A program made the translations under genes and the position numbers. Of a stretch of 64,000 nucleotides of DNA, positions 1 to 64,000 are shown one piece after another (the first letter of the stretch is position 1; the number at the start of each line of letters is the position of its first letter). The notes under the pieces were generated by a model. It ran no database searches. It saw only the letters and a list, made by a program, of their open reading frames with translations, and was not told where the DNA came from. Origin of the DNA: Chloroflexota bacterium (GTDB lineage Bacteria; Chloroflexota; Limnocylindria; Limnocylindrales; CSP1-4). Location: assembly GCA_034435355.1 (NCBI GenBank), contig DAOTXE010000019.1, positions 9,026 to 73,025 on the forward strand. Reading direction: 5' to 3'.

Positions 1-1
1 C

Positions 2-412
2 GGTGGGCCGTGCGACGACCGGATCATCCGCCTCGTCGTCGAGTCGGCCCGCGCGTCGAAATCCGAGATCGTGGCCATCCACGTCGTCGAGATCGACTGG
101 ACGCTGCCGCTCGACGCGGGTGTCGCCGAAGGATCCGACGCAGCCCAGCGAGTTCTCGACACCGCCGAGGCCGCGGCCGAGCGCCTGCACGGGAAGCTCG
201 AACCGGTCCTGGTCCAGGCCCGCGACGTGGGCGCCGCGATCGTCGACGAGGCGGTGGAGCGGGCCGCGGACCTCCTGGTCGTGGGCCTGCCGTACCGCAA
301 GAAGTTCGGCGGAGACTTTGCGATCGGGCGGACCGTGCCCTATGTTCTCAAGAACGCACCGTGCGCCGTCTGGGTGGTGCGCGAGCCGATGCCAGCGGAG
401 AACCACGCATGA
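2..412 (+). CDS. universal stress protein (UspA family), 5' end truncated by window edge
   Basis: The reading frame is open from the window start. Translation ...VVGLPYRKKFGGDFAIGRTVPYVLKNAPCAVWVVRE resembles the UspA C-terminal motif. Confidence 0.65.
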   Translation, partial: GGPCDDRIIRLVVESARASKSEIVAIHVVEIDWTLPLDAGVAEGSDAAQRVLDTAEAAAERLHGKLEPVLVQARDVGAAIVDEAVERAADLLVVGLPYRKKFGGDFAIGRTVPYVLKNAPCAVWVVREPMPAENHA

Positions 413-897
413 AAGTGGTCATCGTCGGGTGCGGGCGGGTCGGCGGCCTGCTCGCCGCGTCGCTCGATGCGTCGGGCCACGACGTCGTCATCATCGACCT
501 CCTGGTCCGGGCATTCGACCGGCTCCCGGCGACCTTCGGGGGCGAGGCGGTGCGCGGCGACGGGACCGACGAGGATGCACTCCGGCGGGCCGGCGTCGCG
601 GGGGCGGACGTCTTCCTGGCCCTGACCGAAGGAGACAACCGGAACGTCCTGGCCGCCCAGCTCGCCCGCGAGGCTTTCGGGATCGGGACGGTCTACGCGA
701 AGGTCAACGACCCGATCCGGGCGCAGGCCTACGCCGAGCTGGGGATCGGGACCATCTGCAGAACGACGATGATGTCGGACGCGATCCTCGGCGCGATGCA
801 CCTCCCGCCGGGGAGCGAGCCGTCCGTCCGGCGCGGGGCCGATCACGACCATCCGCCGATCGGGGCTTCCGTGACGGCTCGCCTGGCGGAGGGCTGA
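409..897 (+). CDS. TrkA-N domain protein (K+ transport NAD-binding regulatory subunit, short form)
   Basis: MKVVIVGCGRVGGLLAASL...DVVIID is a Rossmann GxGxxG motif and matches TrkA_N. The ATG overlaps the upstream stop. Confidence 0.75.
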   Translation: MKVVIVGCGRVGGLLAASLDASGHDVVIIDLLVRAFDRLPATFGGEAVRGDGTDEDALRRAGVAGADVFLALTEGDNRNVLAAQLAREAFGIGTVYAKVNDPIRAQAYAELGIGTICRTTMMSDAILGAMHLPPGSEPSVRRGADHDHPPIGASVTARLAEG

Positions 898-899
898 CG

Positions 900-1568
900 A
901 TGTTCGTGCTCGTGGTGGGCGGCGGGAAGGTGGGCTACTACCTGACCCGCGAGCTCGCCGAATCCGGCCACGAGGTCGTCCTGATGGAGAAGGACCGCCA
1001 TCGCGCCGATCAGATCGCCGACGAGATCGGCTCCATCGTCGTCGCCCGGGACGGCTGCGAAGGAAGCTCGCTCGCCGATGCCGGCGCGAACCGCGCAGAC
1101 GTCGTCGCGGCGGTCACCGGGGACGACGAGGACAACCTGGTGATCTGCCAGATGGCCAAGCACCACTTTGCGGTGCCGAAAACGATCGCCCGGGTCAACA
1201 ACCCGAAGAACGAGCCGCTCTTCAAGCATCTCGGCGTCGACGAGCTGATCTCGCCAACCCGCATGATCCTCGGCTCGATCGAGCAGGACATCCCGGTCCA
1301 CGAGGTGCTCCACCTCGCCCCCCTGTCGCGCGAGTACGAGATGATGGAAGCGCATCTCGGGGCCGAGTCGCCCGCCGTCGGGAGGACAATGTTGCAGCTG
1401 CAGCTGCCGGTCGGCTGCTCGATCGTCGCCGTCGTCCGCGACGAGGTGGCCCAGGGGGTGAGCCCGGACATGATCTTCCGGTCCGGGGACAACGTGATCG
1501 CCACCGGCCGCCGGGAGAGCGAGCCTGCGCTCCACGAGGCCCTGATCGGCCCGCTTCCCGAGGGATAG
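900..1568 (+). CDS. trkA: TrkA family potassium uptake protein (TrkA-N + TrkA-C domains)
   Basis: MFVLVVGGGKVGYYLTRELAESGHEVVLME is a GxGxxG Rossmann motif. The C-terminal RCK_C-like region reads VGRTMLQLQLPVGCSIVAVVRDE. Confidence 0.8.
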   Translation: MFVLVVGGGKVGYYLTRELAESGHEVVLMEKDRHRADQIADEIGSIVVARDGCEGSSLADAGANRADVVAAVTGDDEDNLVICQMAKHHFAVPKTIARVNNPKNEPLFKHLGVDELISPTRMILGSIEQDIPVHEVLHLAPLSREYEMMEAHLGAESPAVGRTMLQLQLPVGCSIVAVVRDEVAQGVSPDMIFRSGDNVIATGRRESEPALHEALIGPLPEG

Positions 1569-1704
1569 GCCGGCGGCCCGGCCGACGTTCGCCGCGGCCG
1601 GTCGGTACCCACCGGCGATCGGTCCTGCGGGACGAGCGGGGCCACCATCTGCGCCCGGCCCGGCCGCCCCGGCACCCGGACCGAACCCATTCATGCCTAG
1701 ACTC

Positions 1705-1734
1705 TTGACAGCATTATTGTCATGGTTCTATCCT
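1705..1734 (+). promoter_or_regulatory. sigma70-like promoter (TTGACA-18-TATCCT) overlapped by inverted repeat CTTGACA-N7-TGTCAtG (HAIR-like HspR operator candidate) upstream of hsp20
   Basis: TTGACA lies at 1705-1710 and TATCCT at 1729-1734. The palindrome TGACAgcattatTGTCA spans the -35 and spacer, about 130 nt upstream of the hsp20 ATG. Confidence 0.45.
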
Positions 1735-1867
1735 CTCGCTTGCCCAGAAGTCTCGCAGGACAGCGCTCCTGGGCCACGTCCATCGGGGTGCCCCGGCGGC
1801 GTGATTCGAACCGGCCCGCCACGTGGCGGGGTGTACATCCAAGACCTGGCACCCGGAGGTGCATGCC

Positions 1868-2365
1868 ATGACCCTGATCCATCGAACCAGTCCGTGGGAT
1901 GACCTGTTCACCATGCGCCGGACCGTGGAACGCCTCTTCGACGACGACGTGCGGCCGCGCTTCTGGCGCGCCACGCTCGCGGGCGCGGAGCCTGCCCTCG
2001 ACATCACCACCAACAAGGACGAGCTTCTTGTGAAGGCGAGCCTCGCCGGCTGGAAGCCCGACGACGTGGAGATCACCCTCACCGGCAACACGCTGACCAT
2101 CGCCGGCGAGATCAAGGAGCAGGAGCACCGTGAGGAGGACTCCTGGATCCTGAACGAGATCCGGCAGGGGAGCTTCAGCCGCACGCTCGAGCTGCCCGAG
2201 GGCCTCGTCGGCGAGCGGGCCACCGCCAGCTTCGAGCATGGGATCCTGACCCTTCGCATCCCGAAGGCCGACGAGATCAAGCCGAAGCAGATCAAGATCT
2301 CGGCCGGTTCGACCGCCGAGGCCCGGGGTGAGCGCGAGATCGCCGGGGCGGGCAGCGGCCGCTGA
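1868..2365 (+). CDS. hsp20: Hsp20/alpha-crystallin family small heat shock protein
   Basis: GGAGGT RBS lies 7 nt upstream of the ATG. Translation LDITTNKDELLVKASLAGWKPDDVEITLTGNTLTIAGE...GSFSRTLELPEG is an alpha-crystallin domain. Confidence 0.85.
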   Translation: MTLIHRTSPWDDLFTMRRTVERLFDDDVRPRFWRATLAGAEPALDITTNKDELLVKASLAGWKPDDVEITLTGNTLTIAGEIKEQEHREEDSWILNEIRQGSFSRTLELPEGLVGERATASFEHGILTLRIPKADEIKPKQIKISAGSTAEARGEREIAGAGSGR

Positions 2366-2726
2366 GCCGCCGACGCTCGTGCAGCGCAGCCGGTTCGACC
2401 GGGACCCCGCCCGTCCGGTCTACGTGATCTCGGTGGCCGCCCGGATCGTGGCGGTCCACCCGCGTACGCTCCGGATCTACGAGGACGAGGGCCTGATCGA
2501 ACCGGCTCGCACGCCCACGAACATCCGCCTCTACTCCGACCACGACCTGCGCCGGATCCTGTGGATCAGGCATCTCACGCAGGACCGGGGGGTGAACCTG
2601 GCCGGCGTCCGGATCCTCTTCGAGCTCGAGGAACGGCTCGGGGTCCGCATCCTTGAGGCCCTCTCGGACGAATGGAGTGAGGGCAACCTCGAAGCCGCGG
2701 AGCCGGCCGGACAGCACGGGCCGTGA
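2328..2726 (+). CDS. hspR: HspR heat-shock transcriptional repressor (MerR family)
   Basis: VYVISVAARIVAVHPRTLRIYEDEGLIEPARTPTNIRLYSDHDLRRILWIRHLTQDRGVNLAGVRILFELEERL closely resembles Streptomyces and Mycobacterium HspR. The start is uncertain; GTG at 2379 is an alternative. It overlaps the hsp20 3' end. Confidence 0.8.
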   Translation: MSARSPGRAAAAEPPTLVQRSRFDRDPARPVYVISVAARIVAVHPRTLRIYEDEGLIEPARTPTNIRLYSDHDLRRILWIRHLTQDRGVNLAGVRILFELEERLGVRILEALSDEWSEGNLEAAEPAGQHGP

Positions 2727-2894
2727 TCCGCCAGACAGTGACCTCCCTGCAGCCCGTACCGCGCCCTCGATCCGCGCCATGATCGGGACCCCATCCCGCG
2801 AAGCCGAAGCCGGTCCACGGACCGGGTCCCCGGCCACCGGGCCGGAACCACAGCCGGGGACATGCAAGCGTCCCAGACGCGCCAGGAGGGCGTG

Positions 2895-5372
2895 ATGCCG
2901 AGACTGAAGAAGGGCGTGGATCGCCCGTCCGAGACGCGCACCCGCGAGCTGCCGATCGTGGCGCTCCGTGAGACGGTCATCTTTCCGGAGATGATCGTGC
3001 CGCTCACCGTGGGCCGCGAGAAGAGCGTCAACGCGCTCAACGCCGCGGTCGCCGAAGGCAGCCTGATCGGGCTCGTGACCCAGCGCCGGGCCGAGATGGA
3101 GGAGATCAACGATCCCTCCGAGCTCTACGGCATCGGGACGCTCGCCAAGATCGCCCAGGTCGTGCAGCTCCAGGACGGCACCGTGCGTGCCATCGTCCAG
3201 GGCCAGAGCCGCCTGCGCGTCCACGGTTTCGTGTCGACGAGCCCGCACCTCGTCGCGACGGTCGAGGAGATGCCGGACGCCTCTCCGAAGGGCCTCGAGG
3301 TCGAGGCGATGATGAAGACCGTCCAGGCACAGATGGACCAGTACGTCCAGTCGGGTGCGCCGGTTCCGCCGGAGGCTGCCGTCGCAGCCCGCAACATCAG
3401 TGAGCCGGGCCTGCTCGCCGACATGGTCGCCTACAGCCCCGACATGTCCACCGAGCAGCGCCAGGAGCTCCTCGAGACCATCGATGTCGTCGAGCGCCTC
3501 AAGCTCGTCTCGACATTCCTCAACCGCCAGGTCGAGATTCTCGAGCTCAAGGGGAAGATCCAGAACGAGGTCAAGTCGGAGCTCGACAAAACCCAGCGCG
3601 AGTACATCCTCCGGGAGCAGCTCAAGGCGATCCAGCGCGAGCTCGGCGAGGACGACCCGCAGCAGGCGGAGATCCACGAGCTTCGCGAGAAGGTCGAGCA
3701 GTCCGGGATGCCCGAGGAGGTCCGGACGCGCGCCCTCAAGGAAGTCGATCGGATGAGCCGCATCCCGTCGGCCTCCCCCGAGGTCGGCGTGATCCGAACC
3801 TACGTCGACTGGCTGGTCGGGCTGCCCTGGAACACCGCGACGGATGACAACCTCGACATCCGCGAGGCCGCACGCATCCTCGACGAGGATCACTACGGTC
3901 TCGAGAAGATCAAGGAGCGGATCCTCGAGTACCTCGCGGTTCGCACGCTCGCGTCGACCATCCGGAGCCCGATCCTCTGCTTCGTGGGCCCGCCGGGCGT
4001 CGGCAAGACCTCGCTGGGCAAGTCGATCGCGCGCGCGATGGGCCGCAAGTTCGTGCGGATGAGCCTCGGCGGCGTCCACGACGAGGCGGAGATCCGCGGG
4101 CACCGCCGCACCTACATCGGGGCCCTGCCGGGCCGGGTCATCCAGAGCATCAAGACGGCGGGCTCGAACAACCCGGTCTTCATGCTCGACGAGGTGGACA
4201 AGCTGGGCATGGACTTCCGGGGCGACCCGTCTTCGGCGCTCCTCGAGGTGCTCGACCCGGAGCAGAACAACACCTTCCAGGACAACTACCTCGAGGTCCC
4301 CTTCGACCTCAGCAAGGTCCTCTTCATCACCACGGCCAACCTGCTCGACCCGATCCCGGCGCCGCTGCGCGACCGGATGGAGGTCGTCCAGCTCCCCGGC
4401 TACACCCAGCGCGAGAAGGTGGAGATCGGAAAGCGGTTCCTCGTCCCCAAGCAGCTCCACAACCACGGCCTCACGGACAGGCGGATCGAGATCACGGACG
4501 AGGCGTTCGTCGAGCTCGTCCAGGCGTATACCCACGAGGCCGGCGTCCGGAACCTGGAGCGCGAGCTGGCGAACATCATGCGCAAGGTCGCCCGGCAGGT
4601 CGCCGAGGGGCACAAGCGCAAGACGCGGGTCGACGTGAGGAAGCTCAACGTCTTCCTCGGCCCGCCGCGCTTCGAGTACGGCGAACTCGAGTCGGAGGAC
4701 CAGACCGGCGCGGCGACGGGCCTGGTGGTCACCGAGGTCGGGGGCGACATCGTCGCGGTCGAGGTGACGAAGATGGAGGGCCGCGAGGACTTCATCCTGA
4801 CAGGCCAGCTCGGCGACGTCATGAAGGAGTCCGCCCGGGCCGCTCTCTCCTGGATCCGCGCGAACGCTTTGAAGCTCGGGATCGAGCGCGAGGTCTTCGA
4901 GAAGAACACCCTCCACATCCACGTCCCGGCCGGAGCGACCCCGAAGGACGGTCCGTCGGCCGGGATCACGATGGCCACCGCCATGGTGAGCGCGCTCACC
5001 GGCATCGCGGTGCGCAAGGACGTGGCAATGACCGGCGAGATCACCCTGCGCGGCAGGGTCCTCCCGATCGGCGGCCTCAAGAGCAAGATCCTTGCGGCGC
5101 ACCTCTCGGGTGCGCGCGTCGTGATCCTTCCCCGCAAGAACGAGAAGGACCTCCGGGACATCCCCGAGGAGATCCGCAAGCAGATCAAGGTGGTTCTCGT
5201 CGACACGATGGACCAGGTCCTGGACGCGGCCCTGCGGCAGCGCCCGCAGGCGCTGGCGCCCCGGGCCCGGGGATCCGGCGGGACGGAGAAGCAGGACGAG
5301 CCGCTCGCGGTCCCGGCCCCCCGACCCGCGTTCCCGGCCGACCAGCCCGCGGCGATCGTGGCGGGCCGCTGA
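2895..5372 (+). CDS. lon: ATP-dependent protease Lon (La)
   Basis: AGGAGG RBS lies 6 nt before ATG 2895. The Lon N domain, Walker [16 protein letters not shown], and the protease domain [21 protein letters not shown] with catalytic Ser are all present. Confidence 0.95.
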
Positions 5373-5422
5373 CCACGACCGCGCTCTCGACCCGTCTCCG
5401 GCGCCCCTGAGGGAGGCCGACG

Positions 5423-6463
5423 ATGGACTACAAGGATTACTACGCCGTGCTGGGCGTCCCCAAGACCGCCACGCCCGCCGAGATCAAGAAGGCGTACCGG
5501 AAGCTCGCCCGCGAGTTCCACCCGGACCGCAACGCGGGAGACAAGGCCGCCGAACGTCGCTTCAAGGACGTCAACGAGGCCAACGAGGTTCTCTCGGATC
5601 CCGAGAAGCGTGGGCAGTACGACGAGCTCGGCGCCCACTGGCAGGACTACGCCCGGGCGGGCGCCCGTCCGGGTGGAGATCCGTTCGGGCCGGGAGGCCC
5701 GTTCGCCGGCTTTTCGGCGGCGGGCCGGGGTGGCCGCGGGTCGGCGGGGAGCAGGCGGTTCGCGAGCCAGGACGGGGGAATCCGGTTCGAGTTCGCCGGC
5801 GGCGGCGACGACTTCTCCGACTTCTTCCGGACCTTCTTCGCCGGGACGACCCCGGGCGGTGCGGACGTGTTCGCCGGGGCCGGCGGACGCGACGGGGGAC
5901 CGGCACATGCGCAGGGGACGCACGCGCGGGGCCGCGTCGATGCGCTCCCGCCCGTCGAGGCGCACGTCGACCTGAGCCTCGAGGACGCCTTCCACGGCGC
6001 CGCCCGGCTCGTGGAGGTGGACGGGAAGCGCCTGGAGGTGAAGATCCCGGCCGGCGTGGAGACCGGCAGCCGGATCCGCCTGCGCGGCCGCGGCGGCGGC
6101 TCGGGCCCCGCGGCACGCGATCTCGTGCTCATCGCCAAGGTCGTCCCGCATCCCGTCTTCCGGCGTGACGGCGCGACGCTCTCCCGGGAGTTGCCGGTGA
6201 CGCTCGGCGAGGCGCTCCTGGGCGCGGAAGTCCCGGTCCGAACGCTCACCGGTCGCGTCCTGCTCCGCGTCCCGGCCGGCACGCAGAACGGGCGCGCCAT
6301 CCGGCTGGCCGGCCAGGGGATGCCGCGCCTCAAGGGCGAGGGCCGGGGCGACCTCCACGTGAAGATCCGGGTGATCCTGCCCGCGCTCGACGAGCCGGGC
6401 GTCGCCGCGGCCCGGACATTCCTCGACACCATCGACCAGCCCGACCCGAGATCTGCCGAATGA
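5423..6463 (+). CDS. cbpA: DnaJ-class co-chaperone lacking zinc finger (CbpA-type Hsp40)
   Basis: The J domain is [32 protein letters not shown] with HPD, followed by a G/F-rich linker and a DnaJ C-terminal domain. No CxxCxGxG repeats are present. GGGAGG RBS. Confidence 0.85.
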
Positions 6464-6527
6464 AGCCGGCGACCGCCGGGCAGCCAGCCGACCCGACATT
6501 CCCCGCTGGGAAGGATCCGCACGCACC

Positions 6528-9272
6528 ATGAACCTCGAACGATTCACCCAGAAGGCCCAGGAGGCGATCGCCGGCGCACAGGCGCTGGCCGAGCGGCTCC
6601 AGAGCCCCATCCTCGACGCGGAGCACATCCTGGCCGCGCTCGTCGAGGACGACGAGGGCATCCCGGCCCAGACCCTGCGCAGGGTCGGCGTGGACCTGGG
6701 CGCCTTCCGCGGCGAGCTGGCCGCCCTGCTCGCCCGCCGCGCCAAGATCGCCGGCGGCCAGCTGACTCTCGATCCGCGCTCCCGGCGCGTGCTGGAGCGA
6801 GCGGGCGAGGAGGCGCGCCGGCTCGGCGACGAGTTCGTCTCCACGGAGCACCTCCTCCTGGGGGTGGTCGACGCGGGCGGTGACGGCCAGGCGCTCCTCG
6901 AGCGGCATGCAGCCGGCCGCGAGGCCGTGCTCGGCGCGCTCGCGGGCGTGCGCGGCGGCCAGCGGGTCACCTCCCCGAACCCGGAGAGCACGTACCAGGC
7001 GCTCGAGAAGTACGGCCGCGACCTGACCCAGGAGGCACGGGCAGGCTCGCTCGACCCGGTCATCGGCCGGGACGTGGAGATCCGGCGAGTCGTCCAGGTC
7101 CTCAGCCGCCGGACGAAGAACAACCCGGTCCTGATCGGGGAACCGGGTGTCGGCAAGACCGCGATCGTCGAGGGCCTGGCCCAGCGGATCGTGCGGGGCG
7201 ACGTGCCGGAGACCCTCAAGGACAAGCGGGTCGTCGCGCTGGACCTCGGGTCGATCGTCGCCGGGGCGAAGTACCGGGGAGAGTTCGAGGAGCGCCTGAA
7301 GGCCGTCCTCAAGGATGTCAAGGACAGCGAGGGGCGGGTCGTCCTCTTCATCGACGAGCTCCACACGGTGGTGGGCGCCGGGGCGGCAGAGGGCGCGATG
7401 GACGCCAGCAACCTCCTCAAGCCGATGCTCGCGCGCGGGGAGCTCCACACGATCGGGGCGACCACCCTCGACGAGTACCGCAAGCACATCGAGAAGGACG
7501 CGGCGCTGGAACGCCGCTTCCAGCCGGTGGTCGTGGACCAGCCCACCGTGGAGGAGACGATCAGCATTCTGCGCGGGCTCCGGGAGCGCTACGAGGTGCA
7601 CCACGGGGTCCGGATCACGGACTCCGCGCTCGTCGCCGCGGCAAGCCTCTCCAACCGCTACATCACCGAGCGATTCCTCCCCGACAAGGCAATCGACCTC
7701 GTCGACGAGGCGGCCAGCCGGCTCAGGATGGAGATCGACTCCATGCCGGTCGAGCTCGACGAGCTGGAACGCCGGCGGATCCAGCTGGAGATCGAGCGCG
7801 AGGCGCTGCGCAAGGAGAAGGACGAGGCATCCAAAGCACGCCTCGCGGTCCTGGAGGCCGAGCTCGGCGAGATCGCCGAGCAGGCCGGCGCGATGAAGCA
7901 GCGCTGGGAGACCGAGAAGCAGGCGATCTCGGGCCTCCGGAAGACGAAGTCCGAGCTGGAGGCGCTGGCGGTCCGGATCGAACAGGCCGAGCGAGAGGCC
8001 GACTACGGCACCGCAGCGGAGCTCAAGTACGGGACCCGCGTCCAGCTCCAGGAGCGCCTCAGGGCGCAGGAGACAGCGCTCGCGGCCTCGGACGGCGCGC
8101 CGCGCCTCCTCAAGGAGGAGGTCGACGCGGACGACATCGCCGAGATCGTCGCGGCCTGGACGGGGATCCCGGTCACCAGGCTCCTCGAGGGCGAGATGGC
8201 CAGGCTCGTCCACATGGAGGAGCGGCTCCACGAGCGCGTCGTCGGCCAGGACGTGGCGGTCGAGGCGGTCTCCGACGCGGTGCGTCGTGCGCGGGCCGGC
8301 CTCAAGGACCCGCGCCGCCCGATCGGCTCGTTCCTCTTCCTCGGCCCGACCGGCGTCGGGAAGACCGAGCTCGCGCGCGCGCTGGCGGAGTTCCTGTTCG
8401 ACGACGAGCAGGCGATGGTCCGGATCGACATGTCCGAGTACCTCGAGAAGTTCTCGGTCCAGCGCCTGATCGGGGCACCTCCCGGCTACGTCGGGTACGA
8501 GGAGGGAGGCCAGCTGACCGAGGCGGTTCGCCGCCGCCCGTACGGCGTGATCCTGCTCGACGAGATCGAGAAGGCGCATCCGGACGTCTTCAATGTCCTG
8601 CTCCAGGTCCTCGACGACGGCCGCCTCACCGATGGCCAGGGACGCACCGTGGACTTCAAGAACTCCGTGGTGATCATGACCAGCAACGTCGGGAGCAACC
8701 TCATCACGGGCTTCACCGGGCGGCCGAGCCCCGAAGATTCGGCCTACGAGGCCATGAAGCGGCAGGTCCTGGGAGCGCTGCGCAGCCAGTTCCGGCCCGA
8801 GTTCCTCAACCGGGTGGATGAGATCATCGTGTTCCATTCGCTCTCGGACACCGACCTCGAGAAGATCGTCGAGCTCCTGCTTCTCGAGCTCCAGGGACGC
8901 CTGGCCTCGCACGACCTCGCGATCACGCTGTCGCCGGCGGCCAGGGCCGTGATCGCCCGGGACGGGCTGGATCCCTCGTACGGCGCCCGCCCGCTCAAGC
9001 GGACGATCCAGCGGCTGGTGGAGAACCCGCTGGCCCGGGCCCTGCTGCGCGGCGAGTTCACGCCAGGTGACGCGATCGCCGTCGACGCGGATCCCGTCTC
9101 GAAAACGCTCGTGTTCACGAGCAGTGACGCGACGGTCGTCGCGGACGCGTCCGATCGACGCGACGCGCGGGCCGGCGCCGACCAGCGCCCCGACCGTGCG
9201 CCGGCGCCGTTGGTGCTCGACCTGCCGTCGACACGGAGGAAGAACGACGACGAAGGCCCGCGGCTGAACTAG
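6528..9272 (+). CDS. clpB: ClpB disaggregase (Hsp100)
   Basis: Clp_N repeats, AAA1 [15 protein letters not shown], a middle coiled-coil, AAA2 [15 protein letters not shown] and a C-terminal D2-small domain. Confidence 0.95.
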
Positions 9273-9434
9273 GGTCAGCCGGCGGGATGCCGGCGGCCGG
9301 GGCGGGGCGTTGACCGGCGGCGGGGAGCCGAACGGCGACGCGGACCCGGCCGACGACGCGGACCCGGCCGGCGACGCCAAGCGGAACCTGGCTGGCAGGG
9401 CGCGCCGGATCACCCCGGCGCAGGCGGCTCTACG

Positions 9435-10079
9435 ATGTCGAGCGTGACTCCCGAGGACGTGCGCGCGCGCCTGCGCGCAGCCCGGCACCCGCTTCCGCCA
9501 GCGCCGGCCTGGCTGCGCCCGGAGCGGCTGCCCGACGGCGTCCCGTTCGAGCGACCGGCGCCACCTCCCACCGCTCGCCGAGCAGCCGCGCTGATCCTCG
9601 TCTATCCCGGGCCCGATGGGGAAGCGATGCTCGTGCTCACCCAGCGTGTCGACTACGGCGGCGATCATTCCGGGGAAGTGTCCCTTCCCGGCGGCAAGGT
9701 CGACCCGGGGGACGCGGACGCACCGTCGACCGCGCTGCGGGAAGCTCGCGAGGAGGTCGGGCTCGACGCCGCGGCCGCGGGCGTCGAGGTGGTCGGGGCG
9801 CTGGATGCGCTCTGGATCCCGCCGAGCAACTTCCGGGTGCAGCCGATCGTGGCGATCGCAGCGCGTCGCCCTGTGTTCGTGGCGGATCGCCGGGAAGTTG
9901 CGGCGATCCTCGAGGTCCCGGTGGCCGCGTTCCTGCCCGACGTCGCACCCGTGATCATCGATCCCGACCCATTCGGCCGGCCGCTTCGCTACGGTGCGTA
10001 CATGGTGGACGGCCGGATCGTGTGGGGCGCGACCGCAGCAATCCTGGGACAGTTCGGGGCAGTGCTCGCGAAGCAGTAG
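9435..10079 (+). CDS. Nudix hydrolase (CoA pyrophosphatase-like)
   Basis: Nudix box GGKVDPGDADAPSTALREAREEVGL. The size and the upstream LILVYPG motif fit the NudL/CoAse subfamily. Confidence 0.75.
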   Translation: MSSVTPEDVRARLRAARHPLPPAPAWLRPERLPDGVPFERPAPPPTARRAAALILVYPGPDGEAMLVLTQRVDYGGDHSGEVSLPGGKVDPGDADAPSTALREAREEVGLDAAAAGVEVVGALDALWIPPSNFRVQPIVAIAARRPVFVADRREVAAILEVPVAAFLPDVAPVIIDPDPFGRPLRYGAYMVDGRIVWGATAAILGQFGAVLAKQ

Positions 10080-10132
10080 GGGCCGGGCTGCCTCTCCCGC
10101 GCCACGTGCGGGGCCGCGCCACGTGGGTCCCC

Positions 10133-10210
10133 GAGCGGTTCGCCCTCCGCGGCCTTCCCCGCGTTCGCCTCAGAGCGGCTCGCCCTCCGCGGCCGTCCCC
10201 GCGTTCGCCC
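10133..10210. repeat. two 37-bp imperfect direct repeats (period 41) spanning the stop codon of the cupin gene
   Basis: gagcggttcgccctccgcggccttccccgcgttcgcc at 10133-10169 and gagcggctcgccctccgcggccgtccccgcgttcgcc at 10174-10210. Confidence 0.6.
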
Positions 10211-10670
10211 CCGGGCGCGCGGCCGGCGATCCGTCCCCCGCGCCCGTGCGGGTCGCCGCGCCCGACGAGCGATCCGTTGCGGCGGGTTCCCCGGCGGAGA
10301 GCTCCAGCGCCCGGCCCTCGAGGATCCCGCGGGCAGCCGTGTCGTCCGCGCCCGCGAACTCGACCATGAACGCACGCATCTCGGAGAGCTCCGTCCCGGC
10401 CGCGTGATCGATGTCGGCCGGCCAGAGGACCGCTTCGCCGGCCGCGATCCGGGCCCGCTCGTCACCGACCTGGACCCAGCCGCCGCCTTCGATCACGACG
10501 AACCAGGTCGTGTTCGGGTTCGAATGCGGCTCGATGCGCGCATTCCGCGCGAACGCCAGCTCTGCGACCGACCCGCGCGCGTCCGCATGGATCGGCTGCC
10601 CGCGCACCCCGACCGTCCCCGGCGGCCCGTCCGGGCGCCGGTTCCCGACACCGAAGCGGCGGACTTCCAC
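10170..10670 (-). CDS. cupin domain protein
   Basis: Cupin motifs IEPHSNPNTTWFVVIEGGGWVQVGDE...GEAVLWPADIDHAAG. The start is placed at GTG 10670, because the longer ORF would overlap the upstream membrane-protein gene. Confidence 0.5.
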   Translation of the reverse strand: MEVRRFGVGNRRPDGPPGTVGVRGQPIHADARGSVAELAFARNARIEPHSNPNTTWFVVIEGGGWVQVGDERARIAAGEAVLWPADIDHAAGTELSEMRAFMVEFAGADDTAARGILEGRALELSAGEPAATDRSSGAATRTGAGDGSPAARPGANAGTAAEGEPL

Positions 10671-10689
10671 GGCTCGGCGGCTCGGCGGC

Positions 10690-11217
10690 TCAGCGGCGGC
10701 GGCGCCGGGCGCGCTTGGGACGGATCGTGGACTCGGGGTGGGCGAACTTCTGCTTCGAGTAGAAGCGCGCCTTCGCCAGCTGCTGCTGGTAGCGGGCCAG
10801 CTCCGGCGGGAACCGCACAAACCGGACCCAGGCCAGGACGACCAGCCCGATCGGGATCGTCACCGCCGTGAAGATGAAGTCGAAGTGGAAGATCGCGTAG
10901 ACGAGGAGCAGGAAGAAGAGCGAGATCGACGTCCACAGCAGCCACTCGTACAGGTCGAGGTATGGCGGGTGGCGCCGCAGCTGGCGCGTCCGGATGTTGT
11001 AGAGGACCACGATGGCCACGATCCCGACGAGGGCAAAGATCCAGATCGCGTTGAACAGGTCCGGGAAGAGCCTGTCGTTGAACGTGGTGAACAGGTATTC
11101 CCAGGGCGGGCGCGTCACCGGGACGGACCTCCGTCGCTTCAGGGGCTCGGCGGGCGCAGCGAGGGGCGCGATCTCACCGGCGACGCCACCACCGGCGCCG
11201 AAGGCTGAGTATGCCAT
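10690..11217 (-). CDS. hypothetical integral membrane protein
   Basis: Hydrophobic helices IWIFALVGIVAIVVL and LWTSISLFFLLLVYAIF...IPIGLVVLAWV with a basic C-terminus. The composition is not Arg-rich junk. Confidence 0.5.
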   Translation of the reverse strand: MAYSAFGAGGGVAGEIAPLAAPAEPLKRRRSVPVTRPPWEYLFTTFNDRLFPDLFNAIWIFALVGIVAIVVLYNIRTRQLRRHPPYLDLYEWLLWTSISLFFLLLVYAIFHFDFIFTAVTIPIGLVVLAWVRFVRFPPELARYQQQLAKARFYSKQKFAHPESTIRPKRARRRRR

Positions 11218-11314
11218 GCTCGCGGCGTATACTCGCGGCCAGGAGCGAGGCCGCCCCGACGCCCCCGGGTGCGTGGCCTGTGCCCGGCCGTGCTGACACA
11301 GGAGGTTGATCCGG

Positions 11315-12862
11315 GTGCGAGCCCTCCTATCGGTCGCGAACCGCGATGGGATCAGCGCGCTCGCCCGTGACCTCGCCGGCCTCGGAGTCGAGATCTACGC
11401 GACCGACGGGACCCGGGAGCACCTCCTCGCCGACGGGGTCGACGCGCTCCCGATCACGGCACTGACGAACGTCCCGCAGCTCGTGGGCGGCCAGGTGAAG
11501 ACGTTCCACCCGGCCGTCTACGCCGGCATCCTCGCCCGGCGCGACCGGCCCGACGAGCTCGCGGAGCTCGCGGAGCTCGGGATCGGGCTGCTCGACATCG
11601 TGGTCGTCACCGTGAAGCCGTTTGCCCCGCAGGTCGGGGAGCGGCGCCTCCCGCTCGAGGAGGCGCTCGAGATGATCGATGTGGGAGGGACGGCGCTCCT
11701 GTCGGCAGCCGCCCGCAACCACGCAGGCGTGGCCGCGGTCAGCAGCCCGGCCGCCTATGCCGAGCTCGTCGCCGATATCCGCGCCCGCGGAAGCGTTTCG
11801 GCCGAGCTGCGGCAGCGGCTGGCTGCGGAAGCGTTCGCCGTCGTCGCCGCGCACCACGCGGAGGTGGCCGCCTACCTCAACCAGGTCACCGGGACGACGT
11901 TCCCGCCCCACGTCTCGATCGTGCTGGAGAAGGTCACCGACCTCCCGTACGGCGAGAACCCGCACCAGCGGGCAGCGTTCTACCGGGAGACGACGCACCG
12001 CGACGGCAAGCTCGCCGATGCGGTCCAGCTCCAGGGCCGCCCACCCACCTTCAACGACCTCCTCGACCTCGACGCTGCCTGGCTGATCGCGCGCGACTTC
12101 TCTGCCCCCACCGCGGTCGTGGTGCGCCACACGGACCCGGTCGGGATCGCCTCGGACGATGGGCTTCCGGAAGCCTACCGGCGAGCGATGGAGACGGACC
12201 CGGCCGCCGGCTACGGCGCGATCGTCGGGGTCAACCGGCCGCTCGACGCGACCACCGCGCGGGAGATCGCATCGGGGACGTTCGAGGCGGTCGTCGCGCC
12301 CGGCTACGATTCCGCGGCGCTCGCAGCGCTTGCCGCGCGGCCCAGCCTGGAGGTGCTCCGCGTCCCGCCGAATCCCCCGGACGGGCTGCGCGACTACGGG
12401 ATCACCGCGCTCGACTTCAAGCGGATCGGCGGGGGCCTTCTCGCGGAGACGCTCGACCACACGGCCCTCGACCGCGGCCAGCTCCGCGTGGTGACCCAGC
12501 GCCGCCCGACGCTGGGAGAGCTGACCGACCTCATGTTCGCCTGGCGCGTGGCGGCCCACGTCCGCTCGAATGCGATCGTCCTCTGCCGGGATCTCCAGAC
12601 GGTGGGGATCGGAGCCGCCCAGGTGAACCGCCAGGTGGCCGTGGAGATCGCCCTCCGGCGGGCCGGCGACCGGGCAAAGATGGCCGTGATGGCTTCGGAC
12701 GCCTACTTCCCGTTCCCCGACGCGATCGCCCATGCCGCGATCGCCGGGGTCACCGCGATCGTCCAGCCGGGCGGCTCCCGGCGCGACGAGATGGCGATCG
12801 AGGTCGCCGACCGCCACCACCTGGCGATGGTCTTCACGGGGCGGCGCCACTTCCGACACTGA
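11315..12862 (+). CDS. purH: bifunctional AICAR formyltransferase / IMP cyclohydrolase
   Basis: MGS-like N-terminus ALLSVANRDGISALARDLAGLGVEIYATDGT...KTFHPAVYAGILARRD and an AICARFT C-terminal domain. GGAGG lies 9 nt before GTG 11315. Confidence 0.9.
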   Translation: MRALLSVANRDGISALARDLAGLGVEIYATDGTREHLLADGVDALPITALTNVPQLVGGQVKTFHPAVYAGILARRDRPDELAELAELGIGLLDIVVVTVKPFAPQVGERRLPLEEALEMIDVGGTALLSAAARNHAGVAAVSSPAAYAELVADIRARGSVSAELRQRLAAEAFAVVAAHHAEVAAYLNQVTGTTFPPHVSIVLEKVTDLPYGENPHQRAAFYRETTHRDGKLADAVQLQGRPPTFNDLLDLDAAWLIARDFSAPTAVVVRHTDPVGIASDDGLPEAYRRAMETDPAAGYGAIVGVNRPLDATTAREIASGTFEAVVAPGYDSAALAALAARPSLEVLRVPPNPPDGLRDYGITALDFKRIGGGLLAETLDHTALDRGQLRVVTQRRPTLGELTDLMFAWRVAAHVRSNAIVLCRDLQTVGIGAAQVNRQVAVEIALRRAGDRAKMAVMASDAYFPFPDAIAHAAIAGVTAIVQPGGSRRDEMAIEVADRHHLAMVFTGRRHFRH

Positions 12863-13284
12863 GGGGCGCCGGCACGGGGGGCGGAGGCCACGCCGACCGG
12901 CACCCGGGGACACGGCCGGGGACACGGCCCGTCCCCGCCGGCTCGACCGGACGATGGGCTTCACGGGCGGCCGGCAACCCTTCTCGATCAGATGCTCGCC
13001 TGGCAAACGTTACGCAGGTCGCTGGAGCGCCCACTCGATCATATGAACGCCCGCGCGGACAGTTGACAGGATCGGGCACCGTCGGCGCGCCCGGCCTGTG
13101 CATGATCCGCAGCCCTCCGCCGATCCCCGCGCCGGCCCACCCTGCATACGGTCCGCGTGGCATGCAATTGATCAGGTTGCCCGGCGGCGGAGCGCGCCAG
13201 GTGCGGCGTTCGGCGCCGGAACGCGCGAGCACCGCCATCTCGAGGTCGACCGACGATCGCGATGAGGTTCCGTGGGCGATCGGC

Positions 13285-13950
13285 TCAATCGCCCGGGGGT
13301 GCCCCCCAGGCGCCTGCTGCGGCATTCCACCGACCGATCGGGCGGGCCGCGCCGGGACCTGCGCGCTGTTCGGCTCGACGCCGCGCGGTCGCAACGGTCT
13401 CGCGCCAGCCGGGAGGTCGCAGGCCGGGGGCGAGGTCGGCCAGCGGGGCCAGCACGAAGAGCCGTTCACGGGCACTCGGGTGGGGGACGGTCAGCCACCA
13501 CTGCGCGGCCGGGCCGGCCGAGCCGTCGCCGAAGCGCAGCATGTCGGCGGCGGCGCGGGCAGTCTCGGCGGCGCGGGCCGGATCCTCGCTCCGAGCCTCC
13601 GCAGGCCGCTCCACCCGGACCCGGTGGCGCCCGAAGACGAGCACGTCCAGGTCGAGCGCCCGCGGCCCCCAGCGCGGCCCATCACGTCGCCCGAACGCGC
13701 GCTCGAGACCCTTGAGCGCGACGAGCAGCGCCAGCGCCCCCGTGACGGGATCGGGGCCGGCCGGGACGTCGAGCGCCACGACGGCGTTGCGGAACTCGGG
13801 TTGGTCGACGACGCCGACCGGCGCGGTCGCGTAGAGCCGTGAGACTCCGGCGAGCCGGACGCCTGGCAGCGCGGAGAGCGCGTGGACCCCGGCCACGAGG
13901 GTGCCGACGGCATCGCCGATGTTCGCGCCCAGCCCGATGTACGCGCGCAC
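13285..13950 (-). CDS. folK: 2-amino-4-hydroxy-6-hydroxymethyldihydropteridine pyrophosphokinase (HPPK)
   Basis: VRAYIGLGANIGD...PRALDLDVLVF...WLTVPHPSARERLFVLAPLADL are HPPK signatures. The upstream part of the long minus ORF is Arg-rich and non-coding in appearance, so the start is placed at GTG 13950. Confidence 0.8.
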   Translation of the reverse strand: MRAYIGLGANIGDAVGTLVAGVHALSALPGVRLAGVSRLYATAPVGVVDQPEFRNAVVALDVPAGPDPVTGALALLVALKGLERAFGRRDGPRWGPRALDLDVLVFGRHRVRVERPAEARSEDPARAAETARAAADMLRFGDGSAGPAAQWWLTVPHPSARERLFVLAPLADLAPGLRPPGWRETVATARRRAEQRAGPGAARPIGRWNAAAGAWGAPPGD

Positions 13951-13989
13951 CCGTCCCAACCGGCCGCCTCCCGGGGTACCGTTTCGGGC

Positions 13990-15236
<1,247 letters not shown>

Positions 15237-15240
<4 letters not shown>

Positions 15241-16427
15241 TCTCGCCGGCGGAGGACGCTATCCGCGCAGAGATCGTCGCGCACGGTCCGATTCCGTTTG
15301 CGCGTTTCATGGCGCTCGCGCTGGGTCATCCCTCCGGTGGCTACTACGCAGGGCCACGGGCGCGACCGACTCGCCGCGGCGACTTCCTCACCGCGCCGGA
15401 GCTCCACCCGATCTTTGGCGCGGCGCTGGCACGGCAGCTGGCGGAGGCATGGAATCGTCTGGGCCGGCCCGACCCGTTCACGCTCGTCGAGTACGGGGCG
15501 GGCGCCGGGACGCTGGCCCTGGCGGTCCTCGCCGGTCTCCGCGACGATCGCTCGCCGCTCGCCGATGCCCTGGTGTATGCACCGATCGAGCTGAACACAC
15601 ACCGCCTGACCGAGCTGCACGAGCGGGCGGCGGCGACCGGCCTGCCCGTCGTCGCGGCGCCCGTGGCGCCGCCCGGAGCCGCGCCGGCGCCGGCTCCGGT
15701 CCAGGGTGCCGTGCTGGCCAACGAGTTCCTCGATGCGCTCCCCGTCCACGCGGTCGAGATCCGGGGCGGCGAGCCCCGTGAAGTCCACGTCGAGGTCGCG
15801 GGCGACGGCGCCCTCGTCGAGATCCTCATGCCTGCGTCCACTCCTGCGATCGCCGTCCGGCTCGACGCGCTCGCCGCGTCCGGCGTCACGTTCGCGGAAG
15901 GACAGCGGGCGGAGCTCTGCCTCGCGCTCGACGGCTGGGTCGCCGAAGTGGCGCTGTCCCTCGCGGCGGGGATCGTGCTCGTGATCGACTACGGCGCGCC
16001 GGCGCCCGAGCTCTACGGCCCGCGACGCTGCGCCGGCTCGCTGATGACGTACCGCGGCCACGTCGCCGACGGCTCGCCCGACGCGCCATACCGCGACGTC
16101 GGCGAGCGTGACATCACGGCCCACGTCGACACCACGACGCTGGAGCGGCTCCTGGCTGCGGCCGGCTTCGACGTCCTCGGAGACACGACCCAGGCCGAGC
16201 TGCTGGCGGGCTGCGGGCTGGACGACCTCCTCGAACGCGAACGCTGTCGATCGAGCGACGCGGCCTCGGCGCTGCTCCTGCGGAGCGCGGTCATGCGGCT
16301 GCTGGACCCGCGCCACCTCGGCGGCTTCCGGGCGGTGCTCGCGGGACGCGGGATGCCGGCCGGGCCGCCGCTTCGCGGCCTTGCCTGGCGGATGCCGGCC
16401 GGACGACCGGCGCCCCCGATGCGCTGA
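15237..16427 (+). CDS. class I SAM-dependent methyltransferase, MidA/NDUFAF7 (DUF185, COG1565) family
   Basis: IPFARFMALALGHPSGGYYA...GDFLTAPELHPIFGAALARQLAEAW...LVEYGAGAGTLALAVL...ANEFLDALPVH matches the MidA family. GTG overlaps the upstream stop (GTGA). Confidence 0.75.
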
Positions 16428-16659
16428 GGCGGCCCGGCCGCCCGGGCGGCCGCACGGGCGGTTCCGCCGCGGCGCCCGGGCCGGCAGGGACAGCCGGCCA
16501 CGCCCCCGGAACGCTCCTGCTAGGATGCTGAGGCGTGCCCGGAGGCTCCGGGCACGACTGGTGTGCCCGTTTCGCCCGAGCCCCGACCGGGTCTTCGTGG
16601 ATCGACCGGCTGCCCCCTCCGGGGCGCCAGCCGCACTGCCCCGGCGACTGAAAGGTGCG

Positions 16660-17016
16660 ATGGAAGGGATCTGGTACGTCGTCGGGTTTGTCGTGGCCGG
16701 CGTCTCGTTCGTGTTCCTGACGATCGGGCTGTCGTGGCTGATCAGCCACCGCACTCGCGGGAGCCGGGGTAAGGGCCTCCCCTACGAGAGCGGGATCGAC
16801 ACTTACGGGGACACCCACGGGCGCTTCGGCGTCTCGTACTACCTGTACGCCCTCCTCTTCGTCGCCTTCGACATCGAGGTGATCTTCATCTTCCTGTGGG
16901 CGCTGGTGATCCGGGACGCGATCCCGGGCATCCTGAGCTCGATGTTCCTGTTCGTCGGGATCCTCCTCCTGGGCCTTGCCTACGCGTGGCGGAAAGGCGT
17001 GCTCACGTGGCGCTGA
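16660..17016 (+). CDS. nuoA: NADH-quinone oxidoreductase subunit A
   Basis: ...[51 protein letters not shown]. Confidence 0.9.
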
Positions 17017-17750
17017 CGGAGCGCGGCAAGCCGAACCGTGACCTGGCCGTTTCGGCCGCACCGGCCCGGGACCTGCCCGCGCCGGCGGCGTCGCCGGACG
17101 ACGCGCTGGTCGAGGCGATCGTCGTGCCGAATGCACTCTGGCGGCCCGAGGACCCGCTCGGATACGGCGGCGGCGCGCTGCGCGACGACCCGCGCCTCGA
17201 GATGCGGCGCTACGACGAGTCCGGCGAGGGCCGCCGCGACGATGCGCGCTGGGCTGCGCTGGACATCGTGCCCACCAAGGCCGACTACGTGCTGGACCTG
17301 ATCCGCATGAACAGCCTCTGGCCGCTGCTGTCGGGCCTGGCCTGTTGCGCGATCGAGATGATGTCGACCGCGACCAGCCGCCACGACATCGATCGCTGGG
17401 GGATGTTCCCGTTCCGCGCTTCCCCGCGCCAGGCGGACGTGCTCATCGTGGCGGGCACGCTCACGACGAAGATGGCCGAGCCGCTGGTCCGGCTGTGGGC
17501 AGAGATGCCCGAGCCGAAGTGGTGCGTCGCGATGGGCGACTGCACCTGCTCGGGCGGGCGCTACAAGCGCAGCTACAGCACGGTCCAGGGGATCGACCGG
17601 GTCCTCCCGGTGGACGTCTACGTCCCCGGCTGCCCGCCCCGCCCGGAGGGCCTGATCTACGGGATGATGAAGCTCCAGCAGCTCGTCAAGGAGCGCCGCG
17701 GCCACTGGGCAGAGCGCGCGATCGGCCCCACCGTCCCGGACCAGGTCTGA
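17007..17750 (+). CDS. nuoB: NADH-quinone oxidoreductase subunit B (N2 cluster)
   Basis: [17 protein letters not shown]...[10 protein letters not shown]...VPGCPPRPE, so the N2 ligand motifs are intact. The start GTG 17007 has a GGAAAGG RBS and overlaps the nuoA stop. An alternative ATG at 17202 gives a 182-aa product. Confidence 0.85.
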
Positions 17751-17753
17751 CCG

Positions 17754-18305
17754 ATGGATCGTGCCTTCCGGGTCCGCCTCGAGCGAACGTTCGGGGACCT
17801 CCTGACCGGGCCCGTCCGCCAGCGCCACGACGAGACCGAGATGCGCGTCCGCCCCGGCGACGTCCCGGCCGTGATGCGGACCCTCCACGACGACCCAACG
17901 CTCCGCTTCGAATACCTGGGCGACCTCGCCGGCGTGGACACCGGCATGGACTTCCAGGTCGTCTACCACCTCTGGAGCGTCGTGACCCCGGACTGGCTCA
18001 GGGTGATCGCCGATGGGATCCCGCGCGACCAGCCGCGCATCCCCTCGATCACGTTCCTGTGGAAGGGCGCCGAGTGGATGGAGCGCGAGGCGTACGACAT
18101 GTTCGGCCTCGTTTTCGAGGGCAATCGCGACCTGCGCCGGATCTACCTCCCGGACGACTTCGTGAGCTTCCCGCTCCGCAAGGACTTCCACCTCCCGGAC
18201 GACGCGTCGCGCTCGCCCGGCGGCGGGGTGCGCCCGATGGAGGGCGCCGCCACGCCGGCCGACGCCGCGGAGCGCACCGTGCGCCGCACGGCCACGGCCA
18301 GGTAG
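17754..18305 (+). CDS. nuoC: NADH-quinone oxidoreductase subunit C (30 kDa)
   Basis: FEYLGDLAGVD...VVYHLWS...ITFLWKGAEWMEREAYDMFGLVFEGN. Confidence 0.9.
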   Translation: MDRAFRVRLERTFGDLLTGPVRQRHDETEMRVRPGDVPAVMRTLHDDPTLRFEYLGDLAGVDTGMDFQVVYHLWSVVTPDWLRVIADGIPRDQPRIPSITFLWKGAEWMEREAYDMFGLVFEGNRDLRRIYLPDDFVSFPLRKDFHLPDDASRSPGGGVRPMEGAATPADAAERTVRRTATAR

Positions 18306-18319
18306 CGCAGGGGACGCCG

Positions 18320-19534
18320 ATGACAACCCCGACTCGGCCCAGCCTCGACGATCCGGCCCTGGCCATCCCGCTCGACCATCCCGGGATCTTCGAGCCGATC
18401 CCCGTGGCTCGCACCGAGCGCCAGCAGGAGTTCTACGACCTCCGCGACGGCGAGATGCTCCTGAACATGGGACCGCAGCACCCGTCCACGCACGGCGTCC
18501 TGCGCGTGGTCCTCAAGATCTCGGGCGAGCAGGTGGTGGACCTGGACCCGGTCCTTGGCTACCTCCACCGCGGGGTCGAGAAGATCGCCGAGAACTCCGA
18601 CTTCCACCACATCATCAGCCAGCTCGACCCGCTCGAGTACATCAGCTCCCTCTTCTGCGAGTGGAGCCCGGTGATGTCCTTCGAGAAGCTCCTCGACGTC
18701 CAGGTCCCGCGACGGGCGGAGTACATCCGGGTCCTGACGGCCGAGCTGAACCGGATCGCCAGCCACATGCTCTTCCTGGGCTGGTACGCCCTGGACCTGG
18801 GCGGGATCACGCCGATCCTGTGGAGCTTCGCCGAGCGCGACGAGATCATGGAGATGCTCGCCGCGGTCACCGGCGCGAAGCTCCTCTTCAACTACTTCCG
18901 GATCGGTGGCGTCAACGGCGACCTGAACCACGAGTTCATGAGCCGCCTCGGCGACTGGATGAGCCGGGCGGGAACCCAGCTAGAGGCCGGGATGGGCCTC
19001 CTCAACGAGAACGAGATCTTCGTCCGGCGCGCGCGCGGGCTCGGCGTCCTCGACCGCGAGACCGCCCTCCGCATGTGCACCACGGGGCCGAACCTGCGGG
19101 CGTCCGGGGTCCCCTTCGACATCCGGCGCGCGCACCCGTACAGCGTCTACCCGGAGCTGGAGTTCGACATCCCGACCCGCAACGAGGGCGACTCCCTCGC
19201 GCGCTACCTGCTCCGCATGGACGAGGTCCGCCAGAGCCTCCGGATCATCGACCAGTGCCTGCACCAGATGCCCGACGGTCCCGTCATGGCGCGCCAGCCG
19301 CGCCTCCTGCGACCGCGCCCGGGCCGGGCCTACAGCGCGGTCGAGGGACCCCGCGGGCAGTACGCCTGCTACGCCATCAGCGACGGGACCGACCAGCCGT
19401 TCCGCCTGCGGATCCACGACCCGAGCTTCCTGCACCTCCAGCTGGTGGGGCTCCTCATGCCGGGCAACCTGATCGCCGACACGATGGCGATCATGGCGTC
19501 GCTGGACCCGGTCATGGGCGGCGTGGACAAGTGA
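18320..19534 (+). CDS. nuoD: NADH-quinone oxidoreductase subunit D (49 kDa)
   Basis: NMGPQHPSTHGVLRVVLKISGEQVVDLDPVLGYLHRGVEKIAE...RIHDPSFLHLQ. Confidence 0.95.
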   Translation: MTTPTRPSLDDPALAIPLDHPGIFEPIPVARTERQQEFYDLRDGEMLLNMGPQHPSTHGVLRVVLKISGEQVVDLDPVLGYLHRGVEKIAENSDFHHIISQLDPLEYISSLFCEWSPVMSFEKLLDVQVPRRAEYIRVLTAELNRIASHMLFLGWYALDLGGITPILWSFAERDEIMEMLAAVTGAKLLFNYFRIGGVNGDLNHEFMSRLGDWMSRAGTQLEAGMGLLNENEIFVRRARGLGVLDRETALRMCTTGPNLRASGVPFDIRRAHPYSVYPELEFDIPTRNEGDSLARYLLRMDEVRQSLRIIDQCLHQMPDGPVMARQPRLLRPRPGRAYSAVEGPRGQYACYAISDGTDQPFRLRIHDPSFLHLQLVGLLMPGNLIADTMAIMASLDPVMGGVDK

Positions 19535-19544
19535 GGGCCGCGGC

Positions 19545-20882
19545 GTGGTGAGCGCCTACTGGAGCCGCCTCTCGCTGGGCTCGCGGGCGTTCCTCGTGGT
19601 CGTCCCGGCCCTGCTCGTGGTGGGCGGGCTCCTCGCCGTCGCCGTCGCCCTGTTCCTGGGGCCGGTGCTGGACTTCATCAACGCGAACCTGCCCCTGGGC
19701 CGCTTCGTGCTGGCGGCCACGGCGCTCATCGTGGTCACGATCCCGATCGCGTTCCTGATCATCTTCATGGAGCTGAAGGTGATCGCCGCGATGAACCTGC
19801 GGGTCGGGCCCGACCGCGTCGGGCCGTACGGCACGTTCATGTCCGTGGTCCACGGCCTCAAGGTCCTCTCCAAGGAGGACTTCACGCCGCTGGGCGTCGA
19901 CGTCCCGATCTTCACCCTGGCGCCGATCGTCGTGTTCGCCTCGATCCCGCTGACGCTCCTGGTGATCCCGTTTGCGCCCGGGCTGTACGGCCAGGACTTC
20001 AACCTTGCCCTGCTCTACTTCTTCGCGATCGGCGGGATGAGCGTGGTGGGCCTGATGATGGCCGGCTGGGCGAGCTTCAACAAGTACAGCCTGCTCGGCG
20101 CGCTGCGGGCCGCCGCCCAGGCGATCAGCTACGAGCTCCCCCTGACGCTCTCCGTGGTCGGGATCATCATCCTGGCCGGGACGATGAGCCTGAACTCCAT
20201 CGTCGGCCAGCAGGCGGGATCGCTCTTCGACTGGAACATCTGGAAGCAGCCGCTCGGCTTCATCATCTTCTTCATCGCTGCCACGGCCGAGGCGAACCGG
20301 ACGCCGCTGGACATGACCGAGGCGGACCAGGAGCTCGTCGCCGGCTTCGCCACCGAGTATTCCGGCATGCGCTTCGGCTTCTTCTTCTTCGCCGAGTACG
20401 TCAACGTGTTCGTCGTCTCGGCGCTCACCACGGTCCTCTTCTTCGGCGGCTGGAACGCCCCGTTCAACTGGCCGTGGCCCGTCGCGATCAGCCTGGACCC
20501 GGGTGGCCTCGGGCTCGGCCTCATCTTCCTGATCGTCCTCGCCCCCGTCCTGGGCACGATCGTCCTGGGCCTGCCGTTCTGGCTCCTGTCGAGCCGGGTG
20601 AGCACGCTGCGGGCGCTGGTGGCCGGCTTCGTCCTGTTCAACCTGCTGATCATCGGGGCATTTCTGGGCTGGGCCTTCATCAGTGCCGCCTGGGTCTCGG
20701 GCCTGGTCTGGATGATGCTCAAGACCTTCGTCTTCGTCTTCATCTTCGTCCAGATGCGCGGGACGCTTCCGCGCGTGCGCGTCGACCAGCTGATGAGCTT
20801 CGCCTGGAAGTGGCTCCTGCCGGCAGCGCTCCTGAACATCTTCGTGACGGCGACCGCCGTCGTGATCGTGGCGAACCGGTGA
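19545..20882 (+). CDS. nuoH: NADH-quinone oxidoreductase subunit H (ND1)
   Basis: MELKVIAAMNLRVGPDRVGPYG...YELPLTLSVVG...EYSGMRFGFFFFAEY. GTG start with a GAGGG RBS. Confidence 0.95.
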   Translation: MVSAYWSRLSLGSRAFLVVVPALLVVGGLLAVAVALFLGPVLDFINANLPLGRFVLAATALIVVTIPIAFLIIFMELKVIAAMNLRVGPDRVGPYGTFMSVVHGLKVLSKEDFTPLGVDVPIFTLAPIVVFASIPLTLLVIPFAPGLYGQDFNLALLYFFAIGGMSVVGLMMAGWASFNKYSLLGALRAAAQAISYELPLTLSVVGIIILAGTMSLNSIVGQQAGSLFDWNIWKQPLGFIIFFIAATAEANRTPLDMTEADQELVAGFATEYSGMRFGFFFFAEYVNVFVVSALTTVLFFGGWNAPFNWPWPVAISLDPGGLGLGLIFLIVLAPVLGTIVLGLPFWLLSSRVSTLRALVAGFVLFNLLIIGAFLGWAFISAAWVSGLVWMMLKTFVFVFIFVQMRGTLPRVRVDQLMSFAWKWLLPAALLNIFVTATAVVIVANR

Positions 20883-20892
20883 GGGTGCGGCG

Positions 20893-21726
20893 ATGAGCTT
20901 CGTGCCCGGGATGGGGATCCTCAGGGGGATGGCGCTGACCCTGCGGCGCTTCTTCGCACCCAAGGTGACGATCCGCTACCCGGAGGTTCCGGCGGACATC
21001 GCGGTGAAGTACCGCGGCCGTCTGCAGCTGCTCTACGACGAGCACGGCACGCTCAAGTGCGAGACCTGCTTCCAGTGCGCCCAGGCGTGCCCCATCGAGT
21101 GCATCGACATGGGAGGAAGCGATACGAAGGGCCGCTACGCCGTCCACTGGGGCGCCTCGGAGACCTACGGCGAGCGACGGGAGGAGGCAGCCCTCCGGCG
21201 CTCCGGCCGCGAGGTGCCGGACCCGACCTACACCCACTTCGAGGCGATCGACGTCGCCGCGGTGGACCGGATCCTCGAGAACCACGAGTACGACCCGCAC
21301 CGGATGCTCTCGATCCTGGAGGCGATCCAGGCCGAGTTCGGCCACCTTCCCGTGGCGGCGCTCAAGCAGGTGAGCTTCACCACCGGCTCGTGGTACGCGA
21401 TGATCTACGGCACCGCCACCTACTACCGGCACTTCCGGTTCGAGAAGCCCGTCGAGCAGGTCGCGGTCTGTCGCTGCACGGCCTGCCTCATGCATGGCGG
21501 CGGGCGACTCGCGGACGGGATCGCGGACGGCCTCCGGACGGGGCTCGGGCGGGTCACGCCGGACGGCCGGATCCAGCTGGCCTGGCTCCCGACCCACCCC
21601 GCCGGCGCCGCCGCGCCCCTCGTCGCGCTCGACGGCGAGCCACAGCCGGAGGTGACGCCGGCCAACGCCACCGCGTGGGCCCAGGCGCTCGCCGGGGAGC
21701 ACCCCGCGACCCGGACGATCCACTGA
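20893..21726 (+). CDS. fused NuoI-like (N-terminal, single CxxCxxCxxxCP motif) / NuoE-like (C-terminal, thioredoxin-like, partial Cys set) protein - degenerate Fe-S subunits of the nuo operon
   Basis: N-terminus ILRGMALTLRRFFAPKVTIRYPEVP...YRGRLQL...CETCFQCAQACPIECI is NuoI/Nqo9-like, but the second cluster motif is replaced by ASETYGERREEAAL. C-terminus LSILEAIQAEFGHLPVAALKQVSFTTGSWYAMIYGTATYYRHFRFEK...VAVCRCTACLMHGGGRLADGI is NuoE/Nqo2-like and lacks the distal Cys pair. Confidence 0.8.
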   Translation: MSFVPGMGILRGMALTLRRFFAPKVTIRYPEVPADIAVKYRGRLQLLYDEHGTLKCETCFQCAQACPIECIDMGGSDTKGRYAVHWGASETYGERREEAALRRSGREVPDPTYTHFEAIDVAAVDRILENHEYDPHRMLSILEAIQAEFGHLPVAALKQVSFTTGSWYAMIYGTATYYRHFRFEKPVEQVAVCRCTACLMHGGGRLADGIADGLRTGLGRVTPDGRIQLAWLPTHPAGAAAPLVALDGEPQPEVTPANATAWAQALAGEHPATRTIH

Positions 21727-21730
21727 GCCG

Positions 21731-23080
21731 ATGACCACGATCCTCCCGACCCCCGCCGCCTGGCCGCACCCGCTCCTCGGGGATGCCCCGTCGGCGGACC
21801 CGGCCGACCTGGATGCCGCGGTTCGCGCCGGGGCCTTCGCGGGGCTCGCTCGCGCGCTCAACGACCTGGGCCCCACCCTGAGCACCGTCGCGATCGCCGA
21901 ATCCGGCCTCCGGGGACGGGGCGGCGCCGGTTACCCGGCCGCCGACAAGTGGCGCGCCGTCGCCGCGGCGGCGGAGGGCATCCGCTACGCGGTGGCGAAC
22001 GGCTACGAGGCCGACCCGGCCGGGGGAACCAACCATCACCTGATGACCGCCCGTCCGTACGCGATCGTGGAGGGCCTCGCGATCGCCGCGCTCGCGGTCG
22101 GCGCGGAGGAGGCGATCCTGGCGGTCCGCGCGGAGTACGCCGACGCGGTGGCCGCGCTCGAGCTCGCGGTTGCCGAGGCGGGCGAGGCCGGGTACCTCGG
22201 CGAGGACGTGCTCGGCTCGGGGCGCACGCTCCGGATGACGGTCCGGGCCGTGCAGGGCGCCTACATGCTGGGCGAGGAGACGGTCCTTCTCAAGGCGCTC
22301 GAGGGCCGGCGCGGGCAGCCCGAACAGCGGCCCCCGTACCCGTCCGAGCGCGGGCTGTGGGGCCGGCCGACGCTCGTCCACAACGTCGCGACGCTCGCGG
22401 CGATTCCCTGGATCATGGTCCACGGCGCGGACGCGTTCCGCTCGACCGGCGATCCGGGCGCGCCGGGCACGGTCCTCGTCTCGGTCAGCGGGGCCGTGGC
22501 GACCCCCGGCATCCTGGAGGTGCCGACGGGGACGCCGCTCGCGGACATCGTCGCGCTCGCAGGCGGCGTCGCGGGAGGGCGCCCGCTCAAGGCGATCCTG
22601 GTCGGCGGGCCGTCGGGCGGGCTCCTCCCGGCCGACCTCGCGGCCACGCCCTACACGTTCGGGGCGCTCCGGGCGGCCGGCGCGCATGTCGGGTCGGGAT
22701 CGGTCGTCGTGGCGGACGACCGGAGCTGCGTCCTCGACCTCGCCCGCCTGCTGACCCGCTATTGCGCGGACGAGGCGTGCGGCAAGACGATCCCCTGCCG
22801 GGTCGGGCTGCGCCGCCTCTCCGAGATCGGCGAGCGCATGGTCGCTGGCTTCGCCCGGCCGACCGACCCGCAGCTCCTGGCCGACCTCGCAGCGGACATC
22901 GCGGGCAGCGCGTTGTGCGACCACGAGCGGCTGGCCACGGGCCCGCTCGCGACCGCGATGCGATACTTCGGGGCCGAGGTCGACGCCCACATCCTGCGGG
23001 GCGTCTGCCCGGCCGGCGTCTGTGCCCCCATCGGGACCGCCGTCGCCGCCGGTCCCGCAACTACTGCGCACGGAGGATAG
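21731..23080 (+). CDS. nuoF: NuoF-like (51 kDa NADH/FMN-binding) subunit with altered N3 cluster motif
   Basis: GLRGRGGAGYPAADKW and GAYMLGEETVLLKALEGRRGQPEQRPPYPSERGLWGRPTLVHNVATL are present. The N3 motif reads EACGKTIPCRVG, with C-x2-T-x2-C in place of C-x2-C-x2-C. Confidence 0.85.
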   Translation: MTTILPTPAAWPHPLLGDAPSADPADLDAAVRAGAFAGLARALNDLGPTLSTVAIAESGLRGRGGAGYPAADKWRAVAAAAEGIRYAVANGYEADPAGGTNHHLMTARPYAIVEGLAIAALAVGAEEAILAVRAEYADAVAALELAVAEAGEAGYLGEDVLGSGRTLRMTVRAVQGAYMLGEETVLLKALEGRRGQPEQRPPYPSERGLWGRPTLVHNVATLAAIPWIMVHGADAFRSTGDPGAPGTVLVSVSGAVATPGILEVPTGTPLADIVALAGGVAGGRPLKAILVGGPSGGLLPADLAATPYTFGALRAAGAHVGSGSVVVADDRSCVLDLARLLTRYCADEACGKTIPCRVGLRRLSEIGERMVAGFARPTDPQLLADLAADIAGSALCDHERLATGPLATAMRYFGAEVDAHILRGVCPAGVCAPIGTAVAAGPATTAHGG

Positions 23081-23091
23081 GCACGACCGCG

Positions 23092-25731
23092 ATGGCCGAC
23101 CTCGTCTCCCGGCCCCCCGACCTCCTCCCCGCCGCGCGGCCGCAGCCGATGGTCGATTCGCTCGCCGAGCGGCTGCTCCGGACCCAGTCGCCGCAGCGCC
23201 CGCAGTCCACCCCGCTGATCCGCCTGGAGGTGGACGGGCGGGTCGTCGAGGGTCGCGAGGGGCAGACGATCCTCGAGGTCTGCCGGGACAACGGGATCGA
23301 GATCCCAACCCTCTGCTACGAGCCCAAGCTGCCCGGCTTCGGGGCCTGTCGGATGTGTGTGGTCGAGGTGGCGGGCGAGGAGCACCCGCCGATCTCGTGC
23401 TCGCGGCTGGCCGAGGCGGGGATGGTGGTCCAGACCCAGACCGAGGCGGTCCGTCGCCTGCGGCGCACGAACCTGGAGCTGATCTTCTCCGACCACAACG
23501 CCTACTGCCTGCCGCCGTGCCAGAACAAGTGCCCGAGCCACATAGACATTCCGGGCTTTCTCAAGGCGAATGCGGAGGGCGAGTTCCGCGAGTCGGCCCG
23601 GATCTTCAAGCGGACCATCCCGTTCCCCTCGATCCTCGGCCGGGTCTGCCCGGCGCCGTGCGAGGAGCACTGCCGCCGCGACGAGGTGGACGAGGCGATC
23701 GCGATCCGGGACAGCCACCGCTACGCCGGCGACCAGGTGCTCCTCGCGATGCGCGAGGAGGGCGTCGATCCGCCCCTCCCGTTCGAGCTCCAGCCGAAGT
23801 CGGGCAAGCGGGTGGCGGTCATCGGCTCGGGCCCGGCCGGCGCGTCGGCCGCCTACTACCTCCTGATCGCCGGCCACGAGGTGACGATCTACGAGCGCGA
23901 CGAGGCGCCCGGGGGGATGCTCCGCTACGGCATCCCGGAGTACCGGCTGCCGAAGGAGCGGGTCCTCGACCCCGAGTACGAGAGCATCACGCGGCTCGGC
24001 GGGCGCTTCATCTGCAACCAGGCGCTCGGGCGCGACTTCAGCCTGGACGACCTCCAGAACCAGGGCTACGACGCGGTCGTCGTCGCGATCGGCTGCTACG
24101 ACACGAACAAGCTCGGGATCCCGGGGGAGGACGCGGACGGCGTCATCGACGGCCTCGAGTACCTCAAGGTCGCCACGCTCGGCCTGCTCTACCCGGGTCA
24201 CGCGGGGAAGCGGGTGGTCGTCGTCGGGGGCGGCTTCACGTCGATGGACTGCTCGCGCACGTCGGTGCGCCAGGGTGCGTCGGAGGTGACGCTCGTCTAC
24301 CGCCGCGACATGAAGGACATGCCGGCCTCGGGCGAGGTCCATGAGGCGATCGAGGAAGGCGTCACGACGATCTTCCAGGCCGGCCCGACCCGCGTCATCG
24401 CCGACGATGCGGGCAGGGTGACCGGCGTGGAGTTCATCCGGATGCAGCTCGGTGCGCCCGACGCCTCCGGCCGGCGCCGCCCGGAGCCCGCCCCCGGCAC
24501 CGAGTTCGTGATCGCGTGCGACCGGGTCCTGCTCGCCATCGGCCAGGGGCCGGACCTGAGCTGGATCGGCGCCGGCTCCGACGGCGTCGAGGCCACCCGG
24601 AACCGGCGCCTGCGGGCCGACGCGGTCACCTTCGTGACGCCGCGGCCGGGCGTCTTCGGGACGGGCGACGTCCGCAACGGCGCGCAGACGGTGGTCCAGG
24701 CAGTCGCCGACGGACGCCGCGCCTCGTACGCCGTCGACGCGTTTCTGAAGGGCCTCGACCTCGGGGAGATCAGGACCCGCCAGACGCTGGCCGAGCCGCA
24801 GCCGGAGTTCCTCAGCATCGTGCCGTTCACCTCCGAGGTGAAGGCGCCCCGCCATCGGCTGCGGAGCATGCCGGCCGAGGAGCGCCGCACAAGCTACGTG
24901 GAGTACGAGATCCCGTACACCCCGAGCGAGGCCGTCGCGGAATCGACGCGCTGCCTCCAGTGCACCTGCGAGGCGATCGGATTCTGCGACCTGCGTCGGC
25001 TGGGGATCGAGTACGGGACCACCCTGCGGACACTGGAGCCGCAGAACAACCAGGGGGCCGGCTTCCGGAGCGTGACCGAGAACCGCTTCACGGGAGCCAA
25101 CCACGACTACGTCCGCGACGACAGCCACGCCTTCATCCTCCGCGAGCCGTCGCGCTGCATCGACTGCGGCCGCTGCGCGAACGTGTGCGCCGAGGTCGTC
25201 GGGGCGGCCTGCTACGACTTCATGCGGATCGGCTTCGACACGCTCGTCACCACGCCGCTCGACATGAGCCTCAACGACACGCCGTGCGTCTCGTGCGGTC
25301 GCTGCGCCGAGACGTGCCCCACCGGCGCGCTCATGCCCAAGCCCCGGATCCTCGAGAAGTACGAGGTGGACGAGAGCCGCTGCATCCTGTGCGGGATCTG
25401 CGTCGACGCCTGCCCCTACGATGCGCTCCGCTGCGGACCCGACTTCGAGCTGGCCCACGTCAGCCGCGAGGAGCCCATGATCGACCTGATCGCGATCGCC
25501 GCGGTGGACCGCGAGACCGAGATGACCTACGTCCACAGGGAGCGCGACTGGCTGGAGCGGGCGATCGCCTCGGGGCGCGACGTCGGGCCGCGTCAACTGC
25601 CCGTGCTTCCGGCCTCGCTCGCCGAGCGGGGCGGCGGGCACGGCGGGGGTCGCGCGAGCGACCCGGACAACGGCCACAATGGCACCGGCGCGGCCGGCGG
25701 CGCCTTCCCGGAGCACGGACGCAACCGGTAG
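23092..25731 (+). CDS. chimeric Fe-S flavoprotein: NuoG N-terminal-like [2Fe-2S] domain + GltD-type NAD(P)H/FAD oxidoreductase + C-terminal 2x[4Fe-4S] ferredoxin domain (occupies nuoG position)
   Basis: [19 protein letters not shown]...[16 protein letters not shown] matches NuoG N1b. [25 protein letters not shown]...[57 protein letters not shown] and [25 protein letters not shown] match GltD. The C-terminus carries [23 protein letters not shown] and [12 protein letters not shown]. Confidence 0.85.
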
Positions 25732-25799
25732 ACCCAGCGCGAGGGCGGGCGGAAAGCCGCCCGGTCGACGCGCAGCGCAGGCTGGAGGGAGAGGAACAG

Positions 25800-26333
25800 G
25801 TGGCCATACCGGATACCATCCCGGTCCTCGGGATCAGCTGGAGCGACGTGCTCTTCCTGGTCCTTGCGGCCGTGATGCTCGGGTCCGCCTTCCTCGTGGT
25901 GACCCTTCGCGACATCATCCGCTGCGGGCTGGCGATGATCGTGGCCTTCGGGGCGCTCGCCGGGATCTACGTGCTGCTCGGCGCGCCGCTGGTGGCCGCC
26001 GCGCAGGTGCTCGTCTACATCGGCGCGATCGCCGTCCTGATCCTCTTCGCGGTCATGCTGACCCAGGCGAAGAACGCGCCCGTCCGGCTCGTCTTCCAGG
26101 CGCAGGCGTTCCCCGCCGCGATCGCCGCCATCGTGCTGGCAGTGCTGATCGCGCTCACGGTAAGCGCGACGGACTGGGGCGCGGCGGCGAAGCGGCTCGC
26201 GACGGCGACGGACGCGCTGGCCCGCCTGCTGTTCACGTCGTACGTGCTGCCGTTCGAGGTCGTGAGCGTGCTCCTGCTGATGGCCGTGATCGGGGGCATC
26301 TTCCTGGCGAAGCGCGAGGGCCGGGACGCGTGA
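25800..26333 (+). CDS. nuoJ: NADH-quinone oxidoreductase subunit J
   Basis: A hydrophobic ND6-like protein. GTG start with a GGAGGGAGAGG RBS. Confidence 0.9.
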
Positions 26334-26641
26334 GCCAGAGCCTCGACGCCTACCTCAGCGTGTCCGGGATCCTGTTCTCGATCGGCATGTTCGGGTTCCT
26401 GGCCCGGCGCAACGCGATCAGCATGCTGATGTCCATCGAGCTGATGCTGAACGCGGTGAACCTGACGATCGTCGCCTTCGGGGCCTTCATTCCCGCCCTC
26501 AACGGAACCGCCTCCATCATCGCCCTCGTCGTGATGGCGGTCGCCGCGGCCGAGGCCACGGTCGGCCTCGCGATCGTCATGGCCATCTACCGGAACCGCC
26601 GCACACCGCTGGTCGACGAGTACGACAGCATGCGCCAGTAG
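26330..26641 (+). CDS. nuoK: NADH-quinone oxidoreductase subunit K
   Basis: [24 protein letters not shown]...[20 protein letters not shown] overlap with nuoJ. Confidence 0.9.
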
Positions 26642-26663
26642 CCGCGGGAATCGGGCCGCCTCC

Positions 26664-28676
<2,013 letters not shown>

Positions 28677-28687
28677 GCAGGCAGACC

Positions 28688-30238
28688 ATGGACGCCACGT
28701 CCTTCCCGATCCTCAGCGTGATCATCTTCCTGCCCCTCGTGGGGGCGGTGGTGGTCGGGCTCATTCCGCGGCGCAACCTGGCCGCGATCCGCGGGACCGC
28801 GCTGCTCTTCGCCCTCGCGACGTGGGTCGTCAGCCTGTGGCTGGTCCTCGGCTTCCTGCCGGGACGCCAGCTGGTGGCATCCGCGGCGGGCTCGTTCGAG
28901 TTCGTGCAGACGATCGACTGGATCCCGGTCTTCGGGATCCAGTACAAGGTCGGCGCCGACGGCCTCTCGGTGGCGCTCGTAGTCCTGACCACGACACTGT
29001 CGTGGATCTCGATCCTGGCCAGCTTCTCGCCGATCAAGGAGCGGGTGAAGGAGTACATGATCTCCTTCCTCGTCCTCGAGGTCGGGATGCTGGGCGTGTT
29101 CCTGGCCCTGGACCTGTTCCTGTTCTACATCTTCTGGGAGGTGGTCCTCGTCCCGATGTACCTGATCATCGGGATCTGGGGCGGCGCGAACCGGATCTAC
29201 GCGACGATCAAGTTCGTCCTCTACACGCTCGTCGGGTCGCTCCTGATGCTGGTGGCGATCCTCGCCACGGCGTTCACCTACCAGCACGCAACCGGGTCGT
29301 GGGTCGGTGCGTTCGACCTGGAGAAGCTCGCCGGAGCCGGCTTCGACGGCACGTTCCAGGTCTTCGCCTTCGCCGCGTTCGCGCTGGCCTTCGCGATCAA
29401 GGTCCCGATGTTCCCCTTCCACACCTGGCTGCCGGACGCGCACGTCGAGGCACCGACGGCCGGCTCGGTGATCCTGGCAGGCGTGCTGCTCAAGCTCGGC
29501 GCGTACGGCTTCATCCGGTTCGCCATCCCGCTCTTCCCGCACGGCGCCCACGTGTTCGCGCCGCTCATCATCGCCCTGTCGCTCATCGCGATCATCTACG
29601 GCGCGATCGTGGCCATGGTCCAGCCCGACCTCAAGAAGCTCGTCGCCTACAGCTCCGTGAGCCACATGGGATTCGTGACCCTGGGCATCTTCATCTTCCA
29701 GGCCCAGGGCCTCCAGGGCGCGATCCTCCAGATGGTCAACCACGGCATCATCACGGGCGCCCTCTTCCTGCTCGTCGGCGTCATCTACGAGCGAACCCAC
29801 GACCGGACGATCGCGAAGATGGGCGGCCTGGGCGCGGTGACGCCGGTCTACTCGGCCGCCCTGGGGTTCTTCGTGTTCGCGTCGGTCGGCCTGCCCGGCC
29901 TGGCCGGGTTCGTCGGCGAGTTCCTCGTCTTCCAGGGCGCGTTCGCATTCAACCCGTGGGTCGGCGTGTCCGCCGCGTTCGTCATGATCTTCGCGGCCGG
30001 GTACCTGCTCTGGATGCTCCAGCGCGTGTGCTTCGGCCAGGTTTCGGAGTTCCTGTCGAACCTCGGTCACCACCTGACCGACATGCGCCCCACGGAGATC
30101 CTGACGCTCGCCCCGCTGGGCGCCCTGACGGTGGTCCTGGGCCTCTATCCCGCCCTCGTCCTGGACCTCATCGCGGGCCCGGTCAGGGCGGTCCTGGCCG
30201 CGGTCGACCCATCGGTCGCGATGGCTGTCGGCCGCTGA
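28688..30238 (+). CDS. nuoM: NADH-quinone oxidoreductase subunit M
   Basis: FYIFWEVVLVPMYLIIGIWGG...FPFHTWLPDAHVEAPTAGSVILAGVLLKLG. Confidence 0.9.
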   Translation: MDATSFPILSVIIFLPLVGAVVVGLIPRRNLAAIRGTALLFALATWVVSLWLVLGFLPGRQLVASAAGSFEFVQTIDWIPVFGIQYKVGADGLSVALVVLTTTLSWISILASFSPIKERVKEYMISFLVLEVGMLGVFLALDLFLFYIFWEVVLVPMYLIIGIWGGANRIYATIKFVLYTLVGSLLMLVAILATAFTYQHATGSWVGAFDLEKLAGAGFDGTFQVFAFAAFALAFAIKVPMFPFHTWLPDAHVEAPTAGSVILAGVLLKLGAYGFIRFAIPLFPHGAHVFAPLIIALSLIAIIYGAIVAMVQPDLKKLVAYSSVSHMGFVTLGIFIFQAQGLQGAILQMVNHGIITGALFLLVGVIYERTHDRTIAKMGGLGAVTPVYSAALGFFVFASVGLPGLAGFVGEFLVFQGAFAFNPWVGVSAAFVMIFAAGYLLWMLQRVCFGQVSEFLSNLGHHLTDMRPTEILTLAPLGALTVVLGLYPALVLDLIAGPVRAVLAAVDPSVAMAVGR

Positions 30239-30254
30239 CGGGAGCTGCCTGACG

Positions 30255-31736
30255 ATGACCTGGTCCGATTTCGCCACCGTCGCCCCCTTCGCGGCCGCCG
30301 TGGCCGTGGCGGCGCTCGTCGTCGTGGCCGACATCGTGCGGCCCGGAAACCGGCACCTGGCGCTGGGTGTTGCCCTGGCGGGCCTCGTCGGCGTCGGTGC
30401 GCTCACCCTGTGGACCGGCCAGTCGCCGGGGACCGCCTTCGGCGGCATGTACAAGGTCGACAACCTGACGACGTTCCTCGACACGATCTTCGTCGCGATC
30501 GCGGCGATCACCTGCCTCTTCGCGCCCGACTACCTCGAGCCGCGCGGGCTTCCGGTCGCGGAGTTCGCCGCCATCCTCGTGTTCGCGCTGAGCGGCGCGA
30601 TGCTGGTGTCCGCGTCCGCGGACCTCATCGTCCTGTTCGTCGGTCTCGAGCTCATGGTGATCCCGGGCTACCTGCTCGCCGGGTATCACAAGCGCGACGC
30701 GCTCTCCACCGAGGGCGCGATCAAGTACTTCCTGCTCGGCTCGTTCTCGAGCGCGATCTTCCTCTTCGGGCTCGCCTACATCTGGGGCCTGACCGGCTCC
30801 ACCCGGATCGCCGACGTGGCGGCCCGGATCGGCGCGGTCATGGCCGGCCAGGCACCGCTCTCCCCCGGTCTGGCGATGGGCCTGGCCTTCCTCACGACCG
30901 GGGTCGCGTTCAAGATGGCCGCGGTCCCGTTCCACTACTGGACGCCCGACGCGTACCAGGGCTCGCCGACGCCGGTGACCGGCTACCTGTCGGTGGGCCC
31001 GAAGGTGGGGGCGTTCGCGGTGGTGCTGCGGGTCTTCGCCGAGGCCCTCCTCCCGCTTCGCCAGGAGTGGGTGATCGTCTTCTTCGTCCTCGCGGCGCTG
31101 ACCATGACGCTTGGCAACCTCGTGGCGCTCACGCAGGACAACGTCAAGCGGATGCTCGCCTACTCGTCGATCGCCCACACCGGGTACATGCTGGTGGGCC
31201 TCGCGGCGTACGCGGCAGGGGTGCTGCAGGGCCTCGAGGGCCTCCTCTTCTACGGCGCCGCCTACGCGTTCATGAACCTGGGGGCGTTCGCCGTGATCGC
31301 CGCCCTCCAGAAGCGCCCCGGGGTCAGCAGCCGGCTGGAGACGTTCGCGGGGCTCGGGCGGCGTGAGCCGGCGCTCGGTCTCCTGATGGTCCTCTTCCTG
31401 CTCTCCCTGACCGGGATCCCACCGACGGCCGGCTTCTTCGCCAAGGCGTACGTGATCCTCGCCGCCGTGCAGGCCGGGGGATGGCTCACGGCCCTCGCCG
31501 TCATCGCCGTCCTCAACGCGGCCGCGGCCGCGTTCTACTACCTGCGGGTCATCGTCTACATGTACATGCGCGATCCGGCGGGCGAGCCGGCCCCCGTGGG
31601 CCACGGCGCGCTGCTCCGCCTGGGGCTCGCCATCACGGCAGTCATGACGGTGGTCCTGGGCCTCTTCCCGGGGCTCATCCTGACGAGCGTCTCGTCGGCG
31701 GCGCAGGCAATCGGGGTCGCTGTCGCCATCCATTAG
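30255..31736 (+). CDS. nuoN: NADH-quinone oxidoreductase subunit N
   Basis: VGLELMVIPGYLLAGY...AVPFHYWTPDAYQGSPTPVTGYLS. Confidence 0.9.
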   Translation: MTWSDFATVAPFAAAVAVAALVVVADIVRPGNRHLALGVALAGLVGVGALTLWTGQSPGTAFGGMYKVDNLTTFLDTIFVAIAAITCLFAPDYLEPRGLPVAEFAAILVFALSGAMLVSASADLIVLFVGLELMVIPGYLLAGYHKRDALSTEGAIKYFLLGSFSSAIFLFGLAYIWGLTGSTRIADVAARIGAVMAGQAPLSPGLAMGLAFLTTGVAFKMAAVPFHYWTPDAYQGSPTPVTGYLSVGPKVGAFAVVLRVFAEALLPLRQEWVIVFFVLAALTMTLGNLVALTQDNVKRMLAYSSIAHTGYMLVGLAAYAAGVLQGLEGLLFYGAAYAFMNLGAFAVIAALQKRPGVSSRLETFAGLGRREPALGLLMVLFLLSLTGIPPTAGFFAKAYVILAAVQAGGWLTALAVIAVLNAAAAAFYYLRVIVYMYMRDPAGEPAPVGHGALLRLGLAITAVMTVVLGLFPGLILTSVSSAAQAIGVAVAIH

Positions 31737-31770
31737 TGCGGGCCGTCGTCGCCGCGCGCGGCCCCGAGTC

Positions 31771-32718
31771 TCAGCGCCCTGCGCGGTCCTCCGCCTCCAG
31801 GGCCCGGGCGAGGGCCCGCAGCACGGCCGCGGTCGACGCCGGCTCGGGCAGGATCAAGTCCGCGGCAGCCAGCAGCTCGGGAGGCACCTCGCGGGCCCCG
31901 CGGACACCCAGCAGGAGGCTGGCCGCCAGGCGTCCCTCGGCGCGCTCGCGCGCCACGACCTCGAAGGCCTCGGCGTCGGCCCGGTCGTCACCGATGACGA
32001 GCGCGGCAGTCGACCGGTGCCGGCGCAGCAGGCGGGTCACGGCCTCGCCCTTCGCCCCGGCCTCCTCCGGGCGCATCTCCACGATCCGGCGTCCCTCGAC
32101 CCTTCGGAAGCGCGGGCCACGGAGGCTGGCCGGGAGCGCGGCTGCGGCGGCGTCGAGGGCGGCCAGGATCCGGGCGCGCGCGGCGGGGGCGTCGGCGGCG
32201 GCTCGGAAGTGGAATGCCACGGACGGCCCCTTCGGCTCGACGTAGAGCCACGCCGCGTCGCCGAGCATCCGCTCGACCTCGTCGCCGAGGCGCCGGGCAG
32301 TCGCGTGGTGGCCGGCGAGGCGCGGGTCATGAGCGACGACGAGGCGCTCCGCGGCGACCCCGGCGGGCAGGTCGCCGCCCTGGCTCCCGTGGTCGCCGAG
32401 GTAGGTCAGCCCGCCCACCCGGACGCGGCCGGCCACGTCCAGGGCGGTGCGGCCCGAGAGGATCGCGAGTGCGAGGCGATCCGGCCGCCGGCGAGCGGCC
32501 CGGGCGAGGCGCCTGAGCGCGTGGCGCGCGGCCGGCAGGATCGTCGGCGCGAGCGGGTCCCCGGAGATCGGCGCCAGCGTCCCATCGAAGTCGCACACGA
32601 CGAGGAGCCCGCCGCGCGTGTCGGCAAGCGCTCGGGCCGCCTCCATGGCCTGCTCCAGCGAGTCGGCCCGGGTTTCGCCGGTAACGCGGTCGGGGCGGCG
32701 TCCGCGCGCGATCGCCAC
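31771..32718 (-). CDS. otsB: HAD-IIB hydrolase, trehalose-6-phosphate phosphatase-like
   Basis: LLVVCDFDGTLAPIS...VIGDDRADAEAF (DxDGT and GDDxxD motifs). Confidence 0.6.
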   Translation of the reverse strand: MAIARGRRPDRVTGETRADSLEQAMEAARALADTRGGLLVVCDFDGTLAPISGDPLAPTILPAARHALRRLARAARRRPDRLALAILSGRTALDVAGRVRVGGLTYLGDHGSQGGDLPAGVAAERLVVAHDPRLAGHHATARRLGDEVERMLGDAAWLYVEPKGPSVAFHFRAAADAPAARARILAALDAAAAALPASLRGPRFRRVEGRRIVEMRPEEAGAKGEAVTRLLRRHRSTAALVIGDDRADAEAFEVVARERAEGRLAASLLLGVRGAREVPPELLAAADLILPEPASTAAVLRALARALEAEDRAGR

Positions 32719-32719
32719 G

Positions 32720-33397
32720 TTACGGCGTGACCGTCACGCCGGGCAGGATCTCCTGGAGGCCACTCGCCATGACGTCGGGCCCGATCCCGCCGAGCGCGGC
32801 GTCGCGCACGTTCCCTTGCGCGTCGATGAAGTAGTGGAGCGGCAGCACGGCCGCGTCCCAGGCCCGGGCACGCGAGCCGTCCGCGTCGAGGCCGACCGGG
32901 AAGGCCACGTTCAGCGACGAGATGAACGGCGCGACGACCTCCTCGCCCTCGCGGACGTGGATCGCGATGACCACCAGGCCGGTGTCCGCATAACGCGCCG
33001 CGAACGTGTTCATGACCGGGTACTCATCACGGCAGGGAGGGCAGTACGTGCCCGTGAAGACCAGCCAGACCGGCTTGCCGCGGAGCGCGGCAAGGTCGAT
33101 CGTGCCCCCGCCGACCTGCGGCGCGGTGAGCAGCGGGGCAGGCTTGCCGACGAGCGGGAAGGGCGACACCGACCCGCTCGATGCCGGCGCGGGTGACGCG
33201 CCGCCTGCACCCGGAGCCGCGGACGCGGGGGCGGTCGCGGACGGCGAACCGGGCAACGGCGCGGCCTGGGATGCCGGCGCGCCGGGCGTGACGCGGACGC
33301 CCGGCGCCGGCGTGAGCGCGACGACAGCGACACCGATGCCGACGGCCGCGCCCAACCCCACGGCCAACCCGATCACGACCGCGATGAAGCTCCGCAT
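32720..33397 (-). CDS. TlpA/ResA-like thiol-disulfide oxidoreductase (membrane-anchored thioredoxin)
   Basis: N-terminal TM helix, a Pro/Ala/Ser linker, and VWLVFTGTYCPPCRDEYPVM (CPPC motif). Confidence 0.8.
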   Translation of the reverse strand: MRSFIAVVIGLAVGLGAAVGIGVAVVALTPAPGVRVTPGAPASQAAPLPGSPSATAPASAAPGAGGASPAPASSGSVSPFPLVGKPAPLLTAPQVGGGTIDLAALRGKPVWLVFTGTYCPPCRDEYPVMNTFAARYADTGLVVIAIHVREGEEVVAPFISSLNVAFPVGLDADGSRARAWDAAVLPLHYFIDAQGNVRDAALGGIGPDVMASGLQEILPGVTVTP

Positions 33398-33538
33398 CAG
33401 GAAGGAGCGTAGCGCGTGGGGTGGTGGCCCGCCCGCCAGCCCGGCGGGAGCGGCCGGTCACCCGAAGGCCGTGCATGGAGACCCCACGTCCTGGGCGCCC
33501 GACGAACTGCAAGGGACCCTGCGTGTGCCGCTGGTAGC

Positions 33539-34267
33539 ATGGAAACTCGCATGCGATCGATCGTCGGCTGGGTTCGCCGCCGCCTCATCCCGGCGGCCCT
33601 CACGGCAGCGGGGATCACGCTGCTGGTCGTGGGCCTGCTGACATACGGCTCACCCGCTCCGGCGCCGGCGTCGAGCCCCGCACCCTCGGTGCCATCGTCC
33701 GCTCCGGCGGCGTCCCCGACGCTGATTCCCTTCCCGTCCCCGGCCGCATCGCCTGCCGCGTCGTCCCCGTCGTCCGCTCCGGCGGGGCCGCGCGTCGTCA
33801 CGCGGGTGGTCGTGCCCGCCCTGGACATCGACCTGCCAGTCGTCGCCCCCCCGAGCGATCCCACCGCCTTCCCGTACTGCAACGTTGCCGAGTACCTGCC
33901 GGGCCTGAGCCGGCCGGGCTTCCCGGGTACGACCTACCTCTTCGCGCACGCCCGGACCAGCATGTTCCTGCCGCTCCTCCTCCAGTCGAGGATCAACAAC
34001 GGGAACGCGATGCTCGGGATGCTCGTGCAGGTCTACACGAGCGACGACCAGCTCTTCCTGTATGAGATCACGCGCGTCCTGCGCCACCAGTCGCAGCTCT
34101 ACAGCGAGCCCCAGCAGGAGCTGGTGCTTCAGACATCCGAGGGTCCCAGGAAGGGTGTTCCCGGCTATACCGGCCTCGTGCTGATCGTCGTCGCGTCGCC
34201 CCTCAGCTCCGGCCCGGCGGACCATGCCGCGGCACATCCCACGCCGCAGCCGGTCGTCTGCCAGTAG
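33539..34267 (+). CDS. sortase-family-like protein with Ser at the expected catalytic Cys position
   Basis: N-terminal TM helix and a P/S/A-rich linker. TTYLFAHARTSMF is a His-strand-like motif. LVLQTSEGPRKG...LVLIVVA aligns to the TLxTC...R region with Ser replacing Cys. Confidence 0.5.
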   Translation: METRMRSIVGWVRRRLIPAALTAAGITLLVVGLLTYGSPAPAPASSPAPSVPSSAPAASPTLIPFPSPAASPAASSPSSAPAGPRVVTRVVVPALDIDLPVVAPPSDPTAFPYCNVAEYLPGLSRPGFPGTTYLFAHARTSMFLPLLLQSRINNGNAMLGMLVQVYTSDDQLFLYEITRVLRHQSQLYSEPQQELVLQTSEGPRKGVPGYTGLVLIVVASPLSSGPADHAAAHPTPQPVVCQ

Positions 34268-34446
34268 GAGCGACGCGCTCCGCGGTCACCAGCGGGTGCA
34301 GGCCCAGGCGCCGGGCAACCGCCCGGGTCAGCTCCGCCGGGTTCTGGTCCATCTCGGCGAGCACCTCGAGGCCGGCGAACGACCGGGGGCCGCCTTCGCC
34401 CCAGGTCTCGATCCTGAGCCCGATCGCGGCCTCGTTCCCAGGCTCA

Positions 34447-36132
34447 TCAGACGAGGGTGACGGGCTCGCGCTCGGCGCCGTCGCGTCCTTCGGCCCCGTC
34501 GGTGTCATCCCCGCTTCCTCCGGCACCCGCGGGCTCCGATGCGCCCGTCTCGGTCGAGAGCATACGCGGCCGCTCCCGCAGGACGAGCGCCGCGGGGATC
34601 GCGGCCGCGGTCACGCCGGCGGCGACGACGAAGAGCACGACCATCGTCTCGGACGCCTTGCGGGCCGCCCACGCCTCCAGCGCGTCCACGACGAGCGGAT
34701 CGTGGAGCGAGCGTGTTGCGAGCGCAGCCGGGACGATCGCCTTGTACGCGTCCGGCGAGTCGTAGACCTGGGCGGAGAAGCGACTGATCGCGGTCGAGCC
34801 GTACGCCGTCAGGACGGCCAGCCCGACCGCCATCCCGATCATTCTCGCCACCGTGACCGTGGCGCTCGCCGCGCCGAAGCGCTGCCGGCCGACGGCCTCG
34901 ACCGCGGCCGTCGAGCGCGGCGTCACCGTCAGGCCGAAGCCCAGCCCAAAGACGCCCCCGCCCGCGGCGACCGTGGAGAGGTCGACGTCCGCCGTCCAGG
35001 TCCCCATCCAGGCCAGGCCGGCGACGGAGGCGGCCAGCCCGACGAGCGTCACGGCCCGGAGCGACGCGTGGCGCACGAGCCAGCCCGATGCGAGCGCTCC
35101 GACCGCGGTCGCGCCAGCGAGCGCGCCGAGCGCCACGCGCTCCTGATCCGGACCGCCGTACAGGACCCGGTCGACGAACACGGCGGCGCCGACGATCGCG
35201 GTCGCAAACCCGTACCCCGTCAGCAGCGAGATCAGCGCGGCGGAGCTGAAGACGCGATTCGTGAACAGCCGGGGATCGAGGAATGGGTCGGGCCGCCGGA
35301 GGCCGCGACGCACGGCCGCGATCCCGGCGGCTCCCCCGAGCAGGACCAGCCCGAGCGAGAGGAGCGCCGGGTCGATCCCCAGCGCCTCGTCGACGCCGCC
35401 GGCCTCGCCGAGGAGGGTGACGCCCAGGAGGATCGCCCCGACCGCGAGGGTGAAGAGGAACGCGCCCGTCAGGTCGAGGCGGGACCGCGTCCGCGGCGTG
35501 TCCCAGCCCGCCATGGCCGCCCAGCCGAGGGCGAGCGCCACGATCCCGATCGGGACGTTGACGTAGAAGACCCAGCGCCAGGCCGGCGCGAAGAGCGCGA
35601 GGAGCGGCCCGCCCAGGATCCCGAAACGCGCGAGCGCCGCTTCGGGGCGGACCGTGCCGAGAATCGCGGCGCCCAGGAACGGGCCGGCCGCCATGCCCAG
35701 GAACGTGAGCGCGCCGATGATCCCCAGCGCTCGCGGGCGCGCGTGGCCCTCGTACAGGTGGGACGCCGCGGCCGTCGCCACGGGGACGAGCGCGCCGCCC
35801 CCCAGGGCCTGCACGACCCGCCCGACGATCAGCCCGTTCATGCTCCCGGCGCTTCCGGCAAGCAGCGAGCCGAGCGTGAAGAAGACGAGCGCGCCAAGGA
35901 AGAGGCGGCGGGTTCCCCATTGGTCGGCCAGGCGGCCGGCGAGCGGCATCGTCCCGACGTACACGAGGAGATACGCGTTGATGATCCAGCTTGCGTGGCG
36001 GAGGTCGGTCCAGGAACCGAGGTTCGCGACGATCGCCGGCAGCGCGACCGCCGTGATCATCAGCTCGAGGCCGGCGAGGAACACGCCGGCGGCCAGCACG
36101 GCGAGCAGGACGAGCGCGGCCCGACGGTCCAT
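34447..36132 (-). CDS. MFS transporter (DHA2/EmrB-like, 14-TMS type)
   Basis: GLELMITAVALPAIV...GRLADQWGTRRLF...many TM helices. ATG at 36132. Confidence 0.85.
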   Translation of the reverse strand: MDRRAALVLLAVLAAGVFLAGLELMITAVALPAIVANLGSWTDLRHASWIINAYLLVYVGTMPLAGRLADQWGTRRLFLGALVFFTLGSLLAGSAGSMNGLIVGRVVQALGGGALVPVATAAASHLYEGHARPRALGIIGALTFLGMAAGPFLGAAILGTVRPEAALARFGILGGPLLALFAPAWRWVFYVNVPIGIVALALGWAAMAGWDTPRTRSRLDLTGAFLFTLAVGAILLGVTLLGEAGGVDEALGIDPALLSLGLVLLGGAAGIAAVRRGLRRPDPFLDPRLFTNRVFSSAALISLLTGYGFATAIVGAAVFVDRVLYGGPDQERVALGALAGATAVGALASGWLVRHASLRAVTLVGLAASVAGLAWMGTWTADVDLSTVAAGGGVFGLGFGLTVTPRSTAAVEAVGRQRFGAASATVTVARMIGMAVGLAVLTAYGSTAISRFSAQVYDSPDAYKAIVPAALATRSLHDPLVVDALEAWAARKASETMVVLFVVAAGVTAAAIPAALVLRERPRMLSTETGASEPAGAGGSGDDTDGAEGRDGAEREPVTLV

Positions 36133-36176
36133 GCTTGGAGTGTAGGGGAGGGCTCGCGGGACCGATGCCGGCCGGC

Positions 36177-36680
36177 ATGGAGATCGAGCGCAAGTACCTG
36201 CTCGCGGGCGCGCCGTCCGAAGCCGAGCTGACAGCCCTGGGCGCGCGGCCGAAGCGGATCGAGCAGGTGTACCTGCGATCCGACGACGAGTGGGTGCGGC
36301 GCGTCCGGAAGGTCGAGTCGGACGGCCGGACACGGTACGTCGCGACGATGAAACGCGAGATCGACGGGATCACGAGGGAGGAGCACGAGGACGAGCTCGA
36401 TGCCCTCGCGTACGAACGGATCAGCCGCGAGGAGGCGGACCCCGGGCGCCGCCTGGTCCGGAAGGTGCGCCACGTCTTCGAGTTCGCGGGCCACGTGCTC
36501 GAGCTGGACGTATTCGTGGAGCCACCCGGTCTCGTCCTGCTCGAGATCGAGCTGGAGGACCCCTCGGAGGTGCCCTCGCTTCCGCCGGCCATCGTGGCCC
36601 GGCTCGTGCGCGAGGTCAGCCTGGAGGACGCCTACATGAACCACACGATCGCCATCCGGCCGCCGCCCTCCGATGGGTGA
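36177..36680 (+). CDS. CYTH domain protein (CyaB/ThTPase-like triphosphate tunnel metalloenzyme)
   Basis: MEIERKYLL..., with the ExExK signature at the N-terminus. About 167 aa. Confidence 0.75.
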   Translation: MEIERKYLLAGAPSEAELTALGARPKRIEQVYLRSDDEWVRRVRKVESDGRTRYVATMKREIDGITREEHEDELDALAYERISREEADPGRRLVRKVRHVFEFAGHVLELDVFVEPPGLVLLEIELEDPSEVPSLPPAIVARLVREVSLEDAYMNHTIAIRPPPSDG

Positions 36681-36761
36681 TCAGCCCGCCTCCCGCCGGC
36701 CGCTCGCCTGCGACGAAGTCCCGCTTGACGGAGGGCCTCCGGGCGGGGCACGCTCTGCGCT

Positions 36762-37028
36762 GTGAACGACGCCGACCCGGACCGCGACGAAGAGCTCGAC
36801 CTTCCGCCCGCCGAGGCCGAGCGTGACCGGCGTCGTGACCACGACCTCCGGGCGGCCGAGCGCGAGGGAATGCGCACGGGGCTCGCCAAGCAGTTCAAGC
36901 AGGTGCTGGACACGCAGTTGAAGCGCGCCCGCGAGGCCGAGGACGAGCTGACCATCGACGAGCGTCGAACGCACGAGGCGAAGGGGTCGCACCGCGCTCG
37001 CCGTGGGGCCGGGCACCCGCCCGAGTGA
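36762..37028 (+). CDS. possible small hypothetical protein (88 aa, highly charged)
   Basis: The charged composition MRTGLAKQFKQVLDTQLKRAREAEDELTIDERRTHEAKG is unlike Arg/Pro-rich junk frames. There is no clear RBS. Confidence 0.25.
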   Translation: MNDADPDRDEELDLPPAEAERDRRRDHDLRAAEREGMRTGLAKQFKQVLDTQLKRAREAEDELTIDERRTHEAKGSHRARRGAGHPPE

Positions 37029-37120
37029 GCCGATCCGTTGCCTGTGGCGACGGGACACGCCGCGCCACGCTGACCGCCGGCCGTGCTGCGCGATGATCGC
37101 CGGGACCGCGAGGACGATCC

Positions 37121-37176
37121 TTGACACGTCCGAGCCGCGTGTTTAGGATCAATCTCCCTTTATATAAACACGTGTT
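37121..37176 (+). promoter_or_regulatory. AT-rich promoter/operator island upstream of arsR-PI operon: TTGACA-17-TAGGAT plus CGTGTT half-sites and perfect palindrome AACACGTGTT
   Basis: TTGACA at 37121-37126 and TAGGAT at 37144-37149. CGTGTTTA-N19-TAAACACG is an inverted repeat. AACACGTGTT lies at 37167-37176. TTTATATAAA is embedded. The island is far more AT-rich than its surroundings. Confidence 0.4.
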
Positions 37177-37226
37177 GAGGCGCGCACCGAGCCGCGGCCC
37201 GGCTCGATGAACCCGGGAGGCGCACC

Positions 37227-37574
37227 CTGTCCCCATCGCCGGTCCGGATCCGCGGGACCCTCGCCTCGATCGTCGACCAGCCCGACGACCTGCGCGAGCT
37301 GCGGACCTTTCACCGGGCGCTCGCCGACGTCAACCGGCTCCGGATCGTCCGGCGCCTGGCCGAGACGCCGTCGACCGTCACGGAGCTCATCGACCACGTC
37401 GGGCTCTCCCAGCCCCTGGTGAGCCACCACCTGAAGCGACTCCGCGATGCCGGGCTCGTCGTGACGCGTCGGGCGGGGAGGGAGACGATCTGCTCGCTGC
37501 GGCCCGGAGCCTTCGACGAGGTCGCAGCCCGTGAGCGCGACGTCCTGGGCTATCCACCATCGGTCGTGGGCTGA
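37227..37574 (+). CDS. ArsR/SmtB family transcriptional regulator
   Basis: DVNRLRIVRRLAETPSTVTELIDHVGLSQPLVSHHLKRLRDAGLVVTRRAGRETICSL. No in-frame ATG or GTG lies upstream of the HTH. CTG 37227 sits 7 nt after GGGAGG and is the most plausible start. The ATG at 37207 is out of frame. Confidence 0.65.
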   Translation: MSPSPVRIRGTLASIVDQPDDLRELRTFHRALADVNRLRIVRRLAETPSTVTELIDHVGLSQPLVSHHLKRLRDAGLVVTRRAGRETICSLRPGAFDEVAARERDVLGYPPSVVG

Positions 37575-37584
37575 GGAGCGCGGG

Positions 37585-38250
37585 GTGGCGATCTCGAACG
37601 GCGCACGGGTCCGGATCAAGAAGCTCGGGGAGCCGTTCGCCCTCGCCCTCGGGAGACTGGGGCTGACGCCGGACGGCCTCACCCTCGCCGGGTTCGGCAT
37701 CACGGCGGTCGGGGCGATCCTCCTCGCCGGCCAGCTCTGGCTGGCCGGCGGCGTCGTCGTCCTTGCCGGTGGCGTCTTCGACATGTTCGATGGCACGCTC
37801 GCCCGGGCGACGGGTCGCGTCAGCCGCCTGGGCGCCTTCATGGACAGCGTGTTCGACCGCTGGGGCGAGGCGCTCGTCTACCTCGGCGTCATCGTCGGCT
37901 GCTCGCGTGCCGGCTTCGGGGACGGTCCGTGGCTGGCCGGGGCGGCGATGGCGTCCGCGTTCCTCGTCAGCTACGTCCGCGCGAAGTCGGAGGGCCTGGG
38001 CTTCACGGCCGGGACGGGGATGGCCGCGGTCGGGCTCATGCCGCGCGAAGTCCGCCTCGTCGTGCTCACCCTCGGCCTGGTGCTCGCCGGCGCCGCCGGC
38101 GGCGTCGCGTCCGCGCTCGACGCTGCGGGCTCGATCTTCCTTGCCGCCGCGCTCGCGATCATCGCGGTCGGCGCCACGATCACGGTCATCCAGCGCGTCC
38201 TGCACGTGCGCGGGCAGGCCGCGGCGGAGGCGCGCGAACGCCCGAGCTGA
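37585..38250 (+). CDS. pgsA: CDP-alcohol phosphatidyltransferase (phosphatidylinositol-phosphate synthase-like)
   Basis: [31 protein letters not shown] (D-G-x2-A-R...G-x3-D-x3-D). GAGGAG RBS lies 6 nt before GTG 37585. Confidence 0.85.
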
Positions 38251-38311
38251 CCACCGAATCATCCTCGATCCACCCATCACCCCATTTCCACCGGAGGCAG
38301 AAGGCAGCCCA

Positions 38312-39574
38312 ATGGCAAAGAAGGACCCGAAGCATGGGAGCACGAACGGCGTGAGCAGCAACGACAACGGCGACGGGGCGAATCCGACCGGCTCCTGGGC
38401 CGGAGCGAAGCGCAGGGACGGCAAGATCCGCGTGGCGATCGTCGGCGTGGGGAACTGCGCCAGCAGCCTCGTCCAGGGGCGCTACTACTACGAGAACGCG
38501 AAGGAGACCGAGGCCGTTCCGGGCCTCATGCACGTCAACCTCGGCGGTTATCACATCCGCGACATCGAGTTCGTGGCGGCCTTCGACATCGACAAGACGA
38601 AGGTCGGGAAGGACCTCTCCGAGGCGATCTACGCCGGCCAGAACAACACCTACGTGTTCCAGCAGGTCCCGCACATCGGCGTGACCGTGGACCGCGGGAT
38701 GACCCACGACGGCCTCGGCAAGTACCTCAGCCAGGTCATCGAGAAGGCGCCCGGCCCGACCGCCGACGTGGTCGGCATCCTGCGCGACCGCGAGGTCGAC
38801 GTGGTGGTCTCCTACCTTCCCGTGGGCAGCGAGGAGGCCACGAAGTGGTACGTCGAGCAGGCCCTCAAGGCCGGCGTCGGCTTCGTGAACGCCATCCCCG
38901 TCTTCATCGGCCGCGAGCCCTACTGGCAGCGCCGGTTCGCCGAGGAAGGCCTTCCGATCATCGGCGACGACATCAAGAGCCAGGTCGGCGCGACGATCAC
39001 GCACCGCGTCATGACGCGTCTCTTCATGGACCGCGGCGTTCGCCTCGACCGGACCTACCAGCTGAACTTCGGCGGCAACACCGACTTCCTGAACATGCTG
39101 GAGCGCGAGCGGCTGGAGTCCAAGAAGATCAGCAAGACGAATGCGGTCACCTCGATGCTCGACTACGAGATGGCCGAGTCCGACATCCACGTCGGCCCGT
39201 CGGACTACGTGCCCTGGCTGAAGGATCGGAAGTACTGCTACATCGTCATGGAGGGCACGACCTACGGCGACGTGCCGCTGAAGGCCGAGCTCAAGCTCGA
39301 GGTCTGGGACAGCCCGAACTCCGCCGGTGTGATCACCGACGCGATCCGCTGCCTGAAGCTCGGCCTGGACCGTGGGCTCAAGGGCACCCTCGTGGCGCCG
39401 TCCAGCTACTTCATGAAGAGCCCGCCGCAGCAGATCCACGACGACATCGCGTTCAACCGCGTCGAAGCGTTCATCCGCGGCGATGACAACGAGACGCTGG
39501 TCGGGACCGAGAAGCCGGTGGCCCGGAATCTCCGGACGGTCGCCAGGGCCGCCGCCAGGGCTGCCGCGAAGTGA
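38312..39574 (+). CDS. ino1: myo-inositol-1-phosphate synthase
   Basis: [18 protein letters not shown]...[14 protein letters not shown]...[11 protein letters not shown]. This looks like the actinobacterial/archaeal type of Ino1. Confidence 0.95.
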
Positions 39575-40674
39575 CATTGGTCCCCGGTGCTCCCGGCGCC
39601 ACCGACCGGGTGCCGGGACCCGAGGCCCGGGCCGGGTCCCGCGCCACCCCCGGAGCCCTCCGGGCTCCCCATCGCAGGGAGGCCGAGGGGCGGCGCATCC
39701 GGGCACGGATCGCCGTGCTCGCGTACCGCGCGGGAGCGTGGGTCCTCGCCCGCCTCCCGCTCGGGCCGGCGACGCGCGTCGGCGGGTGGATCGCGGTGGG
39801 CCTGTACTGGGCGTGGCCAGCCCGGCGACGGTACGTCCGCGCCAACGCGGCCCACGTCCTCGGCATCCCGCGGGGCGATCCCCGGGTCGGGCGGCTTGCC
39901 CGGGCGGTCTACCGGAACCAGGTCCGCTGGGTCCTCGAGCTGATGCGCCTGTCGCGGATGTCACAGGCACAGCGGATCGCCCAGATCTCCGAGACCGGCG
40001 CCGAGCCGTTCCACCGGACGTGGCTCGAGTCGAAGGGCCTGATCGTCGTGGGCGCGCACCTCGGCAACAACGAGGCAGCCGCGGCCGGCCTCGCCGGGCG
40101 CGGCTGGCCGATGCACGCCGTCGCCGACGACACTGCCTACGAGGAGCTGTTCGAACACCTCGACCGTGAGCGACGCAGCTGGGGCGTCGGGCAGATCCCG
40201 TGGCGGAATCTCCGGGAGGTCTTCCGGGTCCTCCACCGGCACGAGATCGTCGCGCTGCTGGTTGACTGGGGCTACCGGCCGGACGGCATCCCGGTCCGCT
40301 TCTTCGGCGCCTGGACCCGGTTCCCGGCCGGGCCCGCCGTCCTGGCGGCCAGGACGGGCGCGGCAATCCTCCCGTTCTGGGTGATCCGCACCGATGGCCG
40401 CCATCTCACGAACGTGGGGTCGACGATCACGGCGGCGTCGGACGAGCCGGCCGAGATCGTCCGAGCGACGCAGGAGATCGCCACCGCGATCGAGGCCGGC
40501 ATCCGGCTGGCGCCCGAGCAGTGGTGCGTGTTCAAGCCCATGTGGCCGGACGATCCCGCCGAGATCGCCCGGCTCGAGTCGCTCGGCGGGATGGCGCCCG
40601 GGGCCGTTTCGGCACCCGGCGCGCCCACCGGTTCCGGTTCGGCGCCGGCGGGCGAGCCGGTGGCGGAAGCATGA
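39571..40674 (+). CDS. lysophospholipid/lipid A-type acyltransferase (LPLAT, HtrB/PatA-like) 1
   Basis: [13 protein letters not shown]...[20 protein letters not shown]...HAVAD matches the LPLAT fold. GTGA overlap with ino1. Confidence 0.75.
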
Positions 40675-41660
40675 GCGGCCCACGGGCAGCCGGCGCCCCG
40701 CGTCGCCCCACGGCGATCCAGCGGCTGCGCGTCGGTCTCCTCGACGTCGTCAGCTGGCTTGCGACACGCCTGCCCGCAGCCGTGGCCGGAGGGCTCGCGG
40801 ACGCGGTCGGCGAGCTCTGGTACCGGGCGACGCCGGCGCGGGCCGCCCAGGCGCGGGCGAACCTCGGGCGCGTCGTCGCGCACCTCGCCGCAACGGGGAT
40901 GGCGGGAGCCCGGGCGCAGGCCGCCGCGGACGATCCCGCTGCGCTGGAGCGCCTGGTCCGGGCCGCCTACCGGCATGCAGCCAGGACGTACGCGGAGCTG
41001 ATCCGGGGGGCAGCCGTGGTCCGCGAGGCACCGGCTCGAACCCGCATCGAGACGCCCGCCGCGGTCGACGCCGCCTTCGGCGTCCGGCCCGCGATCTTTG
41101 CCTCCCTCCACTTCGGGTCGCTCCAGGCGACCGAGGCCATCCTGCTCACCCGCCTCGACACGCCGATCACCGCGCCCATGGAGACGCTCGACGACCCGGC
41201 GCTGCAGGCGTTCGTGGCACGGGCCCGCTCCGCCTCGGGCGTTCGCCTCGTCACGCTCGACGCGGCACGGCGCGAGCTCCGCGCGGCGCTCGGCCGGGGC
41301 GAGCTCGTCGGCGTCATCGGCGACCGCGACATCATCGGGGGCGGTGTCTCCGTCCCGTTCTTCGGATCGCCCGCGCCGCTGCCCGTCGGGGCCGCCCTCC
41401 TCGCCCTCGAGTCGGGAGCCCCGATCCACGTCGCGGCCGTTCGCCGTCTCCGCGGGGAGCGCTATGCCGGCCGGCTCGAGACGATCGCGCCGCCGAGCGG
41501 CGCCCTCGCCGCCGGGCCGGGCGCCCGTCGCGCCAGAGTCGAGGCCCTTCTTGCCGACGAGGTCGCCGTGTTCGAGCGTTTCATCGCCGACGCCCCCGAA
41601 CAGTGGTGGGCCGTCTTCTTCCCGATCTGGCCGGATCTCGGCCTGGCGGCCCGGCCGTGA
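40671..41660 (+). CDS. lysophospholipid/lipid A-type acyltransferase (LPLAT) 2
   Basis: This is a paralogue of the upstream gene: FASLHFGSLQATEAI...GELVGVIGDRDIIGGGVSVPFFGSPAPLPVGAALLALESGAPIHVAAV. ATGA overlap. Confidence 0.8.
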   Translation: MSGPRAAGAPRRPTAIQRLRVGLLDVVSWLATRLPAAVAGGLADAVGELWYRATPARAAQARANLGRVVAHLAATGMAGARAQAAADDPAALERLVRAAYRHAARTYAELIRGAAVVREAPARTRIETPAAVDAAFGVRPAIFASLHFGSLQATEAILLTRLDTPITAPMETLDDPALQAFVARARSASGVRLVTLDAARRELRAALGRGELVGVIGDRDIIGGGVSVPFFGSPAPLPVGAALLALESGAPIHVAAVRRLRGERYAGRLETIAPPSGALAAGPGARRARVEALLADEVAVFERFIADAPEQWWAVFFPIWPDLGLAARP

Positions 41661-42529
41661 GCGACGGCGGAACGACGCTGCGATCGGTCGGCGGACCCGA
41701 CCCGTCGGAGCCGCACGGCCGCGCCGACCTGCACGTCCACAGCCTCGCCTCGGACGGGCTCGACGACATCGAGACGATCCTCGCCCACGTGCTGGCGACG
41801 GAGGACCTCGACGTCCTCGGCATCGCGGACCACGAGCGGATCGACGGTGCGATCGCGGCCCGCGCGATGGCCCGGGCGCGGGGCCTCCGCCTGGAGATCG
41901 TCGTCGGCGAGGAGATCACGACGCTCGAGGGACATCTCCTGGCCCTCTTCCTCGAGGAGCGGGTGAGGCCCTTCCGCTCGATGCGGACGACGATCGGCGA
42001 GGTCCACGAGCAGGGCGGCCTCGCGATCCCGGCCCACCCACTGTTCCCCTACCCGCTCTGCGCGCAGGGCTGGACGCTCCGGCGACTCGTGACCGCCGGC
42101 GATGCGCGCGTCCGGCCCGACGCGCTGGAGGCATTCAACCCCACGACATTCGGTCGGCTCGTGCACGACCGGGTCGGCGCGTTCGCCACGGCGCACGGCC
42201 TGGCGACGGTCGGCAACAGCGACGCCCACGAGGCAGCCGCGATCGGCACCGGGTTCACCACGTTCCCCGGACGAACCGCCGACGACGTGCGGGCGGCGAT
42301 CATCGCCGGGACGACCGGCTGGGAGGGATCCTTCCACCGGACCACCTCGCAGCTTCCGACCTTCGGGAGGCAGCTCCGCAAGTACAGCCGCGACATGCGC
42401 GCGGAGGTTGGCGGCCGCGTGCGGCGCGATGGCACCGGCCGCGACCTGGGCTACCCGGGCGGCCGCTTCCGGCCGCCCCGCCCCGAGCACGCCGGGAGCG
42501 GCGCGCCCCCTCACGAGGACGCGCCGTGA
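41657..42529 (+). CDS. PHP-domain metal-dependent phosphoesterase
   Basis: ADLHVHSLASDGLDDIETILAHV...LDVLGIADHERIDG...VGNSDAHE are PHP His/Asp motifs. GTGA overlaps on both sides. Confidence 0.8.
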   Translation: MSDGGTTLRSVGGPDPSEPHGRADLHVHSLASDGLDDIETILAHVLATEDLDVLGIADHERIDGAIAARAMARARGLRLEIVVGEEITTLEGHLLALFLEERVRPFRSMRTTIGEVHEQGGLAIPAHPLFPYPLCAQGWTLRRLVTAGDARVRPDALEAFNPTTFGRLVHDRVGAFATAHGLATVGNSDAHEAAAIGTGFTTFPGRTADDVRAAIIAGTTGWEGSFHRTTSQLPTFGRQLRKYSRDMRAEVGGRVRRDGTGRDLGYPGGRFRPPRPEHAGSGAPPHEDAP

Positions 42530-43707
42530 AGATCGGGCTCGTGACCCCGTACGTGTACCCGCTCCCAGGGGGCGTCAACGACCATGTCGGGCACCTGTAC
42601 GAGGCGCTGCGTGGCCGCGGCCACGACGTCCGGATCCTGACGGCCAGCCACGGCCTCCAGCGCAGCTCCGAGGGCGACGTCATCCGGATCGGGAAAGGCT
42701 TCTCCGTGCCGTCGAACGGGTCCATGGGGACGATCACGGTCTCGCCCCGCTATCGCAGCCAGATCCAGGCAGTCCTCGACGGCGAGCAGTTCGACCTCCT
42801 TCATTTTCACGAGCCCTTCGTGCCCCTCCTCGCCGTGTTCACGCTGCGCGAGTCCCGAAGCGTCAACATCGCCACGTTCCACGCCTACTCCGGGTACGCG
42901 CCCGGCTACCAGCTGGGCGGCAGGCTGCTGCGACCCGTTGCCCGGCATATCCACGGCCGGATCGCGGTCAGCGCGGCCGCCCGGCACTTCGCGGACCGCT
43001 ACCTGCCCGGCGACTACAAGGTGATCCCCAACGGCGTGGACCTCGCCCGGTTCGCGCACGCGGTCCCGATCGCGCGCTGGCAGGACGGCCGCCCGAACAT
43101 CCTCTTCGTCGGCCGGTTCGAGGCCCGCAAGGGGCTGCTTCCGCTCCTGAAGGCCTACCGGATCCTGCGCAAGAGCGGCCGCGACTGCCGGCTCCTGGTG
43201 GTCGGCTCCGGGCCGCAGGAGCGGGAGGCACGCCGCTACGTGATGACCCGGCGCCTGCCCGACGTGGAGTTCCTGGGCCGCGTGTCGGACAGCGACAAAG
43301 TCCAGCTCTTCAGGACGGCCGATGTCTACGTGTCGCCGGCGACCGGCCGCGAGTCGTTCGGGATTGTTCTCCTCGAGGCGATGGCCGCCGGGACGGCGAT
43401 CGTCTGCAGCGACATCCACGGCTACAAGGGTGTCGTCAAGCGGGGCGAGCAGGCGCTCCTCGTGCCGCCCGGCGAGTCACGCCCGCTCGCCGAGGCGATC
43501 CTCCGGCTCGTCGACGACCCGGACCTGCGTGCGCGGATGGAGGCGAGTGGCCTCGAGCGCGTCGCCGAGTTCGGCTGGGACCGGATCGCGGCCCGGGTGG
43601 AGGCCTATTACGGGTTCGTGATCCGGCGCCTCGCGGCGCAGGGCGCCCTGCCGGACGGGTTCCGCGCCGACGTTCCGCCGGACCCGCGGGCCGGCGTCGT
43701 CGGCTGA
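42526..43707 (+). CDS. GT4 family glycosyltransferase (PimA/MshA-like mannosyltransferase)
   Basis: KIGLVTPYVYPLPGGVNDHV...FVGRFEARKGL...ESFGIVLLEAMAAGTAIVCSD, a GT-B fold with the EX7E motif. Confidence 0.85.
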   Translation: MKIGLVTPYVYPLPGGVNDHVGHLYEALRGRGHDVRILTASHGLQRSSEGDVIRIGKGFSVPSNGSMGTITVSPRYRSQIQAVLDGEQFDLLHFHEPFVPLLAVFTLRESRSVNIATFHAYSGYAPGYQLGGRLLRPVARHIHGRIAVSAAARHFADRYLPGDYKVIPNGVDLARFAHAVPIARWQDGRPNILFVGRFEARKGLLPLLKAYRILRKSGRDCRLLVVGSGPQEREARRYVMTRRLPDVEFLGRVSDSDKVQLFRTADVYVSPATGRESFGIVLLEAMAAGTAIVCSDIHGYKGVVKRGEQALLVPPGESRPLAEAILRLVDDPDLRARMEASGLERVAEFGWDRIAARVEAYYGFVIRRLAAQGALPDGFRADVPPDPRAGVVG

Positions 43708-43716
43708 CCGGCCCCG

Positions 43717-46700
43717 TCAGGTTCGTGGCGGCTCGGGCGCTGCGGGCGCCTCGGGCGCTTCCGGCCACTCGGGCGCTGCGGGCGCTGCGGGCGGCTCCGA
43801 CAGCAGGGCAGGCGCGGCCTCGTCGGCCAGTCGCTCGGCGATCGCGATGCGCCACACCCAGGCGCTGTACCCCACGATCAGGACCGAGACGAGCACCGCG
43901 GCGAGCAGGAGCAGCGGCCACGGGCTGGCGAACGACACGGTGAACGGCGCGTCCGTGTTCACGGCGAACTGGAACGGGTAGAGCCACGTCGGCAGGAGGC
44001 CCTGATACCAGTTGAAGACGCCGTTCGGGAGCGGCAGCCCTGACCAGTTCGGGTAGAACGCAACGAACGCCACGGCCGAGGCGAGCACGACGCCGACGGC
44101 GAACCGGCGCGGCGAGCGGGCCGTCCACACGAGCCAGGCGAGCGGCCCGAGGACCAGCAGGAGGAGCAGCGAGAGAAGCTCGCCCGGGATGCTCGGGGTC
44201 TGGACCAGCGGGGTCACCGGGAGCAGGACGGCCGCCGCAACGAGGCAGGCGAGGGCAATGAGCCCGGTCGCGACGATTCGGCGTGAGCCCGCTGCAGCCG
44301 CGGCCCGGTCCGCGCCCGCCCGGACCAGCCGGTCGAGCCGGACCAGCTGCCAGACCAGGAGCCCCGCGCCGGCCGCGAGGACGACGATGAGGCCGACGAC
44401 CTGGGCCGTCAGCGAGAAGGGCAGGGACGCGGCGGCGGTGCACGCTTGGGAACCGGGGTCGACCCGCTCGACGCCGGCGAGCCCGCACAGCGGGCTCTTG
44501 CCGAACCAGAGGACAACCGGGACGAGGAGCGCCGCTGCGGCGGCGCCCCGGGCCAGCAGCCATGTCCGGGCCGACGGACCGTGCCAGAGCTCCGCCACGA
44601 AATAGGCCAGGCCGAGGATCACGAATGGGACCGTGGCGTAGTAGTGGTATTCGAACGTGGCCCGATCGATCCGCGCCCAGGAGAGCCAGGTGAAGGCAAT
44701 CACGACCGAGATGAGCCCCAGCCCGAGGCTCCTGCGCCGGTAGGCCTGCCAGGCGACGAAGGCGATGGCCGGGATGGCGAGCCACCAGATGACCGGGTTG
44801 CCGCCGTCGTAGATGGCGCCCGACATCGACCCGCCGAAGGACTGCTGGAAGAACCAGACCGGCTTGAGGTCGAGCGGCCAGGCCCACCAGGGCGACGCGG
44901 CCGGGTGGGTCGCCCGGAGGTTGTTGTGGTAGTCGTACATCGCCTTGGTGAGGTCGAGCAGCGTCTGGCCCGTGTTGCCCGGCGGCCAGGAGGACGTCAG
45001 GCGGTTGCCCAGGGCCACCCAGGGCAGGTACAGGGCGACGTAGACCGCGGCCGGGATCGCCCCCAGCGAGATTCCCGCCCAGGCCACGGGCAGGCCCCGG
45101 CGCCAGCCCGGGCGGAGCCAGCCATCCGGAGGGGGCGCAGGCGGGCCGAGCAATGCCGCGGGATCGTCGGGTGCGATCGGCGGCGCGAGCGGGCCGAAGC
45201 CGAGCCGTCCCGCGAGCCAGAAGGCCCCGGCGGCCAGCGCGGAGATGCCGAAGCAGCCGAGCGCGAGCGCGAGCGCCGCAGGCCCGAGAGCGAGCGGGAT
45301 CGCCACCAGCGCCACCAGAGCCCCGGCCGCGGCGGGCCCGGCGACCGCGATCCAGACTTCCTCGACCGACCACGCGATCGGGTGGAGCACCGTCACCGCG
45401 GCGGCCGCGAGGGTCAGCCCGATCATGATGGCGAGGAAGGCAAGGTTGCCTCCGGACGTCGCGCCGGCCGGGACCGAGACGGCCATGTACCCGAGCACGG
45501 CCGTCGCGCCGGCGAGGCCGAGGACGACCACGACCCGTCCGAGCGCCGACCGGACCAGGAGCAGGAGCGCGACGGCAGCGAGCGCATAGAGTCCGACCCA
45601 CTTGGACCCCATGGCGAGCCCGAGCAGAAGTCCCACGACCGGCATCCCGACCCAGAACGCCCCGCGCCAGCGCCACGCCCCCGTCCAGATCGCCGCGAAC
45701 AGCGTGACGGCGGCAACGATGAAGAACGCGACGTACGTGTCGTTCATGCCGATGCGCTGCTGGACGAAGAACATCCCGTCCAGCAGGCCGAAGATGCCGG
45801 CAAGCACGGCCACCGAGCGCCGACGGAACAGGATCCGCGCAAGCAGGAAGAGGAGCCCGGCCATCAGCGCGCCGAGGATCACGCCCGGGAGTCGCCAGGC
45901 GAACGCGTGCTGGCCGATGTCGACGGAGGCCGCCTGGCCGGTCGCCCCGAACACCAGGATCTGCTCGCGGTCCGTGGCCGGCACGTCCGGGTTGACGTCG
46001 GTGGCCCAGGCGGCGGGCGCGAACGGCAGGCGGGCGTCCGCGAAGACGCTGTTGCCGCGCGGCTCCACGACGTAGACGGTCCAGCCCGTGCCGTCCATCG
46101 TCCGGCCGAGCGCGTGGATCATCTGGCTCGCCGCGTCATAGGTGACGCGGCTGATGGCGGCGGGCATCCAGACGCTCTGCGAGAGGGTCGGCGCGCTCCC
46201 GTCCGCCGGGGTCCCGATCACGGCCAGCGACGACCCGGTCGCCGCGTACAGGAAGGGCGAGTCGAGGCCCGGGGCCGCGACCACGCTCGTGGCGCCCCCG
46301 GCCAGCGGAACCTGCCCGGTCACCGCGCCGCTCGTCGGCTCCATGAACGTCACGCCGGCGGCATCGGACACCGCGACCTGGGAGAGGCTCGTGTCGCTCA
46401 GCCCGGCGAGCGCCCCGCTCGCGATGGCGGCGTCGATCTGCGTCCTCTGGGCGGAGATGGCAGTCGAGATGACCACCTGCGACGCCTTCGAGCGGAGCTG
46501 CTGCTCGTAGGTTGCCGTCGTGCCGCCCAGGATCCTGGAGAGCTGGGCGGCGACGAACGTCGGGTCGGTCACGCTCGCCGGGTCCGCCACGAGCGCGGCG
46601 ACGGTGCCGGCATCGGCAACCTCCGAGCGGCCCGCCAGGATGACCGAGGCGAGCCGTGCCCCCGTTGCCGCGTCGAGCGAGACGAGCGTGTCGCCGGGGG

Positions 46701-48909
46701 TCGCCGCGAGCACCGTCGCGCCATCGTCCGTGACCCACAGCCGCGTCACCGGGCCCCCCGCGGACCCGAGCGGGACGAGGGCGGGCCGCAGCGCCCCGCC
46801 GGTCGCTGCGGCCCGCACGGCGGCGGCGCCGACGGACGTGTCGAGGGCGAGGATGTCACCCGAGGCCGTGCCGACGAAGAGCCGATGCCCCGTGGCGTCG
46901 ACCGCGACCGCCTGCGCGCCGGGCAGCGCGAGGGTGACGAGGAGCTCGCGCGTCTGCAGGTCGTAGACGCGGATGCCGGCACCCGTCGCGACGTACAGCC
47001 GGTTGCCCTCGGCCTGGCCCCCGCCGGCCGCTGCCGGGTCGGACCAGCCCTCCTCGATGGCGACGTCCGTCACCGGCACGCCGAGCGCGCTCGTGGCGGT
47101 GACCGTGTCGTCCCCGACCGCGACCAGCCCGCCTGCCATGACGTACTTGGCCAGGTGCGGGTGGGTCCACTCGTAGATCGCGTGCGGTTCGCCGTAGCGC
47201 CAGTCCTGCAGGAACTCGGTGGCCGTGCGCGCGTGATAGACCTCGTCGAAGTGCATCCGCAGGGGCTCGCCCAGCCGGAAGGTCCGCAGGAAGAGCGACG
47301 CGACGACGATCACGACGATGAACCAGAGGTCGAGCCGGTCGAGCGTGCCGCCGCCCTCGCGATCGAGAAGGTGCGAGCGATCGAAGGCTGCCCGCCCGGC
47401 GAGGGCGCGCGCGCCGCCGGCCGCCCGGCCCAGCGCCGCTCCGAGGCCGAGCCCACCCACCGGGGGAGCGTCACCGGGCCCGCCCTCTGCGGGCGCATCG
47501 GCCAGCGCTCCCCGCGGAGCGGGCGCCTCCCCGGCCGGCGGCGCGTCGTCGTCGGCCGCGATCAGCGCGGCGGTGGCGTCGACCTCCTCGGGGGCCGGGT
47601 GAACCAGGAACGCCAGCCCCGTGAGCAGGCCCCCTGCGTGGACGGCGGCCGCGGCGGTGACCCCGCCCCATGAGCGCGCCGCGTCGCCGAGCTGGGATCC
47701 CAGGCCGCCGAATGCGTCGAGCATCGGTCCGAGCCCGAGGTTCGCGTAGAACGGCTCGGTCAGGATGCCGTAGAGGTTGGCCGTATTCGCAGCCGCCAGC
47801 GCGAGATAGACCCCGATCCAGCGCGGGCTCACCGCCACGAGCACGGCCCCGAGCGCGAAGAACGGGAAGAGGTAGCGCTCGTGGACGCGGGTCGGCAGGA
47901 CGAAGAAGGCGATCGCAAGCACCGCCAGGGCCGCGAGGAAGGTCCGCCGGTCGTCGCGCCGCCAGATGACGGCGGCCAGGAACCCGATCATGCCGAGCAG
48001 CAGGGCAGTACCGACCACGATCGCCGGGATCCCGAAGACCAGGAAGCCCGGCCCGCCGTCGGCGCCGGCCTGCGTGGCGTCGCGGATCCAGGTCCCGTTG
48101 AGGGCAAGCCCCGCCCCGGCCTGGCTGACGAGCGCCCACGGGTTGAACGCGTTGACGGTCAGCCATGGGTAGCCCGCCGCGGTGTCGACGATCTGGTGGA
48201 GCAGGCCCACGATCGTCAGTCCGAAGGGGGCGCACAGGAGCTGGGCGGTGACCAGCCCGACGAGCGTCGTGGTCAGCACGCGGCGGGGTCCGTGGCCGGG
48301 CGGCCGGGTGACCAGGTTTCGGCGCAGGATCAGGACGGCAGCCAGGGGGATGAGGATCCCGAACTGGGGCTTGATGATCGCCGCGACGGTCGTGAGCAGG
48401 GCGGCTCGCTCGTCGCGTCCGCGCCACAGCTCGCGCACGGCGAGAAGGAGCACCAGCGTCCCGACCGAGTCGACCTGGGACCAGATCGCGCTGTCGAACC
48501 AGGTGACCGGGACGAACAGGACCAGGGCGGCGGCGCCGAGCGCGGCCCGCCGGCGCGCACCGAGATCGGCGGCGAGCTGGAAGACGGCGACCGCGAGCCC
48601 CAGGTCGGCCAGGATCGCCGGCAGCTTCAGGAGATCGCCGGGCGCGGCGCCCGGCCCGCCCAGGAGCTGGGCCACCAGGCCGAGACCCCACAGGACGTAG
48701 AGATACCCGGGCGTGTAGTCGATGAAGATCCCGCGGCCGTAGATCCCGAACGGCCCGTTCCGGGCGAGCTCCACGGCCCAGCCGTTGAAGGAGCCGACGT
48801 CCACCTTGAAGCCGGACCCGGGCAGGACGGCGTATGCGATGATGAGCCGAAGGACGAGGCCGAGCGCGAGAAGAACGCCGAGCGGGACGGCAACGTCCCG
48901 AAGCCGCAC
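43717..48909 (-). CDS. giant polytopic membrane glycosyltransferase: N-terminal GT-C domain + PMT (GT39) N-terminal domain + beta-propeller-like insert + PMT C-terminal/PMT_4TMC region
   Basis: The first ~460 codons of the 2191-aa ORF track entry are Arg-rich and overlap a plus-strand gene, so the start is placed at GTG 48909. IKPQFGILIPLAAV is a GT-C motif. RMHFDEVYHARTATEFL...HPHLAKYVM matches PMT. YVATGAGIRVYDL...LFVGTASGDILALD is propeller-like. YDYHNNLRATHPAASPWWAWPLDLKPVWFF...GNPVIWWLAIPAIAF matches PMT_4TMC. Confidence 0.75.
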   Translation of the reverse strand: MRLRDVAVPLGVLLALGLVLRLIIAYAVLPGSGFKVDVGSFNGWAVELARNGPFGIYGRGIFIDYTPGYLYVLWGLGLVAQLLGGPGAAPGDLLKLPAILADLGLAVAVFQLAADLGARRRAALGAAALVLFVPVTWFDSAIWSQVDSVGTLVLLLAVRELWRGRDERAALLTTVAAIIKPQFGILIPLAAVLILRRNLVTRPPGHGPRRVLTTTLVGLVTAQLLCAPFGLTIVGLLHQIVDTAAGYPWLTVNAFNPWALVSQAGAGLALNGTWIRDATQAGADGGPGFLVFGIPAIVVGTALLLGMIGFLAAVIWRRDDRRTFLAALAVLAIAFFVLPTRVHERYLFPFFALGAVLVAVSPRWIGVYLALAAANTANLYGILTEPFYANLGLGPMLDAFGGLGSQLGDAARSWGGVTAAAAVHAGGLLTGLAFLVHPAPEEVDATAALIAADDDAPPAGEAPAPRGALADAPAEGGPGDAPPVGGLGLGAALGRAAGGARALAGRAAFDRSHLLDREGGGTLDRLDLWFIVVIVVASLFLRTFRLGEPLRMHFDEVYHARTATEFLQDWRYGEPHAIYEWTHPHLAKYVMAGGLVAVGDDTVTATSALGVPVTDVAIEEGWSDPAAAGGGQAEGNRLYVATGAGIRVYDLQTRELLVTLALPGAQAVAVDATGHRLFVGTASGDILALDTSVGAAAVRAAATGGALRPALVPLGSAGGPVTRLWVTDDGATVLAATPGDTLVSLDAATGARLASVILAGRSEVADAGTVAALVADPASVTDPTFVAAQLSRILGGTTATYEQQLRSKASQVVISTAISAQRTQIDAAIASGALAGLSDTSLSQVAVSDAAGVTFMEPTSGAVTGQVPLAGGATSVVAAPGLDSPFLYAATGSSLAVIGTPADGSAPTLSQSVWMPAAISRVTYDAASQMIHALGRTMDGTGWTVYVVEPRGNSVFADARLPFAPAAWATDVNPDVPATDREQILVFGATGQAASVDIGQHAFAWRLPGVILGALMAGLLFLLARILFRRRSVAVLAGIFGLLDGMFFVQQRIGMNDTYVAFFIVAAVTLFAAIWTGAWRWRGAFWVGMPVVGLLLGLAMGSKWVGLYALAAVALLLLVRSALGRVVVVLGLAGATAVLGYMAVSVPAGATSGGNLAFLAIMIGLTLAAAAVTVLHPIAWSVEEVWIAVAGPAAAGALVALVAIPLALGPAALALALGCFGISALAAGAFWLAGRLGFGPLAPPIAPDDPAALLGPPAPPPDGWLRPGWRRGLPVAWAGISLGAIPAAVYVALYLPWVALGNRLTSSWPPGNTGQTLLDLTKAMYDYHNNLRATHPAASPWWAWPLDLKPVWFFQQSFGGSMSGAIYDGGNPVIWWLAIPAIAFVAWQAYRRRSLGLGLISVVIAFTWLSWARIDRATFEYHYYATVPFVILGLAYFVAELWHGPSARTWLLARGAAAAALLVPVVLWFGKSPLCGLAGVERVDPGSQACTAAASLPFSLTAQVVGLIVVLAAGAGLLVWQLVRLDRLVRAGADRAAAAAGSRRIVATGLIALACLVAAAVLLPVTPLVQTPSIPGELLSLLLLLVLGPLAWLVWTARSPRRFAVGVVLASAVAFVAFYPNWSGLPLPNGVFNWYQGLLPTWLYPFQFAVNTDAPFTVSFASPWPLLLLAAVLVSVLIVGYSAWVWRIAIAERLADEAAPALLSEPPAAPAAPEWPEAPEAPAAPEPPRT

Positions 48910-48990
48910 CCGGGCCTGCTCGCCCGCCCGCGCCCGCTCGCCCGGTGCGGGGCCAGCCAAGGGGAACGGCCTCCGTGATCGAGCGCTGAG

Positions 48991-50397
48991 GTGAACCGGA
49001 GTATAGCCGAGGGCTCGGACGACCTTGCCCCTCGGCCGGCCCGGGCAGCCGCCTCGCGGCCTCGTTCCCCGCTCGCCGTGGGGCTGGGCCTCATGGTCCT
49101 GTTCCTGGCCCTGTATCTCCTCACCCGGCCCTGGTGGCCGACGGTCTACAACCACTTCGTCTGGCAGGCGGACGCCTTCCTCCACGGCCAGGCCTCCATC
49201 CGCTTCCCGGTCCCGGCGACGGGCACCTCGCCGGGCAACGACTTCTTCAATGACGTCGTCCCCGTTCTCGACGCCGCCGGGAACGAGACGGGCCGCGGGA
49301 TGATCCCGTTCCCGCCCCTGCCGGCCGTGATCCTCCTCCCGTTCGTGGCGATCTGGGGGATGGCCACCGACGAGACGTTCCTGTCCGTCCTGCTCGGTGC
49401 GATGGACGTCGGGCTCGCCTACTGGCTCCTTGGCAGGCTGCCGGTCCGCGCCGGGCTTCGCGCCGCCCTCACGGTCTTCCTGGGGGCCGGGACGGCGCTT
49501 TGGTATGCCTCGTCGCTCGGCACGACGTGGTACATAGCGCACGTGGTCGCGGTCGGGCTCGCGCTCGGCGCGGTCGGGCTCGCGCTCGATGCCGACGGCC
49601 GGACGGCCGCGCTCGACGCGGGCGCGCCTCGCCCCCTCCTCGACTGGCGCCAGGTCGCCGCCGGCCTTCTCCTGGGTCTCGCGGTGACGAGCCGGCTGAC
49701 CGTGGTCTTCGGGGCGGTGTTCCTTCTCTTCGTCGGCGGGGGCGGCTCGTGGACACGACGGACCGTCAGCGCGGGGCTCGGCATGGCGATCCCGGTCGGA
49801 GCGCTGCTCCTGTACAACCTCGCGGTGAGCGGGACGCCGTTCAACTCCATCTACGAGGCGCTCTACCGTTACGAGGTGTGGGCCTACCCCGAGCTCCACT
49901 ACAACGGGGCATGGGCACTGGAGGACCTCCGCTACATCCCCCAGAACCTCGGGATCATGCTGGGCGGCCTTCCGGACGTGCTGCCCGCCTGCGACGCCGG
50001 CGTTCCGCGCGAGATCTGGAGCGCTGCCGGGTGCTCCTGGCTGGTGCCCAACCCGGTCGGGATGAGCCTGCTGCTCACCAGCCCGGCCTGGCTCCTGGCC
50101 GCCGCCGCGCTGCCACTCCTGCGTGACCGGAGGGTCGTGGGGGCCTTCCTCGCGACGCTCGCCATCGCGGTCGCCAACCTGATGCACTTCTCGCAGGGCT
50201 GGGTCCAGTTCGGCTACCGGTTCAGCCTCGACTTCGCGCCGTTCCTGCTGGTCCCGCTCGCCCTCGGCGCAGAGCGGCTCGTGGCCCGCCATGGCGCCCG
50301 CACGCGCCGTGGCGGGCTGCTCGTCGGCGGCCTGATCGCGGCCTCCGTCGTCGTGCAGGCTTGGGGGCTCGTGTGGGCCAGGGTGCTCGGCTGGTGA
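48991..50397 (+). CDS. GT-C fold polytopic membrane glycosyltransferase-like protein
   Basis: Multiple TM helices. This gene is divergent from the giant GT and couples (GTGA overlap) with the downstream gene. Its family could not be assigned. Confidence 0.6.
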   Translation: MNRSIAEGSDDLAPRPARAAASRPRSPLAVGLGLMVLFLALYLLTRPWWPTVYNHFVWQADAFLHGQASIRFPVPATGTSPGNDFFNDVVPVLDAAGNETGRGMIPFPPLPAVILLPFVAIWGMATDETFLSVLLGAMDVGLAYWLLGRLPVRAGLRAALTVFLGAGTALWYASSLGTTWYIAHVVAVGLALGAVGLALDADGRTAALDAGAPRPLLDWRQVAAGLLLGLAVTSRLTVVFGAVFLLFVGGGGSWTRRTVSAGLGMAIPVGALLLYNLAVSGTPFNSIYEALYRYEVWAYPELHYNGAWALEDLRYIPQNLGIMLGGLPDVLPACDAGVPREIWSAAGCSWLVPNPVGMSLLLTSPAWLLAAAALPLLRDRRVVGAFLATLAIAVANLMHFSQGWVQFGYRFSLDFAPFLLVPLALGAERLVARHGARTRRGGLLVGGLIAASVVVQAWGLVWARVLGW

Positions 50398-51980
50398 TCG
50401 CCGGCAAGCGAAGGGGGGAGCTGGATCGCCGGATCGCGCTGGCGAGCGTCGCTGCGCCCGTGCTCGTCGGCGTGGTCGCGTTCGCGCTCGCCCGGTCGAC
50501 GCTGCTTCCCGGCCAGGGCCTCTGGGACACCGGCGAGTTCCAGGTGGTGGCCCCCGTGCTGGGCACGGCGCATCCCACCGGCTACCCGAGCTACGTGCTG
50601 CTGGGCTGGCTGGCGAACCTGCTGCTGGCGCCCATCGGCGAGCCGGCCCTGCGGATGAACCTGCTCTCGGCGATCACGCTCGGGGTGTCGAGTGGGTTGA
50701 CAGTCGTGCTGGTCCGCCAGCTGACGGGCCGGACGCTCGTGGCGGCCGGGGCCGGGATGCTCCTGGCGTTGACGCCGATCCCGTGGCGCGTCGGGTCGTT
50801 CGCCGACCCGCACATGCTCCACCTCGCCCTGGTCGCCGGGCTGCTCGTGCTGCTCGTCGGCTGGGAGAAGCGGGCGCGAGCCGTCCGGTCGGACGCGGAC
50901 CGCTGGCTGGTCGCCGCGGCTGCGCTGTACGGCGTCGCCGTGGGCAACCAGGCGCTCACCTTCCTGCTCGCGCCGGGGATCGCCCTCTTCATCCTCGCCG
51001 TCGACCGGGGCGCATGGCGGCGGGGGGGCCTGGTCGGCCGCTGCGCCGCCGCCCTCTTCGGCACGGCCGCGCTCGTCTACCTGGAGCTTCCGATCCGGGC
51101 GGCGATGGGCGCGCCGCTCGTCTACGGGCACCCGGACACGTGGGCCGGCTTCTGGTACGTGGCCCTCGGGCTGCAGTTCACCGGCGCGCTCGGCGGGCTC
51201 TTCACGGACCTTGCCGGCAAGGCGGGGGCCCTGGTCAGCCTGGCGACGGCGCAGGTCGGGCCGCTCGTCGCGCTCGTCCCGGCGAGCCTCCTGGTGACCG
51301 CCATCCGGCGGCCCCGGTATGCCCTCCTCTCCGCCACCTGGCTGGCAATGACGTGCTGGTTCGCGATCTCCTACACCAACGCCGACATCGACCGCTACTA
51401 CCTCGGCCCGATCCTGATCGCGGTGAGCTGGCTCGCGATCGCCGCCGGCGCGGTCGCCGACGCGGTCGAGGCGCAGCTGTTCGTGAGCCCCGACGACGCG
51501 GGGAGGCACGCCGCCGCGGTGCGGCTGGTCCTGAGCGGCGTCGCCTGCGTCGCTCTCGTCGGTCCGGCGGTCATCGCCGCCCCGGCCACCCGGCTCGCCG
51601 TGGACCAGTCGACCGACACGCAGGCCGCCGACTGGAGCCACTGGGCGCTGCAGGTCGTCGAGCCGCACGCCGTGCTCGTGACGTGGTGGGACTACTCGAC
51701 GCCCCTCTGGTACCGCCAGCTGATCCTGGGCGAGCGTCCCGACGTCAGCGTGATCGACGATCGCACGCGGCTCGACGCGAACCTGGGAAGCGTGGACGAC
51801 GTGATCCGTGCGAACCTTGGCACGCGGCCCGTCTACCTGGTGCGGCGCGACGAGGACCTGCCGGACCTCGAGCAGCGCTGGCAGGTGGAACCGATGCCCG
51901 ATCCCGGGGGCCTGCAGGCGCTCCTGCGTGTCGTGGGCCCGGTCGCAGCGATTCGCCTCCCGGCTACGATAGGGCCATGA
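50394..51980 (+). CDS. DUF2723/TMEM260-like GT-C membrane protein (putative mannosyltransferase)
   Basis: GQGLWDTGEFQVVAPVLGTAHPTGYPSYVLLGWL, a polytopic membrane protein with a soluble C-terminal domain. GTGA overlap upstream, ATGA downstream. Confidence 0.65.
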   Translation: MIAGKRRGELDRRIALASVAAPVLVGVVAFALARSTLLPGQGLWDTGEFQVVAPVLGTAHPTGYPSYVLLGWLANLLLAPIGEPALRMNLLSAITLGVSSGLTVVLVRQLTGRTLVAAGAGMLLALTPIPWRVGSFADPHMLHLALVAGLLVLLVGWEKRARAVRSDADRWLVAAAALYGVAVGNQALTFLLAPGIALFILAVDRGAWRRGGLVGRCAAALFGTAALVYLELPIRAAMGAPLVYGHPDTWAGFWYVALGLQFTGALGGLFTDLAGKAGALVSLATAQVGPLVALVPASLLVTAIRRPRYALLSATWLAMTCWFAISYTNADIDRYYLGPILIAVSWLAIAAGAVADAVEAQLFVSPDDAGRHAAAVRLVLSGVACVALVGPAVIAAPATRLAVDQSTDTQAADWSHWALQVVEPHAVLVTWWDYSTPLWYRQLILGERPDVSVIDDRTRLDANLGSVDDVIRANLGTRPVYLVRRDEDLPDLEQRWQVEPMPDPGGLQALLRVVGPVAAIRLPATIGP

Positions 51981-52762
51981 CCCGGGCTGCAGCCGCGCCT
52001 CCTGCTTCGACGGCTCGCGTCCCCGAGCTCTCCTACTTCTTCCCGGCCCACGACGAGGAGGCCAACCTCGAGGGCCTCGTCGAGGAGGCGCTGGCGGCAC
52101 TGCCCGCGCTCGCCGACCGCTTCGAGATCATCGCAGTCGACGATGGATCGAAGGACCGGACGGCCGAGATCGCCGACCGGCTCGCAGCCGCGAACCCGGG
52201 CGTCGTCCAGGTGGTTCATCACGCGACGAACCTCGGCTACGGCGCAGCGCTGCGCTCCGGCTTCGGCGCCGCCCGGTACGGCCTGGTCGCGTTCACCGAT
52301 GGCGACCGGCAGTTCCACGTGGTGGACCTCGGGCGGCTGACGGCCCGCCTGGCAGGCCCGGATCTCCCCGACGCGGTCGTCGGCTTCCGGATCCGGCGGG
52401 CGGATCCGGCCATCCGGACCCTCTATGCGCGCCTGTACCGGCTCGCCAACCGGATCTTCTTCAGGCTCCGGGTCCGCGACGTGGACTGCGCCTGCAAGCT
52501 CTTCCGGCGCGATGCACTGGCCGGTGTCCTCGTAGAGTCCGGCGGGGCGTTCTTCTCGGCGGAGCTGCTGATCAAGCTCGAGGCGGCGGGCCGGCGGGTC
52601 GTCGAGGTGGGGGTCGACCACTACCCGCGGACCGCGGGCTCACAGACGGGCGCGAAGCTTGCCGTGATCTGGCGTTCGGTCGTGGACTTCTGGAGCCTGC
52701 GCCTCCGGCTCTGGGCGAACCGGAAGGGAGCGCTCGCGCGGGGCTCGGCCATCGTCCGCTGA
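51977..52762 (+). CDS. GT2 glycosyltransferase, polyprenol-phosphate mannose synthase (Ppm1/DPM1)-like
   Basis: LSYFFPAHDEEANLEGLVEE...FEIIAVDDGSKDRTAEIA...LGYGAALRSGF...VAFTDGDRQF. Confidence 0.85.
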   Translation: MTRAAAAPPASTARVPELSYFFPAHDEEANLEGLVEEALAALPALADRFEIIAVDDGSKDRTAEIADRLAAANPGVVQVVHHATNLGYGAALRSGFGAARYGLVAFTDGDRQFHVVDLGRLTARLAGPDLPDAVVGFRIRRADPAIRTLYARLYRLANRIFFRLRVRDVDCACKLFRRDALAGVLVESGGAFFSAELLIKLEAAGRRVVEVGVDHYPRTAGSQTGAKLAVIWRSVVDFWSLRLRLWANRKGALARGSAIVR

Positions 52763-52823
52763 CGCCGTCCCCGGGGTGCCACCCGCGAGCGGGAACACGT
52801 TCCGGGCCCGGGGCTGCGCCCCG

Positions 52824-53366
52824 TCACTCGCGCGGCGGCCTCTCGCGTCGCTCGTCGGCGCCCGGGTCCACGTCCAGGGAATTCACGAAGTCGCGGAAGA
52901 CGGAGAGCTTCGACTCGTCGATCGGCCCCTCGTCCCCGGCGCCCTGTGCCCCGTGCTCGGGTTCGACGCCGGCACGGTCGAGCACGTCCTCGGCGGCGAA
53001 GATGCGGACGCCCGTTCGAACGGCGAGCGCGATCGCGTCCGAGGGCCGGGAGTCGACTTCGACCGGCCGCCCACCCGATTCCAGGATGATCCGGGCGCGG
53101 AAGGTGTCGTCGGCGAGGTCGGAGATGATCACCTCGCGCACGGTCGCCCCGAGCAGGTCGAGGATCGTCGCGAGAAGGTCGTGGGTGAGCGGCCGCTCCG
53201 GCGCCTGGCCCTGGAGCTTCATGGCGATCGCGCTTGCCTCCCACGGGCCGATCCAGATGGGCAGGTAGCGATCGCGCTCGAGCTCGCGGAGGATGACCAC
53301 GTGCTGGGTCGAGAGCATGTGGACCCGCACGCTCTCGACGGACATCTCGACGAGTCGGCCGGCCAT
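52824..53366 (-). CDS. bifunctional nuclease (BFN/DUF151) family protein
   Basis: VRVHMLSTQHVVILRELERDRYLPIWIGPWEASAIAMKL...RPSDAIALAVRTGVRIFAAEDVL. The ATG at 53366 comes after Arg-rich upstream junk. Confidence 0.75.
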   Translation of the reverse strand: MAGRLVEMSVESVRVHMLSTQHVVILRELERDRYLPIWIGPWEASAIAMKLQGQAPERPLTHDLLATILDLLGATVREVIISDLADDTFRARIILESGGRPVEVDSRPSDAIALAVRTGVRIFAAEDVLDRAGVEPEHGAQGAGDEGPIDESKLSVFRDFVNSLDVDPGADERRERPPRE

Positions 53367-53443
53367 GGCGGGATTATCCCACCTTGCATCCGTCCGGCGG
53401 TTGGCCGGGCGCCCGGGGTCGGACGGCCGTCGCCCCCCGGGGG

Positions 53444-55738
53444 CTACGGGGCCTTGGTCGGCCTGGGCGTCGCCGAGGCCTTCGGCCTGACTGACGGCCG
53501 GCTCGAGGGACCAGGCGTCCCGCCAGCCGCCGGGCTCGCGCCCGGCGAGCTGCCCGGCGTCACCGCCGGGACCGGCTCGAGGATCGCCGTGCCGAGGGTG
53601 GTGGCGTCGATCCAGAAGATCGCCGGCGCCTGCCCCGTGGCGCCCGGCTGCACGTAGAAGGCGCGTATCTGGCTCCACGCCGGGCTCCCGCCCGCGGGCC
53701 GGTACTGGGCCTCGTACGCCCCGGTCAGCTTGTCGAACGCCAGGATGCGCCCGTTCGCGGCGTCATAGACATACAGCGTCCCCTGGCGACGTGGGTCAGG
53801 CGAGTCGACGAGGGTGTAGGTGCGGATGGGGCGGAGGACGTCGTCGCCCGGGGATGCGAGCGACCAGCCGCCGGAGCTCCCACCGACGAGTCGCTCGACC
53901 ATGCCGTTGTCGGCCAGGTAGATCTCGCCGTCGATATACATCGACGTCACCTTGCTGATGTCCTGGGGTGTTGCGAGGTAGCCGGTTGCCGCTGCGGGGA
54001 AGCTCGACCCGTCGGCGAGCATGGTGTAGCGGAGGATCTGCTGCTGCGACGGCTCCAGGACGTACAGGTTGTAGAGCGCGGCGTCGAAGTTGGCGACGAA
54101 GGTGCCGATGCCGAGGATGTCGTTGCCCCAGGAGGCCGACTCCTGGACCGGGAGCCGGAGCAGGACGCCCTTCCCCGTCGTGTCCGTCGGGCGCCAGCGC
54201 CAGAGGATGTTCTTGTCGTCGAGGACGAGCAGGTCGGGCCCCCCGACGGCGAGGAGGCGCGGCACGCCGACCTTGATCCCGGCGCTCGCCACGGCCTGGC
54301 CGGCCTTGATGATCGGGACCGCCTTGCGTGCCCGCAGGTCGATCCGGTAGACGGCCCTCGTGGTGCGGTCCAGGACGTACGGCGCCCCGTCCGGCCCCTG
54401 GACGAGCCCGGCCAGGTCGAACGGCGGGTTCTGCGAGGCAAACGAGAAGGCGGCCTGCGGCGCCACCTCCACGACCCCGTACAGCCGGTCCAGCCCTGCC
54501 GTTGTTCGCGAGCGCAGCGGCCCCACGACCGACGCGGGGGTCCCGGCCGTGGCCGCAGCCGTCTCGTTCGTCAGGGCGTCCTTGAGCAGTTGCTCGGCGC
54601 GTTGCGGATCGGCAGCGATCAGGTCGGTCCCGTTGTCGAACACCAGCCGCACGTCGTCTTTCGCGGCCGCCAGGGCCTTCTCGCCGGCGTTGATCTGCGG
54701 GATCTGGGTGGTGCCGCCCGACCCGCCGACCACCCACAGGCCGAGGCCGAGCACGGCGGCGATGCCCACGAACGCGAGCGCGGCGACGGCGGCTCGCCGC
54801 TGGGTCTCGCGGCGGGTTGCGGCGGGCGTGACCCGCCGGTACCGGGCGCCCCGCCGAGGGAGGATGTCCTGGGCCCGCCCGACGAGCCTGGCGAGCGCGC
54901 TGCCGGCCGCGCTGCGTGCCCGGGTGGCCCTCGACGAAACGGCGGCCACCCCGTCTCCGACCGAATCCGCGAGGGGGATCGGCGACCGGTCCGGGTGGCC
55001 GGCGAGCGGCTGGGCCGGGCGCAGCGGAACCAGTCGCCCGCGCTGGGCCGTGGCCGGCACCTCGTCGGCCTCGAGAGCAAGCGCGGCGTCGCTGCCCGTG
55101 CCCCCGGCCGCGACGAATCGATGATGCAGGTGCTCCATCGCCGCCTGGGGGTGCAGCGTCACGACGGCATCCTTGAGCTCGTCCGCGCCCAGCTTCGCCG
55201 TGACGTTGGTGGAGACGAGGACGAGCGAGTCCCGGACCGCGATCTCGCCCCGCCAGACGACCGGCGCCGGGTCCTCCATCGGGAGGCCGCGCTCCCGCCC
55301 TGCGTCGGGCAGGGTCATGAGGTGCGCCTGGCGGACGAGGTAGGCCTCCACGGGACCGGTCGTGACCACGTAGAGCTCGTTGCTCCGGACCACGGCCAGG
55401 CCGATCCCGATGGGACCGGTCGGCCCGTCGCCGAGCGCGAGCCGGTCCCGCTGGGCGAGGAGGCGGCGGTTCGCCGCTCGGACAGCCTTCTCGAGGCAGA
55501 CGACGAGGCCCGCGGACTCGTCGTAGTAGTACTCGCCCTGGATGGTGTCGGCGACGAGGCGGACGGCCTCGCGCAGTCGCCGTCCCTTGCCGACGCCGGT
55601 CACGACGAGGAAGAGGCTCCCCTTGGAGCGGGCCGTCGCGCCGATCGTCGGCTCGACGATGACGACGGTGTCCGGGGAGTCCTCGAGCCGCTCGGTCTCG
55701 GCCACCAGGCCGAGCTTCATCTGCAGTCGGACGGCCAT
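53444..55738 (-). CDS. membrane-anchored protein: cytoplasmic PP2C-like domain (catalytic Asp motifs apparently replaced) - TM helix - large extracytoplasmic domain with Pro/Ser/Thr-rich tail
   Basis: GSLFLVVTGVGKG aligns to DGMGG. GIGLAVVRSNELYVVTTGPVEAYLV aligns to the GDSR strand. The TM helix is AAVAALAFVGIAAVLGLGLWVV. About 400 aa of extracytoplasmic domain follow. Confidence 0.55.
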   Translation of the reverse strand: MAVRLQMKLGLVAETERLEDSPDTVVIVEPTIGATARSKGSLFLVVTGVGKGRRLREAVRLVADTIQGEYYYDESAGLVVCLEKAVRAANRRLLAQRDRLALGDGPTGPIGIGLAVVRSNELYVVTTGPVEAYLVRQAHLMTLPDAGRERGLPMEDPAPVVWRGEIAVRDSLVLVSTNVTAKLGADELKDAVVTLHPQAAMEHLHHRFVAAGGTGSDAALALEADEVPATAQRGRLVPLRPAQPLAGHPDRSPIPLADSVGDGVAAVSSRATRARSAAGSALARLVGRAQDILPRRGARYRRVTPAATRRETQRRAAVAALAFVGIAAVLGLGLWVVGGSGGTTQIPQINAGEKALAAAKDDVRLVFDNGTDLIAADPQRAEQLLKDALTNETAAATAGTPASVVGPLRSRTTAGLDRLYGVVEVAPQAAFSFASQNPPFDLAGLVQGPDGAPYVLDRTTRAVYRIDLRARKAVPIIKAGQAVASAGIKVGVPRLLAVGGPDLLVLDDKNILWRWRPTDTTGKGVLLRLPVQESASWGNDILGIGTFVANFDAALYNLYVLEPSQQQILRYTMLADGSSFPAAATGYLATPQDISKVTSMYIDGEIYLADNGMVERLVGGSSGGWSLASPGDDVLRPIRTYTLVDSPDPRRQGTLYVYDAANGRILAFDKLTGAYEAQYRPAGGSPAWSQIRAFYVQPGATGQAPAIFWIDATTLGTAILEPVPAVTPGSSPGASPAAGGTPGPSSRPSVRPKASATPRPTKAP

Positions 55739-55826
55739 GCGATTCGTCGGACCTGACGCTCGGGGGCGGGCTGGCGTGACGCCGGAGATGGACGGCAGCA
55801 GTGCGCGGCGAGGTTGCCCGCCGGGG

Positions 55827-56186
55827 TCACCGGATGATACCCCTGCCCACCACCACCCGCAGTGACTCGGCCCGGACCCCGTCGGGCATCTCCGCGAACC
55901 CTTCCAGGAGCTCGGCCGCACGGAGGACCAGCTCCTGGCCGACGATCGGGGCGCCCACATCGACGATCAGGGTGCCGTCCCGCTCCAGGCGCACCGCCCG
56001 GGACCCGCCCGCTGCCGCCGGTACGCGCGCCTGCACCAGCCGCTCCCACGCTGCGGCCGCCCGCGCCCACCGGAGCTGCTCCTCCAGGCCGAGGGCCCGC
56101 GCCGCCTCGGGGAGGAGGTCGCCGACGCGGCTGATCGGCCGCCTGCGCGGGACGCGGCGGTCGTCGTCGGGTCGTGCGGGGGACAT
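55827..56186 (-). CDS. DUF721 (DciA-like) protein downstream of recF
   Basis: RVGDLLPEAARALGLEEQLRWARAAAAWERLV...LERDGTLIVDVGAPIVGQELVL. Its position after dnaN-recF is typical for this family. Confidence 0.7.
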   Translation of the reverse strand: MSPARPDDDRRVPRRRPISRVGDLLPEAARALGLEEQLRWARAAAAWERLVQARVPAAAGGSRAVRLERDGTLIVDVGAPIVGQELVLRAAELLEGFAEMPDGVRAESLRVVVGRGIIR

Positions 56187-56196
56187 CGAACGCCCT

Positions 56197-57336
56197 TCAG
56201 GCGGCCGGCGGCCCGACGAGCCGGGGGCCCAGCAGCGCGTCCGGGACCACCTCCCAGGCCGCCCCGATCGCCCGCAGGACGGGGTCCACGTCGTCGAGCG
56301 TGGTCGTCGTGATGAACGCCTGCGGCAGGCCGGCGATCCGGCGGACGAGGTGGCTGCGGCGCACGGGGTCGAGCTCGCTGAAGACGTCGTCGAGGAGGAG
56401 GAGCGGGGGCCGCCCGTCGTGCGCGGTCAGCAGATCGAGCTCGGCGAGCTTCAGGGCGAGGATGGCGGTTCGCTGCTGTCCGCGCGAGGCGAACGTGGCG
56501 AGGTCGCGCCCATCGAGCCGGAAGGCGACGTCGTCCCGGTGCGGGCCGACGAGGGTCGTCCCGTTCCAGGCCTCCTTCTCGGCGGTCTCCGCGAGCCGCC
56601 GGGCCAGGGCCTCCCCGGCCGTCTCGGCGGACCCCGGAACCACGTTGCTCTCGTAGGTCACGGACAGGTGCCCCTCGTCGGTCGCGATCTCCGCGTGGGC
56701 TGCCGCGAGCGGCCCGGCTAGCTCGGCGAGCGTCCGGCACCGTCCGTCGAGGACCGCCGCCCCGGATTCGATCAGCTTCGCGTCCCAGGGTGGCAGCTGC
56801 TCCGGCGTTGCGCTCTCCTCGCGGATCGCCCGCAGGAGCGCGTTTCGCTGGGCCAGCACGCGACCATACGCGGCGAGGTCCGCCACATACGTGGGCATGC
56901 GCTGCGCGGCGAGCGCGTCCAGGGTGGCGCGCCGCAGGGAGGGCGGGCCGGCGACGAGCAGCATCTCTTCCGGCCCAAACACGACGACCCGCATGAGCCC
57001 GGCCAGCCCGGAGGTGCGGCGCGGGATCCCGTTGACCCGGATCCGCTTCCGTCCCCCGGCGGGACCGTCCCGGAGCAGCGTCACGTCCAGCTCGAGCGGG
57101 TCGAGGCCGGGGAGCTCGCGCCGCGTTTCGATCCGCGCGAACCGGGCGCCCCAGCGGATCAGCTCGCCGTCCACCTGGGTTCGGTGGGACGAGCCGCGCG
57201 CACAGACGACGAGGGCTTCGAGCAGGCTCGTCTTGCCGGCCGCGTTCGGGCCCCAGACGAGATGGGCGCCCGGCCCGAACGTCGCCGCCAGCACCGCGTA
57301 GCCGCGGAAGTCGGTCACCGAGATCGAGGTGCGCAC
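56197..57336 (-). CDS. recF: DNA replication/repair protein RecF
   Basis: GPNAAGKTSLLEALV is the Walker A motif, and LLLLDDVFSELD is the ABC-ATPase signature. Confidence 0.9.
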   Translation of the reverse strand: MRTSISVTDFRGYAVLAATFGPGAHLVWGPNAAGKTSLLEALVVCARGSSHRTQVDGELIRWGARFARIETRRELPGLDPLELDVTLLRDGPAGGRKRIRVNGIPRRTSGLAGLMRVVVFGPEEMLLVAGPPSLRRATLDALAAQRMPTYVADLAAYGRVLAQRNALLRAIREESATPEQLPPWDAKLIESGAAVLDGRCRTLAELAGPLAAAHAEIATDEGHLSVTYESNVVPGSAETAGEALARRLAETAEKEAWNGTTLVGPHRDDVAFRLDGRDLATFASRGQQRTAILALKLAELDLLTAHDGRPPLLLLDDVFSELDPVRRSHLVRRIAGLPQAFITTTTLDDVDPVLRAIGAAWEVVPDALLGPRLVGPPAA

Positions 57337-57377
57337 GGGGGCCGGTGCGGCCGGTCCTCCGGCCGCCGGGTGGCCGT

Positions 57378-58496
57378 TTACGACGTCGTCCGGACCGGCA
57401 TGACGACGTGCGTGTAGTCGCGCCCGTCCGCCGGCCGGAAGACGCCTGGCGCGAGCGGCCCGTTCAGCTCGATCACGAAGCGGTCCGTGTCGACGTTCTG
57501 CAGGGCGTCGCTCAGGTAGCGCGCGTTGAAGGCGATCGTCGTCCCGTCGCCCTCGATGGTGGCGTCGACGAGGCCGCGGTGGTCGCCGACCTCGGCAGCG
57601 GCGGCCACCAGCACCTGGGCCGCTCCCTCCGGGGCAATCTGCATGCGCACGATGTTGGCGGACGAGCTCGCGATGTACCCGGCGAGGCGCACGGCCTTGA
57701 GGAGGTCGTCCCGGTCCACCTCCACCCGTGTCGCATGCGACGCCGGCAGGACCTGCTGGTAGTTGGGGAACTGGCCGTCGATGAGCCGGCTGACGACGTC
57801 CACGCCCTCGACGTGGAAGAGGATCTGGTTCTTCTGCGGCGAGAGGATCAGCTCGACGGGGTCGTCCGTGTCGGCGAGGACGCGGGCGAGCTCGGCATAC
57901 GAGCGGGCCGGGACCACGATGCTCGTCTCCTCGACGGCGTCGAGGGTCGGGATCGTGGTGATGGCGATCCGGTAGTTGTCCGCCGCGGCCAGGGTGAGGC
58001 GATCGCCCTCGAAGCGGGTGAGCACCCCGGTCAGGATCGGGCGCGCTTCATCGGACGCGGCCGCAAAGGTCACCTCGGCGAGCGCGCGGCGGAGTACCCG
58101 CTGGCTGATCCGCGTGGTGGGCCGCTCACCCGCGGCAGGGATGGCCGGGAACTCCTCGGCGTCGATGCCCCGCAGCGTGGTCTCGAAATGGCCGGCCCTG
58201 ATGTACAGGTGGTCGCCGCCCCGGAGCTCGAGATCAACGCGCTCCTGCGACGGGAGGCCGCCGATGATCTCGGCAAACAGGCGGGCCGGCACGGTGATGG
58301 CGCCATCGGTCTCGATCCGGCCCGGCACCCAGTAGGTGATCCCGATCTCGAGGTTGGTCGCGGTGAGCTTGAGACCGGCGTCCTCCGTCCGCAGCAGGAC
58401 GTTGGCCAGGACCGGCAGCGTGCTGCGCCCGGAGACGGCGTGGCCGACGACGGAGAGGCCGCGGGCGAGGTTCTCGCAGATGACCGAGAGGTTCAC
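57378..58496 (-). CDS. dnaN: DNA polymerase III beta sliding clamp
   Basis: Three-domain clamp, MNLSVICENLARGLSVVGHAVS...RLTLAAADNYR. GTG start. Confidence 0.9.
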   Translation of the reverse strand: MNLSVICENLARGLSVVGHAVSGRSTLPVLANVLLRTEDAGLKLTATNLEIGITYWVPGRIETDGAITVPARLFAEIIGGLPSQERVDLELRGGDHLYIRAGHFETTLRGIDAEEFPAIPAAGERPTTRISQRVLRRALAEVTFAAASDEARPILTGVLTRFEGDRLTLAAADNYRIAITTIPTLDAVEETSIVVPARSYAELARVLADTDDPVELILSPQKNQILFHVEGVDVVSRLIDGQFPNYQQVLPASHATRVEVDRDDLLKAVRLAGYIASSSANIVRMQIAPEGAAQVLVAAAAEVGDHRGLVDATIEGDGTTIAFNARYLSDALQNVDTDRFVIELNGPLAPGVFRPADGRDYTHVVMPVRTTS

Positions 58497-58948
58497 AGGC
58501 TCGTCACTCCGGGTGATCGGAACCGGGGCGGGCGGGGTCTGTCAGCCGGGCCCGGAGGCAACCGATTCGTGGTTTGGTGCATCCTCGCATATCGAGTCAT
58601 CACCGTCGTCATCATGGTGTTGATGCCGTGGATGAACGTGCGCGCTCGTGCGCAGGGCCGCGGTGCACGGAGGCCGCGCCGAGGTGGACGAAGCCCCGGG
58701 AGCGGTGTGTTCGCATGAGCCGACAGCGTGGACGAGCTGTCGCCGCCGATCCAGGATGTGCCGACGCGCGCGGTCGCCTGCCCTGATCGTCCCCCGCGAG
58801 AGGCGTCGCCGCGAGCCGCATTTTCCACACGCGGGGAGGGTTTTCCACTGAATTCGACCGTTTTTCCACACGCAGGCGGCGCGGCGGGCGCTGTCACCGG
58901 CATGCCGAGCGCCGCCGGGCCCGGCGGGATCCGTCGCGCAGCCGGTCG
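58497..58948. other. candidate oriC in dnaA-dnaN intergenic region: phased DnaA-box-like 9-mers and locally AT-enriched stretch
   Basis: TTTTCCACA at 58821, TTTTCCACT at 58841 and TTTTCCACA at 58862 are in the same orientation at about 20-21 bp spacing. Opposite-strand T(T/C)CGTCCAC-like sites sit at about 58627, 58683 and 58726. The segment 58578-58626 is AT-enriched relative to the genome. Confidence 0.55.
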
Positions 58949-60406
58949 TCAGTCGGCGTAGATCAGCTCTCGGACCGCGGCGATGTCGCGGCGCATCTCG
59001 TCGTTGATGGCCGCCTCCCGGTTGATCTTGTCGTAGGCATGGAGGACGGTCGAGTGGTCCCGTCCCCCGAGCTCGGCCCCGATGCGCAGCAGGGAGACGT
59101 CGGTCTCCTCGCGCATCAGGAACATCGCGATCTGGCGGGGCGTGACGATCGCCTTGTCGCGCTTCTGGCCACGGAGCGCCTCGAGCCCGACCCCGTAGTA
59201 GTCGGCGACCGCCCGGGCGATCTTCTCCGTGGTGACCTGGCGCTTCTTGGGGTTGTAGAGAACGTTCGAAAGGACGGCCTGGGTGAGCTCGATCGTGATC
59301 GGCATGGCGCCCATGCTCGCGTACGCGACGACGCGATTGAGCGCGCCCTCGAGCTCGCGGATGTTGCTGAGGACCTTGCGCGCGATGAACTCGATGACGT
59401 CCGAGCCGATCGGGACGGCAGAGTCCTCGGCCTTTGCCCGGAGGATGGCGATCCGTGTCTCGAGGTCCGGCGCGGTGAGGTCGGCGATCAGGCCCCACTC
59501 GAAACGGCTTCGAAGCCGCTCCTCGAGGGTGATGATCTGCTTGGGCGGGCGGTCCGACGAGAGCACGATCTGCTTGCCATCCTCGTGGATGGCATTGAAG
59601 GTGTGGAAGAACTCCTCCTGGGTCCGCTCCTTGTCGGCGATGAACTGGATGTCGTCGATCAGGAGCAGGTCGATCCGCCGGTAGCGGGAGCGGAAGTCGT
59701 CGATCCGGCCCTGCTGGATGCTCGTGATGAACTCGTTGGTGAACTTCTCGCTCGTCGCGTAGACGACCCGCTTGCGCGGGAAGCGGGCCACCACCGCGTT
59801 CCCGATCGCGTGCATCAGGTGGGTCTTGCCGAGGCCGACGCCGCCATACAGGAAGAGCGGGTTGTAGGCATGTCCCGGGCGCTCGGCCACGGATAGGGCC
59901 GCAGCGTGGGCCAGGCGGTTGGCCGACCCGACGATGAAGTTCGAGAACGTGTAGCGCGGGTTGACGTTGGCCGCGGAGCCGTCGCCACCGACCCGCGTCG
60001 GCTCCACGCGAACGTCGGCCGGCGCCCCGGCGGACTGCTCCGTGCCGGGCTCTCCGATCGCGGCGTCGGCCCGCACGATGAACTCGACCGCGACGCTGTA
60101 GCCGACGATCCGGGCGAGGGTCTGGGAGATCAGCGAGCGGTAGCGCGTCTCCAGCCAGTCCTTGGCGAACCCATTCGGGACGGCGATCCGGAACCGCGTG
60201 TCGTCGACCTCCACCAGCGAGGTGTGGCGCAGCCACGTCTCGAAGTTTGCCGGCGAGAGGGCGACCTGGAGCTCCCCGAGGGCCGCGCGCCAGATGTGTC
60301 GTGTATCCAACGGACGGACCTGCTTGACCCGGACGCACGGCCCGGAGGTGATTCTCGGCGGCCGGTCCCGGGCAGGGCAAACCGGACGGTAGGGGCACAG
60401 AATCAT
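58949..60406 (-). CDS. dnaA: chromosomal replication initiator DnaA
   Basis: [14 protein letters not shown]...[18 protein letters not shown]+ [15 protein letters not shown], and C-terminal DNA-binding [32 protein letters not shown]. The ATG at 60406 has a GGAAGAGG upstream. An alternative TTG about 35 codons in gives the typical [11 protein letters not shown] start. Confidence 0.9.
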
Positions 60407-60560
60407 AGAAGGAGCCTCTTCCAGCCTTGCTGGAGGAGCGCTCCCGGGCCGGCCCCGGGGCTCACCCGGGTCTGCCCGCAGGCGTCCCGGCGACCGTGGG
60501 CCGGGGCATGGTAGCACCGCCCGGGTCGGCCCCGCAAGGCGATCCGGCACCCAAAGCGCG

Positions 60561-60577
60561 ATACTCCCAGGGAGTAT
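60561..60577. repeat. perfect palindrome ATACTCCCAGGGAGTAT followed by TTTT in dnaA/rpmH divergent control region
   Basis: Read directly from the sequence. It is AT-rich relative to its surroundings. Confidence 0.7.
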
Positions 60578-60650
60578 TTTAACGCGGCCGCACGTGGGCC
60601 GCTCGAGCCGCGGCCGGGCACCTGGCGGCACTATCGAGGCGCAGCTTCGT

Positions 60651-60680
60651 TTGACACTTCCGAGGGCGCGTTCCTATAAT
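60651..60680 (+). promoter_or_regulatory. near-consensus sigma70-type promoter TTGACA-18-TATAAT for rpmH operon
   Basis: TTGACA at 60651-60656 and TATAAT at 60675-60680, about 110 nt upstream of the rpmH ATG. Confidence 0.5.
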
Positions 60681-60793
60681 CGGCCGGCGTCGACGCGCCT
60701 CGCGCCACCGTGCGTGCGGCGCGTTCATGTGCCTTCTGGGGGACGAAGCGACCGAGACCCCTGGGGCCGGACGGTTGAGGTTCACGACACCCG

Positions 60794-60928
60794 ATGAAGC
60801 AGACCTACCAGCCGAAGAAGCGCCATCGCGCAAAGGAGCACGGCTTCCGCGCCCGGATGAAGACGACCGGGGGCCGTCGGGTGCTCGCCGCGCGCCGCGC
60901 TCGAGGCCGAAAGCAGCTGACGGCCTGA
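60794..60928 (+). CDS. rpmH: 50S ribosomal protein L34
   Basis: [44 protein letters not shown], 44 aa. It is below the ORF-track size cutoff and was found by reading the frame. Confidence 0.85.
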
Positions 60929-60963
60929 CTGCCACCGCGGGCCGCGATCACCGCCGGCTCGCC

Positions 60964-61299
60964 ATGCTCACCCGGCCGGCAGACTTCACGGCGCTCCAGG
61001 TATCCAGGACCACGCGGTCCAACCCGCTCATGACCGCTCGATTTCGCCGTACGGACCTCGACGAAGTCCGCTTCGGCTTCGCGACCGGCCGAACTCTCGG
61101 GGGAGCCGTGATCAGGAACCGGACGCGGCGACGGATCAGGGAGGCACTCAGGGTGATGGCGCCTTCGCTCCAGCCCGGTTGGGACGTGCTCATCATCGCC
61201 CGGCCGGCGCTCGTGGCCGCGGACCACCGGGCGCTCGTCGAAGTACTGGAACGGCTCCTCCGGCGCGGAGGGGTCCTGGGAGGACCGACGCCCTCGTGA
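60964..61299 (+). CDS. rnpA: ribonuclease P protein component
   Basis: FGFATGRTLGGAVIRNRTRRRIREALR...GWDVLIIARP. Position after rpmH. Confidence 0.8.
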   Translation: MLTRPADFTALQVSRTTRSNPLMTARFRRTDLDEVRFGFATGRTLGGAVIRNRTRRRIREALRVMAPSLQPGWDVLIIARPALVAADHRALVEVLERLLRRGGVLGGPTPS

Positions 61300-61502
61300 A
61301 GCGGATCGGAATCGGGCTCATCCGGCTCTACCGGATCGTGTTCGCGTGGCTTCCGTCGAGCTGCCGTTTCTACCCCACCTGCTCCCGCTACACCGAGCAG
61401 GCGATCGACAAGTACGGCCTCATCCGCGGAAGCTGGATGGGAGCGCGGCGGATCGCGCGCTGCCATCCCTGGAACCCCGGCGGCTATGACCCGGTCCGCT
61501 AG
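61296..61502 (+). CDS. yidD: membrane protein insertion efficiency factor YidD
   Basis: LIRLYRIVFAWLPSSCRFYPTCSRYTEQAIDKYGLIRGSWMGARRIARCHPWNPGGYDP. GTGA overlap with rnpA. Confidence 0.8.
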   Translation: MKRIGIGLIRLYRIVFAWLPSSCRFYPTCSRYTEQAIDKYGLIRGSWMGARRIARCHPWNPGGYDPVR

Positions 61503-62720
61503 GTGAGGCAGCTCGGGGTGTCGTTCCCACGCCCGCGCCGCGAGCTGCTGCTCGCGCTGCTCCTGCTCGCCGGCGTGGCGCTCCTCGTCTCCGCCTGCAG
61601 CTCGTCGGGGATCGTGCCGGTCGGCTCCGGGGGGGTCGTCGCGACGGCCTCGCCGAAGCCGCCGCTGACCCCCGCCCAGCCGGGCGCGGACCCGGTCTCG
61701 CTCCTGGCCTGGCTGTTCAACCCGATCTTCCAGCTCCTGTACATCCTCCTGGTCTGGCTGACGAAGCTGACGAGCGACGTCGGGATCGCGATCGTCCTGA
61801 TGACCCTGATCGTGCGCGCCGCGCTGATCCCGCTCTTCCGGCGCCAGATCGTCTCCACGAAGCGGATGCAGCTGATCCAGCCCGAGCTTAAGGAGCTCCA
61901 GAAGCGCTACAAGGGCGACCGGGCCAAGTTCAGCCAGGCCCAGATGGAGCTGTTCAAGGAACGCGGTGTCAACCCGGCCTCCGGCTGTGTGCCCGTGCTC
62001 CTCCAGCTGCCGCTCCTCATGATCATCTACTCGGTGATCAGCCAGGGGCTGACGAACCCGAATCCCCAGGCGATGTTCACCTTCTTCGGGATCCACCTCG
62101 TCGACTACACGTGCGTCAATGGCGTGGGCGCGGCCGCCGGCACGGCGGTGGACCTCTACAAGCCGTGCATCAACACGACGGTCGCCTGGCTCGGCAACCT
62201 GGACGTCTCGAAGCCCTGGGTCCTCTTCCCGACCATCCCGTTGCTGGGTTGGTTCAGCGTCCTGGCCGCGGCCTCCGCGCTGCTCCAGCTGATCCAGAGC
62301 CGGATGACGATGCCCCCGTCCACCGCCGCGTTCAGCGACCAGAACTCGAAGGTCCAGCGGCAGCTCGTGCTGTTCCTGCCCCTCATCTCGCTGGCCTACG
62401 GCGGGTTCCTGCCCGCCGGCCTGTTCATCTACTGGATCGTGACCACGATCTTCGGGATCTTCCAGCAGTACCTCATCGTCGGCTGGGGCTCAACGTTCCC
62501 GCTGTTCGGGTACACGCCGGGCTTTGTCCGCGAGCATCGCCCCCGCTTCCCGGTCGAGGAACCCAGGATCGCATCCGGGGGTGCCTCCGGCGCCGCCCGC
62601 AAGCCGGCAGCCGTTCTGCCGCCCACCGAACGCACGCCCGCCGCCCGCTCTGCCTCCGCGGCGGCCACCGTGCGACCCCGAGAACGAGGCCGTCAGGGCC
62701 GCCGAGGGAGAAAGCGCTGA
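61503..62720 (+). CDS. yidC: membrane protein insertase YidC (monoderm lipoprotein type)
   Basis: The lipobox LLVSACSSS is followed by the YidC core ...IVLMTLIVRAALIPLFRRQIVSTKRMQLIQPELKELQKRY...GCVPVLLQLPLLMIIY. The GTG start follows the yidD stop. Confidence 0.9.
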   Translation: MRQLGVSFPRPRRELLLALLLLAGVALLVSACSSSGIVPVGSGGVVATASPKPPLTPAQPGADPVSLLAWLFNPIFQLLYILLVWLTKLTSDVGIAIVLMTLIVRAALIPLFRRQIVSTKRMQLIQPELKELQKRYKGDRAKFSQAQMELFKERGVNPASGCVPVLLQLPLLMIIYSVISQGLTNPNPQAMFTFFGIHLVDYTCVNGVGAAAGTAVDLYKPCINTTVAWLGNLDVSKPWVLFPTIPLLGWFSVLAAASALLQLIQSRMTMPPSTAAFSDQNSKVQRQLVLFLPLISLAYGGFLPAGLFIYWIVTTIFGIFQQYLIVGWGSTFPLFGYTPGFVREHRPRFPVEEPRIASGGASGAARKPAAVLPPTERTPAARSASAAATVRPRERGRQGRRGRKR

Positions 62721-62722
62721 GC

Positions 62723-63784
62723 ATGAGTGCGTACCAGGAATTCACCGGAAAGTCCGTCGAAGAGGCCCTCCGCCACGCCCGGGAGGAATTCGGGGTCGGC
62801 CTCGACGAGCTCGACTTCGAGATCCTGACTCCGGGCAGCCGGGGCGTCCTGGGGATGGGCGCGGAGCCGGCCCGGATCGTCGCGGCGCCGCGCGCCGCGC
62901 TCGGGGGTGCCGCGCCGAAGCGCGAGGCTGCCGCAGCCAAGCCGCTGCCTGCCCCGGTCGATCGCGGGCCGCGCCGGGACGACCGGCCGTTCCGTGGCGA
63001 CGCTCCACGGAGCGACGAGCGACCCCCTCGGGCCGAGGAGCGCGTCGACCGCGCGGCGATGTCGCACCCGGCCCCGCGCCTGGACACCCCCCGGTCCGAC
63101 AGCCCCCGCCGGGATGACCGGCCGCCGCGGCGCGACGATCGCGTTCCCCGCCGGGACGACCGGCCGCCGCGGCGCGACGATCGCGCCCCCCGCCGTTCGG
63201 ACGGACGGACCGGTGCGTCGGCGGTGTCGTCCAGCGAGATCGACGAGGTCCAGGCAGCCCGGTCGCTCGTGCGTGAGCGCGAGGAGCTCCAGGCGGCCGA
63301 GGCGTCCCCTGCCGCGCTCGACGCCGGCAAGCGGCTTCTCGAGCAACTGATGCAGCACATGGGATTCGCGGTCGTCGTCAACATCGAGACCGGAGAGACG
63401 AACCGCCTCAACGTCGTCGGAGCCGACGACGAGGAGCACGAGGCGCTCGGCGCTCTCATCGGGCGCAAGGGGGAGCGCCTCTCTGCCCTCCAGCACATCG
63501 TCAACCTCATGCTCTCGCGCGAGATGGGCGAGTGGACTAGGGTCCTCGTCGACGTTGAGGGCTACCGCGGCCGGCGCGAGCATCAGCTCCGGGAGATTGC
63601 GGACCGGGCGGCCGCGCGTGTCGTCGAGACGGGCAAGATGCTCCAGCTCGAGCCGATGCCCGCCCTCGAGCGACGCTGGATCCACCTCGCCCTGCGCAAC
63701 CACCCCGCGGTGGGGACGCAGTCCATCGGGGAGGAGCCGAACCGGCGAGTGGTGGTCGTGCCAAAGGCGATCGCCCAGGCCTGA
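62723..63784 (+). CDS. jag: Jag/KhpB RNA-binding protein (Jag_N + KH + R3H) with internal Arg/Asp-rich repeat linker
   Basis: Jag_N MSAYQEFTGKSVEEALRHAREEFGV, the KH region ...LIGRKGERLSALQHIVNLM, and the R3H region ...RRWIHLALRNHPAVGTQSIGEEPNRRVVV. Confidence 0.85.
   Translation: MSAYQEFTGKSVEEALRHAREEFGVGLDELDFEILTPGSRGVLGMGAEPARIVAAPRAALGGAAPKREAAAAKPLPAPVDRGPRRDDRPFRGDAPRSDERPPRAEERVDRAAMSHPAPRLDTPRSDSPRRDDRPPRRDDRVPRRDDRPPRRDDRAPRRSDGRTGASAVSSSEIDEVQAARSLVREREELQAAEASPAALDAGKRLLEQLMQHMGFAVVVNIETGETNRLNVVGADDEEHEALGALIGRKGERLSALQHIVNLMLSREMGEWTRVLVDVEGYRGRREHQLREIADRAAARVVETGKMLQLEPMPALERRWIHLALRNHPAVGTQSIGEEPNRRVVVVPKAIAQA
63115..63198 (+). repeat. two tandem ~42-bp in-frame repeats (DRPPRRDDRxPRR) inside jag
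   Basis: gaccggccgccgcggcgcgacgatcgcg occurs at 63115 and again at 63157. Confidence 0.6.
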
Positions 63785-63918
63785 GGGCCACCGGAATCCC
63801 GCCCCGCGCGCCTGGCGAAGGCGACCCGCGTCGCGCGTCATGCCGGAGGGCGGCCGTGCGTCCTTTCCCGCCAGCCTGCTAGATTCACGTCTCGACCGTC
63901 CGCACCGAGCACATCGCG

Positions 63919-64000
63919 ATGGCCTCCGCGCCCCGCCACCTCCCCGTCGGCCGCCTTCTCTTCGCCGCGGTTGCGGGATTCGTCCTCGCGACGGCGGTCG
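63919..64000 (+). CDS. start of hypothetical secreted/membrane protein (truncated by window end)
   Basis: The ATG is followed by MASAPRHLPVGRLLFAAVAGFVLATAV, a signal or TM-like segment. Confidence 0.3.
   Translation, partial: MASAPRHLPVGRLLFAAVAGFVLATAV

Follow-up and report, generated by a model that had tools for sequence, protein, structure and literature searches.

The minus strand of the analysed window, a 64,000-nucleotide stretch of DNA from a Chloroflexota bacterium, carries a very long open reading frame that appears to join two membrane-bound glycosyltransferases of the GT-C type. This raises two questions: whether such a gene is real, and what the two modules would do on one polypeptide. 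To our knowledge, work on bacterial protein O-mannosylation has been confined almost entirely to Actinobacteria, the proposal that Pmt needs a propeller cap and another GT-C protein dates only from 2026, and the Chloroflexota lineage of this gene is not known as a maker of phosphatidylinositol mannosides (PIMs). Literature searches on Limnocylindria glycosyltransferases, on O-mannosyltransferases or PIMs of Chloroflexi, and on GT39-GT87 fusions returned nothing relevant beyond the 2026 preprint discussed below. We propose, giving it about an even chance, that its product is a GT-C glycosyltransferase with two heads on a single chain, a PMT head and an ALG6-like head, together with a propeller cap.

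The open reading frame given in the initial annotation (43717..50292, minus strand) was present in the window. Its first ~460 codons were judged there to be non-coding, and the base composition of the first ~445-460 codons agreed (GC3 0.63-0.83, GC1 0.9+), matching the antisense signature of a plus-strand gene at 48991-50397 (GC3 0.92). From about 48940 to the stop codon, GC3 was 0.83-1.0 in one stop-free frame. GTG 48909, previously taken as the true start, is a less likely start codon than TTG 48960, which lies 9 nt downstream of GGAGG (48974-48970). Homologues keep the position of TTG 48960 and the 20 N-terminal residues, and the product from this codon is identical to the database protein P0001 (1,747 aa). 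The whole gene so defined spans 43717..48960 on the minus strand (1,747 codons plus stop).

The gene is real and consists of a single unbroken frame. It is not an assembly artefact, because it was found at full length in >500 Chloroflexota (Limnocylindria-type) genome bins, with full-length homologues of 1,700-1,830 aa and identities down to 44-50%. The frame was checked for a stop or frameshift splitting it into two or three genes, and neither was found; the fusion was also kept in homologous loci. All modules lay in one frame across 80 loci, save for a few long-read bins. Frame changes in these few related loci could be taken as a sign that separate genes had been joined through assembly or frameshift error. 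However, their indels were scattered within modules, with none at module borders, while every other locus, from many independent assemblies, retained the single frame, and GC3 was uniformly coding over the module junctions. An artefact was thus rejected on the continuous coding GC3 and the frame retained in related loci, and we consider its probability negligible. The architecture had been called unusual, which holds among characterised PMTs; however, it is the standard form throughout a whole bacterial class.

The order of domains was as initially described: an N-terminal GT-C module, an Ala/Pro/Gly linker, the N-terminal part of a PMT, an insert of ~400 aa, and the PMT core with the PMT_4TMC region. 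The quoted motifs IKPQFGILIPL and HFDEVYHARTATEF were found at residues 196-206 and 570-583, respectively (numbering from TTG 48960), and the tandem of two GT-C glycosyltransferase modules on one polypeptide was supported. It should be noted that the earlier domain list left out a conserved C-terminal extension with ~5 membrane helices (about residues 1511-1703).

The assignment of the second module as PMT/GT39-like was supported by Pfam matches above curated cut-offs and by the presence of the catalytic motifs. Pfam PMT (PF02366) scored 41.2 bits before and 59.6 bits after removal of the insert from the sequence (cut-off 22.7), and PMT_4TMC (PF16192) scored 43.5-46.2 bits (cut-off 32.4), aligning to Pmt4 residues 546-609. 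The ArnT-type model PMT_2 matched below its cut-off. PMT part A (residues 536-618; 47107..47355, minus) comprises a conserved juxtamembrane motif, TM1 (543-561) and loop 1, which contains invariant R559 and D572-E573 and the E597xTHPHLAK605 helix. This part aligned column by column with Pmt1 residues 53-100, including R64 and D77-E78, and had the highest column conservation of all modules (0.83). PMT part B (residues 1016-1490; 44491..45915, minus) runs from TM2 onward through R1023, a short loop-5 equivalent and PMT_4TMC. R559, D572-E573 and R1023, aligned to Pmt1 R64, D77-E78 and R138, were invariant in 60 homologues. The loop-5 equivalent (about 1318-1390, ~70-90 residues) contains HxxxSPWWAWP, and a search for a MIR domain gave no match. 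The NCBIfam equivalog of actinobacterial Pmt (NF058602) scored 43.1 bits against a cut-off of 800; the protein is therefore no orthologue of the characterised bacterial Pmt.

The insert (residues 619-1015; 45916..47106, minus) was confidently modelled as a seven-bladed YVTN/YncE-type beta-propeller (AF2, pLDDT 92), in agreement with the fold suggested earlier. MIR domains of fungal PMTs are located in loop 5, and the initial annotation had placed the propeller at the MIR site. This was rejected, since splicing out residues 619-1012 joined the Pfam PMT match into one stretch (profile positions 2-198, 59.6 vs 41 bits) and gave an unbroken alignment with Pmt1 residues 53-251. Instead, the propeller splits the extracytoplasmic, catalytic loop 1: it follows the HPxLAK helix and precedes TM2, in a region corresponding to about residues 110-128 of Pmt1. 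Mycobacterial PMTs had also been described as carrying MIR domains, whereas mycobacterial Pmt has none (bioRxiv 10.64898/2026.07.15.738315). As the insertion point is about 45 residues past the DE motif within the same loop, the propeller is probably close to D572-E573. An alpha/beta subdomain (residues 793-851; 46408..46584, minus) projects from the propeller, with helices at fragment positions 189-237 of the AF2 model. It resembles part of the class B PBP-like N-terminal (non-penicillin-binding) domain, although the match of the family profile to 4ovd residues 76-165 was short (E 1.6e-6).

The N-module (residues 1-455; 47596..48960, minus) is an ALG6/ALG8-like GT-C of the GT-C_B class with about 12-14 membrane helices. 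It shows an ALG6-type fold, and its best structural relatives were ALG6, ALG3, GPI-MT-I and PimE, all of which act on lipid-linked glycans. Pfam Alg6_Alg8 (PF03155) scored 25.2 bits with the isolated N-module and 20.6 bits with the full protein (cut-off 25.0), and matched 7 of 22 family members at E<=0.01. A full-family profile searched against PDB sequences gave no match for the N-module; ALG6 was reached only after the profile had been widened with stand-alone homologues. A DUF2029 search had been suggested earlier, but the corresponding Pfam family GT87 (PF09594) gave no match to the N-module even at E<=10. This identity was discarded, with ALG6 closer by both fold and profile.

Invariant residues of the N-module comprised D54 in the first outside loop, DYTPGYLY (81-88), WxQxD (160-164), KPQ (197-199) and PTRVHERY (356-363). 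None of D54, DYTPGY, WxQxD, KPQ and PTRVHERY varied among 60 fused and 21 stand-alone homologues with identities down to 34%, and all 24 residues invariant among the 21 stand-alone homologues were also kept in the fused N-module. In the family profile, D54 aligned with the EL1 Asp of ALG6 'YGDFEAQRHW', and PTRVHERY with ALG6 'QVHEK'. D69 of ALG6 has been named as the catalytic base (PMC12653191), and D54 would be its counterpart, with a presumed chain-to-native numbering offset of 18. Modules of this type also occurred in fusions with different GT-C partners, as in P0244. Members of the family were additionally joined to a C-terminal part with a YfhO-like look, for which Pfam gave no match.

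The conservation of these motifs bears on whether the N-module acts as an enzyme. In mycobacteria, the GT-C partner of Pmt is reported to have no catalytic residues and nevertheless to be required (bioRxiv 10.64898/2026.07.15.738315). By analogy, only the PMT head would be enzymatic here, with the N-module serving as a structural protomer as proposed for Rv0051 and Pmt2. We regard this as quite unlikely, given the invariance of the motifs in the fused and stand-alone homologues, the alignment of D54 with the ALG6 catalytic base, and the fusion of the same module to other GT-C partners. The N-module is probably catalytic and probably performs a second transfer, because its catalytic residues are kept, unlike those of Rv0051.

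The two heads are joined by a linker (residues 456-535; 47356..47595, minus) that is rich in Ala, Pro, Gly and Asp and variable in length and sequence. Its column conservation (0.43) was the lowest of all modules, and its consensus was mostly undetermined. PMTs have an N-in topology, which together with the even helix count of the N-module suggests that the linker is cytoplasmic. An invariant Cys pair (C1492/C1507) lies directly after the PMT_4TMC region, within the C-terminal extension (residues 1491-1747; 43717..44490, minus). By hydropathy, this extension has about five more membrane helices. One of its outside loops, FYPNWSGLPLP...YQGLLPTWLYPFQF (1635-1665), is conserved and rich in aromatic residues, and its tail is rich in Pro, Ala and Glu; the extension gave no match to Pfam or any other family. 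In the variant P0015, one extra membrane helix is followed by a LysM domain, an arrangement consistent with a cytoplasmic C-terminal tail. This variant is represented by one cluster and may result from a read-through in gene calling.

Upstream of the gene, the divergent neighbours (48991..52762, plus) encode a GT-C protein with a weak LA_3751/3752 match (48991-50397), a TMEM260-like GT-C (50361-51980), and a GT2 polyprenyl-phosphate-sugar synthase-like protein resembling ArnC, GtrB and Dol-P-Man synthase (about 52001-52762). This GT2 probably provides the lipid-linked sugar donor. A syntenic 764-aa ORF (53444-55738, minus), whose tail is rich in Ser, Thr and Pro, belonged to no Pfam or NCBIfam family. 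The adjoining ArnC/GtrB-like GT2 also fits a wall-polymer glycosyltransferase of the GT2 plus GT-C 'three-component' type (YfhO/CsbB, ArnT/ArnC), with peptidoglycan or a wall-associated or teichoic-like polymer as the acceptor. The PBP-like subdomain of the propeller, the LysM domain of P0015 and the YfhO-like partner of some N-module relatives point in the same direction. However, the PBP-like match covers a short stretch, the LysM domain was seen in one cluster that may be a read-through, and Pfam PMT and PMT_4TMC scored above threshold while PMT_2 did not. We consider such an acceptor improbable.

Downstream, the convergent neighbours (37531..43707, plus) form a phosphatidylinositol-mannoside-type cluster encoding PIP synthase, inositol-3-phosphate synthase (Ino1), two PatA-like acyltransferases, a PHP phosphoesterase and a PimA-like GT4. 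The GT4 matched M. smegmatis PimA over its full length (208 bits, E 2e-60). The order of the divergent neighbours was kept in about all 80 related loci and L081, as was synteny with the PIM-type cluster. The locus of a more distant homologue, P0086 (labelled Dormibacteraeota), was considered as a means to separate linkage to the PI cluster from linkage to the GT2; it showed the same synteny with both, and therefore did not discriminate.

This neighbourhood suggests another reading, in which the protein is a lipoglycan synthase: both heads would extend the PI-anchored glycolipid made by the adjacent genes, using a polyprenyl-phosphate-linked sugar on the outer face, and the propeller would bind the growing glycan. 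Mycobacterial PimE and MptA/B carry out outer-face extension with polyprenyl-phosphate-linked sugars. The invariant synteny with the PimA-like GT4, the two acyltransferases, Ino1 and PIP synthase favours this reading, as do the lipid-linked substrates of the structural relatives of the N-module. Against it, every characterised GT39/PMT enzyme known to us uses a protein acceptor, and the PMT hallmarks are fully conserved here. Moreover, the giant gene runs towards the PI cluster as a separate transcription unit. The region also lies about 10 kb from dnaN/dnaA and its gene order is conserved class-wide; therefore, the synteny may reflect inheritance rather than function. Universal PIM-cluster synteny fits a glycolipid acceptor and a protein acceptor equally well, and we hold a synthase dedicated to lipoglycan to be unlikely.

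Under the two-headed reading that we prefer, both catalytic loops would lie outside the cytoplasmic membrane, and the donor of both heads would be a sugar on polyprenyl phosphate, most likely mannose that the adjacent GT2 has attached. Head 2, of GT39/PMT type, would activate the acceptor hydroxyl, most likely of Ser/Thr in exported proteins, through the Asp-Glu pair of loop 1. The propeller may cap the active site of head 2 and select or hold the acceptor. Such a role is ascribed both to the MIR domains of eukaryotic PMTs and to the separate propeller protein of mycobacteria, Rv3212. Head 1, tethered through the presumably flexible cytoplasmic linker, would play the part of second protomer that falls to yeast Pmt2 and mycobacterial Rv0051, with a predicted contact between the two heads. 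It could extend the O-linked sugar or glycosylate a lipid-linked acceptor, such as the neighbouring PIM-type glycolipid. The coupling of two successive transfers, or of substrate recognition, proposed in the initial annotation is thus still viable. A more specific version, in which both heads are active on different acceptors, with the ALG6-like head extending a PIM-type glycolipid and the PMT head mannosylating exported proteins, is tentative and rather doubtful. If it were true, one polypeptide would couple lipoglycan and glycoprotein synthesis through a shared polyprenyl-phosphate-mannose pool, the GT-C pair with a propeller cap would be an ancient and general PMT design, and PIM-based envelopes would be no actinobacterial speciality.

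A class-wide, single-chain trio in an unrelated phylum provides independent evolutionary 'Rosetta-stone' support for the joint working of the three parts. It also offers a self-contained target for structural work, for which reconstitution of a complex is unnecessary, and poses a sharp question, as the partner GT-C here still looks catalytic. The genomic context points to PIM-type glycolipids outside Actinobacteria, which bears on how Chloroflexota build their envelope.

The N-module shows about 15% identity to yeast ALG6/ALG8 (GT57; PDB 6SNH/6SNI) and other GT-C_B enzymes. It differs from the yeast enzymes in its bacterial origin, its shorter length and its fusion to a PMT, and the bacterium is not expected to contain Dol-PP-Man9GlcNAc2, the acceptor of ALG6. 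With fungal Pmt1-Pmt2 and Pmt4 (GT39; PDB 6P25, 9E61), the protein shares Pfam PMT, PMT_4TMC, the invariant equivalents of R64, D77-E78 and R138, the HxxxSPWWxWP loop that precedes the four final helices, an organisation in two modules resembling a dimer and, by prediction here, a soluble domain outside the membrane close to the active site. However, this domain is the loop 1 propeller rather than a loop-5 MIR, the second module is no PMT paralogue, and the Chloroflexota protein has extra core membrane helices and the five-helix C-terminal extension. Fungal PMTs are only remotely similar to it in sequence (E 1e-5 to 1e-6). Actinobacterial Pmt (Rv1002c, Streptomyces Pmt; NF058602) likewise belongs to the bacterial PMT family, has no MIR domains and depends on a polyprenyl-phosphate-mannose synthase, in line with the GT2 adjoining the Chloroflexota gene. 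However, it has about 520-530 aa, compared with 1,747 aa, and lacks the loop-1 insertion, the fused GT-C and the C-terminal extension.

The closest parallel in composition comes from a July 2026 preprint, which reports that Pmt of mycobacteria operates together with another GT-C protein and with a propeller in the periplasm that caps its active site (bioRxiv 10.64898/2026.07.15.738315). Pmt/Rv1002c forms a complex with Rv0051, Rv3212 and Rv1209; it co-purifies with the GT-C partner and the propeller, which AF3 sets over the DE motif. Rv0051 is reported as a GT87 protein without catalytic residues that is yet needed for function, Rv3212 as a separate eight-bladed propeller, and translational GT87-GT39 fusions are noted in Paenibacillus (same preprint). 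A GT39 unit with a DE motif, a second GT-C of the ALG6/PimE structural class and an extracytoplasmic beta-propeller are common to both systems, a likeness of composition and fold class only. The mycobacterial complex consists of separate proteins with an anchored propeller, whereas the Chloroflexota protein is one chain with its propeller inserted in loop 1. Its propeller is YncE-like with seven blades rather than eight, and its partner is ALG6-like, has no GT87 match and keeps the catalytic Asp, unlike Rv0051, which is reported to be inactive. The resemblance may therefore be convergent, as blade count and the class and activity of the partner differ. By analogy, the Chloroflexota protein seems to unite this assembly in a single chain, with a partner that is apparently still catalytic. 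The trio design is known from the mycobacterial Pmt preprint; the three parts in one chain, the propeller in loop 1 and the seemingly catalytic partner set the Chloroflexota protein apart.

The giant gene at 43717-48960 (minus strand) encodes a protein of 1,747 aa in which an enzyme of a known kind takes a new architecture. An Arg-rich N-terminus opens a polytopic GT-C module, the N-module (residues 1-455), followed by an Ala/Pro/Gly/Asp-rich linker (residues 456-535), which is the least conserved part (mean column identity 0.43), and by PMT TM1 and loop 1 with FDEVYHARTATEF and EWTHPHLAK (residues 536-618), the most conserved part (0.83). The insert (residues 619-1015) precedes the PMT core and PMT_4TMC (residues 1016-1490). 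This bears out the domain order of the initial annotation, which ran from an N-terminal GT-C module and Ala/Pro linker through the PMT N-part and a ~400-aa insert to the PMT C-part with PMT_4TMC. The C-terminal extension (residues 1491-1747; 43717-44490, minus strand) comprises about five further membrane helices and a Pro/Ala/Glu tail, and matches no known family. An invariant Cys pair (C1492/C1507) lies near its start, and its aromatic outside loop, FYPNWSGLPLP...YQGLLPTWLYPFQF (residues 1635-1665), is conserved or invariant.

The gene lies within an open ORF of 2,191 codons (43717-50292, minus strand). The first ~450 codons of this ORF have a GC3 of just 0.63-0.83 and a GC1 above 0.9, mirroring the plus-strand gene at 48991-50397 (GC3 0.92), and are therefore non-coding, in line with the earlier view that the first ~460 codons are junk over that gene. 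From ~48940 to the stop at 43717, codon-position GC showed one frame with a GC3 of 0.83-1.0 throughout. Of the two start candidates, TTG 48960 was preferred over the initially chosen GTG 48909, since it has GGAGG 9 nt upstream, its 1,747-aa product is identical to database protein P0001, and the N-terminal 20 residues (xGPAxGExxRAGEQARVRLRD) are kept as protein among homologues, in many of which gene callers placed the start at the same position. Residues are numbered from TTG 48960, and the 17-residue gap between the starts has no effect on other results. A mere 30 bp (48961-48990) lies between this start and the GTG at which the divergent GT-C gene begins, so either both promoters lie inside neighbouring coding sequence or one start is miscalled.

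Among 5.8 billion proteins searched, 1,166 matched the giant protein at E ≤ 1e-10; the best 120 were nearly all 1,700-1,830 aa long, with query coverage of 97-100% and identity of 49-100%. Relatives were encoded by 552 stretches in one-genome-per-species contigs, and the best 80 of these were nearly all labelled as Chloroflexota, Chloroflexia, or Candidatus Limnocylindrales MAGs. The architecture is kept across a class of uncultured bacteria. In module-by-module tblastn, the five separate modules shared one frame at nearly every locus; the exceptions were long-read 'MFD' bins, with frame changes within modules and none between them. The proposed single ORF, as opposed to split genes, thus held; an assembly or frameshift artefact was ruled out on the same grounds, and the probability that the giant ORF is an artefact is vanishingly small.

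In the Pfam search, the intact protein scored 41.2 bits against PMT (cut-off 22.7) and 43.5 bits against PMT_4TMC (cut-off 32.4); PMT_2 stayed below its curated threshold. With residues 619-1012 spliced out, the PMT match ran without interruption across profile positions 2-198 of 245 and reached 59.6 bits, and phmmer aligned the spliced sequence unbroken to yeast Pmt1 residues 53-251. In this alignment, R559 corresponds to Pmt1 R64, D572-E573 to D77-E78, and R1023 to R138; all four residues were invariant among 60 homologues. The segment ahead of the last four helices, LDLTKAMYDYHNNLRATHPAASPWWAWP, aligned to Pmt4 residues 546-609, a region that stands after the MIR domains in fungal enzymes. 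The match to the NCBIfam equivalog of actinobacterial Pmt (43 bits) fell far short of the cut-off of 800. Since Pfam and motif matches were obtained but the equivalog cut-off was not reached, the second module is classed by its sequence as a PMT-family member, supporting the original assignment, but not as an orthologue of characterised bacterial Pmt.

The splice test and Pmt1 alignment place the insert in loop 1, after the HPxLAK helix and ahead of TM2 (~Pmt1 residues 110-128), beginning 45 residues after the DE motif. It had been thought to replace the MIR loop, but the MIR site of fungal PMTs is loop 5, where the giant protein has just ~70-90 residues. The accompanying assumption that mycobacterial PMTs carry MIR domains was also mistaken, since mycobacterial Pmt is without any large periplasmic domain (bioRxiv 10.64898/2026.07.15.738315). 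By analogy, a function like that of MIR domains is plausible for the insert. The insert is a seven-bladed propeller, and one blade bears a three-helix, one-strand subdomain (residues 793-851; 46408-46584, minus strand), for which the family profile gave a match to residues 76-165 of the class B PBP-like protein 4ovd (E 1.6e-6). The homologue P0015 has one extra membrane helix and then a C-terminal LysM domain, which agrees with the cytoplasmic C-terminal tail predicted for the giant protein by the positive-inside pattern. The PBP-like subdomain and this LysM domain are hints of an interaction with peptidoglycan or with its synthases.

The isolated N-module matched Pfam Alg6_Alg8 just at threshold (25.2 bits, threshold 25.0), and GT87/DUF2029, named initially among the families to check, gave no Pfam match even at E ≤ 10. 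The observation in the initial annotation largely stands and its interpretation does so in part, as a tandem of two GT-C modules, the second of them PMT-like, with no replacement of the MIR loop and no DUF2029 match. Searched exhaustively, 1.84 billion cluster representatives yielded 2,097 N-module relatives at E ≤ 1e-10, including many complete stand-alone proteins (430-520 aa), PMT fusions of greater length (2,000-2,400 aa; P0144, P0207, and P0214), and ~1,270-aa fusions (P0244 and P0265) to another C-terminal membrane part, which has no Pfam match and reads as YfhO-like. The N-module family acts as a portable partner of other GT-C enzymes.

Alignment of 21 stand-alone members with the N-module gave 24 invariant residues, including D54, W160/Q162, K197/Q199, and T357/H360-E361-R362-Y363. 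The resulting profile matched ALG6 over nearly its full length (E 2.3e-4), and D54 aligned with the Asp in 'YGDFEAQRHW', as did PTRVHERY with 'QVHEK'. The catalytic base of ALG6 is D69 (PMC12653191), which we infer to be this Asp through an 18-residue offset of the PDB chain relative to native numbering. Since the invariant D54 falls on the catalytic base and PTRVHERY on 'QVHEK', the N-module looks catalytically competent; that it serves merely as a scaffold is unlikely, given the invariance of its catalytic residues. The membrane helices of the N-module are even in number (12-14 in its model; ALG6 has 14), and its Arg/Lys clusters (133-140, 176-185, 213-227, and 333-340) fall on alternating loops. 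Together with the Arg-rich N-terminus, this would make the linker cytoplasmic and give PMT TM1 the in-to-out course of known PMTs, so that D54 and D572-E573 would both face outward. Our best reading, to which we give about an even chance, is a self-contained PMT-type holoenzyme, in which the propeller would gate or select the acceptor at the DE site of the PMT head and the tethered ALG6-like head would carry out a second transfer from a polyprenyl-P-sugar.

The giant gene lies in a core chromosomal region, ~10 kb from dnaN (57378-58541, minus strand), dnaA (58949-60673, minus strand), and yidC (61503-62720, plus strand), and the glycosylation locus is ~10 kb away from the probable replication origin. 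The window also holds Lon and ClpB (2.7-9.3 kb) and complex I genes (19-32 kb). Gene order of the locus was kept in essentially all of the 80 related loci (to 44% identity) and in a further one, L081. On the plus strand, a divergent GT-C gene (weak LA_3751/3752-family match) and a TMEM260-like GT-C gene (70.8 bits) occupy 48991-51980. Also divergent from the 5' end of the giant gene is a GT2 with ArnC, GtrB, and Dol-P-Man synthase as relatives. With the giant gene, the two GT-C genes make four predicted GT-C catalytic modules beside one polyprenyl-P-sugar synthase, and the GT2 is the obvious predicted source of the lipid-linked donor. This GT2, the PBP-like subdomain, and the LysM variant also hint at a wall polymer as acceptor, which we consider very unlikely. 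A conserved syntenic gene (53444-55738, minus strand) encodes a ~760-aa protein that matched no family in Pfam or NCBIfam. A single membrane helix divides its cytoplasmic N-domain from a large outside domain, and its C-terminal tail is rich in Pro, Ser, and Thr. Tails of this kind are O-glycosylated in actinobacteria, and the protein is a possible substrate of the giant enzyme.

A plus-strand run (37531-43707) converges on the 3' end of the giant gene. It encodes a PIP synthase (114-125 bits, phosphatidyl- and archaetidyl-inositol-phosphate synthase models), inositol-3-phosphate synthase (Ino1, 534 bits), two acyltransferases with PIM acyltransferase PatA as best NCBIfam match (131 and 82 bits), a PHP phosphoesterase (41702-42529), and a PimA-like GT4 matching M. 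smegmatis PimA full-length (208 bits; next best 79 bits). The PIM-type gene set is complete in this Chloroflexota genome; no report of PIMs in Chloroflexi was found in the literature searched. The PHP phosphoesterase lies between the PatA-like and PimA-like genes at every related locus, and this position makes it a candidate PIP-to-PI phosphatase, a step still unassigned in mycobacteria, where EphE has been proposed (bioRxiv 10.64898/2026.07.15.738315). The PI cluster is a candidate supplier of a lipid acceptor. Its synteny and the habitual use of lipid acceptors by GT-C_B enzymes lend a minor but appreciable chance to both heads building a PI-anchored lipoglycan; however, the record of GT39 enzymes is strictly protein-directed.

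In a preprint dated 16 July 2026, three proteins are reported to co-purify with mycobacterial Pmt (Rv1002c): Rv0051, which is GT87-type, GT-C-like, and described as lacking catalytic residues; Rv3212, a periplasmic eight-bladed propeller placed by AF3 directly over the DE motif; and Rv1209, a DivIVA-like bridge (bioRxiv 10.64898/2026.07.15.738315). Its authors compare the propeller to MIR domains and the pairing of two GT-C proteins to that of Pmt1 with Pmt2, and describe Paenibacillus GT39 enzymes in translational fusion with a GT87 enzyme (bioRxiv 10.64898/2026.07.15.738315). The giant protein has three kinds of part in common with the mycobacterial complex, joined in a single chain. However, its partner is ALG6-like and, from its residues, apparently active, whereas Rv0051 is GT87-type and said to lack catalytic residues; its propeller has seven blades and interrupts loop 1, whereas Rv3212 has eight and is separate; and the five-helix C-terminal extension is a further difference. 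The relation between the two may be one of common descent or of convergence. The main value of the giant protein is that it independently supports, and also complicates, the multi-part design recently proposed for bacterial PMTs.

Follow-up and report, generated by a model that had tools for sequence, protein, structure and literature searches.

How the products of three overlapping genes cooperate is the question raised by positions 48991 to 52762 of a 64,000-nucleotide window (the whole stretch of DNA analyzed here) from a Candidatus Limnocylindria (Chloroflexota) MAG, in which the trio region adjoins dnaA. The first-pass annotation had placed these genes in a mannosylation supercluster, with a Ppm1-like GT2 as the maker of the lipid-linked donor. 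The results described below make it moderately likely that the three genes are co-transcribed and translationally coupled as a single operon, operating in the manner of a Gtr-type “three-component” extracytoplasmic glycosylation system; the trio would then be a Gtr-type lipid-donor glycosylation operon made of uncharacterized families.

Codon-position GC identified the plus-strand ORFs at 48991-50397 (gene 1), 50394-51980 (gene 2), and 51977-52762 (gene 3) as genuine, with GC3 values of 0.92, 0.94, and 0.89, respectively. Two long antisense ORFs on the minus strand (48991-50292 and 50214-52100) had the wrong phase pattern and were discarded as high-GC artefacts. Direct reading of the plus strand revealed start/stop overlaps of GTGA between genes 1 and 2 (50394-50397) and ATGA between genes 2 and 3 (51977-51980), exactly as first annotated. 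An exact 4-nt overlap was available at the first junction in 54 of 71 related species and at the second in 59 of 69, these counts recording that a start codon is available 4 nt over the upstream stop, for which chance needs the right frame (∼1 in 3). The order gene 1-gene 2-gene 3 was kept almost everywhere among 80 species-level Limnocylindria loci, and neither a convincing terminator nor a sigma-70-like promoter was found inside the trio block. Given 4-nt overlaps in most of ∼70 species and near-universal synteny, the earlier view of the trio as one tightly coupled operon holds. A generally stable dnaA region could account for part of the conservation seen for this block in Limnocylindria.

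Gene 1 (48991..50397, plus strand) encodes a 468-residue polytopic membrane protein. M35 is the start in the public record; the start at 48991 is favored because homologues are 458-470 residues long and because R25, V30, and G31 are conserved upstream of M35. No Pfam match was obtained even at E ≤ 10, and no sequence relative was found in the PDB. The sole curated model to detect gene 1 and its distant relatives was NCBIfam NF047440 (LA_3751/LA_3752 putative glycosyltransferase, Leptospira), itself an uncharacterized family, with scores of 24-49 bits (31 bits for gene 1) that all lie far below the cutoff of 200. Comparison of the AF2 model (pLDDT 78.5, pTM 0.83) with the PDB by Foldseek yielded GT-C proteins as all of the best 12 matches, with query TM-scores of ≤0.51; GT-C matches were AglB, STT3, PglB, AftA, Pmt4, and ALG3. 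The original GT-C assignment is thus borne out, and, as judged from the predicted fold, gene 1 is a new GT-C family for which Pfam has no model. Within this family, position 88 in the first outer loop is always acidic, and R235 and R410 are invariant.

Gene 2 (50394..51980, plus strand) encodes a TMEM260-like (DUF2723) GT-C protein with a small C-terminal alpha/beta domain. The profile search agreed with the family initially suggested: gene 2 matched Pfam PF11028 at 1.4e-19 (71 bits, cutoff 24.2), and a gene-2 profile matched the solved human TMEM260 (9rql) at 2.8e-14. D45 and H60 of gene 2 align with human D52 and H67, retaining the donor-site Asp and His at the same 15-residue spacing, and both are invariant in 38 homologues; in human TMEM260, D52 and H67 are essential for donor binding (bioRxiv 10.64898/2026.03.17.711096). 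The AF2 model (pLDDT 78.5) contained strands and helices at 414-516, was of low confidence in the active-site loop (residues 39-63), and gave Foldseek matches to STT3, AglB, ArnT, ALG9, and DPY19. That TMEM260 is a protein O-mannosyltransferase, as the first-pass annotation stated, is published, with IPT domains as the substrate (PMC10214176). In the literature searched, DUF2723 was mentioned in that paper only, which reports distant homologues in bacteria and states nothing further about them. The GT-C membrane core of gene 2, as in human TMEM260, precedes a small alpha/beta domain that lies outside the membrane, but at 528 residues gene 2 is shorter than the human protein (707 residues, PMC10214176), lacks the TPR “fingers,” and would use a bacterial polyprenol as donor lipid. 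No sequence similarity between the two outer domains was detectable, so the equivalent of the catalytic base D441 is not placeable in gene 2. In 6 of 80 related species, gene 2 was absent (L077, L078, L085, and L086) or a remnant (L048 and L074). Gene 2 is probably a dispensable accessory enzyme, and the conserved pair consists of genes 1 and 3.

Gene 3 (51977..52762, plus strand) encodes a 261-residue GT2 protein that matched Pfam PF00535 at 4.8e-24. Its PDB sequence matches were ArnC (49 bits), GtrB-like sll0501 (34 bits), and the Dol-P-Man synthase (DPMS) 5mlz (33 bits), and the ArnC alignment spanned the catalytic domain to ∼residue 223. All NCBIfam scores were far under their cutoffs with no model near, the strongest N-terminal matches including the unrelated GT2 enzymes MftF and PgaC, and orthologues bear only generic names from the source pipelines. 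A check of GtrB-likeness found the DxDxQ motif but no C-terminal transmembrane helices; the two such helices of GtrB are missing, as are those of ArnC. Gene 3 is the most conserved of the trio (68-87% identity in Limnocylindria loci), and no other GT2 lies within 8 kb in ∼80 species. Its sequence matches indicate that it probably belongs to the polyprenyl-phosphate glycosyltransferase class and is a lipid-sugar donor enzyme.

The assignment of gene 3 as Ppm1-like did not survive closer comparison. The motifs on which it was based, D55-D56-G57-S58 and D108-G109-D110, are present but are generic to GT2 enzymes rather than a mannose-synthase signature. Like actinobacterial Ppm1 and the archaeal and eukaryotic DPMS, gene 3 is a GT2 with a DxD motif of the GT-A type, and in size, with no membrane anchors, it is similar to Ppm1 catalytic domains, which, like human-type DPM1, also lack such anchors. 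However, the similarity to 5mlz is at background level, and the signature motifs DDxSPDGT and DADxSH are absent. By comparison, a true DPMS-like GT2 of a related cluster (“GT2a” of L091) scored 210 bits against 5mlz and carries DDDSPDGT and MDADLSHPP. In such clusters, the DPMS-like gene is separate from gene 3, which is 24% identical to GT2a and 46% identical to “GT2b” of L091.

The surroundings of the trio were found to be rich in mannose-related genes. A divergent gene on the minus strand encodes a giant protein whose N-terminal module (∼residues 1-480, 47521..48960, boundaries approximate) is a GT-C related to GPI mannosyltransferase I (PIG-M). This module scored 24 bits against Pfam Alg6_Alg8, just below the cutoff of 25, and a profile built from it and 8 relatives matched PIG-M chains at 1.6e-10. 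The remainder (43717..47340, minus strand, boundaries approximate) is a GT39-like PMT part with Pfam PMT and PMT_4TMC domains, in keeping with the PMT fusion first described, and has an HFDEVYH motif after the first PMT helix. Loop 1 of this part holds a beta-propeller-like insertion of ∼395 residues. In tblastn, residues 16-94 of a stand-alone PMT aligned with 47319-47104 and residues 90-194 with 45918-45586; a weak Pfam PQQ_2 match was also obtained for the giant protein. Gene 1 and the giant gene are, from the start choices made, separated by a very short spacer (48961..48990) with no sigma-70-like site; the called spacers in L001, L003, and L004 are 57-150 bp. Beyond the giant gene lies the operon previously described as PIM-like (37531..43707, plus strand), in which Pfam and NCBIfam searches support that description by placing a PIP synthase-like gene, Ino1, two PatA-like acyltransferases, a PHP phosphatase, and a PimA homologue. 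The last is a GT4 that scored 220 bits against PimA structures 2gej/4n9w (runner-up, 79 bits) and was found upstream in related loci that reach that far. The PimA homologue, the PMT domains, and the PIG-M relation together make a wider mannose context well supported at the level of homology.

Of 80 metagenome loci, at least 20-22 place a distant relative of gene 1 (25-35% identity, contig GC 0.32-0.74) beside PIG-M-like/PMT genes. Homologues of the giant N-terminal module, stand-alone or PMT-fused, neighbor gene-1 relatives at 22 or more of 80 distant loci. Such neighborhoods occur in Thermodesulfobacteriota-type and Patescibacteria contigs (L118 is named Patescibacteria; L089 and L091 are named Thermodesulfobacteriota or Dadabacteria), and PIG-M-like/PMT fusions of ∼800-1000 residues recur elsewhere. 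This association points to a functional linkage independent of oriC synteny. In L089, a single 646-residue ORF fuses a DPMS-like GT2 to a gene-1 relative, and the operon of L091 that contains a PIG-M-like gene, a PMT, and GtrA begins with the gene-3 orthologue. The Thermodesulfobacteriota-type clusters L089-L093 contain GT2 genes of both types, an argument for different products; on balance, gene 3 appears to make a second, different lipid-linked sugar.

The proposed Gtr-like operon builds on the observed gene reality, overlaps, synteny, folds, family matches, and gene fusions; every catalytic activity, donor sugar, and acceptor, as well as the flippase, is assigned from homology and context. 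Gene 3, as a peripheral GT2 at the cytoplasmic face, would transfer a monosaccharide from a nucleotide sugar to polyprenyl phosphate. The lipid-linked sugar would then cross the membrane by a flippase encoded outside the window. Neither the window nor the 8-kb surroundings of any Limnocylindria locus contained a GtrA-like gene. Outside the membrane, genes 1 and 2 would use polyprenyl-phosphate donors to add single sugars to acceptors of the envelope, and it is likely that these two GT-Cs and the donor enzyme decorate envelope proteins or lipids. The targets would be Ser/Thr residues of proteins that are secreted or sit in the membrane, with PIM-type glycolipids of the adjacent operon as possible further targets. 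The trio would be part of an older multi-phylum module, the other half being the divergent giant with its PIG-M-like GT-C fused to PMT, and the GT-C enzymes would mostly use polyprenyl-phosphate-mannose.

The supercluster proposed earlier thus stands as a lipid-donor glycosylation locus in a mannose-rich neighborhood, but not with this GT2 as maker of the mannose donor. A self-contained supercluster (37.2-52.8 kb), in which gene 3 serves the host as polyprenyl-phosphate-mannose synthase and feeds gene 1, gene 2, and both giant modules, is unlikely. The placement of its orthologue, rather than of the DPMS-like gene, in the PMT operon of L091 and the use of mannose by every characterized relative of the GT-Cs here (PMT, PIG-M, and TMEM260, PMC10214176) are the reasons why gene 3 could be an unusual mannose-donor synthase; the adjacent PimA homologue, the standing of gene 3 as sole nearby GT2, and its anchorless form fit as well. 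Against this are the 33 bits to DPMS, the missing motifs (SPDGT and DADxSH), the closer relation to ArnC, the generic names of orthologues, and the redundancy of gene 3 that would follow from its sharing clusters with a DPMS-like GT2.

It is doubtful, too, that the operon builds PIM-type glycolipids into a lipomannan-like polymer rather than glycosylating proteins, with genes 1 and 2 in a PimE/Mpt role. The PimA/PatA/PI-synthase operon is adjacent in Limnocylindria loci reaching far enough, PIG-M mannosylates a PI-anchored lipid, and one distant gene-1 relative passes Pfam GT87, the PimE family (28.7 bits, cutoff 25). Gene 1 itself has no GT87 match, however, the TMEM260 and PMT relatives of known function act on proteins, and the GT-C families seen here also group with PMT in loci of Thermodesulfobacteriota type and of Patescibacteria, in which up to 6 kb on either side of the gene-1 relative yielded no PimA homologue. 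Rather improbable is a gene 3 that acts in the cytoplasm on another acceptor and shares only regulation with its operon partners. Its lack of membrane helices, the lack of a curated family at threshold, and the MftF and PgaC matches would suit such an enzyme; the continuation of the ArnC alignment past the catalytic core, the DxDxQ motif, the GT-C pairing kept across phyla, the GtrA partner in L091, and the highest conservation within the trio argue for a lipid-donor role.

In the mycobacterial PIM/lipomannan pathway, PgsA1, PatA, and PimA act ahead of PPM-dependent GT-Cs such as PimE. Here too, a PimA homologue, PatA-like acyltransferases, a PIP synthase-like gene, and Ino1 are present, and the GT-C genes that come after them possibly use a lipid-linked donor, but none of these GT-Cs is a GT87/PimE member, they also occur in distant loci with no PimA homologue detected in the fetched flanks, and the host is no actinobacterium. 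The Gtr-type systems, the three-component paradigm of periplasmic glycosylation, combine a GtrB GT2, a GtrA flippase, and a GT-C (Mann & Whitfield 2016; Kelly et al. 2024, PMC11127046). Unlike these, the present locus is in a Chloroflexota host with no O-antigen context seen in the window, has no flippase gene, and contains two GT-Cs from unrelated families with two more on the divergent gene; gene 3 differs from GtrB in its C terminus. Nevertheless, a GT2 of the polyprenyl-phosphate class shares an operon with membrane transferases of GT-C fold, and the logic would be the same, a lipid-linked monosaccharide donor being used outside the membrane.

The three forward-strand genes at 48991-50397, 50394-51980 and 51977-52762 (genes 1, 2 and 3) lie in a window of 72% GC with long open reading frames in all frames, and genes were told from artefactual frames by codon-position GC. 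Third-position GC was 0.92, 0.94 and 0.89 for genes 1, 2 and 3, respectively, and second-position GC was low. Antisense reading frames over the trio had the opposite pattern and the wrong phase and were rejected as genes. For gene 1, the start at 48991 was favored over M35 of the public record because homologues are 458-470 aa long and the residues preceding M35 are conserved. An identical copy of the gene 1 product is encoded on contig JBBINZ010000002.1 of assembly GCA_037443625.1. With the best-supported starts, a spacer of only ∼30 bp (48961-48990) separates gene 1 from a divergent giant gene at 43717-48960 (reverse strand), so that both promoters would have to overlap coding sequence; no σ70-like site was found in this spacer.

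The window also contains dnaA, dnaN, recF, DciA and yidC, which places it in a replication origin region. Elsewhere, among Complex I genes and directly after a NuoF-like gene (21731-23080), an 879-aa protein is encoded at 23092-25731 (forward strand), which carries 2Fe-2S, DPD-type 4Fe-4S and pyridine-nucleotide-disulfide oxidoreductase domains together with two 4Fe-4S motifs. Among those open reading frames of the Complex I stretch that were scanned, which made up part of the total, none was a typical NuoG.

At least 561 stretches with a gene 1 relative were found when genomes were scanned at one per species, and the best 80 of these were nearly all labeled as Limnocylindria, Limnocylindrales or Chloroflexota metagenome-assembled genomes. 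When the proteins of the window were mapped onto these 80 loci, the gene order proved nearly constant. The shared order comprises a PimA-like GT4, the giant gene on the opposite strand, genes 1, 2 and 3, a bifunctional-nuclease gene, a gene for a 764-aa protein and, on the opposite strand, DciA. Gene 3 was the best conserved of the trio (68-87% identity, compared with 42-82% for genes 1 and 2) and was absent from one locus only (L065). Gene 2 was absent from four loci (L077, L078, L085 and L086) and reduced to a remnant of ∼270 bp in two more (L048 and L074), gene 1 then directly preceding gene 3. Given that gene 2 has been lost in several loci and gene 3 in one, genes 1 and 3 form the constant pair. 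In a further locus (L037), there is instead a DUF2723 gene of 35% identity on the opposite strand.

The overlaps reported for the trio, GTGA at 50394-50397 and ATGA at 51977-51980, were both read in the sequence. Across the Limnocylindria loci, a start codon with an exact 4-nt stop overlap was available at 54 of 71 junctions between genes 1 and 2 and at 59 of 69 between genes 2 and 3, and no terminator or promoter-like site stood out inside the trio in a promoter and terminator scan. Co-transcription and translational coupling of the trio are thus predicted with good support from the gene arrangement.

The gene 1 product is a polytopic membrane protein with ∼11 hydrophobic segments. It had no match in Pfam, even at E ≤ 10, and its sole curated match was a weak one to the uncharacterized Leptospira LA_3751/LA_3752 family of NCBIfam; distant full-length family members again matched only LA_3751/2, at 24-49 bits. 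One distant relative exceeded the GT87 threshold, and another nearly reached that of PMT_2. No solved relative was found in the PDB at E ≤ 10 with a broad family profile. An AF2 model of gene 1 (pLDDT 78.5, pTM 0.83) was compared with the PDB using Foldseek, and the first 12 matches were all GT-C enzymes, including AglB, STT3, PglB, AftA, Pmt4 and ALG3 (probability 0.98-1.00, query TM-score 0.36-0.51). Position 88, which lies in the first outer loop, was Asp in 21 and Glu in 6 of 27 sequences of 28-100% identity, among which Arg-235 and Arg-410 were invariant. A full search of 1.84 billion representative proteins gave 1,951 clusters (50% identity) with E ≤ 1e-3, 145 of them with E ≤ 1e-30. As judged from the modeled fold, gene 1 encodes a GT-C protein of an undescribed family. 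Gene 1 was unrelated to gene 2 by profile-profile comparison, and neither was related to the giant protein by BLASTP; the four GT-C modules of the locus, two of which lie in the giant protein, are therefore not recent paralogues.

Gene 2 matched the TMEM260-like Pfam family PF11028 at 71 bits (cutoff 24.2, E = 1.4e-19), and the same domain was present in 120 of 120 gene 2 homologues among the matches listed. Gene 2 also matched the solved structure of human TMEM260 (9rql) by sequence. In the profile alignment, Asp-45 and His-60 of gene 2, both invariant in 38 homologues, lie opposite human Asp-52 and His-67 with the 15-residue spacing retained. The D52A substitution and mutation of His-67 are reported to abolish activity of the human enzyme, the catalytic base of which, Asp-441, lies in a luminal Rossmann-like domain that is followed by a TPR holding the acceptor (bioRxiv 10.64898/2026.03.17.711096). 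In a loop of uncertain alignment, the human donor-lid residue Tyr-267 falls opposite an invariant Phe-262 and Arg-264 opposite a non-conserved position. Modeled with AF2 (pLDDT 78.5), gene 2 consists of a membrane core and a small α/β domain at residues 414-516 in which Asp-455, Asp-456 and Asp-461 are invariant; the fold matches of the model were GT-C enzymes, in a PDB set apparently older than the TMEM260 entries. A profile of this outer domain detected no similarity to 9rql and gave only chance matches to importins, and so a catalytic base cannot be placed in gene 2. In contrast to human TMEM260, gene 2 ends at residue 528, and no TPR helices follow the α/β domain in the model. The first-pass annotation had correctly described TMEM260 as a protein O-mannosyltransferase (PMC10214176). 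That paper, the only one to mention DUF2723 in the literature searched, refers to bacterial relatives only as “distant homologs in bacteria”. On two high-GC metagenome contigs (L147, 11-2617, and L149, 4252-7059), a gene 1 relative is immediately preceded by a TMEM260-like gene with 34-36% identity to gene 2, the reverse of the order in the window.

Gene 3 encodes a GT2 protein (PF00535, 85.6 bits) that had been read in the first-pass annotation as a Ppm1-like synthase of the mannose donor. Its motifs, D55-D-G-S and D108-G-D-R-Q within VDDGSKDRT and FTDGDRQF, include a DxD that is not family-specific. DPM1 and Ppm1 sequences carry DDxSPDGT and DADxSH motifs, neither of which was present in gene 3. 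A positive control was provided by one of two GT2 proteins in a distant metagenome locus, L091; this protein has VDDDSPDGT and MDADLSHPP and scored 209.9 bits against the solved Pyrococcus Dol-P-Man synthase (DPMS; 5mlz), whereas gene 3 scored 33 bits. Gene 3 is 24% identical to this DPMS-like protein and 46% identical to its own orthologue in the same locus. The Ppm1-like assignment is therefore not supported. Among solved structures, gene 3 scored highest against ArnC (49 bits; E = 6e-12 over residues 15-223, the catalytic domain, with DGDRQ opposite DADLQ of ArnC), followed by the GtrB-like sll0501 (34 bits). ArnC and GtrB, with chains of 322-345 aa, have two C-terminal transmembrane helices; gene 3, in contrast, is 261 aa long, with no membrane helices and no hydrophobic segment after residue 199. 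The best NCBIfam score was ∼53 bits, and none of the cutoffs (280-529) was reached; source-given names of orthologues were generic only. By sequence, gene 3 is placed in the polyprenyl-phosphate glycosyltransferase class broadly and is not Ppm1/DPMS-like. This corrects an annotation error that is easily made, as DDGS...DxD cannot be taken as the mark of a mannose-donor synthase.

The divergent giant gene (43717-48960, reverse strand) encodes a 1747-aa protein in which a PIG-M-like GT-C module is fused to a protein O-mannosyltransferase (PMT). A profile of the N-terminal module matched GPI mannosyltransferase I (PIG-M) at 1.6e-10, and in Pfam the module fell just below the threshold of Alg6_Alg8. 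The PMT part begins at approximately residue 547 with the first helix and an HFDEVYH motif and resumes at approximately residue 1014, its first outer loop being interrupted by an insertion of ∼395 residues with a weak PQQ β-propeller signal. Beyond it lies the PIM-type operon (37531-43707, forward strand), which contains genes for a PIP-synthase-like protein, Ino1 (534 bits), two PatA-like acyltransferases (131 and 82 bits, both under cutoff), a PHP phosphatase and a PimA-homologous GT4. The GT4 matched the Mycobacterium smegmatis PimA structures 2gej and 4n9w over its full length at 220 bits, with the next match at 79 bits. With these genes, the first-pass placement of a PIM operon next to the trio is well supported. 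Phosphatidylinositol mannosides usually count as lipids of actinobacteria; in the literature searched, nothing relevant was found on them in Limnocylindria or Chloroflexi.

Metagenomes scanned with a profile built from distant gene 1 relatives yielded 80 further loci with GC of 0.32-0.74, many of which carried gene 1 paralogues in tandem. A homologue of the giant N-terminal module was present in at least 22 of these 80 loci and a PMT in at least 20, the latter mostly right after the N-module homologue and beside a gene 1 relative, which is the layout of the window. In eight other loci, N-module and PMT form one open reading frame of ∼800-1000 aa. L091 (10 kb) contains two gene 1 relatives, a PIG-V/PMT_2-like GT-C, the DPMS-like GT2 and an FG-GAP propeller protein, together with a four-gene run of the gene 3 orthologue, an N-module homologue, a PMT and GtrA. 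In L089 (5296-7236, forward strand), on a contig named Thermodesulfobacteriota, and also in L090, a single 646-aa open reading frame joins a DPMS-like GT2 (DDNSPDGT, MDADLSHPP) to a GT-C of the gene 1 family. Cluster names assign L089 and L091 to Thermodesulfobacteriota or Dadabacteria, and L118, one of those with the N-module-PMT fusion, to Patescibacteria; the module, with its fusions, is found again in loci whose names cover three phyla or more. Fusions and repeated neighborhoods tie together gene 1, the giant protein and both GT2 types, and this evidence does not depend on synteny around the origin. That the block is kept merely by its nearness to dnaA was considered and rejected because gene 1 relatives adjoin PIG-M-like and PMT genes in metagenome contigs that differ widely in GC, some named as other phyla.

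The GT-C enzymes of the locus would mainly use polyprenyl-phosphate-mannose, since PMT, TMEM260 and PIG-M relatives of known function all use a mannose donor and a DPMS-like synthase occurs fused to a gene 1 relative. As the weakest point of the proposal, gene 3 would make a second lipid-linked donor, because DPMS-like and gene 3-like GT2 proteins, only 25% identical, coexist in one cluster. Against a second donor, the PMT operon of L091 begins with the gene 3 orthologue, not with the DPMS-like gene, and none of the Limnocylindria loci had a DPMS-like gene within 8 kb. Candidate acceptors are Ser/Thr-rich envelope proteins and PIM-type lipids. At 53444-55738 (reverse strand) lies the gene for the conserved 764-aa protein, which matched nothing in Pfam or NCBIfam; it has a single membrane helix (316-334), and its C-terminal tail is rich in Pro, Ser and Thr. 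The gene is syntenic with the trio in nearly all Limnocylindria loci, and the protein is a possible glycosylation target. We tentatively propose, as a doubtful reading taken whole, that the trio and giant gene represent, in Limnocylindria, an ancient multi-phylum pathway of extracytoplasmic glycosylation with four GT-C families. Gene 1, of an undescribed family, may depend on polyprenyl-phosphate-mannose, as one lineage fuses a relative to a DPMS-like synthase; gene 2 would represent the bacterial TMEM260 relatives, and gene 3 a new anchor-less lipid-sugar synthase for the second donor, the product being a mixed O-glycan built on envelope proteins from O-mannose.

To our knowledge, work on bacterial protein O-mannosylation has dealt almost exclusively with Actinobacteria. 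With the locus, a defined and conserved set of genes is at hand for testing the roles of a bacterial TMEM260 relative and of the unannotated gene 1 GT-C family, and for testing whether PIM-type glycolipids are made by Chloroflexota. The fusions of a DPMS-like GT2 with a gene 1 relative and of PIG-M-like with PMT modules give testable predictions of enzymes acting together.

Glycosylation outside the membrane has been described as a three-component scheme of GT2, flippase and GT-C (PMC11127046), and the anatomy of the trio fits this scheme. By analogy, the GT2 would charge polyprenyl phosphate with a sugar, a flippase would carry the charged lipid across the membrane, and the GT-C enzymes would pass the sugar to an acceptor. 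A GtrA-like flippase, as found in L091, was present neither in the window nor within 8 kb in the Limnocylindria loci. The kind of system is known, and current understanding is not overturned; what is new relative to known systems is the undescribed GT-C family of gene 1, a bacterial TMEM260 relative that lacks the TPR and the anchor-less GT2 of gene 3.
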